A stretch of DNA of 64,000 nucleotides, taken from assembly GCF_018780565.1 (NCBI RefSeq), contig NZ_JADMJN010000013.1:9882-73881 (forward strand), in the 5' to 3' direction. Shown here piece by piece: positions 1-64,000 of this stretch (its first letter is position 1; each line of letters opens with the position of its first letter). The notes beneath the pieces were generated by a model that ran no database searches, was not told the DNA's origin, and was given only the letters and a program-made list of their open reading frames with translations. A program made the position numbers and the translations under genes. The stretch comes from Rhodoferax sp. (GTDB lineage: Bacteria; Pseudomonadota; Gammaproteobacteria; Burkholderiales; Burkholderiaceae_C).

Positions 1-147
1 CGTCTGGAGGTCGATGGCGGCATCAAGATCGACAACATTCGCCGTGTGGCCGATGCCGGGGCGGACACTTTCGTGGCTGGCAGCGCCATTTTCGGCAAGC
101 CTGACTACAAGTCCGTGGTGGATGCCATGCGGGTGGCTTTGGGATAA
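1..147 (+). CDS. rpe: ribulose-phosphate 3-epimerase, C-terminal fragment (gene begins upstream of window)
   Basis: Frame 1 reads [48 protein letters not shown]-stop. The VDGGI...AGAD..V.GSA.F pattern matches the Rpe C-terminus. The rpe/gph/trpE neighbourhood is typical of Betaproteobacteria. Confidence 0.65.
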
Positions 148-200
148 GTATTTGCCGGCAGCGGAACAACTGGTTACACTGATTTTGACGTTGGTCAAAA

Positions 201-1166
201 GTGCTTGGCCGACACTTGTCAACGCTCTTGCAGGGAGCATTCCGTATGGTCTTTTGGTTGTCAGATGCGGTGAAGAAAATCCAGGGCGCTTTTGCCCCCG
301 GATGCATCGTCCTTCTGTTGGCGCTGGGTTCAGCGTCCGGTGCGCGGGCCGACACTTCGCATGATGACAATGACGTTCAGGTGGATGCCGGCTTGACGGC
401 TGACGACAATGTGACCCGTGCCAAGGACGGCGCTGACAAGCTCAGCGATTCGGCCGTCAGCGTCAATGTCAGCTTGAGTCGTGTCGTTGCGGTTTCCGAG
501 CAATCCCGTTTGGTGTGGACAGGCTCAATCGGTGCGGAACGCTTTCAGAACTACCGGGGCTTGAGCCGTCTGGGTTTGACGGTGGAGGGTGAATACCAGT
601 ACCGTGAGTCGTCAGAGTTTGATGCACCCACTCTGGGCGTTTTTGCCAAATTCACCGCCGAGGACTTTGACTCTGACCTGCGGGATGGATACCGTTACTC
701 GCTGGGCATCTCCATTCGGCAGCCCCTGACCGATCGCATTGGTCTGTTTGCGGCGCTGGCGCATAACCAGCGGTTCGGCCGAAGCGCGGTCTTCGACACC
801 ATGGATTCTTCGGTGCGCTTCAATCTCGACTACGCGTTGACTGCCAGGAGCACCCTCTATCTGGGAGCCGAGTATCGGCGTGGCGACATTGTGTCGACCG
901 GCAGGGCGTCGCTCGAAAACGTCACGATTTCCAAAGTTTTTGTGGCGGACGATGCATTCACGGGTGGACAGTTCTTCAGCTACCAGTTGTACGGCACGAC
1001 CTGGCTCGCCAACGTGGGCTACAACATTTCGCTCGGGCCGCGTTCAGGACTTGATTTTTCGTGGCGACGCGTGGAGTCCACGCCCGACCTGCGACCGAGT
1101 TGGGCGACATCGCCGAAAAGCTATGTCGCCAATCAGTTGTTCGCCAACTACCTGCTGCGTTTTTGA
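201..1166 (+). CDS. putative outer-membrane beta-barrel protein (signal peptide, C-terminal Phe)
   Basis: N-terminus contains LLLALGSASGARA followed by D, a signal-peptidase I type site. An alternative start lies at 246. The sequence shows alternating amphipathic strands rich in Y/R/G and ends in YLLRF, a typical OMP terminus. Confidence 0.55.
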   Translation: MLGRHLSTLLQGAFRMVFWLSDAVKKIQGAFAPGCIVLLLALGSASGARADTSHDDNDVQVDAGLTADDNVTRAKDGADKLSDSAVSVNVSLSRVVAVSEQSRLVWTGSIGAERFQNYRGLSRLGLTVEGEYQYRESSEFDAPTLGVFAKFTAEDFDSDLRDGYRYSLGISIRQPLTDRIGLFAALAHNQRFGRSAVFDTMDSSVRFNLDYALTARSTLYLGAEYRRGDIVSTGRASLENVTISKVFVADDAFTGGQFFSYQLYGTTWLANVGYNISLGPRSGLDFSWRRVESTPDLRPSWATSPKSYVANQLFANYLLRF

Positions 1167-1179
1167 GAGGGGGAGAACC

Positions 1180-3141
1180 ATGCACTGGCGCCGTCTGCTC
1201 AACCTGATTGGCTTGCTGGCCTCGACGCTGATCGTGACCGCGTGCGGTGGCGGCGGTGGTTCCACCGATGTTTTTCCCGGGGCGCCCCGAGTCTTCACGC
1301 CAACCAGCGGACCTGACAGTTTCTTGCTGTTTCCTAACCCGCAGAAGCAGGATGACGGTACGCTGCAGGTGGCCTCACTGGCTTATGCAACGGCATATTA
1401 CGAGGCCATTGATCCCAATAACGACAGGGACACGCTGGCCAAGTTCAAGGCCTTCAACGGATTCGGGACGGCTGGCGGACCACTGGGCGAAGAAATGGTC
1501 ATCGTGGGCGATCAGCGCGATTTGGGCTACGGTCGAAAAATGACAGCACGGCAGAACGCCGATGGCACCCTCGCGTTTGTGGTGGAGAACTATCTGGTGG
1601 GGGCCTACGGTGCTTATTCGTCGCTCAATCTGGATGCCGCCATCGTTTCAGAGTCCCGATGGCACCTGGGCACCAACGGCATTGAGTTCAGCCCCGGTCC
1701 GGGCGGCACGATCAAGTTTGTCAAGTTTTACACCTTCGATCCCGTCACCGGTACCCGCCTGATGATGGGCAATCTGGATGGCCGCGGCGCCAAGGCCCTG
1801 CCCACGGTCTGTGCGTCCTGTCACGGCGGTCGGGGCGACCCGCTGACACCCGCCACCGGCTCAGCGACAGGCAAGGCATTGTTTGCACGGTTGATGAATG
1901 CCGCATCCGCCACCGACGTGGTGCTGCCTGCGCAGGGGGGTGTGCGCGGCGATCTGGGCGCCCAGCTGCATCCCCTGGAGCCGGCGTCCTTTGATTTTTC
2001 AAGCACGCCGGGCTTTACCCGCGTCATGCTGGAGTCCAAGATCAAGACCATCAACAAGATGGTGCTGTGCTCCTTGCCCAATCCCGGGGCGGCTACCGGG
2101 GATGATGCCTGCCGGCGCACCGCCATCAATGACGAATACCAGGGTACTGTGGCCGCCCACCTGAAGGATATGTACGGTGGTGGGGCAGACACCCTGCAGA
2201 ACGCCGCTGCCAACACCACGGATACCTATGTGCCAGCGGGCTGGGCTGCTCAGTCGGCGTTGTATCTGAATACCCAGGCCCAGGCTTGTCGGGTGTGCCA
2301 CTTGCTGCGGGGTACGGGCAACCAGTCGGATATTGACTTTGAATCTTTTGCCAAGTTTGATGGCTATTCGGCCCGCATCAAGGCGCATGTGCTGGACCGT
2401 GGCAACATGCCGCTGGCCAAGCTGATCTACGACAAGTACTGGAGCACCCCCGGCATCTACGGCCCCATGGCCACCTACCTGAGCAGCAAGGGCTTTACCA
2501 GTACCAGCACCCAGCCCGGAGCCCCCGTGGCAGACCCCGGGCCTGACCGGGTGGTCAAGCAGCTTGGCACCACTTTGTCGGCGGCGATGAGCCTGTATTC
2601 CAGCACCTACCAGTGGTCGATTACATCGGGGCCGGTTGGCGCAACCTTGACCAATGCGACCACCTCCGCGCCGCTCTTCACGGCGCCAGGCAGCGGCACG
2701 TATGTCCTGCAGCTCATCACGGGCAATGGCACCACACAGAGTGCGCCCGCATCCCTCACCGTAGTGGTTGATGCCGCCCTGGCTTATGACCCGACAGCAT
2801 TGCGTTTCTCACATATCAAGGCAATTTTGCAGGGTGCGCCGGGTTTTTGCAGCGGGTGCCACACGGCAGGCGGCGGTCCACCTATCTGGTATACCGACTT
2901 TGATCGCAATGCCGATGGTGTTGTGAATGCCACCGATGACAGCTGGTTCTACAGGGAACTCAGGGGGCGCATCAACTTTGCGGACATTGCAGGCAGCGCC
3001 CTGCTTCGCAAACCGACGGGTAACCACCATGGTGGGGCAACGGTGTTGAATATTGCGGGCTTGCCACCCGGCGACCCTGCACCCGATCGGGTGGCTTACG
3101 ACAAGATTCTGGGCTGGATTCTGAACGGCGCACCGGAATAG
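1180..3141 (+). CDS. lipoprotein with three CXXCH haem-c motifs and an Ig/PKD-like segment
   Basis: The tracked ORF starts at 880 but overlaps the upstream gene. An in-frame ATG at 1180 follows GGGGGAGAA and gives MHWRRLLNLIGLLASTLIVTAC-GGGG, a lipobox. CXXCH motifs are CASCH at 1810-1824, CRVCH at 2287-2301 and CSGCH at 2848-2862. Confidence 0.7.
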   Translation: MHWRRLLNLIGLLASTLIVTACGGGGGSTDVFPGAPRVFTPTSGPDSFLLFPNPQKQDDGTLQVASLAYATAYYEAIDPNNDRDTLAKFKAFNGFGTAGGPLGEEMVIVGDQRDLGYGRKMTARQNADGTLAFVVENYLVGAYGAYSSLNLDAAIVSESRWHLGTNGIEFSPGPGGTIKFVKFYTFDPVTGTRLMMGNLDGRGAKALPTVCASCHGGRGDPLTPATGSATGKALFARLMNAASATDVVLPAQGGVRGDLGAQLHPLEPASFDFSSTPGFTRVMLESKIKTINKMVLCSLPNPGAATGDDACRRTAINDEYQGTVAAHLKDMYGGGADTLQNAAANTTDTYVPAGWAAQSALYLNTQAQACRVCHLLRGTGNQSDIDFESFAKFDGYSARIKAHVLDRGNMPLAKLIYDKYWSTPGIYGPMATYLSSKGFTSTSTQPGAPVADPGPDRVVKQLGTTLSAAMSLYSSTYQWSITSGPVGATLTNATTSAPLFTAPGSGTYVLQLITGNGTTQSAPASLTVVVDAALAYDPTALRFSHIKAILQGAPGFCSGCHTAGGGPPIWYTDFDRNADGVVNATDDSWFYRELRGRINFADIAGSALLRKPTGNHHGGATVLNIAGLPPGDPAPDRVAYDKILGWILNGAPE

Positions 3142-3200
3142 CGTGCTGCAGGTGTGGGGTTGTTGCGGCTCCATTCCACGACCGCAGCGGGGCGCCGCAA

Positions 3201-3938
3201 TCAGTAGCTGCGTCGCGGGCCGCTGTAAGCGTCTTTTGAAAAGATAAACGGGGTCTTGCGTCCGACCAAGGTCTCGATCAGGGACAGCTCCTGATCGGTG
3301 TGGTTAATGAACGGCGCGTTGCGGATTTTTTTGCCGGCATCACCCTCGGCCACGATATAAACCGGGCGATCGTGGTGCGTGGCATTGATGGTTTCCTTGC
3401 TGGCCGGGTCCTTGTTGGATTGAACCTCGGTGGAGCCATAGCAGGTGCAAAAATAGGTGAGGTCCGGCTCGGCTTCAATATAGAAGCCCGTGCCACGGAT
3501 GCCTACCGTGGCTGTGGGCGTGTTGACCCGCATCGGCGTGTTGCGAGACACTGACAATAATTTCCCCGTCACCATGCGCAGTCCGGCAATGATGAGTGAA
3601 CTGGCGGAGTTGTCCGGCGGCTCGATCACCAGTTTGCTGTCTGCACGCAGGATCATGGCATTGCTGTTGACCACGAAAACAATCTCGCTGTTTTTGGCCG
3701 TCTGCACGGTATCGCCCGGCTTGATGGGGGTGGCCAAAGTGGCGTCCTGGTTGTTGACCTTGACGTCACCGGAAAGGCCATAGATCGATTGTCCCGGGGG
3801 TAATTTACTTGGCTTGTTGCCGAAAATGCTGAAGCCAATCGCATGAGCATTGCCCAACCCGGAGGCAAACAGGCCGGCAGAGAGCGCCTGGATGAGCCAG
3901 AGGCGGCGCGGATCGTCGATGTCGTCGGTGTACTTCAT
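3201..3938 (-). CDS. FecR-like domain protein with possible Tat signal
   Basis: N-terminus is DPRRLWLIQALSAGLFASGLGNAHA, with a twin arginine plus hydrophobic core. The central PGDTVQTAKNSEIVFVVNSNAMILRADSKLVI resembles the FecR/sensor beta-sandwich pattern. Confidence 0.5.
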   Translation of the reverse strand: MKYTDDIDDPRRLWLIQALSAGLFASGLGNAHAIGFSIFGNKPSKLPPGQSIYGLSGDVKVNNQDATLATPIKPGDTVQTAKNSEIVFVVNSNAMILRADSKLVIEPPDNSASSLIIAGLRMVTGKLLSVSRNTPMRVNTPTATVGIRGTGFYIEAEPDLTYFCTCYGSTEVQSNKDPASKETINATHHDRPVYIVAEGDAGKKIRNAPFINHTDQELSLIETLVGRKTPFIFSKDAYSGPRRSY

Positions 3939-4004
3939 GTTCGCTCCTCGCGTTGGGTATCGGCAAGCCTGGAATCAGCGGCGCCAAATTCCGCAATCAT
4001 GCTA

Positions 4005-4475
4005 TCACGGCTGAGCCAAAACGGGCAGTTCCAGATTGACAGATGCGGGTGCATCCAGACGGGTGGCCAAGGCGGCACTGCGGGTCGACACAGACTTCAG
4101 CACCAGGTTTTCATTCACCTGGGCACCCACCCGATAAGGCTTGGCCGGTTGGCCGTCGACGGAGATCAATGCGTGCCCGCTGTGGGTGCGATCCGCGACC
4201 ACCCCCATCAGCTTGAACCGGTTGGCCGCGTTGTCGGGCGCAGGACCCGCGTCCACGGGCGTCGTTCCCGCGCTGGCTTGGCCACCGCCCAGCAGGCGTG
4301 CCACCACTTGCGGGTCGGACTGAACCGGCTCCGCAAAGACGACCGGTGCGATGGAGCCCGCAGGAGCTATGGCGACCCATTTCATGACCCAATACGCGGC
4401 ACTGCCAGCGGCGATGGCGGCCAGCGAAAAAGTGGCGATTTTGGGCCACCACGTGCGATGTGCTTGAGTCTGCAT
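4005..4475 (-). CDS. gspC: short GspC-like type II secretion protein (TM helix plus HR-like domain, no PDZ)
   Basis: It is divergent from gspG. The internal start MQTQAHRTWWPKIATFSLAAIAAGSAAYWV gives a single TM helix. The C-terminal RFKLMGVV...ALISVDGQPAKPYRVGAQV resembles the GspC HR domain. Confidence 0.5.
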   Translation of the reverse strand: MQTQAHRTWWPKIATFSLAAIAAGSAAYWVMKWVAIAPAGSIAPVVFAEPVQSDPQVVARLLGGGQASAGTTPVDAGPAPDNAANRFKLMGVVADRTHSGHALISVDGQPAKPYRVGAQVNENLVLKSVSTRSAALATRLDAPASVNLELPVLAQP

Positions 4476-4524
4476 GGCTCGATTATCATTGAACGGATCA
4501 AGATTGAAAGTGGTGCCTCCCCCC

Positions 4525-4965
4525 ATGAAAGCAAACCCCGCAACTTCACGTCGTCGTTTTCACATCGGCTTTACGCTGATCGAACTGATGGTGGTTCTGT
4601 TGATCATCGGTGTGCTGGCCGCGCTGATCGTGCCCAATGTGCTGGACCGGGCCGACGACGCACGGGTGACCGCCGCCAGAACCGACGCCAATAACCTGAT
4701 GCAGGCGCTCAAGCTCTACAAACTGGATAACCAGCGCTACCCCACCGCCGAGCAGGGTCTGCAGGCCCTGTTGACCAAGCCCGCGGCGGGCCCGGTGCCG
4801 CCCAACTGGAAGCCCTATGTCGACAAGTTGCCCAACGATCCCTGGGGCCGTGCCTATCTGTACCTGAATCCCGGCATCAAGGGCGAAGTCGATGTGATGT
4901 CTTTCGGCGCCGATGGCCAAGCTGGCGGCGAGGGTAAAAATGCAGACCTCGGCAGCTGGCAATAG
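4525..4965 (+). CDS. gspG: type II secretion major pseudopilin GspG
   Basis: Prepilin motif GFTLIELMVVLLIIGVLAALIVPN, plus the conserved DPWGRAYLY and SFGADGQ(A)GGEG motifs. Confidence 0.95.
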   Translation: MKANPATSRRRFHIGFTLIELMVVLLIIGVLAALIVPNVLDRADDARVTAARTDANNLMQALKLYKLDNQRYPTAEQGLQALLTKPAAGPVPPNWKPYVDKLPNDPWGRAYLYLNPGIKGEVDVMSFGADGQAGGEGKNADLGSWQ

Positions 4966-5392
4966 CCCGGGACTTTCGGCCGGCTTCACTTTGCTGGAGG
5001 TGCTGGTGGTGGTGGCCATCATTGCCATGGCCTCGGCGGGCGTGGGCTTAGCCATGCGTGACTCATCCCAGGTGCAGCTGGACCGCGAGGCGCAGCGACT
5101 TGGCGCCCTGTTTGAATCGGCACGCGCCCGCTCCCGTGTGACAGGTGTACCGGTGCGTTGGCATGCTGCTCCTGACGGGTTTCGTTTTGAAGGCCTGGCG
5201 TCATCCGTGCTGCCGCAGCAATGGCTTGACAAGGACACAGGTGTGATGGGCTCTGCTGACGTTCTCCTGGGCCCCGAGCCCATCATCGGGCCACAAGAGG
5301 TGGTGCTGGTGTCGCTGAGTCAGCCGGGACGAAGCGTGCGTCTCGCCACGGACGGCCTTCGTCCGTTTGCCGTGCAGTCTGCCCCGCCGTGA
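4940..5392 (+). CDS. gspH: type II secretion minor pseudopilin GspH
   Basis: Prepilin motif GFTLLEVLVVVAIIAMAS and its position after gspG. The start is uncertain; the ATG at 4940 overlaps the gspG end. Confidence 0.8.
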   Translation: MQTSAAGNSPGLSAGFTLLEVLVVVAIIAMASAGVGLAMRDSSQVQLDREAQRLGALFESARARSRVTGVPVRWHAAPDGFRFEGLASSVLPQQWLDKDTGVMGSADVLLGPEPIIGPQEVVLVSLSQPGRSVRLATDGLRPFAVQSAPP

Positions 5393-5787
5393 GGCCTGCC
5401 GCCATGGCGTCAAGACGGATCGCAAAGGCAAGAGGGGAGGCGAAAGGCTTCACCCTGGTCGAGGTGCTGGTCGCGCTGGGCATTGTGGCCACAGCGCTGC
5501 TGGCGGGCTTGCAGGCCACATCCGCCCTGACCCGCCATGCCCAGCGCCAGGTGGATGTGCTGCTGGCACAGGTTTGCGCGGAAAACGAACTGATCAAGCT
5601 GCGTCTGTCCCGGCAGATGCCGGGTGTGGGTGACGCCAGCATGACTTGCGAACAGGCAGGGCGGGTGTTTTCGGTGGTTCTGGCCGTGCGGCCCACACCC
5701 AACACCAACTTTCGTCGCGTTGATGCGCAGGTGCTGGATGGCGAGACTTCGGTGCTGCGCCTGTCAACCGTCGTGGGGCGTTTCTGA
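5389..5787 (+). CDS. gspI: type II secretion minor pseudopilin GspI
   Basis: Prepilin motif GFTLVEVLVALGIVATALLAG. GTGA overlap with gspH. Confidence 0.85.
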   Translation: MRPAAMASRRIAKARGEAKGFTLVEVLVALGIVATALLAGLQATSALTRHAQRQVDVLLAQVCAENELIKLRLSRQMPGVGDASMTCEQAGRVFSVVLAVRPTPNTNFRRVDAQVLDGETSVLRLSTVVGRF

Positions 5788-6467
5788 TGCCGGGCCGTCG
5801 CATCCTGATGGGCCGCAGCAAGGGCTTTACCTTGGTAGAGCTGCTGGTGGCACTGGCCCTGATGGCCTTGATGGCTACCCTGGCTTGGCGCGGCCTGGAC
5901 GCCATGACGCGGACGCAAACCCAGACGCAAAAGCATGCGGACGATGTGCTCTCATTGCAGGCCGGTCTGGCGCAGTGGAGCGCTGACCTGGATGCTCTGG
6001 CGCAGCAGCCCTCATTGCCGGGTCTGGACTGGGATGGTCGTGCCCTGCGCATGTTGCGCCACAGCGCAGCGACACCTGCCGAGGGTTTGCGTGTCGTGGC
6101 CTGGTCGCAGCGCAACATTGGCGGGGCGGGCCAGTGGTTGCGCTGGCAGTCACCCCCCTTGCGAACACGAGTCGAGCTGCAGCAGGCCTGGGACAAGGCC
6201 GCCTTGTGGGCCCAGAATCCCGGCGATGAAGAGCGAAAGCGCGAGGTGCGCATTGTGCCGCTGGACCGTTGGCAAATCTACTACTACCGAGGCGGCGCGT
6301 GGAGCAATCCGCTGTCCAGCCAGGGCGCCGCCGCCGATGCCAGGACGGGGGCTGAATCCGCTGTGCCCGATGGCGTGCGCGTGGTACTGTCCCTGACACC
6401 CGGCCAGGCGATCAGCGGCACCTTGACGCGTGATTGGTTGCATCCCGGCTTGGGAGGCGGCAAATGA
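5787..6467 (+). CDS. gspJ: type II secretion minor pseudopilin GspJ
   Basis: Prepilin motif GFTLVELLVALALMALMATLAWRG. Start overlaps the gspI stop. Confidence 0.85.
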   Translation: MPGRRILMGRSKGFTLVELLVALALMALMATLAWRGLDAMTRTQTQTQKHADDVLSLQAGLAQWSADLDALAQQPSLPGLDWDGRALRMLRHSAATPAEGLRVVAWSQRNIGGAGQWLRWQSPPLRTRVELQQAWDKAALWAQNPGDEERKREVRIVPLDRWQIYYYRGGAWSNPLSSQGAAADARTGAESAVPDGVRVVLSLTPGQAISGTLTRDWLHPGLGGGK

Positions 6468-7432
6468 AGCAAGGCCGCTGGCGCAAACAAGGCGGCGCCG
6501 CCATTCTGCTGGCCATGCTCACCGTCGTGCTGGTCGCCACCCTGGCGTCGGCAGTGTTGTGGCAGCAGTGGCGTGGCGTGGAGGTTGAAACGGCAGAGCG
6601 CTCCCGCACCCAATCGTCGTGGGTACTGATAGGCGCGCTCGATTGGGCTCGACTGATCCTGCGCGAAGACGCGCGCAAGGGTGGCGCCGATCATCTGGCG
6701 GAACCCTGGGCGGTGCCGCTTGCCCAAGCCCGCTTGTCTTCTTTCCTGGCGGCCGACCGCAATGACGCGCCAGGTGCTGACGAAGCCCTGGACGCGTTCC
6801 TCTCGGGACAGATCGTGGATTTGCAGTCGCGCCTGAATGTATTCAATCTGGTGCAGGACGCCAAGATCCATGAACCCAGTCGCCTCGTGTTTTCCCGGCT
6901 GTTTGAGCTGCTGGATTTGCCTGAGCGCGAGTTGGCGCTCATGGCTGAAAATTTGCGTCTTGCGCAAGATACCGGCGAACAAGGCCGAGTCAACCCGGCG
7001 ATGCCCTTGCTGCCCAACACGATCGAGCAGCTTGTCTGGCTCGGTCTGTCCCCTCAAACCCTGGCCGCGATCCGCCCCTACATCACATGGCTCCCGGTGC
7101 CAACGCCGGTCAATCTTAATACCGCTTCGGCAGAAGTGATTTATGCCAGCGTCGAGGCCTACAAGCTGGTCGATGCCCACCGGATGGTGCGTGTGCGCAA
7201 TGCTGCCCATCTGACCTCCTTTGGCGATGCCAGCAAGGCTGGCGGCAATGCGGCGGCGCAATTCAATGATTCGCAGCACAGCGTGGCGTCACGCTTTTTT
7301 GAAATACGCGGAAGCCTGCGGGTGGGTGACACCACGGTGCAGGAGCGCTTCGTGGTCCAACGAGAGGGGCTTGATGTGAAAACCCTGTCGCGGCAGCGCG
7401 GGGTGGCGCAAGCGGCCACCCCCCTACAATGA
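6464..7432 (+). CDS. gspK: type II secretion minor pseudopilin GspK
   Basis: ATGA overlap with gspJ. The sequence GGAAILLAMLTVVLVATLA...ALDWARLILRED is typical of GspK. Confidence 0.85.
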   Translation: MKQGRWRKQGGAAILLAMLTVVLVATLASAVLWQQWRGVEVETAERSRTQSSWVLIGALDWARLILREDARKGGADHLAEPWAVPLAQARLSSFLAADRNDAPGADEALDAFLSGQIVDLQSRLNVFNLVQDAKIHEPSRLVFSRLFELLDLPERELALMAENLRLAQDTGEQGRVNPAMPLLPNTIEQLVWLGLSPQTLAAIRPYITWLPVPTPVNLNTASAEVIYASVEAYKLVDAHRMVRVRNAAHLTSFGDASKAGGNAAAQFNDSQHSVASRFFEIRGSLRVGDTTVQERFVVQREGLDVKTLSRQRGVAQAATPLQ

Positions 7433-7448
7433 TCGAAGAGACCTGCGC

Positions 7449-8678
7449 ATGACCACTCTTATCGTCACCCTTTCGCAAGCCCCCTGGGATGCGGCCACCT
7501 TGTACGACTATGTGCTGACACCCGATGGCAGCACGGTCGCTGAGCACTCGCGCGTGCCACTGGCGCTGTTGCCGCAGCTCGAGCGTGCGGGCGGTGTCGT
7601 GGTTGCCCTGGTGCCGATTCGCCAGTTGTCGTGGCATCAGGTGCAGTTGCCGGTGGGAGCACTGAGCCGCAGTTTTCTGCAGGAAGGTGGCGAACCCCGT
7701 TTGCGCGCCGTGCTGGAAGGTCTGCTGGAGGATCGCCTGCTGGATGAAACCGCCCAACTGCACTTTGCCATGGAACCCGCCGCGTCGGCCGATGGACCGG
7801 TGTGGGTCGCTGTGTGCGACCGTGCGTGGTTGCGTGGCGCGCTGCATGTGTTGGAGCAATCCGGGCGACCCGTCAGCCGTATCGTGCCGGAGTTCACGCC
7901 GCAGGCGCTGGCAGACGAGTTCCATGTGATTGGCGAACCGGGTGATGCCAGTGTGGTCTGCGCCAGCCGCGGCAGTGTGGTGGCATGGCCTTTGTCAGTG
8001 GTCAGTGTGGGGTTGCTGAATCCGCCCGATACCGCTGCCGTGGTGGCCGAGCCGGTCATGGCCGCTCTGGCGGAGCAGTTGTTCAAGCGACCGGTAACCC
8101 TGCAGCAGAGTGCGCAGCGGTGCGTGCAGGCACTGCAGTCCTCCTGGGATCTGGCGCAATTTGATCTGGTGAATTCGGGCCGCGCCAGAACTTGGAAGCG
8201 CCTGTCGGCCGGGATGCTCGGCTTTGCGCGTTCGTCGCGCTGGCGGCCTGCCCGTGTGGCCCTGCTGTCCTTGCTGGTGGTCAATCTGGTAGGCCTGAAT
8301 GCATGGGCCTGGAAAGAGCAGTCCCGGATCAATGCCAAGCGCGCTGCCATCAACGAGGTATTGACGAGTACCTTCCCGAGCGTGCGGGTGGTGGTGGATG
8401 CCCCCATCCAGATGGCCAGGGAAGTGGCGCTGGTGCAGCGTGGCACCGGCGCGCCATCACGTCATGACCTGGACGTGATGCTGGATGCATTTGGCTCCAT
8501 TGCCCCCGAAAACAGTGCTGTAAATGCTGTTGAATTTGTAGCTGGCGAATTGCGGCTGAAGGGCATCCAACTGGCACCTGAGTATGTGACGCAGGCGTCG
8601 TTCAAGCTTCAGCCTCTGGGGTACCGCCTCACGGTGGAGAAAGAGAGCCTTCTTCTCAAGCAGGAGGCCGTGCCATGA
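7449..8678 (+). CDS. gspL: type II secretion protein GspL
   Basis: Position between gspK and gspM, a length of 409 aa, and a central TM segment (VALLSLLVVNLVGLNAWAW). Confidence 0.8.
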   Translation: MTTLIVTLSQAPWDAATLYDYVLTPDGSTVAEHSRVPLALLPQLERAGGVVVALVPIRQLSWHQVQLPVGALSRSFLQEGGEPRLRAVLEGLLEDRLLDETAQLHFAMEPAASADGPVWVAVCDRAWLRGALHVLEQSGRPVSRIVPEFTPQALADEFHVIGEPGDASVVCASRGSVVAWPLSVVSVGLLNPPDTAAVVAEPVMAALAEQLFKRPVTLQQSAQRCVQALQSSWDLAQFDLVNSGRARTWKRLSAGMLGFARSSRWRPARVALLSLLVVNLVGLNAWAWKEQSRINAKRAAINEVLTSTFPSVRVVVDAPIQMAREVALVQRGTGAPSRHDLDVMLDAFGSIAPENSAVNAVEFVAGELRLKGIQLAPEYVTQASFKLQPLGYRLTVEKESLLLKQEAVP

Positions 8679-9154
8679 AGCTGCTGCCAGGCCTGCGGGC
8701 GCGCTGGGACGAGATTTCGGTTCGGGAGCGACGGCTCGTGCTGGGTGCGGTCGCGCTCATGCTGGGCGCCTTGCTGTGGTGGGTGGCCGTGGCACCCGCA
8801 TTGGCCACCCTGCGCGGGGCCGAGGGTCAGCACCGGTTGCTGGATGCCCGGCTGCAGCAGATGCTGCGCCTGCAGGCGCAGGCCAAAGCGCTGCAAGCCC
8901 AGCCCCGGATGTCTTATGACGACACGCGACGCGCCATCGAAGCATCGGTCCAGTCCCTGGGGCCGGTGGCGCAACTGACGGTGGCGGGGGACCGCGCCAC
9001 GGTGACGCTCAAAGCCATTGCACCGGACGCCATGGCGCAGTGGCTGATGCAGGCGCGTCTGAATGCACGCGTGGTTCCCGGCGAAGCGCGCCTGGTGCGC
9101 AATGCCACCGGCAACTGGGACGGTACGCTGGTGCTAAGTCTTGGCGCGCAGTAG
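8675..9154 (+). CDS. gspM: type II secretion protein GspM
   Basis: ATGA overlap with gspL. It is 159 aa with an N-terminal TM helix (LVLGAVALMLGALLWWVAVAP). Confidence 0.8.
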   Translation: MKLLPGLRARWDEISVRERRLVLGAVALMLGALLWWVAVAPALATLRGAEGQHRLLDARLQQMLRLQAQAKALQAQPRMSYDDTRRAIEASVQSLGPVAQLTVAGDRATVTLKAIAPDAMAQWLMQARLNARVVPGEARLVRNATGNWDGTLVLSLGAQ

Positions 9155-9182
9155 CCCGGTCAACGCGTTACAACGGCTGCCC

Positions 9183-9977
9183 ATGTCCCGCATCAAATTG
9201 TCTGCACCCATGTCGCCACCCTGGGCGTGGGCCGCTGCCGGAGCCCTGCTGGGGCTGTTGTTGATGACCCTGCTCAATCTGCCAGCGCGTTGGGTGACCG
9301 AGGCGTGTCAGGAATTCACGCAAGGACGCCTGATTTTCAAGGATGCGCGTGGCACCGCCTGGAATGGATCGGCCCAGCTCACGTTGGCTGGCGGTGCGGG
9401 AAGCACTGACGCCAGCACCCTGCCCGGACGCCTCGCCTGGCGCATTCGGCCGGCCTGGGGCGCCATACTGGCCGAGGTGAGCGCGGACTGCTGCATGCAG
9501 ACGCCCTGGGGTGTCAGCCTGTTGCCGCACTGGGGTGGCGCCACCCTGTTGTTGAACGACAGCCAGTCGCAGTGGCCCGCCCAATGGCTCGCCGGATTGG
9601 GCACCCCATGGAACACGGTGCAGCTGGAGGGTACCCTCATGCTGGTCACGCAAGGCTTGTCAGTCCAGTGGGCGGCGGGACGCATGTCCGTGACCGGGCG
9701 TGCCCGGCTGGATGCCGAACGAATGGTCTCACGCCTGTCGACCCTGCGACCCATGGGAAGCTACCGCCTGACACTCCATGGAGGTGCCGCGCCAACGCTT
9801 GCACTGGAAACGCTGGAAGGCAGTCTCCAGTTGTCCGGCCGTGGCCAATGGGCAGGATCACGTTGGCGCTTTGAGGGCGAGGCCAGCGCCGCTCCAAACC
9901 GCCTGGAGGCCTTGTCAAATCTTCTGAACATCATTGGGCGGCGCGACGGTGCGCGTGCCATCATTAAAGTAGGTTGA
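9183..9977 (+). CDS. gspN: type II secretion protein GspN
   Basis: Position between gspM and gspD, with an N-terminal TM helix (WAWAAAGALLGLLLMTLL). Confidence 0.7.
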   Translation: MSRIKLSAPMSPPWAWAAAGALLGLLLMTLLNLPARWVTEACQEFTQGRLIFKDARGTAWNGSAQLTLAGGAGSTDASTLPGRLAWRIRPAWGAILAEVSADCCMQTPWGVSLLPHWGGATLLLNDSQSQWPAQWLAGLGTPWNTVQLEGTLMLVTQGLSVQWAAGRMSVTGRARLDAERMVSRLSTLRPMGSYRLTLHGGAAPTLALETLEGSLQLSGRGQWAGSRWRFEGEASAAPNRLEALSNLLNIIGRRDGARAIIKVG

Positions 9978-9983
9978 ACCCGT

Positions 9984-12077
9984 ATGACACATCGTATCTT
10001 TCTGTCTCGTCAACATGCTCTTGGTTTGACGGCTGTCCATGTTCTGTTGACGCTGGTGCTGGGGGTTTTTGCCTCCATCTCGATGGCGCAGACTCCTGCG
10101 GAGTCGAGAAAGCCGGGTCAGCCCGTGACCCTGAATTTCAACAACGCCGACATTGAGGCCGTGGCGCGGACCATGGCCAGCATCACTGGCTTCAATGTGG
10201 TGGTGGACCCGCGCGTGAAAGGCACGCTGACCCTGGTAACCGAGAAGCCGGTGAGCAGCCGCATGGCCATGAACCAGTTCCTGGCTGCCCTGCGACTGCA
10301 GGGCTTTACCATGGTGGAGTCTGCCGGTCTTTACAAAGTGGTGCCCGAGGCTGACGCGAAATTGCAAAGCGGTGCCGTGGCCGTGGATGATGCCGGCGCC
10401 GGCAATCAGATCTCCACCCAGATTTTCCGGCTCAACTTCGAGTCGGCCAACAACCTGGTGCCCATTCTTCGTCCGTTGATCAGCCCCAATAACACCATCA
10501 ACGCCAACCCGGCCAACAACTCGCTGGTGATCACCGACTATGGCGACAATTTGCGCCGCATCGCCCGCATCATTGCCGCCATGGATGTCTCCAATGCCAC
10601 CGATGTGGAGGTCTTGCCGCTCAAGCACGCCATTGCGTCAGATCTGGCGCCACTGGTGTTGCGTCTGATGGATTCCGCAGGCACTGGCATCGGCGCGGTG
10701 GCGGGCCAGATTGATTCGTCATTCAAGACCCTGCTGGTGGCCGAGCCCCGCAGCAACACGCTCATACTGCGTGCGGCCAACCAGGCGCGGGTGGCGTTGG
10801 TGAAGTCTCTGGTGGACAAGCTGGACCAGCCGCCAGCGCAGGGCAGCAATGGCGCGGCAGGCAACATCTATGTGGTCTACCTGAAGAATGCCGATGCCAC
10901 CAAGCTCGCTGCCACCCTGCGTGCCGCAATGGCCGGCGAGGCGCGCCCTGCAAGCGCAGCCACGGGTGCATCACCCGCCATGGCCCTGCCGGGGGCCAGC
11001 GCCACCACCGCGGGCGGACAAGTCCAGGCCGACCCCGCAACCAATGCGCTCATCATCACTGCGCCAGAACCCCAATACCGTCAGTTGCGTGCTGTCATTG
11101 ACAAGCTCGATGCGCGGCGTGCCCAGGTGTTTGTCGAGAGCTTGATTGCCGAAGTCAGCGTCGATCGGGCCGCTGAATTTGGCATCCAGTGGCAAGGTGC
11201 CCTGGGTAAAAACGGCGATGGCGTCATTGGCCTGCTGGGCACCAACTTTGGTGCTGGCGCCAAGAACATCGTGAACCTCGCCACGCAGGGTGCCACCGGC
11301 ACGGTGACGCCTGCCCGCGGACTGAACCTGGGCGCTGCCCAGCAGACCAATGGCGTTTATGTGCTCGGTTTTCTGGCGCGCTTTCTGGAGGAAAGTGGCA
11401 GCGGCAATGTCCTGTCCACACCCAACCTGCTCACGCTGGACAACGAGGAGGCCAAAATCGTTATTGGCCAGAACGTGCCCTTTGTCACCGGACAGTTCAC
11501 CAACACGGGGAGCGGTGCCAACAACGGCACGGTCAACCCGTTCCAGACCATTGAACGCAAGGACGTTGGCCTGACCCTCAAGGTCAAACCGCAGATCAGC
11601 GAGAACGGCACCGTCAAGCTGGCCATTTACCAGGAGGTGTCCAGCGTGCTGGCCGCCACCGCCAATGCGGCCAATGGCCCCACCACCAACAAACGCACCA
11701 TCGAATCCAATGTGCTGGTGGAAGATGGTGCCGTGGTGGTGCTGGGGGGCTTGCTGCAGGACGAGTATTCCGGCAACCAGGAGAAGGTGCCGGGCTTGGG
11801 CGACATCCCGTTTTTTGGCAACCTCTTTAAGAGCGAGGCGCGTGCCCGCAAGAAGACCAACCTGATGGTGTTCTTGCGCCCGGTGGTGGTGCGTGATGCC
11901 CAGTCCACCGAGCGGCTGTCCGTGGACCGCTATGACCTCATGCGCTCCGGACTCAAGGATGCGCAGCCCGTGCCGAGCACGATGGTGCCGATCAACGAGG
12001 CGCCGCAGTTGCCCGCTTTGCCTGTGGCCCGGCCGGCCTCGGCACCGGTTGCACCGGCTGCGAAACCCCAGCCTTGA
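9984..12077 (+). CDS. gspD: type II secretion secretin GspD
   Basis: 697 aa. N0/N1 repeats (VTLNFNNADIEAVARTMASITGFNVVVDP) and a secretin core (VLSTPNLLTLDNEEAKIVIGQNVPF...VPGLGDIPFFGNLFK). Confidence 0.95.
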   Translation: MTHRIFLSRQHALGLTAVHVLLTLVLGVFASISMAQTPAESRKPGQPVTLNFNNADIEAVARTMASITGFNVVVDPRVKGTLTLVTEKPVSSRMAMNQFLAALRLQGFTMVESAGLYKVVPEADAKLQSGAVAVDDAGAGNQISTQIFRLNFESANNLVPILRPLISPNNTINANPANNSLVITDYGDNLRRIARIIAAMDVSNATDVEVLPLKHAIASDLAPLVLRLMDSAGTGIGAVAGQIDSSFKTLLVAEPRSNTLILRAANQARVALVKSLVDKLDQPPAQGSNGAAGNIYVVYLKNADATKLAATLRAAMAGEARPASAATGASPAMALPGASATTAGGQVQADPATNALIITAPEPQYRQLRAVIDKLDARRAQVFVESLIAEVSVDRAAEFGIQWQGALGKNGDGVIGLLGTNFGAGAKNIVNLATQGATGTVTPARGLNLGAAQQTNGVYVLGFLARFLEESGSGNVLSTPNLLTLDNEEAKIVIGQNVPFVTGQFTNTGSGANNGTVNPFQTIERKDVGLTLKVKPQISENGTVKLAIYQEVSSVLAATANAANGPTTNKRTIESNVLVEDGAVVVLGGLLQDEYSGNQEKVPGLGDIPFFGNLFKSEARARKKTNLMVFLRPVVVRDAQSTERLSVDRYDLMRSGLKDAQPVPSTMVPINEAPQLPALPVARPASAPVAPAAKPQP

Positions 12078-12094
12078 GTCGGGGACAAGCCGCC

Positions 12095-13483
12095 ATGCGT
12101 TACCCGCTACCTTACGCATTCGCCCGAACCAACCAGTTGCTGCTGGAGGACGAGTCGGGTGAGCTCACCCTGTGTGTGCATCCCGAATCGCTTGCCAGCG
12201 CGGTGAGCGAGGTCTTGCGCAAATACCCGGTTCAGGGGCTGCAGGTGCAGACGCCTGAACTGCTGATCCAACGCATCAGCACGGCCTATGCACAGGGCGA
12301 ATCCAGTGCCGCTGCCGTGGTGAGCGAGGTGGAGAGCGATGTTGATTTGTCGCGCATGATGCAGGAACTGCCCGCCATCGAAGACCTGCTGGAAACCTCG
12401 GACGACGCGCCCATCATCCGCATGCTCAATGCGCTGCTTACGCAAGCCGCGCGAGATGGTGCCAGCGACATTCACATCGAGCCCTATGAACGCCACTCCA
12501 GCGTGCGGTTCCGGGTCGATGGCAACCTGCGCGAAGTGGTCCGGCCCAACCGGGCCTTGCATGCCGCGTTGATTTCTCGCCTCAAGATCATGGCCGAGCT
12601 TGACATTGCCGAACGACGTCTGCCGCAAGACGGGCGCATCTCACTGCGCATCGGCACGCGGGCCGTGGACGTGCGCGTCAGTACCCTGCCCAGCGCCCAC
12701 GGCGAGCGCGCGGTGCTGCGTCTGCTCGACAAGAGCGAGAGCAAGCTGAGCCTGGAGTCGGTCGGCATGCAGGGCGCCGTGCTCAAGCGGTTCGAGCACC
12801 TGATTGCGCAACCGCACGGCATCATCCTCGTCACCGGGCCCACGGGCTCGGGCAAGACCACCACGCTGTACGCGGCCTTGCAACGGCTTGATGCCCGCGC
12901 CAGCAACATCATGACGGTGGAAGACCCCATCGAGTACGAACTGGCGGGTATCGGGCAGACCCAGGTGAACGCCAAGATTGATCTGACCTTTGCCAAAGCC
13001 TTGCGCGCCATTTTGCGGCAGGACCCGGACGTGATCATGATCGGTGAGATACGCGATTTCGAGACCGCCCAGATCGCCATACAAGCCTCGCTCACCGGCC
13101 ATCTGGTGCTGGCCACGCTGCACACCAACGATGCGTCGAGTGCTGTGACGCGTCTGACCGACATGGGTGTCGAGCCGTTCTTGCTCAGCTCCTCGTTGCT
13201 GGGGGTCTTGGCGCAGCGCCTGGTGCGCAAACTGTGTACCCAGTGCCACGGGCCGGGTTGCGAACACTGCGGCCACACCGGGTACGCAGGGCGTACCGGC
13301 GTGTTTGAGCTGTTGGTTGCAGACGACGCCATCCGCGCGCAAATTCACAACCGCGCCTCCGAGGCCGACATCCGTGCCGCAGCCCTGGCCGGTGGCATGA
13401 CCTTGATGCGCGACGATGGCACGCGGCTGGTACACAGTGGTGTGACCTCGCGCGAAGAGCTGGTGCGCGTGACGCGCGACTAG
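12095..13483 (+). CDS. gspE: type II secretion ATPase GspE
   Basis: Walker A VTGPTGSGKTTT, Walker B/Asp box ILRQDPDVIMIGEIRD, His box LTGHLVLATLHTND, and tetracysteine CTQCHGPGCEHC. Confidence 0.95.
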   Translation: MRYPLPYAFARTNQLLLEDESGELTLCVHPESLASAVSEVLRKYPVQGLQVQTPELLIQRISTAYAQGESSAAAVVSEVESDVDLSRMMQELPAIEDLLETSDDAPIIRMLNALLTQAARDGASDIHIEPYERHSSVRFRVDGNLREVVRPNRALHAALISRLKIMAELDIAERRLPQDGRISLRIGTRAVDVRVSTLPSAHGERAVLRLLDKSESKLSLESVGMQGAVLKRFEHLIAQPHGIILVTGPTGSGKTTTLYAALQRLDARASNIMTVEDPIEYELAGIGQTQVNAKIDLTFAKALRAILRQDPDVIMIGEIRDFETAQIAIQASLTGHLVLATLHTNDASSAVTRLTDMGVEPFLLSSSLLGVLAQRLVRKLCTQCHGPGCEHCGHTGYAGRTGVFELLVADDAIRAQIHNRASEADIRAAALAGGMTLMRDDGTRLVHSGVTSREELVRVTRD

Positions 13484-13505
13484 CCGCTACCACTGGAGCA
13501 GCGCC

Positions 13506-14744
13506 ATGCCCGTTTATTCGTTTGAAGCCTTGACCGCGCTGGGGGAAACCCGCAAAGGCGTGATGGAGGCTGACTCCGCCAAGGCGGCCCGCAGCCTGCT
13601 GCGCGGCCAGGCGCTGGTGCCCATGAAGGTGGAAGCCGTTGGGGCCGGCACCGATCCGGCTTCAAACCAGGGCGCTGCAGCGCAGGGTTCACGCATCATG
13701 CGCCGCCGTGTCTTCAGCCCCACAGGGCTCGGTGTCTGGACGCGGCAATTGGCTGGACTGGTGTCCTCGGGGCTGCCCCTGGAGCGCGCGTTGACCTCGC
13801 TGGCCGATGAGTCCGAGGGGGAGGCCGAACATCATCTGGTGGCCACGCTGCGAGCCGAGGTGAACGGTGGCTCGACCTTTGCCAAGGCGCTGGCACAACA
13901 TCCGCGCGAGTTCTCGCCGATCTTCATTGCGGTGATTGGCGCGGGCGAGCAAAGCGGCAACCTGGGGCTGGTGCTTGAACGCCTGGCGGACGACCTGGAG
14001 GAGCAGCAGGCGCTCAAAGCCAAACTCATTGGCGCAGCGCTTTATCCGGCCATCGTGACGGTGGTGGCCATCCTGATCGTGCTGTTTCTGGTCACTTATG
14101 TCGTACCGCAGGTAGCCCATGTGTTTGCCGGCAGCAAGCGCGCCTTGCCGCTGTTGACCGTGCTCATGATCGCCACCAGCGACTTCTTGCGGAGTTACGC
14201 CTGGGTCTTGCTGGGTGCTATTGCTTGCATCGCTGTCGGGGCAAGAATAGCGTGGTCTAGCGCCCTGTTTCGTGAAAAATTTGACGCAACCTGGTTGCGC
14301 CTGCCGATTCTGGGCAAGTTGTCACGCAGCTACAACACCGCGCGTTTTGCCAGCACCCTTGCCATGCTGTCGGCGGCGGGTGTCCCGATTCTTAAAGCGC
14401 TTCAATCGGCTGCCGAAACATTGTCCAACCGCGCCATGCGCACCGATGCGCTGGACGCGCTGGTGTTGGTGCGTGAGGGGGCTCCCCTGGCCTCTGCACT
14501 GGCGCAGAAGAAGCGCTTTCCCGGCCTGCTGGCCATGTTCGCCCGCCTGGGTGAGCAGACCGGTCAGCTGCCGGTGATGCTGGCACGTGCCGCCCGGCAA
14601 CTCAGCACCGAAGTGGCCCGCCGCGCCATGCAGTTGGCCACCGTGCTGGAGCCGCTGCTGATTGTGGCTATGGGCGTGGTGGTGATGCTGATCGTGCTGG
14701 CCGTTCTGTTGCCCATTATTCAACTCAACCAGCTTGTGAAGTAG
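13506..14744 (+). CDS. gspF: type II secretion inner-membrane platform protein GspF
   Basis: 412 aa with the duplicated GspF domain and three TM segments. Follows gspE. Confidence 0.9.
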   Translation: MPVYSFEALTALGETRKGVMEADSAKAARSLLRGQALVPMKVEAVGAGTDPASNQGAAAQGSRIMRRRVFSPTGLGVWTRQLAGLVSSGLPLERALTSLADESEGEAEHHLVATLRAEVNGGSTFAKALAQHPREFSPIFIAVIGAGEQSGNLGLVLERLADDLEEQQALKAKLIGAALYPAIVTVVAILIVLFLVTYVVPQVAHVFAGSKRALPLLTVLMIATSDFLRSYAWVLLGAIACIAVGARIAWSSALFREKFDATWLRLPILGKLSRSYNTARFASTLAMLSAAGVPILKALQSAAETLSNRAMRTDALDALVLVREGAPLASALAQKKRFPGLLAMFARLGEQTGQLPVMLARAARQLSTEVARRAMQLATVLEPLLIVAMGVVVMLIVLAVLLPIIQLNQLVK

Positions 14745-14889
14745 GGCCGGGCGCTTGATGTGCCGGTTGGTTCGATAGGCAGTTGATTTGCATGCGGGAG
14801 AGGAAATCGAGAGTTCGGTTCAGGCGTCTCTTTTAGGCCCAGAGCTGTCTTTGATCCATAACCCCATCGGACGCCTCGGCCTCTCGCTA

Positions 14890-15399
14890 TCAATAAGCGC
14901 CCATGTAATCACGCTTGCCGATTTCCAGACCGTTATGTCGCAGGATGGCGTAAGCGGTGGTGATATGGAAGAAAAATTGTGGCAAACCGTAGTTCGATAG
15001 ATAGACCTGACCACTGAGTTTTTTCTCTTTCGGCGTACCAGGTCGCAGCACAATCTCTTTGGACTCGCTGCCGTCGAAGGACGCGCTGTCCAAGCCATCC
15101 AGAAATGCCAAGGTCTTTGCCAGTAGCACGTCCAGATCGGCAAAGCTCTGCTCCTTGCCCTCAAAGGCAGGAACATCGGCACCGGACAGTCGAGCCGATA
15201 TGCCACGCGCGAAGTCGGCCGCGATCTGCACTTGCTTGACCAGCGGGAACATATCCAGATACAGGCGTGCTTGCAACAACGCGTCCGGATCAATGGCCTT
15301 CCCGCCAAGGTGTGCATCGGCCTGGCCAAGAATGGTCTTGAGAGCTGTCAGCATTTGCTTGAAGACAGGAACGGAATTCGTATACATCGGGCTGGTCAT
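14890..15399 (-). CDS. DUF1993 family protein
   Basis: The internal start gives MTSPMYTNSVPVFKQMLTALKTILGQA... and the protein ends in YAILRHNGLEIGKRDYMG. This resembles the DUF1993 four-helix family. Confidence 0.6.
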   Translation of the reverse strand: MTSPMYTNSVPVFKQMLTALKTILGQADAHLGGKAIDPDALLQARLYLDMFPLVKQVQIAADFARGISARLSGADVPAFEGKEQSFADLDVLLAKTLAFLDGLDSASFDGSESKEIVLRPGTPKEKKLSGQVYLSNYGLPQFFFHITTAYAILRHNGLEIGKRDYMGAY

Positions 15400-15507
15400 G
15401 AGTACTTCTCTATTTGGTGAAATGGCGAGGATAAGTTGAAAGCGCTGCCACTGCACATGCCAGGGTCAATTCGGACCACAGATTCCGTAGTTGAATCACT
15501 GTCCAGG

Positions 15508-15915
15508 CTAGGTCAAAAGAAGGCGAATAGACCAGTACACGCCAATGCTCAGTTGCACGGCAAATGCCGAAAACCGAAGACTAACGGCGAAAGCCGACAG
15601 AGAACTGAGATGAATGATGGACTGAGCCATGCGCGCAGAGAGCAAGACGTAGGCTAAAGGGTCGGTGATGGAGGTTTTTCCTGCTACCACGGCAATGAGC
15701 ATGAGACCTCCGAAGATGGGTAAGCCTTCGATGCAGTTGGCATGTGCCCGCGCCAGGCGCTGCATGAAAGGTGACAGGTTGGAGTTGTCCGGGTTGAACC
15801 CGTTTGCCGGCACGATTTTGGTGACGACCAGCTTGGAGCGAATGACTTCCATGAGCACCAAGAGGAAGAGGGACCAGGCAATGAAGCCCGTCAGGGCGGT
15901 GATGGTTGAGTTCAT
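15508..15915 (-). CDS. MAPEG family membrane protein
   Basis: 135 aa with four hydrophobic segments. The RLARAHANCIEGLPIFGGLMLIA motif is typical of MAPEG proteins. Confidence 0.6.
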   Translation of the reverse strand: MNSTITALTGFIAWSLFLLVLMEVIRSKLVVTKIVPANGFNPDNSNLSPFMQRLARAHANCIEGLPIFGGLMLIAVVAGKTSITDPLAYVLLSARMAQSIIHLSSLSAFAVSLRFSAFAVQLSIGVYWSIRLLLT

Positions 15916-16049
15916 GTTTAATCCTGACGACTCATGAATGGATGGCGGTGGAACACTATAGCCCCGAAGTCAGACACATGACTGTTTGTTGGAGCTTGGG
16001 GCACTCTTGACCCAGCCTTGGTTGTAGACTGCAAATTTCCCGGAAATCT

Positions 16050-16730
16050 ATGAAGTTGAACCAGTTTGATATTGACGCTGTGATGGTGGATTTGGACGGC
16101 ACCATGGTTGACACACTCGGTGATTTTGTGGTGGCGCTCAACCTCATGCTGGGTGATTTGCCACCGCCGTACCGCCATGCCCGCATGGAGCGCGCCACAG
16201 TCGCCCGGCTGGTGGGCAAAGGGTCTGAGCACCTGATCAAGAGCGTGTTGTCGGCAGTCGATGCCGATGATCAGGAGCCCTTGTTTCAGCTCGCATGGAC
16301 GAGCTACCAGCGCCATTACCTGGCGATCAATGGTCAGCATGCCTTGGTTTACCCCGGTGTCAACGCTGGCTTGGAGCAGCTCAAGGCGCGTGGCCTGAAG
16401 CTGGCCTGCCTGACCAACAAGCCCACTGCGTTTGCACGGGCTTTGCTGGAACTGAAAGGTCTGGACAAATTCTTTGCTGTGACCTATGGCGGTGACGCTT
16501 TTGAGCGAAAAAAGCCTGACCCTTTGCCTCTGCTGAAAGCGTGCGAGGCCTTGGGCAGCTTGCCGCACAGAACCCTGATGATTGGCGACTCCAGCAACGA
16601 CGCCTCTGCTGCGCGCGCGGCAGGCTGCCCCGTGCTGCTGGTGACCTATGGCTACAACCATGGTCAGCCCATTCATGCTGTGGATGCGGATGGCTACGCC
16701 GACTCGCTGGAAGACTTGATCGCGCTCTAG
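16050..16730 (+). CDS. gph: phosphoglycolate phosphatase (HAD superfamily)
   Basis: HAD motif I VMVDLDGTMVDT, motif II LTNKP, motif IV MIGDSSNDASAARAAG. Its position near rpe and trpE also supports the call. Confidence 0.85.
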   Translation: MKLNQFDIDAVMVDLDGTMVDTLGDFVVALNLMLGDLPPPYRHARMERATVARLVGKGSEHLIKSVLSAVDADDQEPLFQLAWTSYQRHYLAINGQHALVYPGVNAGLEQLKARGLKLACLTNKPTAFARALLELKGLDKFFAVTYGGDAFERKKPDPLPLLKACEALGSLPHRTLMIGDSSNDASAARAAGCPVLLVTYGYNHGQPIHAVDADGYADSLEDLIAL

Positions 16731-16770
16731 CTCGCGCCGTTCCGCTGCGTGGCTTTAACCTTGCCCGGCG

Positions 16771-17424
16771 TCAGAACAGAAATTTCAGGCCAAGGCTGAA
16801 AAGCGTGTCAGTGCCGACGCGGCCCACCGTGCCATCTAGCTGCAGGTTCTTGTTCAACTGGGTGCGCAGCCCGATTTGAAACGTAGGGATGGACTGCTCC
16901 TGTCCGAAATATTCCAGGTGGGGCGTCAGAGCGCCGAATTCCCGCTCGATCGCCAGACCCCAGGTCAACAGCGTGGGACTGTCGGGCGGACGGTTGGCCC
17001 CCAAGTTGATGTGCAGCGAGCCTGCTTCGCCATTGCAACTGAGCAAACCATTGAGGTAGGTGGTGTTGGTTGTGTCGTTGTTGGGCTGCGATGCGCCGAT
17101 CACGGCACCAACATTGCAGCCATCCTTACGCGAGGGTGTGAGGCGGAACTTGGCCTGCAGTGCGCTGGTGTTGACCTTGTTGGTGGCGTCGCGTGCGAGT
17201 GAGCCACCAATTTCCACACCTTCAATCAATCCGTAGGCTGGCGCCACCGTCCACACATTCACGCCGCCGGCAGTGCGCGCGTACCAGGCCTCCACATGAC
17301 CCGCACCGACGTCGTTGACATTGGCATCGTCCACTGCCAGGGGCCGACCCGCCAGGCAGGCGCCGCCGGCAAGGGCTCCTGTGATAAGGACCAGGGGTGC
17401 GGTAAGCCGCTGTATGAAATTCAA
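16771..17424 (-). CDS. putative outer-membrane beta-barrel protein
   Basis: Signal peptide [25 protein letters not shown], alternating beta-strand pattern, and a C-terminal LGLKFLF. Confidence 0.5.
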
Positions 17425-19220
17425 AAGGTTTCCCAGTCGTCATCGCCACCTTTGGGTGTGACGGCCTTGGTCGTTGCGGTGGCCACGGTGGATTCCGCGG
17501 CCGTGGCGGGCTTTGGAGGTGCTGCCGCCGGCTTGGGTGGTGCACCTGCAGGGGAGCGGGCTGCCGCTCCCTGTGGTATGCCGCCGCCGCGTCGTTCAAT
17601 TCCCTTGAACGGCGCAGCGCCTGGTTTATGGGACCGCACTGCGGCGGGCGATGCCGTGCCATGCAGGGCATCATTGGCGCTCAGCTTAAAGGCCACTACC
17701 ACCTGCACCAGTTCCTGGGCCTGTGACTTCAGGCTGCTCGCTGCGGCAGCCATCTCTTCCACCAAGGCTGCATTTTGTTGCGTGGCCTGGTCCATCTGCG
17801 ACACGGCCTCACCCACCTGGGCCACGCCGGAGGCCTGCTCGTTGCTGGCCGCGCTGATTTCACCCATGATGTCGGTCACGCGGCGGATGCTGCTCACCAC
17901 TTCAGTCATGGTGGCACCAGCTTCATCCACCAGCGTGGTGCCCTGTTCCACCCGCTCCACACTGGCATTGATCAATGTTTTGATTTCCCTGGCAGCTTCA
18001 GCCGAGCGACCGGCCAGCGAGCGTACTTCACTGGCCACCACGGCAAATCCTCGGCCCTGCTCGCCGGCGCGGGCTGCTTCGACGGCAGCATTGAGTGCCA
18101 GAATATTGGTTTGAAAGGCAATCCCGTCAATCACGCTGATGATGTCGGATATCTTGCGCGAGGCGTCGTTGATGCCCCGCATGGTGTCGACCACCTGGCT
18201 GACCACTTCGCCGCCCTTGATGGCCACCGTCGAAGCACTCATGGCGAGCTGGTTGGCCTGGCGGGCACTGTCGGCGTTTTGCTTGACGGTAGAACTGAGC
18301 TGCTCCATTGATGCAGCGGTTTGCTCCAGAGCGCTGGCTTGGCTCTCGGTTCGTGCAGACAGGTCGTGGTTGCCAGAGGCGATCTCGGCACTGGCAGTGG
18401 CCACGCTTTCAGACCCCTGCCGTACGTTGGCGACCAGCCTGATCAGGCTGGCCTGCATATCCTTGAGCGCCATCAGTAACTGCGCGGTTTCATTTTTACC
18501 TTCGGCATTGATCTGCACACTCAGGTCACCCGCCGCCACAGAACGCGTGATGGCCACTGCCTGGTTGATGGGGCCTGTGATGGCGCGAATGATCCACAGG
18601 GCCGTCAGCACCGCTACCGCCAGGGCAATCAGAACGGCTGTGACCATAATCAGCTTCATGCCGTTGACCTCGCCGGTGGCCTCGTCCGCAGCGCTGCCCA
18701 TCAGCTTCTCCTGGTACTTGATCATCGCGTCGATGGCGTCGAAGTAGGCCAGTTGTACGCCCAGCACCTCGCTCATCAGCACGGTTTTGGCTTCGTCAAC
18801 CCTGGAGCCATCCACGAGTTCCATGAATTTATTTTGCTGCGCCACGTATTTGGTCCGCACGTCGAGAACCTTGGCCAGGCCGGCCTTGCCTTCGGTTGAT
18901 TTGATTTGCTGGCCGAGTTTTTCCAGACGTTCAAGAATTCGCTTGCGCGTTGCCTCGATACGGGCAGCCTCCTTTTTGATGTCCGCCGGATCAGTCAGGA
19001 TGACCATGTTGCCCAGCGATCGGGCGATCAGGTTGATGTCGCCTTTGACCTCAAAAAGGCTCACCACAATCGGGACGTTGCCATGAACCACCTTGTCGAC
19101 ACCATCGCTGACGGTATCGGTTTTGACGGCCGCGATGCCGCCCATGAGCATGATCAAAAAAGCCAGAACGCCGAAACCGAGCATGAGTCGGAGGGAAATT
19201 TTCATATCGCGGAGGTTCAT
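17421..19220 (-). CDS. methyl-accepting chemotaxis protein
   Basis: An N-terminal TM helix, ligand-binding region and HAMP domain are followed by the highly conserved signalling hairpin [41 protein letters not shown]. Confidence 0.95.
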
Positions 19221-19356
19221 GATGAACGCCTTTTCCAAATTGAATCTGGGCAGCAGTCTATCCTAGACTTTGTGCATCACCAGCTCCCTCAAATTCCCCG
19301 ATGCAGGCGGTTTTTCCCTGTCATTGATGGCATCACGCTGACCGCGCATCCCGAAC

Positions 19357-19941
19357 CTATTTGATATTCAGCAACGCGTCCTTGAGTTTCCAGTCTGCGG
19401 GTGACGGACCGAGCCAGATCGACATCAAGGCCATAAAGAATTCAGGTTCCTTGAAGGGCTCACCCTGGGCTTTGCCCTTGACGGTGATCACGCTGCCAGC
19501 CCCCGGAATCCACTCGATCATGAAGTTGTCCCCCGCCGCCAGCTTCTTTTGGTCCGAGAAGATCTGGCTCATGCGCATCAGACCCGGAATCAGTTTGGAC
19601 ATGGCCGCCTTGCCCATGTTGTCTTCCATGCCCCGGGTGAGCAGCTTGCCCAGCTCATTGGCGTCAAATTCCCGCAGCAGGGTGATGGTCATGCGTTTGG
19701 GGCCGGGTTGGTTGACAACTTCCTCCAAGCTACTGGCTTTCTTGCTCGAATACAGTCCAGCGACGTAGCCTTTGAAGGGCCCTTTGTAGCGTGTCCCTGC
19801 GCCGTTGAGTCCCAGTTTGACCCCGTTAACCGTTGCCGTATCTTCCACCTTGACGCCATTGATTTCCAGGGTGGCTGCCAGTGTGTTGAAGGCGAGCAGG
19901 CCGGTAATCACCGCAAAGGCCAGGCGTTTGATGTATTTCAT
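19357..19941 (-). CDS. chalcone isomerase-like family protein (secreted)
   Basis: The ATG at 19941 is preceded by GGAGACAGC. Signal peptide is MKYIKRLAFAVITGLLAFNTLAA. LNGAGTRYKGPFKGYVAGLY resembles the chalcone-isomerase-like family motif. Confidence 0.6.
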   Translation of the reverse strand: MKYIKRLAFAVITGLLAFNTLAATLEINGVKVEDTATVNGVKLGLNGAGTRYKGPFKGYVAGLYSSKKASSLEEVVNQPGPKRMTITLLREFDANELGKLLTRGMEDNMGKAAMSKLIPGLMRMSQIFSDQKKLAAGDNFMIEWIPGAGSVITVKGKAQGEPFKEPEFFMALMSIWLGPSPADWKLKDALLNIK

Positions 19942-20263
19942 GCTGTCTCCTGTTAATGGAACGATCGTGCTATTTAAACGAGGTGCCCATTTTGGGGTGG
20001 TTTCCACTTGCCCGCAAGAGGGTTTCCGATCAGCAGTTTGCTACACTGGCGCCATGTTCATTCACCGTATCAGCATCACAGGTTGTAGCGACCGGGGAGC
20101 CTGGCCCTGGCGTACGCTGCAAGAATCGATGGCTCGCGCCTGATTTCTCTCTCGTCTGAATGACCCGCAGCCCCGTGGGCTGCCCGCCAAACCTGCTGCA
20201 TGCCTGGGGTGATAGCCCTGGCCACATGCCCAGGGTATGGCACTGAACTGAAAGAACATCCCT

Positions 20264-21775
20264 GTGATCTCTGAACTCGAATTCAAAAGCCTGAGTATCC
20301 AAGGCTACAACCGCATTCCGCTCATGGCGGAGGCCTTTGCCGATCTGGAAACCCCCTTGTCGCTGTACCTGAAGCTGGCGCACGCCAAGAACGGCGGCAA
20401 GTACAGCTTCCTGCTGGAGTCCGTGGTGGGCGGTGAACGCTTTGGACGCTACAGCTTCATCGGCCTGCCGGCGCGAACCCTGGTTCGCTCCAGCGGCTTT
20501 GGCGCCGATGTGCGCACCGAGGTCGTGACTGACGACGTGGTGCTGGAAACCTCCAGTGTCAATCCACTGGATTTCATTTCCGATTATCAGAAGCGGTTCA
20601 AGGTCGCCTTGCGCCCGGGCCTGCCCCGCTTTTGTGGCGGACTGGCGGGGTACTTCGGCTACGACGCCGTTCGTTACATCGAGAAGAAGCTGGCCAACTC
20701 CTGCCCGCCGGACACCCTGGGCTGCCCGGACATCTTGTTGTTGCAATGCGAAGAACTGGCTGTGATCGACAACTTGTCGGGCAAGCTGTACCTGATTGTG
20801 TACGCAGACCCGTCACGACCCGAAGCGTATGCCAACGCCAAGAAGCGCCTGCGTGAGTTGAAAGATCAGCTCAAATACTCGGTCAGCGCCCCGGTGGTCA
20901 AGCCCACGCAAGGCTACCCGGCCGAGCGGGAATTCGCCAAGGCGGACTACATCGCCGCCGTGGAGCGTGCCAAGGAGTTGATTGCCGGCGGGGATTTCAT
21001 GCAAGTGCAGGTGGGCCAGCGCATCAAGAAGCGCTACACCGAGTCACCGCTCAGTTTGTACCGGGCCTTGCGGGCGCTGAACCCCAGCCCCTACATGTAT
21101 TACTACCACTTTGGCGATTTCCACGTGGTCGGTGCCTCGCCAGAGATTCTGGTGCGCCAGGAACAGGTCACGCTGGAGGGCAAGACCGAGCAGAAAGTCA
21201 CCATCCGTCCTCTGGCCGGTACCCGGCCGCGCGGTGCCAGTCCCGAGTTGGACAAGGCGGCCGAAGTGGAATTGATCAACGACCCCAAAGAGCGCGCCGA
21301 GCATGTGATGCTGATTGACCTGGCACGCAATGACATCGGTCGAATTGCCAAAATTGGCAGCGTGAAAGTGACAGAGGCCTTCAGCGTGGAGCGTTACAGC
21401 CATGTGATGCACATCGTGAGCAACGTCGAAGGCACCCTCCTTGATGGCATGACCAGCATGGATGTGCTCAAGGCAACCTTCCCTGCGGGCACGCTCACCG
21501 GTGCGCCCAAGGTGCATGCCATGGAGCTGATTGACCGCCTGGAGCCGAGCAAGCGCGGCCTGTACGGCGGCGCTTGTGGGTACCTGAGTTACGCAGGTGA
21601 TATGGACGTGGCGATTGCCATCCGCACCGGCATCATCAAGGACCAGATGCTCTACGTGCAGGCGGCGGCCGGTGTGGTCGCCGACTCGGTGCCCGAGCTG
21701 GAGTGGAAGGAAACCGAAGCGAAGGCCCGGGCTTTGTTGCGGGCATCCGAATTGGTTGAAGAAGGGCTGGAGTGA
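20264..21775 (+). CDS. trpE: anthranilate synthase component I
   Basis: Contains [28 protein letters not shown] and the conserved C-terminal [24 protein letters not shown] start. Confidence 0.95.
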
Positions 21776-21780
21776 GCACC

Positions 21781-22378
<598 letters not shown>

Positions 22379-22392
<14 letters not shown>

Positions 22393-23425
22393 AACCATTA
22401 CCCCGCAGGAAGCCCTGCTGCGCACCATCGAACACCGTGAGATCTTTCACGATGAAATGCTGCACATCGTGCGTCAGATCATGAAGGGCGAATGGTCCCC
22501 CGTGATGATCGCCGCCTTCATCACCGGACTGCGCGTCAAGAAAGAGACGATCGGAGAAATCACGGCGGCCGCCCAGGTGATGCGCGAGTTTTCCACCAAG
22601 GTGCAGGTGGCTGACAAAACCCATCTGGTGGACATCGTGGGCACGGGTGGCGATGGCTCGCATACTTTCAATATTTCGACCTGCGCCATGTTCGTGGCGG
22701 CAGCGGCCGGGGCCAAGGTGAGCAAGCACGGTGGCCGCAGCGTCAGCAGCAAGAGTGGCAGCGCCGATGTGATGGAGTCGCTTGGTGTCAGTATCAATCT
22801 CGCGCCCGAAGCCATTGCGAAATGCATCGAGCAGGTTGGCGTAGGTTTCATGTTCGCCCCCAATCACCATCCGGCCATGAAGAACGTGGCGCCGGTGCGC
22901 AAAGAGTTGGGTATCAAGACCATTTTCAATCTGCTGGGCCCGCTGACCAATCCCGCCAACGCGCCCAACATTTTGATGGGTGTGTTTCACCCCGATCTGG
23001 TGGGTATTCAGGTGCGTGCGCTGCAGCGCCTGGGTGCCGAGCATGCGGTGGTGGTCTACGGGAAGGACGGCATGGATGAGGTCAGCCTGGGTGCCGCAAC
23101 GCTGGTGGGGGAGCTCAAGCATGGCGAAGTGACCGAGTACGAAATTCATCCCGAAGATTTCGGCATGGTCATGGCCAGCAACCGCGCGCTCAAGGTGGAG
23201 ACGCCAGAGCAGTCCAAAGCCATGCTGATCGGGGTGCTGGACAACGTGCCTGGTGCACCACGCGACATCGTGATCCTCAATGCCGGTGTGGCACTGTATG
23301 CCGCTAATGTGGCGGATTCGATGAAGGCCGGCGTGGATCTGGCGCGACATGCTATCGAATCAGGAGCGGCGAGGGCCAAGCTGGCGCAATTGGTGGTTGC
23401 CGCGCAAGCCTTGAGCGTCGCCTGA
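22379..23425 (+). CDS. trpD: anthranilate phosphoribosyltransferase
   Basis: Contains [28 protein letters not shown] and [10 protein letters not shown] motifs. Confidence 0.95.
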
Positions 23426-23426
23426 T

Positions 23427-23567
23427 ATGGCCGCACTGCTGCAAGGTGAAGGTGCCTGGATCGCTTTGGGTGTCTCGGCCTTGTTTATCGTGGTGGGTCT
23501 GGTGATGCACCGCATTTTTATCAACATTTTGAAAAATGGCTCCCAGGAGTCGCCCAAGCATGACTGA
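23427..23567 (+). CDS. possible 46-aa small membrane protein between trpD and trpC
   Basis: The ATG lies 1 nt after the trpD stop. Translation is [46 protein letters not shown], with one hydrophobic helix. Its stop overlaps the trpC ATG. It is too short for the ORF track. Confidence 0.3.
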
Positions 23568-24354
23568 TATTCTGGACAAAATTGTTGTTGTTAAACGCGA
23601 GGAAGTCGCGGCGGCCAGCAAGCGAAAGTCCCTGGACTTGGTGCGTGCAGATGCCGAATCTCGCGTGTTGACGCGAGATTTCCTGGCTGCCATGCGCGCC
23701 AGGATCGCTGCGGGGCAGCCCGCCGTGATTGCCGAAATCAAGAAGGCCAGCCCCTCCAAGGGCGTGCTGCGGGCTGACTTCATTCCAGCCGACATTGCGC
23801 AAAGCTATGCGGAGCACGGGGCCGCCTGTTTGTCGGTGCTGACTGATGTGCAGTTTTTCCAGGGCAGCATCGATTACCTCAAGCAGGCGCGTGCCTCCTG
23901 CCAGTTGCCGGTGTTGCGCAAGGATTTCATTGTTGACGCCTACCAGGTCTATGAATCCCGCGCCATGGGGGCCGATGCGATTTTGCTGATTGCGGCCATT
24001 CTGGATGATGGACAGATGAAGGACTTTGAGGCGATTGCCCGTAGCCTGGATATGGCTGTGCTGGTGGAAGTTCACGATGCCGCCGAACTGGCGCGCGCGC
24101 TGAAACTCAAAACCCCCTTGGTGGGCATCAATAACCGCAATCTCAAGACCTTCGAGGTGTCGCTGGATACCACGCTGGCCCTGATGCGTGATGTGCCCAA
24201 GGACCGTCTGCTGGTGACCGAGAGTGGCATTCATACCCGCGAAGATGTGCTTCGCATGGGGGCGGCTGGCGTCAACGCCTTCCTGGTCGGCGAAGCCTTC
24301 ATGCGTGCTGCTGACCCGGGCATGGCGCTGGCGGAATTGTTTGGCGCTGCGTGA
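23560..24354 (+). CDS. trpC: indole-3-glycerol-phosphate synthase
   Basis: Contains [37 protein letters not shown] and [10 protein letters not shown] motifs. Confidence 0.95.
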
Positions 24355-24405
24355 GCGTTGTCGATTGATCGATTAGCGGATGCGCTATCCATTTCATAGT
24401 AAATA

Positions 24406-25215
24406 ATGCCGACTGCACGAGGGTTTCAGGCTGATTTCGGGTTTGCTTTGCCGGAAGGTACGCCCCCGGCCGGTGTATCGCGGCATTTGACCGAGTGGGC
24501 ACCCGAGAGGTGGTCGGTCGCGCAGGACTGGCGTCTTGTTGTCGATCGCTTTTTGGCCAGCGACCCGGCGCAGCGATTAGGGGCGTTCCTGCGCAGCCGT
24601 CTCAGTGACGGTGCCATCATCTACCCCCCCGAGCCATTTCGCGCCCTGGCATTGACGCCCCTGACCCAGGTCAAGGTGCTGATCCTGGGACAGGACCCTT
24701 ATCATGGACCGGGTCAGGCCGAGGGCCTGGCTTTTTCTGTGGCGCCGGGCGTCAAGCCGCCGCCGTCCTTGCGCAATATTTTCAAGGAAATTGCTCGGGA
24801 TCCCGAATTGGGATGCCGGCCATTTGTGGCGAGCGGCAATGGCTCTCTGGCATCCTGGGCGACTCAGGGCGTTTTGCTGCTCAATACCTGCTTGACGGTT
24901 GAAGATGGAAAGCCAGCCAGTCATGCGCAGCGCGGTTGGGAAGCGCTTACTGATGAGATAGTCAAGGCCGTAGGGGTAAAAAATAGTCCGGTCGTGTTTA
25001 TGTTGTGGGGCGCCCATGCCCAAGCCAAGCAGGGCCTGATTAGGGCAGAAGGTCAGAAGGACGAAGCTGCAAAGGCGGGCCATCTGGTGCTGACGGCCAA
25101 CCATCCATCGCCTTTGTCGGCGATGCGGCCACCAAAGCCATTCCTGGGGTGCGGTCATTTCGGACAGGCAAATGCCTATTTACGCCAGCACGGATGCGCG
25201 CCGATTGACTGGTGA
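24406..25215 (+). CDS. ung: uracil-DNA glycosylase
   Basis: Contains the catalytic water-activating loop LGQDPYHGPGQAEGLAFSV and the C-terminal HPSPLSA motif. Confidence 0.9.
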   Translation: MPTARGFQADFGFALPEGTPPAGVSRHLTEWAPERWSVAQDWRLVVDRFLASDPAQRLGAFLRSRLSDGAIIYPPEPFRALALTPLTQVKVLILGQDPYHGPGQAEGLAFSVAPGVKPPPSLRNIFKEIARDPELGCRPFVASGNGSLASWATQGVLLLNTCLTVEDGKPASHAQRGWEALTDEIVKAVGVKNSPVVFMLWGAHAQAKQGLIRAEGQKDEAAKAGHLVLTANHPSPLSAMRPPKPFLGCGHFGQANAYLRQHGCAPIDW

Positions 25216-25238
25216 CGACAAGTTACGCATTCAAATTG

Positions 25239-25266
25239 TTCACTGGTCATATTTTCATGGCATAAT
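25239..25266 (+). promoter_or_regulatory. candidate sigma70-type promoter for the tRNA-tuf transcription unit
   Basis: TTCACT (25239-25244), a 16-nt spacer, then CATAAT (25261-25266). The -10 element ends 14 nt upstream of tRNA-Tyr. Confidence 0.35.
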
Positions 25267-25280
25267 CCGGGGTTCACCAA

Positions 25281-25366
25281 GGAGAGGTGGCCGAGTGGTT
25301 AATGGCAGCAGACTGTAAATCTGCCCTCTTACGAGTACGCTGGTTCGAATCCAGCCCTCTCCACCA
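25281..25366 (+). tRNA. tRNA-Tyr (GTA), class II long variable arm
   Basis: Acceptor GGAGAGG pairs with CCTCTCC. The anticodon loop CTGTAAA carries GTA. TTCGAATCC T-loop and encoded CCA. Confidence 0.9.
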
Positions 25367-25444
25367 GTGAATAGTTAGATGGCCGTTGAGGCATTGTGAA
25401 GATGTATGCGAAACGGCTCATGGTTGCTTGCAATGCAGGCCTGT

Positions 25445-25518
25445 GCGGGGTTCGTATAGTGGTAATACCTTAGCCTTCCAAGCTAAAGCGAGGAGTTCGA
25501 TTCTCCTACCCCGCTCCA
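25445..25518 (+). tRNA. tRNA-Gly (TCC)
   Basis: Acceptor GCGGGGT pairs with ACCCCGC. The anticodon loop CTTCCAA carries TCC. TTCGATTC T-loop and encoded CCA. Confidence 0.9.
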
Positions 25519-25586
25519 CAGTTGATGTGCATGGTCGGTTGGTTGTAAAAGTTTTTGCTTGATCTGCCGGTTGGCAGGTTGGGTTG

Positions 25587-25661
25587 GCCCATTTGGCTCA
25601 GTGGCAGAGCACTCCCTTGGTAAGGGAGAGGTCCCGGGTCCGATTCCCGGAATGGGCACCA
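25587..25661 (+). tRNA. tRNA-Thr (GGT)
   Basis: Acceptor GCCCATT pairs with AATGGGC. The anticodon loop TTGGTAA carries GGT. Encoded CCA. Confidence 0.9.
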
Positions 25662-25758
25662 GTTTGGGTGTATTGATTGGGTGTGCTGGCTGGATGTTGG
25701 TGCTGATTGATACGCGATGATTTTGATTTGATGGTCCTTTACTTTTCGGAGTCTGAAA

Positions 25759-26949
<1,191 letters not shown>

Positions 26950-26960
26950 TTGTTTTTTGT

Positions 26961-27036
26961 AGGGGCGTAGCTCAATTGGCAGAGCGTCGGTCTCCAAAAC
27001 CGAAGGTTGATGGTTCGATTCCTTCCGCCCCTGCCA
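26961..27036 (+). tRNA. tRNA-Trp (CCA)
   Basis: Acceptor AGGGGCG pairs with CGCCCCT. The anticodon loop CTCCAAA carries CCA. It sits in the classical tuf-tRNA(Trp)-secE position. Confidence 0.9.
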
Positions 27037-27064
27037 CCTGATTCAGCCAAAAGGTGGATTTCCG

Positions 27065-27086
27065 GCCCGTCATGAGAATGACGGGC
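27065..27086 (+). terminator. 9-bp hairpin with GAGA tetraloop between tRNA-Trp and secE (possible attenuating terminator or processing site)
   Basis: GCCCGTCAT-GAGA-ATGACGGGC, followed only by TT, so it is not a strong intrinsic terminator. Confidence 0.3.
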
Positions 27087-27145
27087 TTCAGCGTCTAAAG
27101 AGCGCTGTGTTTGATTTGAAGTAGAGAAAGCGCGAGATAGAGAAA

Positions 27146-27529
27146 ATGGCAACCTCACAAGTTCAAACAGTCAGTACCGGTGCCGACAAGGCCAAGCTCG
27201 CAGCTGCTGCGGTATTGGTGGTTGTGGCGTTGGCGGCCTTTTATTTGCTGGGTAAGCAGGGGCAGCTTGTTCAGTGGGCTGCATTGCTGCTGGGTTTGAC
27301 TGCGGCTGTGGCGCTGTTTTTTACGGCGGAGTCTGGAAAGGCGCTGTTTGCATTTGGTCGCGATTCGTGGCGAGAGGTCAAAAAAGTTGTTTGGCCGGCG
27401 CGAAAAGAGGCGATCCAGATGACGGCGTACGTGTTCGTCTTCGTGTTGGTGATGGCCCTGTTCCTCTGGCTGACTGACAAGACGCTTGAGTGGCTGTTTT
27501 ATGACTTGATTCTGGGGTGGAAAAAATAA
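27146..27529 (+). CDS. secE: preprotein translocase subunit SecE
   Basis: 127 aa with three TM segments and the conserved [12 protein letters not shown] motif. Position before nusG. Confidence 0.9.
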
Positions 27530-28140
27530 TGAATGATGTTGTAGAAACCCCTTCGTCTGATACGCCTCCTGCCCCTGCGCAGGTTTTGGCGACTGCGCCG
27601 AGCAATCCTGATTTGCGTTGGTATGTTGTTCACGCCTACTCGGGTATGGAGAAGGCGGTTGAGCGGAACATCATTGAGCGCATCAATCGTGCTGGTATGC
27701 AGGACAAGTTTGGCCGAATTCTGGTTCCGATGGAGGAAGTTGTCGAAATCAAGAATGGCCAGAAGAAGACGACCGAGCGAAAGTTTTTCCCGGGTTATGT
27801 GCTGGTCGAAATGATCATGGACGATGACACCTGGCACCTAGTCAAGCACACCAACAAGGTGACTGGTTTTGTTGGTGGGGCGAAAAATCGCCCGGCTCCG
27901 ATTTCGGAGGCGGAGGTCATGAAGATCGTCAACCAGATGCAGGAAGGCACCGAGAAGCCGCGTCACAAAGTTGAGTTTGTGGTGGGTGAGTTTGTTCGCG
28001 TCAAGGAAGGCCCGTTCACTGATTTCAATGGATCGGTGGAAGACGTCAATTACGAAAAGAGCAAGGTTCGTGTGGCGGTCACCATTTTTGGTCGTTCCAC
28101 GCCTGTGGAGTTGGAGTTTTCTCAGATCGAGAAAACCTGA
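27529..28140 (+). CDS. nusG: transcription termination/antitermination factor NusG
   Basis: The ATG overlaps the secE TAA. Contains [15 protein letters not shown] (NGN domain) and a KOW motif ([21 protein letters not shown]). Confidence 0.95.
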
Positions 28141-28271
28141 TTTAGGTTTTTGGTATTCCGCGCTTTTCGACTCGGCGCGGAATTGGATAGTGAGTCGTTA
28201 ACCCCGGGGAGCCTGGGCCTGTTTATTTGAAAGCAGGATCCGGGCGCTATCACCCGTAAGGAGAAAAAAGC

Positions 28272-28703
28272 ATGGCGAAAAAAATCGTCGGTTTTGTCAA
28301 GCTGCAAGTGCCAGCTGGTAAGGCCAACCCATCCCCCCCCATCGGTCCCGCATTGGGTCAACGTGGCTTGAATATCATGGAGTTCTGCAAGGCGTTTAAC
28401 GCGCAGACCCAGGGTATTGAGCCAGGTCTGCCTTTGCCGGTGGTTATCACCGCCTTTGCGGACAAGAGCTTTACCTTCATCATCAAATCGCCCCCATCGT
28501 CGATTCTGATCAAGAAGGCTGTGAAGATCGACAAGGGTTCGGCGACGCCGCACACCGCCAAGGTTGGCAAGATCACGCGTGCCCAGCTCGAAGAGATCGC
28601 CAAGACCAAAATGAAAGATTTGACCGCCGCCGATATGGATGCGGCCGTTCGTACCATCGCCGGCTCTGCCCGCTCGATGGGCGTGAATGTGGAGGGTGTT
28701 TAA
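28272..28703 (+). CDS. rplK: 50S ribosomal protein L11
   Basis: [43 protein letters not shown]. Confidence 0.99.
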
Positions 28704-29399
28704 ATGACCCAGCTCACCAAAAAACAAAAGTCCTTCCAAGGCAAGGTTGATAGCAACAAGCTGTACCCCCTGGCAGATGCTCTCGGTATCGTCAAAGAAT
28801 GTGCCAATGCCAAATTTGATGAATCCATCGATGTGGCTGTGCAACTTGGCATTGACCCGAAGAAATCGGATCAGGTAGTGCGGGGTGCCGTGGTGTTGCC
28901 CAATGGCACAGGCAAGACCAAGCGCGTCGCCGTGTTTGCGCAAGGTGCCAAGGCGGAAGAAGCCAAGGCTGCTGGTGCGGACGTGGTTGGTATGGATGAT
29001 CTGGCTGCCATGATCAAGGCTGGCGATATGCCCTTTGACATCGTGATCGCCGCCCCTGACGCCATGCGTATTGTGGGTACCCTGGGCCAGATTCTGGGTC
29101 CACGCGGTTTGATGCCTAACCCCAAGGTTGGTACTGTGACGCCTGACGTTGCGACAGCAGTGAAGAATGCCAAGGCGGGTCAGGTTCAGTTCCGCGTCGA
29201 CAAGGCCGGCATCGTGCACTCCACGATTGGTCGTCGTTCGTTCGATACCGACAAGTTGCAGGGTAACCTGGCTGTTCTCGTGGATGCCTTGACCAAGGCC
29301 AAGCCAGCGACCAGCAAGGGTCTGTATTTGCGCAAAGTAGCAGTTTCGTCAACGATGGGTGTGGGTGTCCGTGTGGACATGCAAACCATCGGCGCGTAA
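28704..29399 (+). CDS. rplA: 50S ribosomal protein L1
   Basis: Contains [12 protein letters not shown] and [16 protein letters not shown] motifs. Confidence 0.99.
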
Positions 29400-29668
29400 T
29401 TGTAGAAATTCCGGTCATCTGAGAGGATGACCTGATGTGGTGGGCTGTTCACGCAGAAATGTGCGAGCAGGCCATCCAAGACCGTTGGTGTGCAAGCTGC
29501 AGCGATGCGGTCAAGCACTTAATCATCGGGTATCGGGCCTGTCCCGGCACCCCGCCAACGCAGATGGCGATCCCGCTGCAGATGGAATCAGTTCCGAAAC
29601 AGTTGGTCGCTGCAATGTGGCGTGTTTGAAGGCAATTTGCCGACGAGCACATTTTGAAGGAGTAGACC
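29400..29668 (+). promoter_or_regulatory. rplJ (L10) leader region
   Basis: This is a 269-nt untranslated gap between rplA and rplJ. In proteobacteria this position holds the L10(L12)4 autoregulatory leader. I did not map the structure myself. Confidence 0.5.
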
Positions 29669-30193
29669 TTGAGTCTTAATCGCAGTGAGAAAGAAGCGGT
29701 CATCAGTGATGTGACTGGCCTCGCCGCAAAAGCTCAAACGCTCGTGATGGCGGAATACCGCGGAATCACGGTCGCTGATATGACCAAATTGCGTTCCACC
29801 GCACGCAGCAATGGTGTGAGTCTGAGTGTGTTGAAAAACACCCTGGCTCGCCGTGCTGTCAGTGGTAGCGGATTTGAAGTTGTGTCCGACCTGATGACCG
29901 GTCCGCTGATCTATAGCTTCTCTGAAGATGCAGTGGCTGCCGCGCGAGTGGTGGCTGACTTTGCGAAAACCAACGACAAGCTGGTGATTCGCGGTGGTGC
30001 ATACGGTGGAAAAGCTCTGGACGTGAACGGCGTGAAGCAATTGGCAAGTATCCCTTCCAAGGAAGTGTTGCTGGCGCAGTTGCTGGGCTTGATGCAATCC
30101 CCGATTTCCCGCACGGCACGTGTGCTTGCGGCAATCGCAGAGAAAAAAGGCGCAGGCGCGACAGAAGCACCCGCTGAGGCAGTCGCGGCCTGA
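29669..30193 (+). CDS. rplJ: 50S ribosomal protein L10
   Basis: [15 protein letters not shown]...[15 protein letters not shown]. Confidence 0.97.
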
Positions 30194-30235
30194 TCGCCCG
30201 CTGCTTGTTGTAACCAATATTGTTAGGAAATAAAA

Positions 30236-30607
30236 ATGGCATTCGATAAAGACGCATTTTTGACCGCGCTGGACAGCATGACGGTCATGGAACTCAACGA
30301 CCTGGTGAAAGCCATCGAAGAGAAATTTGGCGTGAGCGCTGCAGCGATGTCTGCACCTGCAGCGGGTGGCGCTGCCGCCGCTGTGGCTGAAGAGAAGACC
30401 GAATTCAACGTGGTTCTGCTTGACGCAGGTGCCGCCAAGGTCTCCGTCATCAAGGCCGTGCGCGAAATCACGGGTCTGGGCCTCAAAGAAGCCAAGGACC
30501 TGGTTGACGGCGCTCCGAAGAACGTCAAGGAAGGCATCTCCAAGGCTGACGCCGATGCTGCCTTGAAGAAGCTGATTGAAGCCGGTGCAAAGGCCGAACT
30601 CAAGTAA
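30236..30607 (+). CDS. rplL: 50S ribosomal protein L7/L12
   Basis: Contains the Ala-rich hinge and [25 protein letters not shown]. Confidence 0.99.
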
Positions 30608-30623
30608 TTGAGTTCGTCAAAAA

Positions 30624-30655
30624 GGCTGGGTGCTCCCAAAGAGCTCCCAGCCTTT
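30624..30655 (+). terminator. rplL-rpoB intergenic hairpin (partial terminator/attenuator)
   Basis: GGCTGGGTGCTC-CCAAA-GAGCTCCCAGCC has one mismatch and is followed by TTT. This is the classical position of the rplL-rpoB attenuator. Confidence 0.6.
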
Positions 30656-30896
30656 GGCGCTTGTAAGAGCGCACTGAAAAACGACCCTTTGGACGTTTTC
30701 GGGTGGCCCGAAGTGCCACCCAAAAGCCTAAAGGGGTTTTTCAGTGTCTTCTGACCCCGACTGCAGAAGATGCCTTGGTTCGGGTCACACGCAATGTGTG
30801 ACCGTCCGCCAATGATTGGTAGTGGCCAATCACCAAGAAATGACACACCAGTCGCCTAGGACCCCCAGGATTCCTTAGTCTTTGCCCGGAGATCTC

Positions 30897-33800
30897 ATGG
30901 CTTACACATACACAGAACGCAAGCGAATTCGCAAAAATTTCGGCAATCGCGACAGCGTGCTCGAAATTCCTTACCTGCTTCAGATGCAAAAAGATGCCTA
31001 CACGGCGTTCTTGCAGGCAGATGTCGCGCCGAAGAAGCGGACCATAGAGGGCCTTCAAGCTGCTTTTGACGCGGCTTTCCCCATTGTTTCCCACAATGGC
31101 TTTGTCGAGATGAAGTATCTCGAATACAGCTTGGCCAAGCCTGCTTTTGATGTACGCGAATGCCAGACACGTGGCTTGACGTTTGCCTCGGCTGTTCGTG
31201 CCAAGGTGCAACTGATCATTTATGACCGCGAATCTTCGACCTCGCAGAACAAGGTGGTCAAGGAAGTCAAAGAGCAGGAAGTCTATATGGGCGAAGTGCC
31301 CCTGATGACCGGCAAGGGCTCCTTCATCATCAATGGCACTGAGCGCGTGATCGTCTCCCAGTTGCACCGTTCGCCCGGTGTGTTCTTTGAACACGACAAG
31401 GGCAAGACGCACAGTTCGGGCAAGTTGCTGTTCTCGGCTCGAATCATTCCTTACCGTGGTTCATGGCTCGACTTCGAGTTCGACCCCAAGGACATCTTGT
31501 ATTTCCGCGTGGACCGTCGTCGCAAGATGCCCGTCACGATTCTGCTCAAGGCCATTGGTCTGAACCACGAGTCCATTCTCGCCAACTTCTTCGTCAATGA
31601 CAATTTCCGTCTGATGGACAGTGGCGCCCAGATGGAGTTTGTGGCGGAGCGCCTGCGCGGTGAAGTGGCTCGTTTCGATGTCACCGACAAGAGCGGCAAG
31701 GTTGTTGTGGCCAAGGACAAGCGCGTGACAGCACGCCATACCCGTGAGCTGGAGCAGTCCGGAACCACCCATATCACCGTGCCGGAAGATTTTCTGGTTG
31801 GCCGCGTCGTTGCCCGCAACATTGTTGAAGCCGATACCGGTGAAATCATTGCCAAAGCCAATGAAGAGCTTACCGAGGCACTGCTCAAGAAGTTGCGCTT
31901 GGCCGGTGTGCAAGACCTGCCTTGCATTTACACCAATGAACTCGATCAGGGTGCGTACATTTCGCAAACATTGCGCAGTGACGAAACCGTGGACGAGTTC
32001 GCAGCGCGTGTGGCCATCTACCGCATGATGCGCCCCGGTGAGCCACCCACAGAAGATGCCGTGCAGGCACTGTTCCAGCGCTTGTTCTACAACCCTGACA
32101 CCTACGACCTGTCGCGTGTCGGCCGCATGAAGTTCAATGCCAAGATGGGGCGTGCCGAATCGACCGGTCCCATGGTGCTGACCAATGAAGACATCCTGGC
32201 TGTGGTCAAGATCCTAGTCGACCTGCGCAATGGCCGCGGCGAAGTGGACGACATTGATCACCTAGGTAACCGCCGTGTGCGCTGTGTGGGTGAGTTGGCC
32301 GAGAACCAGTACCGTACTGGTTTGGCTCGTATCGAGAAGGCTGTGAAAGAGCGTCTGGGTCAGGCCGAGCAGGACCCATTGATGCCACACGACTTGATCA
32401 ACAGCAAGCCCATTTCCGCTGCGTTGAAAGAGTTCTTCGGCGCATCGCAGTTGTCGCAGTTCATGGATCAGACCAATCCTCTGTCCGAGATCACCCACAA
32501 GCGCCGTGTTTCGGCACTTGGCCCAGGTGGTTTGACGCGTGAGCGCGCCGGCTTTGAGGTGCGTGACGTGCACGTGACCCATTACGGTCGTGTTTGCCCG
32601 ATTGAGACGCCCGAGGGTCCAAACATCGGTCTGATCAACTCCCTGGCTTTGTATGCCCGCCTCAACGAATACGGTTTCATTGAAACGCCGTACCGTCGCG
32701 TGGTCGACAGCAAGGTGACGATGGACATCGACTACCTGTCTGCGATTGAAGAAGGCAAGTACGTCATTGCGCAGGCGAATGCGGCACTCGACAAAGAAGG
32801 CAAACTCACCGGTGAGTTGATTTCTGCGCGTGAAGCGGGCGAATCGATCATGGTCGGTGCCGAGCGTATCCAGTACATGGACGTGTCTCCGGCGCAGATC
32901 GTTTCGGTGGCTGCCTCTTTGGTGCCGTTCCTGGAGCACGATGACGCCAACCGCGCCTTGATGGGCGCCAACATGCAGCGTCAGGCGGTCCCGATCCTGC
33001 GTCCTGAAAAGGCGTTCGTTGGAACCGGTATCGAGCGCGTTTCCGCAGTCGACTCCGGAACCGTGGTTACCGCCACCCGTGGCGGTATCGTTGACTATGT
33101 GGATGCGACCCGTGTTGTGATCCGCGTCAACGATGCAGAAGCGCAGGCCGGCGAAGTCGGTGTAGATATCTACAACCTGATCAAGTACCAGCGTTCCAAC
33201 CAGAACACCAACATTCACCAGCGCCCCATCATCAAGCGCGGCGACAAGCTGGCCAAGGGTGATGTGATCGCCGACGGCGCATCCACTGACTTGGGCGAAC
33301 TCGCCTTGGGCCAGAATATGCTGGTGGCGTTCATGCCCTGGAATGGTTACAACTTCGAAGACTCGATTTTGATCAGTGAGCGCGTGGTTGCAGAAGACCG
33401 CTACACCTCCATTCACATCGAAGAACTGGTTGTGATGGCGCGTGACACCAAGCTGGGGTCTGAAGAAATCACCCGTGATATCCCGAACCTGAGCGAGCAG
33501 CAACTCAACCGTCTGGACGAGTCCGGCATCATTTACGTGGGTGCCGAAGTACAACCTGGCGATACGCTGGTGGGCAAAGTCACGCCTAAAGGCGAAACTA
33601 CCCTGACGCCTGAAGAGAAACTGTTGCGCGCCATCTTCGGCGAAAAAGCCAGCGACGTGAAAGACACCTCCTTGCGTGTGGATCAGGGCTCGCAAGGGAC
33701 CGTGATCGACGTGCAGGTGTTCACACGCGAAGGCATCGTGCGCGATCGCCGCGCCCAGCAGATCATTGACGACGAACTCAAGCGTTTCCGTCTGGATTTG

Positions 33801-35009
33801 AACGATCAGCTGCGCATTGTGGAAGCCGATGCGTTTGACCGGATCGAGAAACTATTGCTTGGCAAGGTTGCCAACGGTGGCCCGCAAAAGCTTGCCAAAG
33901 GCACCAAAATCGACAAGGCCTACCTGGCAGCGGTGGAAAAATTCCATTGGTTCGACATTCGTCCTGCTGAAGACGAAGTCGCGACTCAACTGGAGAGCAT
34001 CAAGAATTCGCTGGAGCAGACCCGTCACAGCTTCGATCTCGCTTTTGAAGAAAAGCGCAAGAAGTTGACACAAGGTGACGAGTTGCCGGCTGGCGTGCTG
34101 AAGATGGTCAAGGTTTACCTGGCCGTCAAGCGCCGCCTGCAACCGGGTGACAAAATGGCCGGTCGTCACGGTAACAAGGGTGTGGTCTCCAAGATCGTTC
34201 CGGTTGAAGACATGCCTTATATGGCTGACGGCACACCGTGCGATATCGTGCTTAACCCACTGGGCGTGCCTTCGCGGATGAACGTCGGACAGGTGCTTGA
34301 AGTGCACTTGGGCTGGGCTGCCAAAGGCATTGGCCAGCGGATCGGCGATATGTTGCAGGCCGAATCGAAATTGGCTGACCTGCGCAAATTCCTCGACACG
34401 CTGTACAACGGCTCGGGCCGCAAGGAAGACATGTCCAAGCTGAGCGACGACGAAATCCTTGAGATGGCCGGCAATCTGGCCGCTGGTGCCACGTTTGCGA
34501 CGCCCGTGTTCGATGGCGCTTCGGAAGAAGAGATCCGCGGCATGCTGAAACTGGCGTACCCGGACGATATCGTCAAGGCCAAGGGTCTGACGGCGGCACG
34601 TACACAGGCCAATCTGTTTGACGGTCGCAGCGGTGATCCGTTCGAACGTCCGACAACGGTCGGTTACATGCACGTGCTCAAACTTCACCACTTGGTTGAC
34701 GACAAGATGCATGCCCGTTCCACCGGTCCCTACAGCCTCGTTACCCAGCAACCGCTGGGCGGCAAGGCTCAGTTCGGTGGCCAGCGTTTCGGCGAGATGG
34801 AGGTCTGGGCACTCGAGGCTTATGGCGCTGCCTACACGTTGCAGGAAATGCTCACCGTCAAGTCAGACGACGTGCAAGGCCGCACCAAGGTGTACGAAAG
34901 CATCGTCAAGGGCGAGCACTCGATCGAAGCCGGCATGCCGGAATCGTTCAATGTGCTGGTCAAGGAAATCCGCTCACTCGGTATTGATATCGAGCTGGAA
35001 CGCAGCTAA
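30897..35009 (+). CDS. rpoB: DNA-directed RNA polymerase subunit beta
   Basis: [16 protein letters not shown] at the N-terminus, plus conserved GRHGNKGV and NLFDGRSG motifs. Confidence 0.99.
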
Positions 35010-35033
35010 GCACGGACAAGAAAAGGATTTAAC

Positions 35034-38000
35034 ATGAAATCATTACTCGACCTGTTCAAGCAGTTCACACCCGATGAGCATTTCGATGCCATCAAGATCG
35101 GTATGGCTTCTCCCGAGAAGATCCGTTCCTGGTCTTTCGGCGAAGTGAAGAAGCCGGAAACCATCAACTACCGTACTTTCAAGCCAGAGCGCGACGGTCT
35201 GTTTTGCGCCAAGATTTTTGGCCCTATCAAGGACTATGAATGCTTGTGCGGCAAGTACAAGCGTCTCAAGCATCGCGGTGTTATTTGCGAGAAGTGCGGC
35301 GTTGAAGTGACCCAGACCAAAGTGCGTCGTGAGCGCATGGGGCATATCGACCTGGCTGCGCCCTGCGCGCACATCTGGTTCCTGAAGTCGTTGCCGTCAC
35401 GTTTGGGCCTGGTGCTCGACATGACTCTGCGTGACATCGAACGCGTGCTGTACTTTGAAGCCTATGTCGTCACTGATCCTGGCATGACGCCGCTGAAGAA
35501 ATTCAGCATCATGTCGGAAGATGACTTCGATGCCAAGTTCAAGGAATACGGCGATGAGTTCCAGGCCAAGATGGGCGCGGAAGGCATCAAGGATTTGCTG
35601 CAAAGCATTGATATCGACGGATCGATCGAGAAACTCCGCAATGACCCAAGTGGTTCAGAGCTGAAGATCAAGAAGAACACCAAGCGTCTCAAGTTGCTTG
35701 AGGCATTCAAGAAATCCGGCATCAAGCCGGAGTGGATGGTGTTGGAGGTTCTGCCGGTATTGCCACCAGACCTGCGCCCACTGGTGCCGCTGGATGGCGG
35801 TCGTTTTGCCACCTCGGACCTGAACGATCTGTACCGTCGTGTGATCAACCGCAACAGCCGCCTGCGCCGTTTGCTGGAGTTGAAGGCGCCTGAAATCATT
35901 GCGCGCAATGAAAAGCGCATGCTGCAAGAAGCCGTGGACAGCTTGCTGGACAATGGTCGTCGCGGCAAAGCCATGACCGGCGCCAACAAGCGCGCGCTCA
36001 AGTCATTGGCCGACATGATCAAGGGTAAGAGTGGTCGTTTCCGCCAGAACTTGTTGGGCAAGCGCGTAGATTATTCTGGTCGCTCCGTGATTGTGGTGGG
36101 CCCAACGCTCAAGCTGCATCAGTGCGGTTTGCCCAAGCTGATGGCGCTTGAGTTGTTCAAGCCCTTCATCTTCGCGCGCCTCGAAGCCATGGGCATTGCC
36201 ACCACCATCAAAGCCGCCAAGAAGGAAGTTGAATCCGGTACCCCGGTGGTGTGGGACATTCTTGAGGAGGTGATCAAAGAGCACCCCGTGATGCTGAACC
36301 GTGCGCCTACGCTGCACCGCCTGGGCATCCAGGCGTTCGAGCCCATCCTCATTGAAGGTAAAGCCATTCAGCTTCACCCGCTGGTTTGCGCTGCGTTCAA
36401 CGCCGACTTTGACGGTGACCAGATGGCGGTTCACGTGCCTTTGTCTGTCGAAGCGCAGGTGGAATGCCGCACACTGATGCTGGCGTCCAACAATGTGCTG
36501 TTCCCATCCAATGGCGAGCCTTCTATCGTGCCGTCGCAAGACGTGGTGCTGGGCTTGTACTACACAACCCGCGATCGCATCAACGGCAAGGGTGAAGGAC
36601 TGATTTTCTCCGACATCGGTGAAGTGCAGCGTGCGTTCGATGCGGGCGAGGTCGAGCTGACCGCGCGCATCAATGTGCGTCTGACGGAGTACACGAAAAA
36701 CAAGGAGACCGGTGAATTGGTCCCTTCGACCAAGCTGTGGGAAACCACCGCAGGTCGTGCCCTGCTGTCAGAAATTTTGCCCAAGGGATTGCCCTTCTCG
36801 AACATCAACAAGGCGCTGAAGAAGAAGGAAATCTCCAAGCTCATCAACGTCTCGTTCCGCAAATGCGGTCTGAAAGAGACCGTGGTGTTTGCCGACAAAC
36901 TCTTGCAGTATGGTTTCCGTCTGGCCACCAAGGCCGGTATCTCGATCTGTATCGACGACATGCTGGTGCCGACAGAAAAAGTCGGCATCATTGAGCGCGC
37001 CGAAAAAGAGGTCAAGGAAATTGCACAGCAGTACACCTCGGGTCTGGTGACTTCTGGCGAGCGCTACAACAAGGTGGTTGATATCTGGGGCAAGGCTGGC
37101 GACGAGGTCTCCAAGGTCATGATGGCCCAGCTGTCCAAAGAAACGGTCACTGATCGCCATGGCAAGCAGGTTCAGCAAGAGTCGTTCAATTCCATCTACA
37201 TGATGGCCGACTCCGGCGCCCGTGGTTCTGCAGCGCAGATTCGCCAGGTGGCTGGTATGCGGGGTCTGATGGCCAAGCCCGATGGCTCCATCATTGAGAC
37301 GCCTATCACGGCGAACTTCCGTGAAGGTCTGAACGTGTTGGAGTACTTCATTTCCACCCACGGTGCTCGTAAGGGTCTCGCGGATACGGCTTTGAAGACC
37401 GCCAACTCGGGTTACCTGACACGACGCCTGGTTGATGTGACGCAGGATCTGGTTGTCACCGAGCAGGACTGCGGTACGCACGGTGGCTACCTGATGCGCG
37501 CTATTGTTGAGGGCGGTGAGGTCATTGAATCCTTGCGTGACCGTATCCTGGGCCGCACCGCAGCGGACGACATTTTGCAGCCGGAAAATCGTTCTGTGCT
37601 GGCGAAGGCCGGCGAGTTGCTCGACGAAGACCTGATTGACGAACTCGAAGCCGCTGGCGTCGATGAAGTCAAGGTCCGTACTGCACTGACTTGCGAAACA
37701 CGCTTCGGTATTTGCGCCAAGTGCTACGGCCGCGATCTGGGCCGCGGTGGTCTGGTGAACGGTGGTGAGGCTGTGGGTGTGATTGCTGCGCAGTCCATCG
37801 GTGAACCCGGCACGCAGCTGACCATGCGCACCTTCCACATCGGTGGTGCCGCATCGCGTGCCGCCATCGCCTCCAGCGTGGAAGCCAAGTCCAACGGTAA
37901 CATCGGCTTCAACGCCACCATGCGTTATGTGACCAATGGCAAGAAGGAACTGGTGGTGATTTCCCGCTCCGGTGAAATCGTCATTCATGACGAGCATGGC

Positions 38001-39251
38001 CGTGAGCGCGAACGCCACAAGGTGCCTTACGGTGCCGTATTGGCAGTGAAGGCGGATCAGACCATCAAGTCGGGTGCCATCCTTGCCAACTGGGATCCGT
38101 TGACACGCCCCATCATTACCGAGTTTGCCGGTAAGGCCCACTTCGAAAATGTCGAAGAAGGTTTGACCGTGGCCAAGCAGGTGGACGAGGTGACGGGTCT
38201 GTCGACACTGGTCGTGATCGATCCGAAGCGCCGTGGTTCTGCCAAGGTCATTCGTCCTCAGGTCAAACTGATCGATGCTTCCGGCAACGAAGTGAAGATC
38301 CCTGGCACTGACCACTCGGTGACCATCGGCTTCCCGGTGGGTGCATTGGTTCAGGTGCGCGACGGACAGGATGTGGGCCCAGGCGAGGTGCTGGCCCGTA
38401 TCCCCATCGAAGGTCAGAAGACCCGCGACATTACCGGCGGTTTGCCACGTGTTGCCGAGTTGTTCGAAGCCCGTTCACCCAAGGACAAGGGTGTGCTGGC
38501 CGAGATGACCGGTACCGTGTCGTTCGGCAAGGAAACCAAAGGCAAGATTCGTCTGCAAATCACGGATCCCGAAGGCGCCGTCTGGGAAGAGCTCGTGCCC
38601 AAGGAAAAGAACATCCTGGTGCACGAAGGCCAGGTCGTCAACAAGGGCGAGAGCGTGGTGGACGGCCCAGCCGATCCGCAGGACATCCTGCGTTTGCTCG
38701 GCTCGGAAGAGTTGGCTCGTTACATCGTTGACGAAGTGCAGGACGTGTACCGCTTGCAAGGCGTGAAGATCAACGACAAGCACATCGAAGTGATTGTTCG
38801 TCAGATGCTGCGCCGCGTGGTGGTGGAAAGCGCTGGCGATTCCCGTTACATCAATGGGGAACAAGTCGAGCGTTCAGAGATGCTCAACACCAACGACGCA
38901 TTGCGTGCCGAAGGCAAGATTGCAGCGACTTACACCAATTTGTTGCTCGGTATCACCAAGGCTTCCTTGTCGACAGACAGCTTCATCAGCGCGGCCTCCT
39001 TCCAGGAGACTACCCGTGTTCTGACCGAGGCTGCCATCATGGGCAAGCGCGACGAATTGCGTGGTTTGAAGGAAAACGTGATTGTGGGCCGATTGATTCC
39101 TGCCGGTACCGGTCTGGCGTATCACGAAGCTCGCAAGGTCCGCGAGAACATGGACGATGCAGAGCGCCGGGCCATTGCCGAAGCCGAGGCCGTCGAATTG
39201 GCGGGTGACGCTGATGCCAGCCAGGCGAGCGAAGGAGCAGCAACCGAGTAA
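35034..39251 (+). CDS. rpoC: DNA-directed RNA polymerase subunit beta'
   Basis: [10 protein letters not shown] at the N-terminus, zinc motif [23 protein letters not shown], and catalytic [12 protein letters not shown]. Confidence 0.99.
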
Positions 39252-39277
39252 TACTCGGCTTGCTATCTAATGAATAG

Positions 39278-39315
39278 CGCCCCAAAGCCTTTGCAAGAGG
39301 GCTTGGGGCGTTTTT
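39278..39315 (+). terminator. rho-independent terminator after rpoC
   Basis: CGCCCCAAAGCC pairs with GGCTTGGGGCG (one bulged A) and is followed by TTTTT. Confidence 0.85.
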
Positions 39316-39366
39316 CATTGTGAATATGGATAACTTCTGTTCATCTGATCCTGGAGAATTCTGGCA

Positions 39367-39927
39367 ATGAGTGACTCCCTCATCGTTTGGTTTGCCATCG
39401 CACTGGCGCTGTTCTGGTCAGTGGGTGCCTACAACCGCCTCATGCGCCTTCGCTCCCAGAGCATTCTTGCGTTTGCGACCCTGGAGAATTTTTTCAACCA
39501 GTACGTCTCGTTGGTCAAGACCCATTTTGAGCAGGCCGATGCCGTTCATTTCGTGCCCGACCCCGACCGCGGAGATGATGAATTTGTGACGGCGTGGGCC
39601 GGACTTGCCGCTGCGGCTGAGCAATTCAATGCTTCTTTGAAAGTGGCCCACGTCCAGCCTTTGAATGGACCGACCATGAGTGCCCTGAAGACCGCGTATG
39701 AAACTCTGCATTTGTCATGGGTACGCCTTCGCGATCTGCCGCACGATCTTGCAGGCTCCGCGCTGCCGGTAGCGCTGCAATCGGAATGGGAGCATGTGGC
39801 GATGCAGGAAAAAGCAGCCCGTGCGGAATTCAACCGCCTGGTGGCGAGCTACAACGAAGGGATTGAACAGTTTCCGGCCATGTGGCTGGCGTGGGTCTTT
39901 GGATTCAAGCCGGCGCTGCCACTGTAG
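39367..39927 (+). CDS. lemA: LemA family protein
   Basis: An N-terminal TM helix is followed by GAYNRLMRLR, and the C-terminus carries YNEGIEQFPAMWLAWVFGFKP. Both patterns are LemA-like. Confidence 0.6.
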   Translation: MSDSLIVWFAIALALFWSVGAYNRLMRLRSQSILAFATLENFFNQYVSLVKTHFEQADAVHFVPDPDRGDDEFVTAWAGLAAAAEQFNASLKVAHVQPLNGPTMSALKTAYETLHLSWVRLRDLPHDLAGSALPVALQSEWEHVAMQEKAARAEFNRLVASYNEGIEQFPAMWLAWVFGFKPALPL

Positions 39928-39929
39928 AG

Positions 39930-41261
39930 ATGACGATGAATACCCACGAACCGCAAATTCCCTTGTGGCGACAGCTTCAGGCCGTCGCCGCCGTATTGAT
40001 GGCCATCCGTTCGGGCGTATCGGGTACGGCCGCCCTGGCCAATGTGTCCGCTGATCTGCGACCCGGCGTTCAGGCGCTGGTCTTTCATGTTCTGCGTTCC
40101 TTGGGACGGGCCGAGGCCTTGCGCCAACTGCTTGCCGGTCGCGTTCCGCCGCCGCCCGCTGACGCCCTGTTGTGCGTCGCACTGGCGCTGGCGTGGCATG
40201 AGCAAGACGCACCTTATGAAGTGTTCACCCTCGTCAATCAGACCGTGGAGGCAGCCAAGAGAGGTTCTGCAACCAAGGCCCAGGCCAGCTTCATCAACGC
40301 GTGCTTGCGCCGCTTCCTGCGCGAGCGGGACGCGCTGGTTGCTTCGACTGACCCCAAGCCGGTTGCATTCTGGAATCATCCGAAGTGGTGGATTGACAGA
40401 CTGCAGCGAGATTGGCCGCAACAGTGGCAGGCCATTCTGGCCGCCAACAACCGCCATGCTCCGATGACCTTGCGGGTGAACGCGCGGCGTTCCGGCGTAT
40501 TGCCGTATCTGGGCCTTCTCCGGGAGGCGGGGCTCATGGCCGTTGCCGCGGGCGAGTGGGGCCTTACTTTGGCAAAGCCCCAGCCTGTGCAAGCCCTACC
40601 TGGTTTTGATGATGGTGTGGTCTCGGTGCAGGATGCCGCCGCGCAACTTGCCGCTCCGTTGTTGCTGTCGGGTTTACCGTCGGATGAGCCGCTGCGTGTG
40701 CTGGACGCCTGTGCCGCGCCAGGCGGCAAGACAGCGCATTTGCTGGAGTTGGCAAACTGCGAGGTCACTGCGCTGGACGTGGACCCATTGCGCTGCGAAC
40801 GTATTCTCCAAACCCTCGCTCGGCTGGACCTGCAGGCCCGGGTGCTGACGGCTGATGCGGCCGACGTGTCCGTCTGGTGGGATGGGCGGCTTTTTGACGC
40901 TGTCTTGCTGGATGCGCCGTGTTCTGCATCGGGTATTGTGCGGCGCCATCCGGATGTGCGTTGGCTGCGCAGGGAAACCGATATCGCCCAGTTGGCACGG
41001 ATTCAGGCGAAACTGCTCAAGGCCTTGTGGCCCGTGCTCCGCTCGGGTGGGCGGCTGTTGTATTGCACGTGCTCGGTTTTCAAGGCGGAGGGGGCAGATC
41101 AGATACAAACGTTTCTTGCGCACAACAAAGATGCCGTATTACTGCCTTCACCCGGCCATTTATTGCCCATTGGCGAGGCAAATGATGGCTGTGTCCCGGA
41201 CAATTCAGTCGGTGACCATGACGGCTTTTATTACGCATTGCTTGAGAAACGCGCGGCTTGA
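39930..41261 (+). CDS. rsmB: 16S rRNA (cytosine967-C5)-methyltransferase
   Basis: SAM motif VLDACAAPGGKT, catalytic DAPCSASGIVRRHPD and LLYCTCSV. The tracked ORF start at 39882 overlaps lemA; the ATG at 39930 is preferred. Confidence 0.9.
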   Translation: MTMNTHEPQIPLWRQLQAVAAVLMAIRSGVSGTAALANVSADLRPGVQALVFHVLRSLGRAEALRQLLAGRVPPPPADALLCVALALAWHEQDAPYEVFTLVNQTVEAAKRGSATKAQASFINACLRRFLRERDALVASTDPKPVAFWNHPKWWIDRLQRDWPQQWQAILAANNRHAPMTLRVNARRSGVLPYLGLLREAGLMAVAAGEWGLTLAKPQPVQALPGFDDGVVSVQDAAAQLAAPLLLSGLPSDEPLRVLDACAAPGGKTAHLLELANCEVTALDVDPLRCERILQTLARLDLQARVLTADAADVSVWWDGRLFDAVLLDAPCSASGIVRRHPDVRWLRRETDIAQLARIQAKLLKALWPVLRSGGRLLYCTCSVFKAEGADQIQTFLAHNKDAVLLPSPGHLLPIGEANDGCVPDNSVGDHDGFYYALLEKRAA

Positions 41262-41853
41262 CCTGATCGGGCTGTTGGCCTGCGCCTGCTGGCTGGGGGT
41301 GCACCCCGAACTCGCGCATGCCGAAGCGTCCGTGACGGAGGTCTCCCAAGCGCAACTTGAGCGCACGGGCGACGCCATACTGTTGTCAGCAACCGTCAAA
41401 TTTGAACTGTCGGCTGTGGTTGAGGATGCTCTGCTCAAGGGCATTCCCATGATTTTCGTGGCCGAAGCGGACGTGTTTCGCGAACGCTGGTACTGGACCA
41501 ACAAGAAGGTGCTCAGCGCTGAGCGCCATATGCGGTTGGCCTACCAGCCGCTGACCCGTCGCTGGCGGCTCAATGTCGCGTCGGGGCTGATTACCAATGC
41601 CGCCATGGGTGTGGCCCTGAATCAGAATTTCGAGAACCTGTCGGATGCCTTGGCGGCCCTGAGGCGCATTTCGCGCTGGAAAATCGCTGATGCGTCGGAC
41701 ATCGAACCTGGACAACGTCACTTCGTTGAGTTTCGTTTCCGTCTTGACGTGGCGCAACTGCCGCGTCCCTTGCAGATTGGCACGCTGGGCCAGACTGACT
41801 GGAACATCGTGGCCTCCTCCAGCCAGCCTCTGTTGCTGGAGAGTGGCAAGTGA
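41218..41853 (+). CDS. DUF4390-like periplasmic protein (start uncertain: 41182 or 41218)
   Basis: The tracked ORF (from 40855) lies mostly inside rsmB in another frame. The realistic start gives a signal-like segment LIGLLACACWLGVHPELAHA. The rsmB-DUF4390-kinase-regulator order is conserved in Burkholderiales. Confidence 0.6.
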   Translation: MTAFITHCLRNARLDLIGLLACACWLGVHPELAHAEASVTEVSQAQLERTGDAILLSATVKFELSAVVEDALLKGIPMIFVAEADVFRERWYWTNKKVLSAERHMRLAYQPLTRRWRLNVASGLITNAAMGVALNQNFENLSDALAALRRISRWKIADASDIEPGQRHFVEFRFRLDVAQLPRPLQIGTLGQTDWNIVASSSQPLLLESGK

Positions 41854-44141
41854 GTCTGGCGAAGGCCGCCGCTGAAGCGGCAATCCGTGGCGCTTCCAGC
41901 AACTCCCGTGCCCTGCGCTGGACGGTAGGTGCCGGGCTTGCTGCCATGGTGGCTGTCGGGCTGGTGTTGCTGTTCCTGCTGACGCAAGCCACCACCAACC
42001 GCGAGATGTATGAGCGTAACTACGCCCGCCTATTCGTGGTCAACGTCGTGGTGGCCGGTCTGCTGATGATTGTGATTGGCTGGATTGCCTATCGACTGAT
42101 GATGCGGCTGCGGCAGGGTAAATTTGGCAGTCGCCTGTTGGTCAAGCTGGCCGCGATTTTTGCGCTGGCAGGCTTTGCTCCGGGGGTTTTGATCTATGTG
42201 GTGTCCTACCAGTTCGTCTCGCGCTCTATCGAAAGCTGGTTTGACGTCAAGGTGGAAGGGGCTTTGGAGGCCGGCCTCAATCTGGGGCGCGTCACGCTGG
42301 AGACCCTGTCGAAGGATCTGGCCAGCAATGCGCGTGCTGCGGCCTCGCAGTTGGCTGATGCGCAGGATGTCAGTGCCGCAGTGCCGCTGGAGCGGGTCCG
42401 TGAACAATTGGGTGCCACCGACCTGTTGTTGTGGAGTGCTTCTGGGCAACTGATCGCCGCGACAGGTCAATCCCGGTATCAACTCAATCCGGAGCGGCCA
42501 AGCCAGCAGCAGTTTCGCAGTGCGCGGTCGCAACGCTACGTCACCTGGATCGAAGGGCTTGATGATGCCGTGCCTGGCGTGGCCACGACTGCGCGAATCA
42601 AAGCGCTCGTCCTGGTGTCCAGCAACAGTCTGGGCTTACTCGGTGAGTCGCGTTTTTTGCTGGTGACGCAGGCATTGCCGCCCACGCTGGTGGCCAATGC
42701 CCTGGCCGTGACAGAGGCCAATCGCGAGTACCAGGAGCGGGCCCTGGCGCGTCAGGGCCTTCGCCGCATGTATATCGGTACCCTGACGCTTTGCCTGTTC
42801 CTGGCGGTGTTTGGCGCTGTGCTGCTGGCGGTGATACTGGGCAACCAGATTGTGCGTCCGCTGTTGCTGCTGGCCGATGGTGTGAGTCAGGTCGCCGCAG
42901 GTGATCTGACGCCCAAAGCATCTCTGCAGGGTAAGGACGAACTGGGCGGTTTGACCCGGTCGTTTGCCCAGATGACGCAGCAACTGGCCGATGCGCGTCA
43001 TGCCGTGCAGACCAGCATGGAGCAAGTCAATGCGGCGCGTGCCAATTTGCAGACCATCCTTGATAACCTTACGGCTGGCGTCATGGTGCTGGATGCACAG
43101 GGCGTCATTCTGTCGTCCAATCCAGGTGCTACCCGCATTCTTCGTGTGCCCCTGGCGGCCCACGAAGGCCATCGCCTCGCCGAGATTGAAGGTTTGCAGA
43201 CATTTGGCGAAAACGTCCAGAAACAATTCGATTCATTTTTTACTGCACGCGACGAACACGGCCTGGAGCATTGGCAACAATCCTTCGAGCTTGGCAATGC
43301 TGCTTCAGGGCTGGCGGGCAGGCAGGCAGAGAATGTGGTGAGTCTGGTGGCGCGTGGGGCGGAACTGCCGGGTGCGGCGCGACTTCTGGTGTTTGATGAC
43401 ATCTCTGAAATCGTCTCCGCACAGCGCTCACAGGCCTGGGGTGAGGTTGCCCGACGGCTGGCGCATGAGATCAAGAATCCTTTGACGCCCATCCAGCTGT
43501 CAGCCGAACGGCTGGAGATGAAGCTCACAGGCAAGGTGGCACCACCCGAGCAGGCCATCCTGACCAAATCGGTCAAGACGATTGTGGACCAGGTGGACGC
43601 CATGAAGCGTCTTGTCAATGAATTCCGGGATTACGCCCGACTGCCGGCGGCCGAGCTGAAGCCGGTTGATTTGAATGCACTGGTTGTGGAAGTTATGCAG
43701 CTGTATGCGAGCGAAACTGCCGACGTACCCGTGCAGATGGAGTTGGACCCGCGCTGCCCCAATGTCATGGGAGATGCCCAGCAGTTGCGCCAGGTCATGC
43801 ACAACCTGCTCCAGAATGCGCAGGATGCAACGGAGGCCGCATGCGCCAGTGATGATGAGCGAGGGGTAACGATCAAGACCCAGTGGCAGGAGGCCTCCCG
43901 GCGAGTTCGCCTGAGTGTGCTGGATTGCGGTGCTGGCTTCCCCGAACACATACTCAAACGAGCGTTTGAACCTTATGTCACAACCAAAGTGAAGGGTACA
44001 GGGCTTGGATTGGCCGTTGTCAAAAAGATTGCCGACGAGCATGGTTCCCGGGTTGATATTGCCAACCGTCTGGCAGACGGCAAAGTGGTCGGTGCGCAAG
44101 TGTCGTTATCATTCGCCATTGAGAACGTTGTGCCGGTTTAG
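41850..44141 (+). CDS. NtrY-like sensor histidine kinase (TM, HAMP, PAS, HisKA, HATPase)
   Basis: H-box LAHEIKNPLTPIQLSAERL, N-box HNLLQNAQDA, G-boxes DCGAGF and GTGLGLAVVKKI. N-terminal TM segments are present. GTGA overlap with the upstream gene. Confidence 0.9.
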   Translation: MSLAKAAAEAAIRGASSNSRALRWTVGAGLAAMVAVGLVLLFLLTQATTNREMYERNYARLFVVNVVVAGLLMIVIGWIAYRLMMRLRQGKFGSRLLVKLAAIFALAGFAPGVLIYVVSYQFVSRSIESWFDVKVEGALEAGLNLGRVTLETLSKDLASNARAAASQLADAQDVSAAVPLERVREQLGATDLLLWSASGQLIAATGQSRYQLNPERPSQQQFRSARSQRYVTWIEGLDDAVPGVATTARIKALVLVSSNSLGLLGESRFLLVTQALPPTLVANALAVTEANREYQERALARQGLRRMYIGTLTLCLFLAVFGAVLLAVILGNQIVRPLLLLADGVSQVAAGDLTPKASLQGKDELGGLTRSFAQMTQQLADARHAVQTSMEQVNAARANLQTILDNLTAGVMVLDAQGVILSSNPGATRILRVPLAAHEGHRLAEIEGLQTFGENVQKQFDSFFTARDEHGLEHWQQSFELGNAASGLAGRQAENVVSLVARGAELPGAARLLVFDDISEIVSAQRSQAWGEVARRLAHEIKNPLTPIQLSAERLEMKLTGKVAPPEQAILTKSVKTIVDQVDAMKRLVNEFRDYARLPAAELKPVDLNALVVEVMQLYASETADVPVQMELDPRCPNVMGDAQQLRQVMHNLLQNAQDATEAACASDDERGVTIKTQWQEASRRVRLSVLDCGAGFPEHILKRAFEPYVTTKVKGTGLGLAVVKKIADEHGSRVDIANRLADGKVVGAQVSLSFAIENVVPV

Positions 44142-44178
44142 CCGGGCAACACAGCATACCCGAGGGACGAGACAAATC

Positions 44179-44856
44179 ATGGCAAACATTTTGGTGGTCG
44201 ACGACGAGCTGGGCATCCGCGACCTGTTGTGGGAAATTTTGAATGACGAAGGCCACAACGTTGAAGTAGCTGAAAACGCCGCGCAAGCCCGCGCCGCCCG
44301 TCTGCGTGATCGCCCGGACCTGGTTTTGCTGGATATCTGGATGCCGGATACCGATGGGGTGACACTTCTCAAGGAATGGTCGACCACCGGCGCATTGACC
44401 ATGCCCGTCATCATGATGAGCGGGCACGCCACCATTGACACAGCCGTCGAAGCCACAAAAATTGGAGCGCTGGCGTTTCTTGAAAAGCCGATTACGCTGC
44501 AAAAGTTGCTCAAAGCCGTCGAGCAGGCCTTGGCACGGGGCACCCAACGCAAGGCTGTGGCACCCTTGATGGCGTCGATTGCCGCGACAGAGGTGGATAT
44601 AGCTGTCACCGTGGCCCCGTCGGGTGCGGTCGTGGTCGAGACGGGTCCTTTGTCCCAGCAAAGCTTCATGCTGGACAAGCCTTTGCGCGAGTCCCGGGAC
44701 GAGTTTGAAAAGGCGTATTTTGAATACCACCTGGCCAAAGAAAACGGCTCCATGACCCGCGTGGCAGAGAAGACGGGGCTTGAGCGCACGCACCTCTACC
44801 GCAAGTTGAAACAACTGGGGGTTGACTTGACAAGAGGCAAACGCGGCTTGACCTGA
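44179..44856 (+). CDS. response regulator: receiver domain plus Fis-type HTH, no sigma54 AAA+ module
   Basis: Starts MANILVVDDELGIRDLL...LDIWMPDTDG and ends in a C-terminal HTH, MTRVAEKTGLERTHLYRKLKQLGV. The tracked ORF start at 44005 overlaps the kinase gene. Confidence 0.9.
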   Translation: MANILVVDDELGIRDLLWEILNDEGHNVEVAENAAQARAARLRDRPDLVLLDIWMPDTDGVTLLKEWSTTGALTMPVIMMSGHATIDTAVEATKIGALAFLEKPITLQKLLKAVEQALARGTQRKAVAPLMASIAATEVDIAVTVAPSGAVVVETGPLSQQSFMLDKPLRESRDEFEKAYFEYHLAKENGSMTRVAEKTGLERTHLYRKLKQLGVDLTRGKRGLT

Positions 44857-44865
44857 CAGTGCGTT

Positions 44866-44894
44866 TTCGAAAGCCCAAGAGATGCTGCTATAAT
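44866..44894 (+). promoter_or_regulatory. candidate sigma70 promoter for tRNA-Phe
   Basis: A perfect TATAAT at 44889-44894 ends 10 nt upstream of the tRNA 5' end. A weak -35 TTCGAA lies at 44866-44871, giving a 17-nt spacer. Confidence 0.5.
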
Positions 44895-44904
44895 TTGCGG
44901 CTCA

Positions 44905-44980
44905 GGCCCGGTAGCTCAGTCGGTAGAGCAGAGGATTGAAAATCCTTGTGTCGGTGGTTCGATTCCGCCCCAGGCCACCA
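44905..44980 (+). tRNA. tRNA-Phe (GAA)
   Basis: Cloverleaf GGCCCGG-TA-GCTC..GAGC-A-GAGGA-TTGAAAA-TCCTT-GTGTC-GGTGG-TTCGATT-CCGCC-CCAGGCC-A-CCA. The anticodon is GAA. There is one C5:A68 acceptor mismatch (see findings). Confidence 0.9.
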
Positions 44981-45150
44981 TCTTTTCTTCTCAAACGATC
45001 CCAAGTTAGCTCAGAGTCCTTGTAAATCAAGGACTTAGCCTGAAAAGGCGGCTCAAGCGGTATCGTTTGATTCCACAACGTCCCGTTCTTGCGTGTACCC
45101 AACGGTGTACCCCAGACTGCTGTTTTTCATCAGTCTATTTTGGGTACACC

Positions 45151-46446
45151 ATGGGACAACTCAACGATCTCCAGATCAGGGCGGCGCAGTCGCTCGATAA
45201 AGAATATTTGCTTGCGGACGGAGAGGGTTTGTACCTTCGCGTGCGACCAACCGCCAAGGTCTGGGTTTACCGTTACAAGCAGCAGGGCAAGGAAGCCAAG
45301 CTGAGCCTTGGACACTATCCTGTCGTATCACTGGTGACGGCGCGCAAGAAGGCGCGTGCTGAAGCTGAAAAGCGAGCTGGTGGCGTTGACCCAAGGGAAG
45401 CGCGCCGTGAGGACGAGGAGCGTGATCGTGTCGCCCGGCTTAACACCTTTGAACTCTTGGCGCGTGCATGGCATGGCCAGGCGAAAAAAGACCGGCAGTG
45501 GTCTGCCGGTTATGCTGAAAAGGTGATCCGGCATCTGGAACTGCACATTTTTCCCTGGATTGGTCACTTGGCGGTGGAAGCCATCAAGCCCACCGAACTT
45601 GTTCGCTGCCTGCACCGCATCAAGGAGCGTGGCAACCTTGAGACCGCACAGCGCGTGCGCGAGGCCGTACAGCACGTGTACCAGTATTCTGTCGATAACG
45701 GAACGCTGGAGCCCGCCCGGAATTTCGTCAATGCCCGTACAGCGGGCCTCCCGTCGCCGCGCAGCCGACATTACGCGGCCATTACTGATCCCAAGCAACT
45801 GGGACAGCTACTGCGCGATATCCAGGCTTACAAGGGCAATGTTCTGACGCGCGCCGCGCTGCAACTGTCCCCCATGCTGTTCCAGCGGCCCGGGCAACTG
45901 CGGCTGGCCCATTGGGAAGACATCAGCTTTGAGCATGAGATATGGCGCTGCCCGCCTGAGAAGATGAAGCTGCGGGAGTGGCAGAAGCGTGACAGCCGGA
46001 CACCGACCCATCTGGTGCCGCTGCCACGGCAAGCGTTGGAGATTCTTCAGGACATTCAGCCGCTGACGGGGCCGACCGGCCCGATTTTTCGCAGCATGGC
46101 GAAGCGCTCGGAGGCGACGCGGTACATGAGCGACAACACGATCAATAGCGCGCTGCGCACGCTCGGTTACGACACGAAGGAACAGATCACAGGGCACGGC
46201 TTTCGGGCGACCGCCCGGACAATGATCCGGGAATACCTGGGTTGGGACCGGGATGTCATCGAAAGGCACCTTGCCCACGTCTCCGACGAAGAACTGGGCG
46301 GCAGCTATGACCGGACTACGTTCTTGGCGCAGCGGCGCGAGATGGTGCAGCTGTGGGCGGATTTTCTGGATGATCTTGCGAAGGGCAAGGAACCTGTCCT
46401 GGCTGACGAGGTGCGCCATTTGAAAGAAAAGAGGCGCGCAACCTGA
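45151..46446 (+). CDS. int: tyrosine-type integrase, P4-like (DUF4102 N-terminal arm-binding domain)
   Basis: N-terminus reads LNDLQIRAAQSLDKEYLLADGEGLYLRVRPTAKVWVYRYK. The catalytic region carries HGFRATARTMIRE and LAHV...SYDR (R..HxxR..Y pattern). It lies adjacent to a tRNA. Confidence 0.9.
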   Translation: MGQLNDLQIRAAQSLDKEYLLADGEGLYLRVRPTAKVWVYRYKQQGKEAKLSLGHYPVVSLVTARKKARAEAEKRAGGVDPREARREDEERDRVARLNTFELLARAWHGQAKKDRQWSAGYAEKVIRHLELHIFPWIGHLAVEAIKPTELVRCLHRIKERGNLETAQRVREAVQHVYQYSVDNGTLEPARNFVNARTAGLPSPRSRHYAAITDPKQLGQLLRDIQAYKGNVLTRAALQLSPMLFQRPGQLRLAHWEDISFEHEIWRCPPEKMKLREWQKRDSRTPTHLVPLPRQALEILQDIQPLTGPTGPIFRSMAKRSEATRYMSDNTINSALRTLGYDTKEQITGHGFRATARTMIREYLGWDRDVIERHLAHVSDEELGGSYDRTTFLAQRREMVQLWADFLDDLAKGKEPVLADEVRHLKEKRRAT

Positions 46447-46500
46447 TCATTGACGCTGCAGCGGCCTTTGATGAGGTCGGTCGCAGGCGTGCTGCCCGCC

Positions 46501-46761
46501 TCAGTTTTGTAAAGCTGATGTTCGATATTTTTCGGGATTGTCGATCCACAGCTGCAATGAGGAGCAGGGCCAGGCGGAGGCCCGCCCACCCAGGTGGACG
46601 GGTGCCGGGAAGCGGCCTTCAGCAATGCGTCGATAGATCGTTGACCGGCTGAGCGCCGAAATGCGCATCACATCGCGCAAGCGGTAGAAGGCTGGTGCGG
46701 GTGAGGGATTCGCTACGACAACACGGTTGATGGGCAGGGCTGGGAAGATATGGTGATGCAT
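46501..46761 (-). CDS. alpA: AlpA-family phage/island transcriptional regulator (HTH)
   Basis: YRLRDVMRISALSRSTIYRRIAEGRFPAPVHLGGRASAWPCSSLQLWI matches the AlpA/prophage CP4-57 regulator pattern. The start is uncertain (46761 or 46668). Confidence 0.75.
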   Translation of the reverse strand: MHHHIFPALPINRVVVANPSPAPAFYRLRDVMRISALSRSTIYRRIAEGRFPAPVHLGGRASAWPCSSLQLWIDNPEKYRTSALQN

Positions 46762-46952
46762 GGCATGTCCTGATTCGTCGATGCCAGAAGGGTGCCGCAG
46801 AGTTCTTGCTGCGAGAACCCAGCGGAGCGTAGATTGGCGTTGCGCAGCGGATGATGGCAGTAGCTGTTTCTGCGTCGCAGGGTTGGGTTTACGTACGCCA
46901 GTGTGAGAAGATGGCGGAAAGGCACATGAATTCGATATTGAGAGGTGGAGAT

Positions 46953-47927
46953 ATGTCACGAGCGGACCTCATAGTCAGTCTCGTCAAAGCGGGAAGTCAG
47001 GGCGATCAGCAGCTGTTGCGAACAACAGTGGAGGCGATGGCGGCGGAAGAGCGCGCAAAGCATCACCATCAGCTTGCCGACAAGCTCGAAGAAAACCTGC
47101 GGGCCGTCAATGGACGCTCACGTACGACCGAGGTCGTCCGTTCATTTGATGGTGGCCACGGCGGCTTGCTGTATGAGGTGGAGCCGCGCCGCGCTCTCGA
47201 AGCGTTGTTCTTGGATGCTGCTTCACTTGCGGCATGCCGCGAATTGGTGGAAGAGCAGCATCGCAAGGATATCCTTCGCTCTTATGGGCTGGAGCCAAGG
47301 CACCGTGTCCTGCTGTCCGGCCCTCCGGGCAACGGTAAGACTTCTCTTGCCGAAGCGATCGCCGCTCAGTTGCTCGTCCCTCTCTTTGTCGTACGGTATG
47401 AGGCGGTCATTGGCAGTTTTCTGGGCGAGACCAGCGGACGGCTGAAGAAGCTGTTCGACTTCGTCCGCACGCATCAATGCGTTTTATTCTTCGACGAATT
47501 CGACACGCTTGGCAAGGAGCGTGGCGACGTCCATGAAACCGGTGAGATCAAGCGCGTTGTCAGTTCGCTGCTGCTGCAGATCGATGCCCTGCCCAGCCAT
47601 GTCGTGGTTGTGACCGCAACCAATCATGCCGAACTGCTGGACCGGGCGGTGTGGCGGCGGTTCCAATTGCGGCTTTCACTGCCGGCACCGACACTTGCGC
47701 AGAAGGAAGAATGGTTCACGCGCTTTCAGGCTCGTCTGGAAGGGCCGCTTGGATTTTCGCCCAAAACCCTGGCCACCAAGATTCAAGCCTCCAGTTTTTC
47801 GGACTTGGAGCAGTTTTGCGAAGATATTCAGCGACGCTATGTGCTGTCGCTCCCCGATGCGAACCTGAAGCGCATCGTGGCGGAAAGGCTCAAGCAATGG
47901 CAGACTCGATTCACCATTAGCCAATAA
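46953..47927 (+). CDS. ietA: AAA+ ATPase (classical clade), IetA-like
   Basis: The ATG is preceded by GGTGGAG. Walker A LLSGPPGNGKTS (47319-47342), Walker B VLFFDEFD, sensor-1 VVVTATN, and arginine finger region AVWRRF. Confidence 0.8.
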   Translation: MSRADLIVSLVKAGSQGDQQLLRTTVEAMAAEERAKHHHQLADKLEENLRAVNGRSRTTEVVRSFDGGHGGLLYEVEPRRALEALFLDAASLAACRELVEEQHRKDILRSYGLEPRHRVLLSGPPGNGKTSLAEAIAAQLLVPLFVVRYEAVIGSFLGETSGRLKKLFDFVRTHQCVLFFDEFDTLGKERGDVHETGEIKRVVSSLLLQIDALPSHVVVVTATNHAELLDRAVWRRFQLRLSLPAPTLAQKEEWFTRFQARLEGPLGFSPKTLATKIQASSFSDLEQFCEDIQRRYVLSLPDANLKRIVAERLKQWQTRFTISQ

Positions 47928-47954
47928 CAAGCGACAACCAGGGATGATCAACGG

Positions 47955-50552
47955 ATGGCAACAGGAAATTTCCCACTTCTATTTTTTCCAGAACCTACAC
48001 CCGCTGATCGAAACTCCCTAGGAGGAGGTGGGGGCTCTGTCCATATCCCGGATATTGCACGCCAGCGTGCCCGAATTGCACCGCAGCTCACCGTACTGCA
48101 ACAGGCGTTTGACGCACAGCGCCTGAAGCTGCAGCAGGCGGCGCCGATGGAGAACCCCGAGCTGATCCTGGTTCTGGAGGTGGCGGGCACGGTGGAGGAG
48201 TTTGCCAAGGCCGTTGTCAAGATACCTGGACTGGAATGGCTAGTTGAGTGGGCCGAGGACCAGATTGAGCCGGATGACGATTTTTACATCCAAGGCAAGG
48301 AAGAAAAGTCATTCTCGGGGCGCTTGTTTCTGTTGGGAAGCAACCAGGAGGCGCTCTCGCAGTTGCTGGCGCTCTGGACCCGTTACCAGAATGACCCCAC
48401 AGCGCAGTTCGAGCGCGGACTGAACAAGTTTCGTAACCTGTTTGGGCAATTACGCAACATCCGCCATTGGAGCATGGCGGACCGTATCGATGTCGACGTT
48501 CGTCAGTATTGGCAGGATTGCATCGATGATGGCCTGCAGGACATCCGCTTCGAAATCGAAGCATGGTATTTCGCGTCGCAGTTGAAGAACGACAAGGCCC
48601 ATGAAGAGATTCAAGCCCTTGTCCATGGGCTTGGGGGACAGGTTCTGCGTCGCGCGCTGATTGGCGAAATTGCCTATCACGGGTTTCTTGTGGAACTGCC
48701 CATGCAGGCAGTTGCTGGTGTAATGGCAGGTGAAACGCCCGAACTGGTGTTGTCTGACCGCATCATGTTCTTCCGCCCAAAAGCGCAGTCGATCACTGAC
48801 GGCGTGAACGAGGCCGATGTACTGCCCCAAGCGCCAGCAGCGGGCGTCTCAGACCGACTGCCGATTGTGGCGCTGCTCGATGGGTTGCCATTGCAGAACC
48901 ACGCACAGCTGCAAGGGCGGTTGTTAGTGGATGACCCGGATGGTTGGGAGGGAAACTACGCCGCCAAGGACCGAGTACACGGTACTGCGATGGCTTCACT
49001 AATCCTGCATGGTGAGCTGGACGGAGCTGCCGAGCCCCTACGCCACCGCCTCTATGTGCGCCCAGTCCTGCGTCCCGATGCAAATGACAACTTCAACGCC
49101 CGCCGGCGCGAACATACACCGGACGATGTATTGCTGATCGACTTGATTCACCGAGCTGTCAAGCGGATCTGCGAAGGCGAAGGCCAGGAGCCCGCAGTGG
49201 CACCGTCGGTGCGTGTTATCAACTTGTCGATCGGTGACGAGGCGCGCTTATTCGAACGCCAGATGTCGCCGTGGGCGCGACTGCTGGATTGGCTGTCGTT
49301 CCGGTATTCCGTGCTCTTCATCGTCAGCGCGGGCAACGACATGCGGCCGCTCAGTCTCGATACACCAAGCGGTACCCTAGATGGACTGACTGCGGAGCAG
49401 CGATCTGCGTTGGCATTCACGGCGATGACCACCGAACACATCGAGCGGCGCCTGCTGGCTCCTGCAGAGGCGCTGAATGTGCTGACCGTCGGCGCCTTGC
49501 ACGCCGATCAGGCAAATCCGCCCGTGGTTCCAGGACGGTTCGATCTCTTCGCGGCTGGCGGGCTCAGTCCGTTGTCGCGCGTCGGCCATGGTTTCCGTCG
49601 AGCCATCAAACCGGACATCCTGATGCCAGGAGGACGTGTGCTTTATCGTGCCAGGATGCAGTCCGATCCGGTTAGCAGTGTGCTGGATGTTGTTACGTCG
49701 GGAGCTGCGCCTGGTCATCGCGTGGCAGTGCCGCCCCTGCAAGGGGAAACTCTGGGCGCGACTGCGTACACCCGCGGCACCAGTAACGCCGCTGCTCTCG
49801 CCAGCCGTGCGGCTGTACAAGCCTATGACATGCTCGAATTGCTGCGTGCCGAGGCGCAAGATGCACCGGGAGCGATGTACGACGCCGTGCTGCTCAAAGC
49901 ATTGTTGATTCATGGTGCGCAATGGGGTGACTGGCCTGAGCGGCTCCTGGCCGAGCATCCAGAAATCCAGGCCATTACCAATGGTGCGGCGAGGCGTGCA
50001 GCCCAGAAGGATCTGGTGACGCGATGGTTGGGGTACGGCCCCGTTGATGTCGAGCGTGCAATTACCTGTGCGTCCGAGCGCGCAACATTGCTCGGTGTGG
50101 GAGAGTTGGGTGCGGACGAAGCCTTTGTGTTTTCTGCGCCTTTACCGCCGACATTGGCCGGCAAGATTGCATGGCGTCGTTTGACAGTGACGTTGGCATG
50201 GATGACGCCAATCAATTGCTCACACCAAGGATACCGCCGCGCCAAACTTTGGATGACGCCGCCGCAAGATCAACTTCGAATCAAACGCGCCAATAGCGTA
50301 CATGACAAAGCGGCGCTACGAGGCTCCGTGCAGCACGAAATACTTGAAGGTCAGGATGCGGTCGCATTCGTTGACGGCAATCGGTTTGAGTGCAAAGTGA
50401 ACTGCACCGCTGACGCAGGTGATTTGATCGGCAAGGTTAGATTTGCGGTCTGCGTGTCCTTGGAAGTTGGTGTCGGCTCGGGTATTCCTGTGTACCAAGA
50501 GATACGCGACAGGATCCGGCCACCCGTCATCATTCAGCCCGTTGCTGGGTAA
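47955..50552 (+). CDS. ietS: S8 (subtilisin-like) serine peptidase with ~300-aa N-terminal extension, IetS-like
   Basis: The catalytic triad is in S8 order: D309 (VALLDG, 48879), H342 (HGTAMAS, 48978) and S610 (GTSNAAA, 49782). No signal peptide is present, so the protein is cytoplasmic. It starts 27 nt after the ATPase gene. Confidence 0.8.
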   Translation: MATGNFPLLFFPEPTPADRNSLGGGGGSVHIPDIARQRARIAPQLTVLQQAFDAQRLKLQQAAPMENPELILVLEVAGTVEEFAKAVVKIPGLEWLVEWAEDQIEPDDDFYIQGKEEKSFSGRLFLLGSNQEALSQLLALWTRYQNDPTAQFERGLNKFRNLFGQLRNIRHWSMADRIDVDVRQYWQDCIDDGLQDIRFEIEAWYFASQLKNDKAHEEIQALVHGLGGQVLRRALIGEIAYHGFLVELPMQAVAGVMAGETPELVLSDRIMFFRPKAQSITDGVNEADVLPQAPAAGVSDRLPIVALLDGLPLQNHAQLQGRLLVDDPDGWEGNYAAKDRVHGTAMASLILHGELDGAAEPLRHRLYVRPVLRPDANDNFNARRREHTPDDVLLIDLIHRAVKRICEGEGQEPAVAPSVRVINLSIGDEARLFERQMSPWARLLDWLSFRYSVLFIVSAGNDMRPLSLDTPSGTLDGLTAEQRSALAFTAMTTEHIERRLLAPAEALNVLTVGALHADQANPPVVPGRFDLFAAGGLSPLSRVGHGFRRAIKPDILMPGGRVLYRARMQSDPVSSVLDVVTSGAAPGHRVAVPPLQGETLGATAYTRGTSNAAALASRAAVQAYDMLELLRAEAQDAPGAMYDAVLLKALLIHGAQWGDWPERLLAEHPEIQAITNGAARRAAQKDLVTRWLGYGPVDVERAITCASERATLLGVGELGADEAFVFSAPLPPTLAGKIAWRRLTVTLAWMTPINCSHQGYRRAKLWMTPPQDQLRIKRANSVHDKAALRGSVQHEILEGQDAVAFVDGNRFECKVNCTADAGDLIGKVRFAVCVSLEVGVGSGIPVYQEIRDRIRPPVIIQPVAG

Positions 50553-50665
50553 AGTGGGATTTGGCCGCTTCAGCCAAAGTTTCGATGGGATGATTTTGAT
50601 ACGCCAAATCGGAGCTGGCTTCGCGCTTTCTTGCGCACGGCGCGTTTGCCACACCGATCTGCTTT

Positions 50666-51655
50666 TTGAGGAAGGAAACTACCCAAGTGAGCATCGATGA
50701 GGAAGACGGTACGATCATCCGATATACAAACAGCCAGCCCATTCGGTTGAGGAACGTAGTTTGTGTCTATTGCGGTGTGAGGCTTACCGACGGCAACTCC
50801 ACCAAGGAGCATGTGGTGGGACGCAGGTTCGTACCCCTTGGCAAGCTGGACGGGCAATGGAACCTGATTGTGGGGGCCTGTTCTCCGTGCAATACACGTA
50901 AGTCGGACCTGGAAGACGACATTGCGGCCGTGTCCATGCAACCTGATGTGTTCGGCCGCTATGCGGTTGCCGACGAAGCGCTTGTAGCGACGGCGAAGCG
51001 CAAAGCCGAGCGAAGCACAAGCCGCAAGACCAAAAAGCCGGTGAAAGAGAGTCAGGCTCGGCTCGCCGTTTCGGGGCAGCTCTCTCCAGTGCTGACGGCG
51101 GATTTTTCCTTTACCGGCCCACCGCAAATTGATGATCACCGAATTTTCGAGCTTGCCCGACATCACGTGATGGCCTTCTTCTTCCTCATTACCTATGATC
51201 GAAAGACTGAGAGGGGGTGGTGGTGGCCAGGTGAGTTCATGCCAATACTCCACGCGCGGCGATCTGACTGGGGCAATGTCTCCTGGATCGGGTTTATGCA
51301 GAACGTCTACCCTTGGGACATGAGAGTGCAAGCGGCGATTGCTGACGACTTCTTTCGATGCTCAATCCGCAAGCACCCGCAGGCCGAATGTTGGTCGTGG
51401 GCATTGGAATGGAATCAGCAGCACCGCATTGCGGGATTCCTGGGTGACAGGTCGGCCGCACAATCCATCGCAAACGGGATCCCCCCTGAGCAGGTGACGA
51501 CTGTATTCAACGAGCCTGGGCGCTATCTGCGTTTTCGGCATGATGTTCCGTTGGCTGAGCAGGACGATATCCTGTTCGCGCATCCGGATGACCAAGAACT
51601 TCCTTCAGCGGGTTCAGCGAGCGAGTCCGCTGCCCAGGCTAGCCAGGAAAACTGA
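50666..51655 (+). CDS. HNH-nuclease-motif protein with ~230-aa uncharacterised C-terminal region
   Basis: CVYCGVRLTDGNSTKEHVVGRRF...NLIVGACSPCNTRKSD fits a CxxC...H...N...CxxC beta-beta-alpha-metal pattern. TTG start at 50666 or GTG at 50687, after an AGGAAGG-like RBS. Confidence 0.65.
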   Translation: MRKETTQVSIDEEDGTIIRYTNSQPIRLRNVVCVYCGVRLTDGNSTKEHVVGRRFVPLGKLDGQWNLIVGACSPCNTRKSDLEDDIAAVSMQPDVFGRYAVADEALVATAKRKAERSTSRKTKKPVKESQARLAVSGQLSPVLTADFSFTGPPQIDDHRIFELARHHVMAFFFLITYDRKTERGWWWPGEFMPILHARRSDWGNVSWIGFMQNVYPWDMRVQAAIADDFFRCSIRKHPQAECWSWALEWNQQHRIAGFLGDRSAAQSIANGIPPEQVTTVFNEPGRYLRFRHDVPLAEQDDILFAHPDDQELPSAGSASESAAQASQEN

Positions 51656-51838
51656 AGCCTTGCTTTTGTTCCGTACCTCGCGGACGCCCAGAACGAATTT
51701 CGCTTTGTTGACGGAACACATCAGCGTATCCGGTGATTGTGAAACTAGAGCACGTCCGTGCAAGGCGACTCGGGAGGAAAAGAAGGATCCTTGACAAAGG
51801 TGGATAGATTCCATTTTTGTTTGTATGCGCCACGCGAG

Positions 51839-51867
51839 TTCGACATGTATCATGTGAGCCCTAATAC
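51839..51867 (+). promoter_or_regulatory. candidate sigma70 promoter for the Thoeris operon
   Basis: TTCGAC (51839-51844), a 17-nt spacer, then TAATAC (51862-51867). It sits in an AT-richer 238-nt gap. RBS GGGAGAG lies 6 nt before the ATG at 51894. Confidence 0.4.
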
Positions 51868-51893
51868 CAAAAATAGTACAGGGAGAGTGAGCA

Positions 51894-52391
51894 ATGGCGC
51901 GAAAGTGTTTTTTCAGTTTTCACTATGTACCCGACTGCGTTCGGGCGTCTCAGGTTCGACAGATCGGCACGATTGAAGGTAACCCACCAGCACGTGACAA
52001 CGACTGGGAAACGGTCGTCGGTGGTGGAGATGCCGCCATAAAGAAATGGATCGCCGGGCAGATGGAAGGCAAGACCTGTGCCATCGTGCTGATCGGCGGG
52101 AACACGGCTAATCGGAAGTGGATCAACCACGAGATTGTGCAGGCCTGGGACCGTGGTTTGGGCATCGTCGGGATTCGCATTCACGGCCTCAAGAATTTCG
52201 ATGGCAATACCGCCTCTCAGGGCGGTAATCCGTTCGACCACGTGACACACGGCACTTCCCAGAAAAAGCTCTCTTCCATTGTGAAGTGTTACACCCCTTC
52301 GGGTTCTGACAGTAAAGAGCGCTATGCGTGGATATCAAAAAACTTAGAGGCAGCCGTCGAGGAAGCAATCGCCATTCGCAAAGCCAACTAA
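51894..52391 (+). CDS. thsB: TIR-like (DUF1863-type) protein, ThsB-like 1
   Basis: KCFFSFHYVPD at the N-terminus, AIVLIGGNTANRKWINHEIVQAW with the conserved Glu, and a length of 165 aa. Confidence 0.7.
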   Translation: MARKCFFSFHYVPDCVRASQVRQIGTIEGNPPARDNDWETVVGGGDAAIKKWIAGQMEGKTCAIVLIGGNTANRKWINHEIVQAWDRGLGIVGIRIHGLKNFDGNTASQGGNPFDHVTHGTSQKKLSSIVKCYTPSGSDSKERYAWISKNLEAAVEEAIAIRKAN

Positions 52392-52412
52392 GCGACATTC
52401 AAGTGAGAGTCC

Positions 52413-53009
52413 ATGAAGCGCTGTAAGGCAACAACAAAAGCCGGACGGCGTTGCCTGAATGGGCAGCGGCCAGGCACCGACTTTTGTGCGGCCCATGCGA
52501 CAGAGATTTCCTCTGGTGAACTACTCGCCACCGCTGCCGGTGCGTTAATCGGCCACGCGTTGGTACCGGGTCTGGGTCTTGTTCTCGGTGGCTTGGCGGG
52601 GCACTCTTTTCGAAATGTGATGGGACCTGACGATATGACGAAAAAGCGTGTGTTCATCAGCTTCGACTTCGACAACGACCGCGTCTTACGGGACTTCATG
52701 CTGGGACAGGCGAAACTGCCCGACTCTCCATTTGAAGTCATCGATCACTCGCTCAAGGAAGCTGCTCCCGAACGGAACTGGGAGGCCAAGGCAAGGGCTG
52801 CGATTGCGCGGTCGGATGTCGTCATCGTCATGGTCGGCAACGCCACGCACCGCGCCAGCGGTGTTCTGAAGGAAATCGCAATGGCACGCGCTGCCGGCGT
52901 GCAGGTGGTGCAGGTCATTGGCTACAAGGACGGGGACTACACCCCTGTTCCGAATGCGGGCCGGCTTTATGCCTGGAATTGGCCTAACCTCAAGAAATTA
53001 CTGAGCTGA
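52413..53009 (+). CDS. thsB: TIR-like (DUF1863-type) protein with N-terminal Cys/His-rich basic motif and Gly-zipper hydrophobic segment, ThsB-like 2
   Basis: RVFISFDFDND and VVIVMVGNATHRASGVLKEIAMA form the TIR-like core. N-terminal KRCKATTKAGRRCLNGQRPGTDFCAAH is followed by LLATAAGALIGHALVPGLGLVLGGLAG. Confidence 0.65.
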   Translation: MKRCKATTKAGRRCLNGQRPGTDFCAAHATEISSGELLATAAGALIGHALVPGLGLVLGGLAGHSFRNVMGPDDMTKKRVFISFDFDNDRVLRDFMLGQAKLPDSPFEVIDHSLKEAAPERNWEAKARAAIARSDVVIVMVGNATHRASGVLKEIAMARAAGVQVVQVIGYKDGDYTPVPNAGRLYAWNWPNLKKLLS

Positions 53010-53013
53010 CCCC

Positions 53014-54453
53014 ATGCCTATCAATGAACTGGATGCCTTCGTCAGGGAATACGTCAAGGAACTTCATAATGAGACGGCTGCGATCTTTGCTGGCGCAGGC
53101 CTATCGGTGGGGAAGGGATTCGTCGATTGGGTTGGGCTTCTCCAACCACTGGCAGCTGAACTCGGCCTGGATGCTGCGCGTGAGAGCGATCATCTGGTCG
53201 CGCTTGCGCAGCACCACGTTAATGACAACGGCATGAACCGGGCCGGGCTGCACAAGCGACTGCTGGAGGAGTTCCCGACGGACGCGGAGCCTACGGTGAA
53301 TCATCAACTGTTGGCGCGGCTACCAGTGGCAGTCTACTGGACCACCAATTACGATCGACTGATTGAGCGTGCCTTGGAAGGGGCCGGAAAAATCGTTGAC
53401 TCGAAGCATCGGGTGGATCAGCTCGCCTTCACAAAACCACGCCGGGATGCGGTGGTTTTCAAGATGCACGGTGACGTCGAGCATCCGGCGCAAGTCGTGT
53501 TGACCAAGGACGATTACGAGCGCTACCCGATCGATCGAGGCGCGTTCATCAACGGGCTGACCGGTGACCTTGTCTCCAAGACCTTCCTGTTTCTTGGCTT
53601 TAGCTTCAAGGATCCTAACCTTGACTACATCCTGGCGAGAATTCGGCTCACCTTTCAAGCCAACGGACGCCAGCACTACTGTGTCTTTCGCCGCGTACAG
53701 GAGCAGGCTGGTCAGTCCCAGGCGGAGTACGAATATCTGCAAATCAAGCAACGCCTTGCCATCAATGACTTGAAGCGCTTCAACATCAAGACCTTGCTGG
53801 TCGACAGTTACGATGAGATCACGGAACTGTTGCGTCGCATCGAACGCACCTATCGCCGAAAGACGCTGTTCATTTCGGGCAGTGCTGAGGAGTTTGGTGC
53901 TTGGCAGAAAGCGGATGTTTCTGAGTTCCTCAACGACCTCGGGAAGATCGTCATCCAGCGGGGTTTTCGCCTTGTATCGGGCTTTGGCTGGGGCATCAGC
54001 AATGACCTATTGTCTGGCGCGATTGAACAGATCTATGGCCAACGGGTTGGGCACATTCAGGATCACCTGATTGTTCGCCCCTTCCCTCGCTATATCGCCG
54101 ATGTTGGCGCGCGCGACGCGCTGTGGCATGAGTTCCGCAAAGACCTCATTTCGCAGGCCGGCATCGCACTTTTCATGTTCGGTAACAAGTTGAGTGACGG
54201 CAAGACGGTCCTCGCGGACGGCGTGCGTAAGGAGTACGCCATCGCGCGGGAACTCGACCTGGTGACAGTACCCGTCGCCCCGACGGGTTATGTTGCCGAA
54301 GAGCTCTGGCAGCTCGACGAGCCACGCGTGAAATCATCCGCGATGAGTGAAGAAATCAAGCAGTCGTTCGCCAGACTTCAAGTGCCCGCAGCCAAACCCC
54401 AGGAACTGCTGAGCCGGATTTCTGAAGTATTGGATCTTCTTGGCAAGGAATGA
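53014..54453 (+). CDS. thsA: Thoeris effector ThsA (N-terminal SIR2 NADase, C-terminal SLOG sensor)
   Basis: SIR2_2 pattern AIFAGAGLSVGKGFVDW, WTTNYDRLIE (Asn at residue 112), VFKMHGD (His at residue 152) and FLFLGFSFKDPN. The C-terminal TLFISGSAEEFGAW...VSGFGWGISNDLLSGA is SLOG/LOG-like. Length 479 aa. Confidence 0.8.
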   Translation: MPINELDAFVREYVKELHNETAAIFAGAGLSVGKGFVDWVGLLQPLAAELGLDAARESDHLVALAQHHVNDNGMNRAGLHKRLLEEFPTDAEPTVNHQLLARLPVAVYWTTNYDRLIERALEGAGKIVDSKHRVDQLAFTKPRRDAVVFKMHGDVEHPAQVVLTKDDYERYPIDRGAFINGLTGDLVSKTFLFLGFSFKDPNLDYILARIRLTFQANGRQHYCVFRRVQEQAGQSQAEYEYLQIKQRLAINDLKRFNIKTLLVDSYDEITELLRRIERTYRRKTLFISGSAEEFGAWQKADVSEFLNDLGKIVIQRGFRLVSGFGWGISNDLLSGAIEQIYGQRVGHIQDHLIVRPFPRYIADVGARDALWHEFRKDLISQAGIALFMFGNKLSDGKTVLADGVRKEYAIARELDLVTVPVAPTGYVAEELWQLDEPRVKSSAMSEEIKQSFARLQVPAAKPQELLSRISEVLDLLGKE

Positions 54454-54502
54454 GCACCAGTGCGTCCTGATCACTTGCGACTGATGCAGTGAATTTCACC
54501 GT

Positions 54503-55078
54503 ATGGCGTTTGTAACCAAGCAGCTGGCGCGCAACGTGGCGCGCTCGTTGACAGCACAAAGTCCCGGCGGTTCACCTGGCGTTGTGTTGGAGGAGCGGAG
54601 ACAGCTGGCGGAAAAGGCTGGTACGTTTGATATTTTCTTGTCCCACGCTCGCGAGGATGCGGAGATTGTTCTGGGTGTCGTTGGTTTGCTGGAACTTCTT
54701 GGCAAAACGGTCTATGTTGACTGGATCAGCGATGTGCAACTGGACCGATCTAGGGTGACGCCCCTCCATGCCGACGTTTTGCGTTACCGCATGCGGTCGT
54801 CGGCGTCAATGCTGTATCTCACGACAGCCAACAGCGTGCAATCGATCTGGATGCCCTGGGAGCTTGGCTATTTCGACGGACACAAGCCTGGTCACGTGGC
54901 TATCTTGCCAGTCATGGAGAGTGGAGTGAGCTTTGAGGGGCAGGAATTTCTGGGTCTTTACCCGGTGATGGAATACGGCGTGGGTGCTGGGGCAGGCTAT
55001 AGCGACTGGTCGATTCCCGGGGGAAGTTCTGGGCGCATAAATCTTGACAGTTTTGTTGACGGAACACGCGCGGTTTAA
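54503..55078 (+). CDS. thsB: canonical TIR-domain protein, ThsB-like 3
   Basis: FDIFLSHAREDAEIV, TVYVDW, and SIWMPWELGYFDG with the conserved catalytic-position Glu. Confidence 0.7.
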   Translation: MAFVTKQLARNVARSLTAQSPGGSPGVVLEERRQLAEKAGTFDIFLSHAREDAEIVLGVVGLLELLGKTVYVDWISDVQLDRSRVTPLHADVLRYRMRSSASMLYLTTANSVQSIWMPWELGYFDGHKPGHVAILPVMESGVSFEGQEFLGLYPVMEYGVGAGAGYSDWSIPGGSSGRINLDSFVDGTRAV

Positions 55079-55469
55079 GGGCGAAGGCCATATGGTCTGT
55101 GCAGCGATAAACGCCAAGCCAATCGCGCGGAGTGGACGCGCACAGCATGCTGCTTAGTGCTGTTCGCATTTAATAAATAGTTGCCGAGACCAAGGTCTAG
55201 ACGGTAAGCGGTGTTTTGCCCTACTGTGAATGTGGACAACCTCTGGCTAGCTGCATCAGTTGCACCGTAGCTGGCAATGCATCTCGATGCCACTGGCATG
55301 CAGATCTTCAAATTTGGCAAGCATTCGCGGTAACGGACGGGATCTGCAATAGATGCCTGGCAGAAAGTGCGGCTTGGCAAGGTTCGTTTGAGAGATATCC
55401 TGATGGGCCCGACTATAACAACATACTGTAACATTGCCTGATTGTCCACAGGTGAGAAAAGCTAGCCCT

Positions 55470-56420
55470 ATGCACACTTGCCTGCCGCCAACAGATGCCA
55501 TCGAAGAATGGCTCAACTGCTACCCCTCTTTCAAAGGCAGCTACGGACATCTTCTCCTGGAGCAAAAAGAAGATCCACCTCCCGATTTGGCTGGTTCTCT
55601 GGTTCCGTATTTCGAGTCGGCACATGAGGATGCGCGTAAGTATTTCTCCGAGCAGATAGGGATCGATCTTCACCCAGATTCCGATGGCGTTCAGAACGAG
55701 GCTGAACTACTCTATCCCCGTTGTCTACCGGTGAGTGCACGGCGTGGACTTTTTGGCGAAGTGATGGCAGGAATGCTCACCGAACAGTACACCTACATCG
55801 GCAAGCACGAATGGGATGTTCCTATTTTTCTCTTTCGCTATCACGCAGATGTCGAAAAGTACCTGTTTGATCTCTCTCGCAACGATACGCGAACGCGGCA
55901 GGTATTTGGGCGTTTCGGATCGGACTTTCTTGGGCTGTGTCTGGACTACGAGGGAAATGTCATCCGTTTCATTGCGGGCGAGGCGAAATGGCGTGACAAG
56001 TTGAACGCCGGGACCATCGAGACATTGATGCTTGGAAGTTGGGTCACGGACCGCGAGACTGGTGAGCGTGCTCGATCAGGCAAGGGTGTATGGTTCGAGG
56101 TGAACCGTGATACGCCAGTTCCTCACGGCCTGAGGCAACTTCAGCGTTTGCTCCGAGAACGTGATCCCGGCGGCCACTCTGCTGCGATCTTGTCCCTCGA
56201 CAAAGCATTGGCACTGCGCAACCCCGTACCGATCCCACGAACCAATCTCATCTTGATCGCGGGGAACGATGTTCCGAGCCGTGACGAAAGGATGTCGCTC
56301 ATTCCGTGGCAAGAGATGCCGAAAGAGTACACCGCTCCAAACGACCTTCAGGTCGTAGAACTGATCCTCAAAGACGGCGGCGATCTGATCGACCAAATCT
56401 ACGACACTCTCTGGTCCTAG
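55470..56420 (+). CDS. hamA: Hachiman HamA-like protein (DUF1837-type, PD-(D/E)xK-like D...ExK)
   Basis: GSDFLGLCLDYEGNVIRFIAGEAKWRDK fits D-x(n)-ExK. The size of ~316 aa and its position 13 nt upstream of a large SF2 helicase also fit. The tracked start at 55434 is replaced by the ATG at 55470, which follows GAGAAAAG. Confidence 0.6.
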   Translation: MHTCLPPTDAIEEWLNCYPSFKGSYGHLLLEQKEDPPPDLAGSLVPYFESAHEDARKYFSEQIGIDLHPDSDGVQNEAELLYPRCLPVSARRGLFGEVMAGMLTEQYTYIGKHEWDVPIFLFRYHADVEKYLFDLSRNDTRTRQVFGRFGSDFLGLCLDYEGNVIRFIAGEAKWRDKLNAGTIETLMLGSWVTDRETGERARSGKGVWFEVNRDTPVPHGLRQLQRLLRERDPGGHSAAILSLDKALALRNPVPIPRTNLILIAGNDVPSRDERMSLIPWQEMPKEYTAPNDLQVVELILKDGGDLIDQIYDTLWS

Positions 56421-56433
56421 GAAATAAACAGAC

Positions 56434-59400
56434 ATGGCTGAGAATGACGGAGAACGCCTGGAGATCGCGAGCGAGGTTCGGAACGAGCTGGCCGTCGAAA
56501 ATGCCTTGTCGGCGACACAGGCTCGTGCGTTTGTGCGTTGCTTGCAAACGATCTGGGAGGTGCCGCCGATCCAGTGGGGCGACGAGGAGTCTCGCGCTCA
56601 GCTTGCCGACGTACGGCGCCTTCTTCACGCGGCGGAGATCTATCGACAGATCGAGGGATTGCAGTCTCCTGGAGCAATCGATTGCTATCGGCGTGCCGGC
56701 GAGCTGCTTGAGTGGCTCGCGCGCGCAAATGACAAACTTCGCCTGATTGCACCAATCGAACTGTTCGCCGCCGCCGCGCTTCAACTTGGTGGTCTGCCGG
56801 CTATGGCAGCCGGTCTGCTCCGGCAGGTCAACTTGGGCAATATGGGTTCGCAGCTATATGCCAAATTTTTGCAGGCGGATTTCGACGGTGTACTGAAAGC
56901 TGTCATGGCATTTTGGCACCAGCATGCTGACCTCACCGATCGCGATGCGCCGCGCAGGCTGCTCCTCGATACAGAAAATGAAGGCCATATTGGATGGTAT
57001 TTCACGACCGAACTTGTCCGCAGCCTGGGGTTAATCGCCGAGTCCCTGCGGCGAGGGAACAACGCCCGACTCACCCGCGCAATCGAGAAACTCGATGCGC
57101 TGGAGAAGATGGCTACCCGGACATTCAGCGATGACGCTTCGTTGCTCATCACGCTCATGCGCGCAGTCGCCTATAACTATCGCGAAGCTAGCATCTATCT
57201 TCCAGTGGATCAACTGGCGGAGGTGAATGCCGGCCGAAAACCGAGGTTGCTTCGCTTTGCACGTGGTCAATTCAGCCGCGGTCGCGGAATTCTTTGGCCC
57301 TCTCAGCGTGACGGATTGGCCCGTCTTTTGCGCAACTCATCCTTCGCCCTTTGTACGCCGACCGGCTCGGGCAAGACCCTGGTAGCCAATCTGGCGCTTG
57401 TGAAGGAGTTACTCCTCCGTCCAGACGAGGATGCTCCTGATCCCCTTGCCCTCTATTTGGTCCCTTCCCGGGCACTTGCTGGCGAAGTAGAGGCCAAGTT
57501 GCGAAGCGAACTCGGCGAAGACCTGATCGTGACCGGCCTCTATGGCGGGGCGGACTGGGGCATTACCGACTACTGGCTGACAGGTGAAAGGCCGACCGTC
57601 TTGATCGCTACGGTCGAGAAAGCCGATGCGTTAATGCGCTACGTGGGGCCACTCCTACTCGCGCGTCTTCGCCTGCTTGTGATCGACGAGGCGCATCAGG
57701 TCGTACCGGAAGACAACGATAGTACGCGTGCGGCATTTGCAGAACACAGCAGTAGATCACTTCGCCTGGAGGGATTTGTGTCGCGGCTGCTATCGCTGGC
57801 ACCCCATATCGCCCGAATCGCGCTGACCGCAGTAGCGGGTGGTGCTGCAACGCCGGTCGCCCGGTGGATTGAGGGGCGGCCCGACGCGGTGGCCGTTGGA
57901 ACGCGGTATCAAAGCACTCGCCAACTCATCGGTGTTCTCGAGACGTCGCCCGACCGCTCCAGCCGCATTCTGCTGGAGATCATGAACGGAAGGGCGCTGT
58001 ATGTGCGCGGTCGGGATGCACCGGTCTATCTGCCACTACGCATCCCCGCCATGCCGCAGCTTCCCGCTGTAATGCGCAATAGTCTGAATCGCTTCAATGA
58101 GTTGAGCGTGCTCTGGACGGTGCTGCATCTTGTGGATAACGAGCGAAGGATACTGATCTCAGTGGCTCAAGAGCCGGAACAGACGATGCGCTGGTACAGG
58201 GAGGCATTTGATCTTCCGTCGTGGGCCGCGCTTCCTCGTTTCGTCTCACCAGATGGTAGTCGAGGCGTGCGGTTCGATGAAGCGCGCGCCGCGGCCGTGG
58301 ATTATTGCGGAGCAGACTCCTATGAGGTCGCCCTGTTGGACAGGGGCATCGCAACGAGCCATGGTCAGATGCCTCAGCGGTTGCGCCGGCTGATGACTGA
58401 AATGATCGACCAACGCATCTGCCCAATCACGGTCGCCACGGCGACGCTGACGGAGGGCGTCAATCTTCCCTTTGATATGATCGTAGTGACGTCCTTGAAG
58501 CGGAGCTCCTTCGATCCGAACACCCAACGACCGATCATCACACCACTTTCGACTGCGGAATTTCGCAATCTCGCGGGTCGGGCGGGGCGCCCCGGTGCAA
58601 GCAAGGGGATGGAAGGCATGACCTTGATTGCCATACCGCAGAGCGTTTCCACTACGGCGGACTCGACGCGGGATACCCAGCGCGCTCAACGCCGGAATTT
58701 GATCGCCGACTACCGTTCCTTGCATGATCGACTGCTGAACGACGCAGGGGATGCTCAGGTTGTTTCCAGTCCGCTGAACCTGCTTCTGAATGCGATCGCC
58801 ACCCGCGCCGAGGAACTTTTTGGGGTGGCTGGAGAGGAATTTCTGGACTGGCTTGACGCGGCGACGCCAAATGAAATTAGTGGTGAAGCCGGTCGGGCCG
58901 AGACGGCGCCGCATGCGCGTCTGGCAGACAGCCTCGACGAGCTTGATGGGATTCTGCTGAGCGCCATTGAAGAACTGAACCAAGCACAGGCGCCAGAGAT
59001 GACTGGTGCCCGCGCCGAGGCACATCTAATTCAGCTGTGGCGGAAAACGTTCACGAACGTGGCTGCTGTGCAGGAAGCCTGGCTTGAGACGGCCTTCATT
59101 CGACGTGGTCGAGCTATGGTTGATGTAATTTATCCCGATGGCGATGAGCGAAAACGCCTATATCTCTATGGTTTTACCCCCCATGTCGGGCGACGCTTTG
59201 AGCAAGTAGCACAGCAGATACACAAACTGATAAACCGAGCAGGCGGCTATGGCGAAGCTACCAACACGGACCGGTTGACCGTATTTGAAGAGATAGGCGC
59301 GCTCGTATCCGAGGATCGTGGCTTTGGTTTTCGCATTCGCCCGACAGAGACAGATCAGCGCCTTTTGGACGACTGGACTGGCTTGCTGAAGTGGTGGATG

Positions 59401-60063
59401 CAAGGCACGGACGCGGAGTCTCCTCCACCCAATAAACTACGCGCCTGGCAACGATTCGTCACAGAAAACCTGGAGTTTCGCCTGGGAGTGGCCATTGGTG
59501 CTGTGGTTGCCAGGGCGTGGACCGCCGGCGCGAACGATCCGTCGGCAGTGCCAACGCTCATTGCTTGGCGAGCCACGACAGGCCTGCCATGGTTTGGTTT
59601 TTGGGCTCGCGAGCTACTACGATGGGGCACGTTGGACCCATTCGTTGCATTCGCGCTTGCCCAGGGATTGGCAAGAACTCGCAACGAAGCCGCGGAGCGT
59701 CGCCCTGAATTTGAAGGTTGGCTCAATGAGGAACACGTAGCCTTGGAGGCCGATGACATGATTGATCCACAGCTGTTTCTCGAGTGGCAGCTCAGCCTGC
59801 AGCAGCCCAATGTAGGAGAGGAAGCCGGGCAGGAAGCCGAGCTTGCGGTGTTGACTGGTGCGGACGGACGATTGACGCGCTATGGCGTTGTCCCATTTCG
59901 GCAGGGAGATACCATTCATTGGATGGATGCGGCGGGCTACGAGCTCGCGACGTCAGGCAATGAAACTGGTTTTTTTTCTCCGAGTGCCAATCGCAACGAT
60001 TTCGAGCTGCGAGTTCGGCGTCGTAGCGCATCGGTAACGCGCACCTTTACGGCTCAGCGCTAG
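56434..60063 (+). CDS. hamB: large superfamily-2 helicase, HamB-like, with ~300-aa N-terminal and ~475-aa C-terminal extensions
   Basis: Motif I CTPTGSGKT (residues 307-315), motif II VIDEAH (416-421, nt 57679) and motif VI LAGRAGRPG (713-721). Length 1209 aa. Confidence 0.7.
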   Translation: MAENDGERLEIASEVRNELAVENALSATQARAFVRCLQTIWEVPPIQWGDEESRAQLADVRRLLHAAEIYRQIEGLQSPGAIDCYRRAGELLEWLARANDKLRLIAPIELFAAAALQLGGLPAMAAGLLRQVNLGNMGSQLYAKFLQADFDGVLKAVMAFWHQHADLTDRDAPRRLLLDTENEGHIGWYFTTELVRSLGLIAESLRRGNNARLTRAIEKLDALEKMATRTFSDDASLLITLMRAVAYNYREASIYLPVDQLAEVNAGRKPRLLRFARGQFSRGRGILWPSQRDGLARLLRNSSFALCTPTGSGKTLVANLALVKELLLRPDEDAPDPLALYLVPSRALAGEVEAKLRSELGEDLIVTGLYGGADWGITDYWLTGERPTVLIATVEKADALMRYVGPLLLARLRLLVIDEAHQVVPEDNDSTRAAFAEHSSRSLRLEGFVSRLLSLAPHIARIALTAVAGGAATPVARWIEGRPDAVAVGTRYQSTRQLIGVLETSPDRSSRILLEIMNGRALYVRGRDAPVYLPLRIPAMPQLPAVMRNSLNRFNELSVLWTVLHLVDNERRILISVAQEPEQTMRWYREAFDLPSWAALPRFVSPDGSRGVRFDEARAAAVDYCGADSYEVALLDRGIATSHGQMPQRLRRLMTEMIDQRICPITVATATLTEGVNLPFDMIVVTSLKRSSFDPNTQRPIITPLSTAEFRNLAGRAGRPGASKGMEGMTLIAIPQSVSTTADSTRDTQRAQRRNLIADYRSLHDRLLNDAGDAQVVSSPLNLLLNAIATRAEELFGVAGEEFLDWLDAATPNEISGEAGRAETAPHARLADSLDELDGILLSAIEELNQAQAPEMTGARAEAHLIQLWRKTFTNVAAVQEAWLETAFIRRGRAMVDVIYPDGDERKRLYLYGFTPHVGRRFEQVAQQIHKLINRAGGYGEATNTDRLTVFEEIGALVSEDRGFGFRIRPTETDQRLLDDWTGLLKWWMQGTDAESPPPNKLRAWQRFVTENLEFRLGVAIGAVVARAWTAGANDPSAVPTLIAWRATTGLPWFGFWARELLRWGTLDPFVAFALAQGLARTRNEAAERRPEFEGWLNEEHVALEADDMIDPQLFLEWQLSLQQPNVGEEAGQEAELAVLTGADGRLTRYGVVPFRQGDTIHWMDAAGYELATSGNETGFFSPSANRNDFELRVRRRSASVTRTFTAQR

Positions 60064-60097
60064 TTTTGGCGGCGGTCTCATCGTTTCTCCGTATCAC

Positions 60098-62467
60098 ATG
60101 AAACATAGCACGTACAGCTCTGACGATAGGACTAATCCGATTGCGATCGCAAAGCCGACGACTGCTAAACCAATCGACAACGAGACGCTCAAACGACTCG
60201 TTGCGCCGTTTGCAGGACAGAGTCGGGCGCAATGTTTTTTTGGACCCTCCGGTATCGGCGACGATGGGGCCGCTTGGCTCGTCATCGTGACCGCAGATGA
60301 ACAACGGCCGCGACAAGTCCGCGAAGACGGACGGTTTGGCCTTTGGGCTTGGCGATGGCCGGCGGCTCCGACCGCTGCGCTATCCTTCTCACTAATGGCA
60401 CCCAAAGGAACGTCGCAGCCGAAGGAAAAGACATTTCCACGGTGGTTTGGGTCAAGCGATACAGCACTCGCGCAGGTCATCCGATGCGAGAAACGCCTTC
60501 TCGTCATCGTGGTAAATACTTTTGGCGATCACAGTGGCTGGTTCGAGGCTGTCTTTGCCCAGGCGGACACCGCAGCTGCCTTTGACAGGCTATGGGAGCA
60601 CCCGGACGCTGGTCTTCCAAGGTCACGCATCGGTCGACGGTTCGATCCGGACGCCGAAGAATCAATGGACGATATCTATGTACCGATCCCTTTGTGGAAG
60701 GAACCGGTCTCTGACATTTGGGCCGTGATCACGCATGGCGACAAGCAGAACTGGGTGTCCGATTTGCAGCCAGCCGACTGGGCCTGCGGACTTTGGGCAA
60801 AGCGGGCATTGCACGTGCGGACCAAAGCTGCTGGCGATATCCAGATTCTTCGCGACCGTCAAGAACTCGACGGGGTGCCACCGATCGTGGACGAGACAGG
60901 ACTGTGGATTCGCAATGAACCGATGCGGGAACGACTGAACTTCATCGGCGAACTTCATCCATTGCTCAAACCATGGTTTGCTGCGACGCTTGGGCCGCAA
61001 CTGGATGCCAGAAGGTCCTACGAAATCGCCCTCGAAATCTTGTGTACACCGAAGGCCATGTTCGAAGTCGTGTCGGGGCTGCACCATGTGCTTCATGCGT
61101 GCGAAGAAGACGATGCTCTCATGCCGCTATGGCGCACCCTCGACGCGGCGCTGCTCGATACCGCCATAACGGCCAAAGGAACGCGTCGCCCTTGGCTTGC
61201 CAACACAGGTTTTCAGCTGGAGATCAGGACGATACCGATCGACATGAACGCGGATCTGGATGACATTGAGCGGCTTTGGCAAGCAGGACTCCAGATCCAT
61301 CATTTGCTCGATGCAGGAGAGCGCATAGGGTCGTCTGACTTTCCGGCTCCGTGGGACGTGCTAACAAGTGCCATGGAGAATGTTTTCATCGAGGGGACAC
61401 AAGAGGATGGCTATGCCAAGGTACAGGCCTTACTGCAAGAGGCTCAGGAAGCGCGGCAGTGGTCCATCCCCTGGGGCGCGCGTGTTGAGGTCGCTTTCGG
61501 TCCCTTTGTGGCCCTGAAGATATTTGAGCGCGAAGGTGAGTTCTCCTGCCATTTTCTCGATGCCCAGGACCGTTACCTTCTCTTGCCAATCGGTTTGCAA
61601 GGCCGACCACCGAAGATCGGCGAGGTGGGCATCTTTCGCAAGCGTTCCGACGACGGTGCGTACATGTGGAACCATGATGCCGAGATTGCCTTGTGCCTAA
61701 TTGCGGCTGCGATAGTTCGAGACTTCCTGGTAGTGGAAGACAGGACGTCACTGTTCAACGTGCGATCTATGCGTCGTCGGCTGCGAGGTGGACGTAACGT
61801 AAACGACATCGTCTATCTGCCACGCGTAAGGTACACGACCCCGTACCCAGAGCGAATGACCTTGGACGATGCCGATAAAACCCGGGCGCGTCATCAGGTC
61901 TCGCCACATCTCCGGAAAGCGGGCACTGCTTCAACGGGCCAACGCTTCCTTGCCCAGCGCTACGGCATGGAGTTGCCGGCAGGATTTACTTTCGTGCGGC
62001 CGCATGAGCGCGGCACAGAGTCTGGGGAGGTGCGCGTCAAGATCTATCGAAGCAGATCCGCATCCAGAATGATTTTCGAGGAGATGGCCAAGGCGCCGGA
62101 AGGAAGTAGGCCGGAATGGTTTGAGTTCGAGAAAGATTGTGCGCGCATTCTGCGGGGTCAAGGCATGCGAGTTGTCCATCAGGCTGCCAACCGCTCTGGC
62201 GATCTCGGGGTCGATCTTTACGCCGTTGACGCTACGGGGCAGTCCTGGGTCGTGCAATGCAAGTGCTGGGCGAAGCACCGACCCGTTGGACCTGATGTCG
62301 TCCGCGAACTGGTGGGCGCTATTGCCTCATCCGATCGTGGCATGACGACCAACAGTCGCGGCATGATCATCACCGCCGGTAGTTTCACTAGCGGTGCGGT
62401 GAGCGAGGCTATCGCCAATGGATTTGAACTAGTCGACGGTATTCGCGTCGCACAACTTCTTGAGTGA
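60098..62467 (+). CDS. 789-aa protein: uncharacterised N-terminal ~650 aa fused to C-terminal Mrr-type restriction endonuclease domain
   Basis: The C-terminus FEKDCARILRGQGMRVVHQAANRSGDLGVDLYAV...WVVQCKCW...GMIITAGSFTSGA matches the Mrr_cat pattern (GDxGxD...QxK). I found no Walker A, helicase or methylase motif upstream. It starts 34 nt after the hamB stop. Confidence 0.7.
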   Translation: MKHSTYSSDDRTNPIAIAKPTTAKPIDNETLKRLVAPFAGQSRAQCFFGPSGIGDDGAAWLVIVTADEQRPRQVREDGRFGLWAWRWPAAPTAALSFSLMAPKGTSQPKEKTFPRWFGSSDTALAQVIRCEKRLLVIVVNTFGDHSGWFEAVFAQADTAAAFDRLWEHPDAGLPRSRIGRRFDPDAEESMDDIYVPIPLWKEPVSDIWAVITHGDKQNWVSDLQPADWACGLWAKRALHVRTKAAGDIQILRDRQELDGVPPIVDETGLWIRNEPMRERLNFIGELHPLLKPWFAATLGPQLDARRSYEIALEILCTPKAMFEVVSGLHHVLHACEEDDALMPLWRTLDAALLDTAITAKGTRRPWLANTGFQLEIRTIPIDMNADLDDIERLWQAGLQIHHLLDAGERIGSSDFPAPWDVLTSAMENVFIEGTQEDGYAKVQALLQEAQEARQWSIPWGARVEVAFGPFVALKIFEREGEFSCHFLDAQDRYLLLPIGLQGRPPKIGEVGIFRKRSDDGAYMWNHDAEIALCLIAAAIVRDFLVVEDRTSLFNVRSMRRRLRGGRNVNDIVYLPRVRYTTPYPERMTLDDADKTRARHQVSPHLRKAGTASTGQRFLAQRYGMELPAGFTFVRPHERGTESGEVRVKIYRSRSASRMIFEEMAKAPEGSRPEWFEFEKDCARILRGQGMRVVHQAANRSGDLGVDLYAVDATGQSWVVQCKCWAKHRPVGPDVVRELVGAIASSDRGMTTNSRGMIITAGSFTSGAVSEAIANGFELVDGIRVAQLLE

Positions 62468-62647
62468 TGCTAGACGAAGTCTTCAGCTTGAAGCCGCCAT
62501 CGGTCTGTTATTTCATCACCCTGGGGAAACGGAGCTCATTCTTTTTCAACAAACGAAGCGCGTTGAGCCTCATGGGTCTACCATGTTTTAACTCCAACAG
62601 CATCTCCGCATTTGCTGCGGGTTTGCTCCCTACGCTTTACCTCAACT

Positions 62648-62967
62648 GGTGCGTCCCGGCACATTGTGCCAGGCAGGCTCTACGGGTTGCACCCCGAGCC
62701 AGGCTGCGCCCGTCTCGGCCATTCGGCTTCGATCCCTCACGCCTCCGGCCTTTTGGGCCTGCGCGCTGCGCTTGCCGTAAGGCGGTGGTGCTGGGTGTGT
62801 GGGTCTGGCTTGCTGTTCCCTTCACCATATCACGGCGTTCTCGCTGTCAAGGTCTGCGCGCACGGTGTGCGCTTGCGTCCTGGCGGCCGTCTTTGAACCT
62901 GTGACAACTGCGCTGCGTCGTGCTGATGCCGGTCTCGGGCAATCCCGCCCGATGCACGGAGCTGACC
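62648..62967 (+). repeat. structured leader repeat, copy A (upstream of radC)
   Basis: It aligns along ~320 nt with copy B at 63655-63983; I estimate about 70 percent identity by eye. Shared blocks are GCGTCCCGGC, GATCCCT(C/G)ACGCCTC, CTGCGCTTGCC, CACGGCG..CTCGC.GTCAAGG.CTGCGCGC, GGGCAAT.CCGCCCGA, and GGAG 7-9 nt before the ATG. Confidence 0.8.
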
Positions 62968-63498
62968 ATGTCGCACGATCTCTTTTCTTCTTTCGCTTCT
63001 TTCGATTCCTCCACTTCTTCTGTCCTTCTCGTTCGTGACGTGGCGGGCGACTACCGTCAGGTTGATGCCGACGAGGTGCTGCAGGCTGCGCAGCAGGTGT
63101 TGCTGGGTCGGGTGCGTGGTAGTGATGTGCTGGCTTCGCCGCAGGCGGTGCGCGATTTCTTGCGGGTCAAACTGGGGACGCTGGAGCATGAGGTGTTCGC
63201 GGTGGTGCATCTGGATACGCAGAACCGCGTCATTGGATACGTCGAAATGTTTCGCGGCACGGTGAGCCAGACATCGGTCTATCCCCGAGAGGTGGTAAAG
63301 GAATCCATGATGCACAACTCGGCGGCCTTGCTGCTGGTGCACAACCACCCGAGTGGTTCGACCCAGCCGTCCCGGGCCGATGAACATCTGACGCAGACGT
63401 TGAAGGCAGCGCTGTCGTTGGTGGACGTGCGGGTGCTGGATCACCTGATCGTCGCGGGCAGTGACATCCTGTCGATGGCCGAACGCGGGCTGATGTGA
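62968..63498 (+). CDS. radC: RadC-like JAB/MPN domain protein
   Basis: JAMM motif LLLVHNHPSGSTQPSRADEHLT. The ATG at 62968 is preceded by GGAG. Confidence 0.9.
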   Translation: MSHDLFSSFASFDSSTSSVLLVRDVAGDYRQVDADEVLQAAQQVLLGRVRGSDVLASPQAVRDFLRVKLGTLEHEVFAVVHLDTQNRVIGYVEMFRGTVSQTSVYPREVVKESMMHNSAALLLVHNHPSGSTQPSRADEHLTQTLKAALSLVDVRVLDHLIVAGSDILSMAERGLM

Positions 63499-63502
63499 CC
63501 CA

Positions 63503-63521
63503 GGGGCTTTGCCCCTTTTTT
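63503..63521 (+). terminator. rho-independent terminator after radC
   Basis: GGGGC-TTT-GCCCC is followed by TTTTTT, starting 5 nt after the stop codon. Confidence 0.8.
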
Positions 63522-63654
63522 GCTTCGCCCTTGGTGCAGGGGAAAGACTGCGCGCTGTGCGTGCCCTCCAGGGGTGGATTCTCTCGTGAAAGGGCATGTC
63601 GACCACGCGTCACAACGGCACCGAGCAATGTTTTTGCCCCAGGGCTTGAGAGAA

Positions 63655-63983
63655 GGTGTGGCGTCCCGGCGTTGCCGCCGTCGGGCTCGCGGGCGTTGCC
63701 CCACGCCTCGTGTCGAGTCGCGGCCATGTGGCTTTGATCCCTGACGCCTCTGGCCTCTACTTCGTTCCCGGCCTGCGCACTGCGCTTGCCCATGCGTGAC
63801 TTCGATGAAGGTGGGTTGGGCGGTCTTGCTGTGTCCCTTTACCGTACCACGGCGTGCTCGCCGTCAAGGGCTGCGCGCCTCTGGCGCTTGCGGCCCGTGG
63901 CCGTCTGCGACCCCTGACTGCTTGCGCTGCGCCGTGCTGGCGTCGGTTCCGGGCAATTCCGCCCGAGTAACCGGAGAGCAACC
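63655..63983 (+). repeat. structured leader repeat, copy B (upstream of next gene)
   Basis: Paralogue of 62648-62967. It ends at an ATG (63984) preceded by GGAGAG, in the same relative position as the radC start in copy A. Confidence 0.8.
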
Positions 63984-64000
63984 ATGAACGACAAATCACA
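63984..64000 (+). CDS. start of an unidentified gene truncated by the window end (MNDKS...)
   Basis: The ATG sits in the same position relative to leader copy B as the radC ATG does relative to copy A. RBS is GGAGAG. Only 5 codons are visible. Confidence 0.35.

What the first reader, a model, noticed from the sequence alone, without database searches (positions are those of the whole stretch)
60098..62467. Orphan 789-aa protein with an unrecognisable ~650-aa N-terminal region fused to an Mrr-type nuclease, directly behind Hachiman
Seen: a long ORF on the same strand starts 34 nt after the hamB stop, with no terminator hairpin in the gap. The last ~120 aa (about 62115-62464) carry the Mrr_cat signature SGDLGVDLYAV ... 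VVQCKCW ... IITAGSFTSGA. The preceding ~650 aa contain no Walker A, helicase, methyltransferase, HTH or repeat motif that I can recognise. One striking basic segment is present: VYLPRVRYTTPYPERM...RARHQVSPHLRKAG...GFTFVRPHERG. Established: Mrr-type PD-(D/E)xK domains are frequent effector modules of restriction and abortive-infection systems, and canonical Hachiman has only two genes (hamA, hamB). Inference: this is either a third component of an expanded Hachiman variant or a single-gene defence system whose sensor domain is undescribed.
Basis: partly seen in the sequence, partly recalled or inferred. Interest (0 to 1): 0.7.

Follow-up and report, generated by a model that had tools for sequence, protein, structure and literature searches.

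The report
Stand-alone Mrr nuclease with novel sensor
The gene behind Hachiman is real, but it is not an orphan: it belongs to a widespread, uncharacterised family of about 750-800-residue proteins that join a large, previously undescribed N-terminal region to an Mrr-type DNA-cutting domain, that move as single genes between defence islands and mobile elements, and that probably act as a self-contained anti-phage or anti-plasmid nuclease.

Summary
The 789-aa ORF (60098-62467, +) exists as described. It starts 34 nt after hamB, with no terminator-like site in the gap. It ends in an Mrr_cat PD-(D/E)xK domain (aa 673-788, E 1.8e-21) with E678/D706/Q720/K722 intact.

The first 670 aa match nothing in Pfam, NCBIfam, PADLOC or PHROGs. 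A confident AlphaFold model (pLDDT 90.7, pTM 0.89) gives no Foldseek hit outside the nuclease.

It is not an orphan. At least 336 clusters at 50% identity share the architecture, across Beta-, Gamma- and Deltaproteobacteria and Planctomycetota. The best-conserved part is a basic ~215-aa core (aa 433-647), not the nuclease. That core also occurs, without a nuclease, in a small family of phage proteins (hhalign 99.4%).

In 113 loci no partner gene is conserved. DNA similarity to the 81%-identical relative stops at the ORF borders. Neighbours vary: Lamassu-like, DISARM, Iet, Old-like and Wadjet genes, prophages, ICEs and plasmids. Hachiman-like genes flank it in only 3 of 93 informative loci, in both orders.

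Verdict: a solo, mobile defence-island nuclease with an undescribed sensor/DNA-binding apparatus, not a dedicated third Hachiman gene. Function is untested.

The parts
60098..62467 (+). Complete ORF, 789 aa plus stop (RefSeq WP_296699778.1, 'restriction endonuclease', Rhodoferax sp.)
   Evidence: ORF list. Full-length homologues align from about aa 14 to the end. Exact-sequence look-up.
60064..60097 (+). 34-nt gap between the hamB stop and the ATG. It holds no terminator-like or sigma-70-like site and no clear Shine-Dalgarno sequence.
   Evidence: Sequence; promoter/terminator scan. Co-transcription with hamAB is inferred, not shown.
60137..60592 (+). Domain A (aa 14-165): alpha/beta domain, fast-evolving (16% mean pairwise identity across the superfamily), no known relative
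   Evidence: AlphaFold models; regional identity; no Pfam or Foldseek hit.
60698..61177 (+). Domain B (aa 201-360): all-helical domain, fast-evolving (15% identity), no known relative
61178..61393 (+). Domain C1 (aa 361-432): small beta/alpha connector with invariant G361 and near-invariant W394
61394..62038 (+). Conserved core module (aa 433-647). Order of elements: helix 435-451, antiparallel sheet 461-524, helix 526-545 (RDFxVVEER), hairpin 553-575 (VYLPRVRY), then two V-x-P-H-x-R hairpins (aa 601-606 and 633-638) around helix 613-621. The part from aa 546 on is strongly basic (pI about 11). This is the most conserved part of the family, and it is shared with nuclease-less phage proteins.
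   Evidence: Invariant and near-invariant residues D542, Y573, R606, T631, H599, H636, R638. Regional identity. Charge. hhalign of the phage family A8 against A3: 99.4%, E 3.3e-21, over aa 433-647.
62039..62113 (+). Linker (aa 648-672) holding the invariant Y-R-S-R-S-A motif (S652 and S654 are 100% conserved). The motif is specific to the nuclease-fused family and absent from the phage homologues.
62114..62461 (+). Mrr_cat PD-(D/E)xK nuclease domain (aa 673-788) with catalytic E678, D706, Q720-x-K722
   Evidence: Pfam Mrr_cat 1.8e-21. Residue conservation 97/91/83/86% in the superfamily. Foldseek hits to the nuclease domains of MspJI, EndoMS/NucS, AspBHI and AF1548.

Best explanation
This is a self-contained, horizontally mobile, single-gene immune nuclease. 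Its position behind Hachiman reflects defence-island packing, not membership of Hachiman.

Proposed working model. Steps 1-3 rest on data; steps 4-6 are inference.
1. The C-terminal Mrr-type PD-(D/E)xK domain is catalytically competent and is the effector that cuts DNA.
2. It is always preceded, at fixed spacing, by an ultra-conserved basic ~215-aa core plus a YRSRSA linker.
3. The N-terminal ~430 aa (domains A, B, C1) belong to the same architecture but evolve fast.
4. The basic core binds nucleic acid and positions or gates the nuclease.
5. The fast-evolving N-terminal domains set what is recognised. No methyltransferase partner is conserved. The most likely mode is therefore direct recognition of a feature of invading DNA (a modification or a structure), as in type IV/Mrr- and MspJI-like enzymes, followed by cleavage.
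6. A double-strand break probably requires self-association of two or more protomers.

In this window the gene is probably read through from the hamAB promoter, but it functions on its own.
For: Nuclease intact:
- Mrr_cat 76.9 bits.
- E678/D706/Q720/K722 are present and conserved.
- The closest solved folds are the nuclease domains of MspJI (8e-5), EndoMS (7e-4) and AspBHI (3e-3).

Fixed architecture:
- 62 of 64 diverse members carry Mrr_cat.
- 79 of 81 core-bearing ORFs in 80 metagenome loci carry Mrr directly after the core.
- The model is compact and confident: pLDDT 90.7, pTM 0.89.

Core is the most constrained part:
- 54% identity in aa 599-640 against 41% for Mrr and 15-16% for domains A and B.
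- The core is basic.

Solo cassette:
- No conserved neighbour in 24 and then in 113 loci.
- blastn similarity to the 81% relative is limited to 60170-62441.

Defence and mobile-element context:
- The window island sits at tRNA-Phe with a P4-type integrase and carries Iet, Thoeris and Hachiman.
- Lamassu-like LmuB plus integrase/AlpA.
- P2-like prophage hotspot with TIR, HNH, Schlafen/AlbA and Old-like genes.
- DISARM DrmABC (assigned to L016, directly upstream, from the sizes and order of its ORFs).
- IetAS directly upstream.
- JetD with a Tn7-like element; GmrSD_N and ParDE.
- ICE relaxase, T4CP and RadC; Ralstonia plasmids.

No methyltransferase partner is conserved.
Against: - No experiment exists. 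Defence is inferred from context only, and that context was surveyed qualitatively, without a genome-wide background.
- Some distant members sit among housekeeping genes.
- No known modification-reader fold (SRA, PUA/EVE, winged helix, SBD) was found in the N-terminal region. The 'type IV-like' step is therefore an analogy.
- A 670-aa recognition region is far larger than in known type IV enzymes.
- The core's invariant His/Arg/Ser/Thr/Asp set could be a second active site or a ligand pocket rather than a DNA-binding surface.
- Hachiman-like genes adjoin the gene in 3 of 93 informative loci. This is somewhat more than my rough guess of about 1% for a random island gene.
Confidence: 0.55

Rival explanations
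1. Infection-triggered (abortive or Shedu-like) nuclease. The N-terminal domains sense a phage protein or another infection cue rather than a DNA feature. In uninfected cells the core and linker keep the Mrr domain auto-inhibited. On triggering, the enzyme degrades DNA indiscriminately.
For: - Domains A and B evolve very fast (15-16% identity) next to a conserved core and effector, as expected for an arms race with phage proteins.
- The compact model (pTM 0.89) is compatible with an auto-inhibited resting state.
- A stand-alone nuclease with no methyltransferase must be restrained somehow.
- Phage genomes carry nuclease-less homologues of the core that could be decoys.
Against: - There is no NTPase, oligomerisation or second-messenger-binding domain.
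- Close relatives (81-84% identity) show uniform divergence along the protein rather than N-terminal hypervariability.
- The basic module next to the nuclease is also explained by plain DNA binding.
Confidence: 0.2
2. Accessory or third component of Hachiman (or, more broadly, an add-on nuclease that works with helicase/ATPase-based systems). It would be co-transcribed with hamAB and recruited to DNA that HamB has processed.
For: - Same strand, 34-nt gap, no terminator.
- Hachiman-like pairs adjoin family members in two further loci. In L044 the order is X, then a HamA-like 265-aa ORF (21% identity over the full length, E 3e-4), then a helicase of at least 891 aa (25% identity to HamB, E 4e-15). 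In L045 the order is X, about 930 nt, then a HamA N-terminus 51% identical to the window's.
- Elsewhere the gene lies directly beside other ATPase or helicase systems: LmuB-like, DrmABC, IetAS and Old-like.
Against: - 90 of 93 informative loci have no Hachiman.
- The order relative to hamAB is not conserved.
- The nearest relative (81% identity) has a different neighbour, and its DNA homology ends at the ORF borders.
- The protein is not HamC/DUF3223.
- HamA already supplies the nuclease of Hachiman (PMC11914072 abstract).
- Many loci lie on plasmids or ICEs with no defence helicase nearby.
Confidence: 0.08
3. Selfish function of the mobile element rather than phage defence. Examples: exclusion or destruction of competing plasmids/ICEs, post-segregational stabilisation, or a DNA-processing role in element transfer.
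For: - Several homologues lie next to relaxase/NikA, TrbL, RepA_C, T4CP, ParAB or replication genes on ICEs and Ralstonia plasmids.
- RadC, which also lies near the ICE transfer genes in L029, follows the gene in the window.
Against: - The position is not fixed relative to transfer or replication genes, and no conserved partner such as an antitoxin exists.
- Many loci are prophage or chromosomal defence islands without conjugation genes.
- Mobile elements routinely carry bona fide defence systems.
Confidence: 0.1

Closest known systems
Type IV / modification-dependent restriction enzymes with Mrr-like nuclease domains (EcoKMrr; MspJI, AspBHI)
   Same: - A single polypeptide with a C-terminal Mrr-type PD-(D/E)xK domain (D...QxK) and no cognate methyltransferase.
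- The best Foldseek hits of the full model are MspJI (8e-5) and AspBHI (3e-3).
- PADLOC mREase_IV matches the nuclease part.
   Different: - The matches cover only the nuclease domain. With the N-terminal 671 aa alone as query, neither MspJI nor any SRA or winged-helix reader appears.
- The recognition region is about 670 aa in four or five domains with no known fold, against 100-270 aa reader domains in known enzymes.
- Modification dependence is untested.
Shedu (SduA), a single-protein immune nuclease with diverse N-terminal sensor domains
   Same: The logic is the same: one protein, a PD-(D/E)xK-superfamily effector, a variable N-terminal part and a conserved C-terminal part, resident in defence islands (bioRxiv 10.1101/2023.08.10.552793 abstract).
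   Different: - The nuclease is Mrr_cat, not DUF4263, and no Shedu model matches in PADLOC.
- Here the N-terminal domains are homologous throughout the family rather than swapped. The architecture is fixed.
Hachiman type II accessory protein HamC (DUF3223)
   Same: An extra gene found next to hamAB in a minority of systems (PMC8565338).
   Different: - HamC carries DUF3223 and has an NTF2-like topology. This protein has no DUF3223 or HamC match.
- It occurs without Hachiman in about 97% of informative loci.
PADLOC candidate PDC-S02 and the Mrr-type effector modules of Lamassu (LmuA) and Zorya (ZorD)
   Same: They share the Mrr_cat effector domain. PDC-S02, LmuA and ZorD profiles hit aa about 673-788.
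   Different: The profile matches stop at the nuclease. None covers aa 1-670, and the family is absent from PADLOC-DB v2 as a full-length model.
Uncharacterised phage protein family P0225-P0233 (about 360-470 aa; IMG/VR contigs)
   Same: It shares the ~215-aa core (RDxxVV.ER, LPR, H.V...R, GYTFVRPH.RG). hhalign gives 99.4%, E 3.3e-21, over aa 433-647.
   Different: - No Mrr domain, no YRSRSA linker, and unrelated N-termini.
- Encoded in phage replication/early-gene neighbourhoods.
- Function unknown.

Membership tests
Mrr_cat (PF04471) PD-(D/E)xK nuclease superfamily | Profile match above Pfam's gathering score | tested here: met
   76.9 bits against a cutoff of 21, aa 673-788, profile positions 5-115 of 115.
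Mrr_cat (PF04471) PD-(D/E)xK nuclease superfamily | Catalytic E...D...(Q/E)xK residues present | tested here: met
   E678, D706, Q720 and K722 are present. They are conserved in 44 of 46 close homologues and in 83-97% of 102 distant homologues.
Mrr_cat (PF04471) PD-(D/E)xK nuclease superfamily | Metal-dependent DNA cleavage | not testable with these tools
   Needs purified protein.
Hachiman (as a third component / HamC) | HamC is a DUF3223 protein | tested here: not met
   No DUF3223 or HamC hit in Pfam or PADLOC. Definition taken from PMC8565338.
Hachiman (as a third component / HamC) | Conserved co-occurrence with hamA-hamB | tested here: not met
   Hachiman-like genes adjoin the gene in 3 of 93 informative loci, in both orders. 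The 81% relative has a Lamassu-like neighbour instead.
Type IV (modification-dependent) restriction enzymes | Nuclease without a cognate methyltransferase | tested here: met
   No conserved neighbour of any kind in 113 loci.
Type IV (modification-dependent) restriction enzymes | Recognisable modified-base reader domain (Mrr_N winged helix, SRA, PUA/EVE/YTH, SBD) | tested here: not met
   No Pfam hit in 64 diverse members. No Foldseek hit with E<0.05 for aa 1-671 in PDB or BFVD.
Type IV (modification-dependent) restriction enzymes | Cleavage depends on DNA modification | not testable with these tools
   Needs in vitro or in vivo assays on modified and unmodified DNA.
Shedu | DUF4263 nuclease core | tested here: not met
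   Only Mrr-type nuclease models match.
Defence-island gene (guilt by association) | Homologues recurrently flanked by known defence systems and mobile-element hallmarks | tested here: inconclusive
   Qualitatively met. Iet/Thoeris/Hachiman, Lamassu-like, DISARM, Iet, Old-like, Wadjet JetD, GmrSD_N and SBD-HNH/NERD neighbours, plus prophage, ICE, plasmid and integrase contexts. No background statistic could be computed, and some loci are housekeeping-like.

The most novel reading that the evidence does not exclude
The invariant, basic ~215-aa core (aa 433-647) is a new nucleic-acid- or modification-sensing fold that gates an Mrr nuclease. This would define a new single-protein immune nuclease family. 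The nuclease-less copies of the same core in phage early-gene regions would be dominant-negative decoys that poison or occupy the host enzyme, making a matched defence/anti-defence pair built from one domain.
Probability: 0.12. Interest if true: 0.75.

Novelty: new variant of a known kind. Interest (0 to 1): 0.5.

Why it matters
If the gene protects on its own, it adds a widespread single-gene system to the defence catalogue. At least 336 clusters at 50% identity carry it, in Burkholderia, Ralstonia, Pseudomonas and many environmental lineages, on plasmids, ICEs and prophages.

About 670 residues of recognition machinery have no known fold. The invariant basic core is shared with phage proteins. 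That offers a tractable entry point to a new way of sensing foreign DNA and to a possible phage counter-measure.

There is also a practical point. Every source name seen for the family here is either a plain 'restriction endonuclease' (or Mrr) label or 'hypothetical protein', and it is missing from PADLOC-DB v2. Defence-system censuses built on that library therefore overlook it.

For Hachiman biology the result is mainly negative. This is not an expanded Hachiman, although the three adjacency cases deserve a proper statistical check.

Tried and rejected
1. Pfam, NCBIfam, PADLOC and PHROGs on the full protein and on 64 diverse members. Only nuclease-domain models hit.
2. Foldseek of the aa 1-671 model against PDB and BFVD. 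The best E-values were 0.12 and 0.056, which is noise (GPCRs, BAR domains, p32). The full-length model hits nuclease domains only.
3. Profile of the whole family, and of the core alone, against PDB sequences. The result was nothing, or a chance 27-residue match to AvrM14 at E 0.13. The core against Pfam at E<=10 gave noise only.
4. Internal duplication or a degenerate second nuclease. hhalign of domains A, B, C and D against the Mrr domain gave at most 7% probability.
5. Domain D as an AbrB/MazE swapped-hairpin domain, an idea drawn from its beta-beta-alpha-beta-beta pattern and the two VxPHxR repeats. hhalign probability was 0.2%.
6. HamC identity: rejected.
7. END nucleases (iEndoIII fusions, PMC12191111): a different architecture.
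8. A conserved small upstream partner gene. The upstream genes differ between loci (232 aa, 190 aa, DUF5677, and others) and have no PADLOC hits. They do not cluster in all-vs-all comparisons.
9. Alternative effectors fused to the core: none found, since 79 of 81 ORFs carry Mrr. Of the two short 'core+Mrr' proteins checked on long contigs, one is flanked by IS transposases and is probably a disrupted remnant, and the other follows an unannotated 225-aa ORF and may be a fragment of a split gene.
10. Literature search for six accession numbers of family members: 0 papers.
11. Rfam on 59000-64000, for the repeated element downstream: no match.
Full report
**Observation**

The ORF list gives a 789-aa frame at 60098..62467 on the + strand. 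HamB (56434..60063) ends 34 nt upstream. A consensus scan finds no terminator-like or promoter-like site in that gap. The only upstream promoter-like site lies at 55374-55401, just before hamA. The number of such sites in the region equals the chance expectation, so this carries little weight.

Pfam places Mrr_cat at aa 673-788 (E 1.8e-21, 76.9 bits against a cutoff of 21) and nothing else. PADLOC, NCBIfam and PHROGs add only nuclease-level matches.

PADLOC confirms HamB (7e-50). HamA is supported only weakly (3e-4). The physical description is therefore correct.

**Not an orphan**

A word-indexed search of 5.8 billion proteins returned 57 clusters. Nearly all are 790-810 aa, cover 97-100% of the query at 41-84% identity, and are named 'restriction endonuclease' in Rhodoferax, Burkholderia, Paraburkholderia, Ralstonia and Variovorax.

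An exhaustive HMMER scan with only aa 1-671, so without the nuclease, found 336 clusters at 50% identity with E<=1e-3, and 245 with E<=1e-10.

The window protein is identical to RefSeq WP_296699778.1 (789 aa). The GenBank MAG record starts 99 residues later. Conservation from residue ~14 onward supports the long form.

A scan of species-representative genomes found 19 loci. They come from Methylococcales, Pseudomonas, Nevskia, Roseateles, Ramlibacter, Noviherbaspirillum, Gallionellaceae, Hydrogenophilales, Kofleriaceae, a deltaproteobacterium and a Planctomycetota MAG. Four Ralstonia plasmids also carry the gene. No sequenced phage carries the full gene.

**Anatomy**

AlphaFold2 with 102 sequences gives a compact model (mean pLDDT 90.7, pTM 0.89). 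It contains the following parts.
- Domain A, aa 14-165, alpha/beta.
- Domain B, aa 201-360, helical.
- Connector C1, aa 361-432.
- A core, aa 433-647. Its elements in order are a helix (435-451), an antiparallel sheet (461-524), a long helix ending in RDFxVVEER (526-545), a hairpin carrying VYLPRVRY (553-575), and a small beta-beta-alpha-beta-beta unit. In that unit two V-x-P-H-x-R hairpins (601-606, 633-638) flank helix 613-621.
- A linker carrying YRSRSA, aa 648-672.
- The Mrr domain.

Mean pairwise identity across 102 superfamily members by region:

| Region | Identity |
|---|---|
| Domain A | 16% |
| Domain B | 15% |
| aa 435-545 | 31% |
| aa 599-640 | 54% |
| Mrr domain | 41% |

The small His/Arg-rich unit is thus more constrained than the nuclease. 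D542, Y573, R606, T631, S652 and S654 are invariant. E678, D706, Q720 and K722 are kept in 97, 91, 83 and 86% of members, and all four are present here. Residues 546-672 are strongly basic, with pI about 10-11.

**No known relative for the N-terminal 670 aa**

- Foldseek of the aa 1-671 model (pLDDT 81.5) found nothing below E 0.05 in PDB or BFVD.
- The full-length model hits only nuclease domains: MspJI 8e-5, EndoMS/NucS 7e-4, AspBHI 3e-3, AF1548, Card1/Can2.
- Sixty-four divergent members show only Mrr-type Pfam domains and only nuclease-level PADLOC hits.
- Profiles of the family and of the core find nothing in PDB sequences or Pfam.
- The N-terminal domains are not degenerate copies of the nuclease.
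- The small unit is not detectably AbrB-like.

**The core is a separate evolutionary module**

A scan of IMG/VR found phage-contig proteins of about 400-470 aa that match only aa ~530-648. They form a small family with no Pfam domain.

Profile-profile comparison aligns that family to aa 433-647 at 99.4% probability, E 3.3e-21. These proteins lack the Mrr domain and the YRSRSA motif. One of them lies in a phage replication/early module with a helicase, DnaG, DnaB, DUF1064 and DUF932.

In the bacterial family the core is essentially always followed by Mrr: 62 of 64 members, and 79 of 81 ORFs. No other effector fusion was found. Two apparent 'mini' versions were checked. One lies between two IS transposase genes, and the other follows an unannotated 225-aa ORF. 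They look like remnants or fragments rather than a distinct short form.

**Genomic context**

In the window, tRNA-Phe (44905-44980) is followed by a P4-type integrase (45067-46446). Then come IetA/IetS, a Thoeris locus (ThsB, a ThsB-like gene, ThsA, ThsB), HamA/HamB, this gene and RadC, all on the + strand. This is an integrated defence island next to rpoBC.

Family members elsewhere sit in these contexts.

| Locus | Context |
|---|---|
| L023 (81% identical) | Directly behind a 587-aa plus LmuB-like 1034-aa pair; integrase and AlpA nearby |
| B. gladioli | P2-like prophage hotspot between a Schlafen/AlbA gene and an Old-like ATPase, with TIR and HNH genes |
| Noviherbaspirillum (L016) | DrmA/B/C match strongly among the pooled flanking ORFs. 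I assign them to the 1338-, 621- and 262-aa ORFs directly upstream of the gene here, from their sizes and order |
| Planctomycetota MAG | Directly behind IetA/IetS |
| L030 | Beside JetD and a Tn7-like element, followed by a second 308-aa Mrr_cat gene |
| L027 | Near GmrSD_N and ParDE |
| ICEs | Next to relaxase/NikA, T4CP and RadC |
| Ralstonia plasmids | Behind a DUF5677 gene |

Some loci look housekeeping-like.

All-vs-all comparison of flanking ORFs was done in 24 and then in 113 loci, of which 93 have informative flanks. Only two things recur: the identical Ralstonia element and an integrase family. blastn between the window and L023 aligns 60170-62441 only, inside the ORF, so the gene moves alone.

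**Hachiman linkage**

tblastn with the window's HamA and HamB found nothing in the first 30 or so loci. It found two cases among the 80 metagenome loci.
- L044: the family member (48% identical) is followed on the same strand by a 265-aa HamA-like ORF, which aligns end to end with the window's HamA (21% identity, E 3e-4). Next comes a helicase of at least 891 aa (25% identical to HamB over 489 aa, E 4e-15).
- L045: a C-terminal fragment of the family member is followed, about 930 nt later, by a HamA N-terminus 51% identical to the window's.

Adjacency therefore occurs in 3 of 93 informative loci, with the order reversed in two of them and with different Hachiman subtypes. This rules out an obligate component. 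My rough expectation for a random island gene is about 1%. That figure comes from my own knowledge and was not computed. A weak preference therefore remains possible and needs statistics. HamC, the known extra Hachiman gene, is a DUF3223 protein (PMC8565338) and is unrelated.

**Interpretation**

The evidence best supports a self-contained, mobile, single-gene nuclease system.

Shown:
- an intact Mrr nuclease;
- a fixed multi-domain architecture;
- an ultra-conserved basic core shared with phage proteins;
- solo mobility;
- frequent defence-island and mobile-element context;
- no methyltransferase partner.

Inferred:
- the core binds nucleic acid and gates the nuclease;
- the fast-evolving N-terminal domains set specificity;
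- the target is invading DNA, recognised directly as in type IV enzymes. A cue-triggered, Shedu-like mode is the main alternative.

**Novelty and score**

The effector and the general logic are familiar. The 670-aa front end and the core module are undescribed in every library searched, and the family is absent from PADLOC-DB v2. Uncharacterised defence-island nucleases are common, and nothing here is experimentally anchored. I rate it a new variant of a known kind, with interest 0.5.

Noticed in passing
window 44905-46446: tRNA-Phe (44905-44980) is followed directly by a P4-type tyrosine integrase (45067-46446; Arm-DNA-bind_3, Phage_int_M, Phage_integrase). This marks the left end of an integrated island that runs past the window end. 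rpoB/rpoC (30882-39251) lie just upstream. No attR was looked for.
   Followed up: partly
window 46851-55078: The island also carries a complete Iet system (IetA 46851-47927, E 2e-153; IetS 47955-50552, E 0). It further carries a type I Thoeris locus with three TIR-like genes around ThsA: ThsB 51894-52391, a weak ThsB-like gene 52413-53009, ThsA 53014-54453 and ThsB 54503-55078.
   Followed up: partly
window 55434-56420: The HamA here is very divergent. It has no Pfam DUF1837 hit and only a 35-residue PADLOC HamA match (E 3e-4). Its assignment rests mainly on its position before a clear HamB.
   Followed up: no
window 62630-62975 and 63640-63990: There are two copies of a ~340-nt non-coding element (mean column identity 82% in the pairwise alignment). 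Each ends at the ATG of a gene: the first at an in-frame ATG at about 62968 within the listed RadC ORF (62920-63498), the second at an ORF starting at 63985. Rfam has no match. It may be a repeated regulatory or leader element of the integrative element.
   Followed up: partly
window 60098-60394: The GenBank MAG annotation (MBT9508373.1, 690 aa) starts the gene 99 codons too late and cuts into conserved domain A. RefSeq (WP_296699778.1) has the 789-aa form.
   Followed up: yes
L033 1149-2363; L035 800-2224; L034 6876-8147; proteins P0225-P0233: A small family of phage-contig proteins (about 360-470 aa, no Pfam domain) shares only the ~215-aa core of the bacterial nuclease family and has no nuclease domain. 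One lies in a phage replication/early-gene module (L037).
   Followed up: partly
L030 12393-13319 (also L010 12360-13283): In one lineage the family member is followed, 14 nt downstream on the same strand, by a second, short (308-aa) Mrr_cat protein. The pair lies inside a Tn7-like (TniB/TniQ) element next to a Wadjet jetD.
   Followed up: no
L032 9076-9930 (also L031, L008, L009 and metagenome loci L058-L065): In Ralstonia plasmids and chromids a DUF5677 protein gene ends 17 nt before the family member. A 704-aa integrase and ParAB lie upstream. The identical element turns up in several unrelated metagenomes, which may reflect Ralstonia contamination.
   Followed up: no
L044 2556-6005; L045 1787-1969: Two metagenome loci have Hachiman-like genes immediately downstream of the family member, the reverse of the window's order. 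Including the window, that is 3 of 93 informative loci. Whether this exceeds chance was not tested.
   Followed up: partly
L039 115-8492: A 259-aa remnant of the family (core end plus Mrr) is flanked on both sides by IS transposases. It lies in an island that also holds a NERD protein, a ScoMcrA-type SBD-HNH protein, a second HNH_2 protein and PemK.
   Followed up: no
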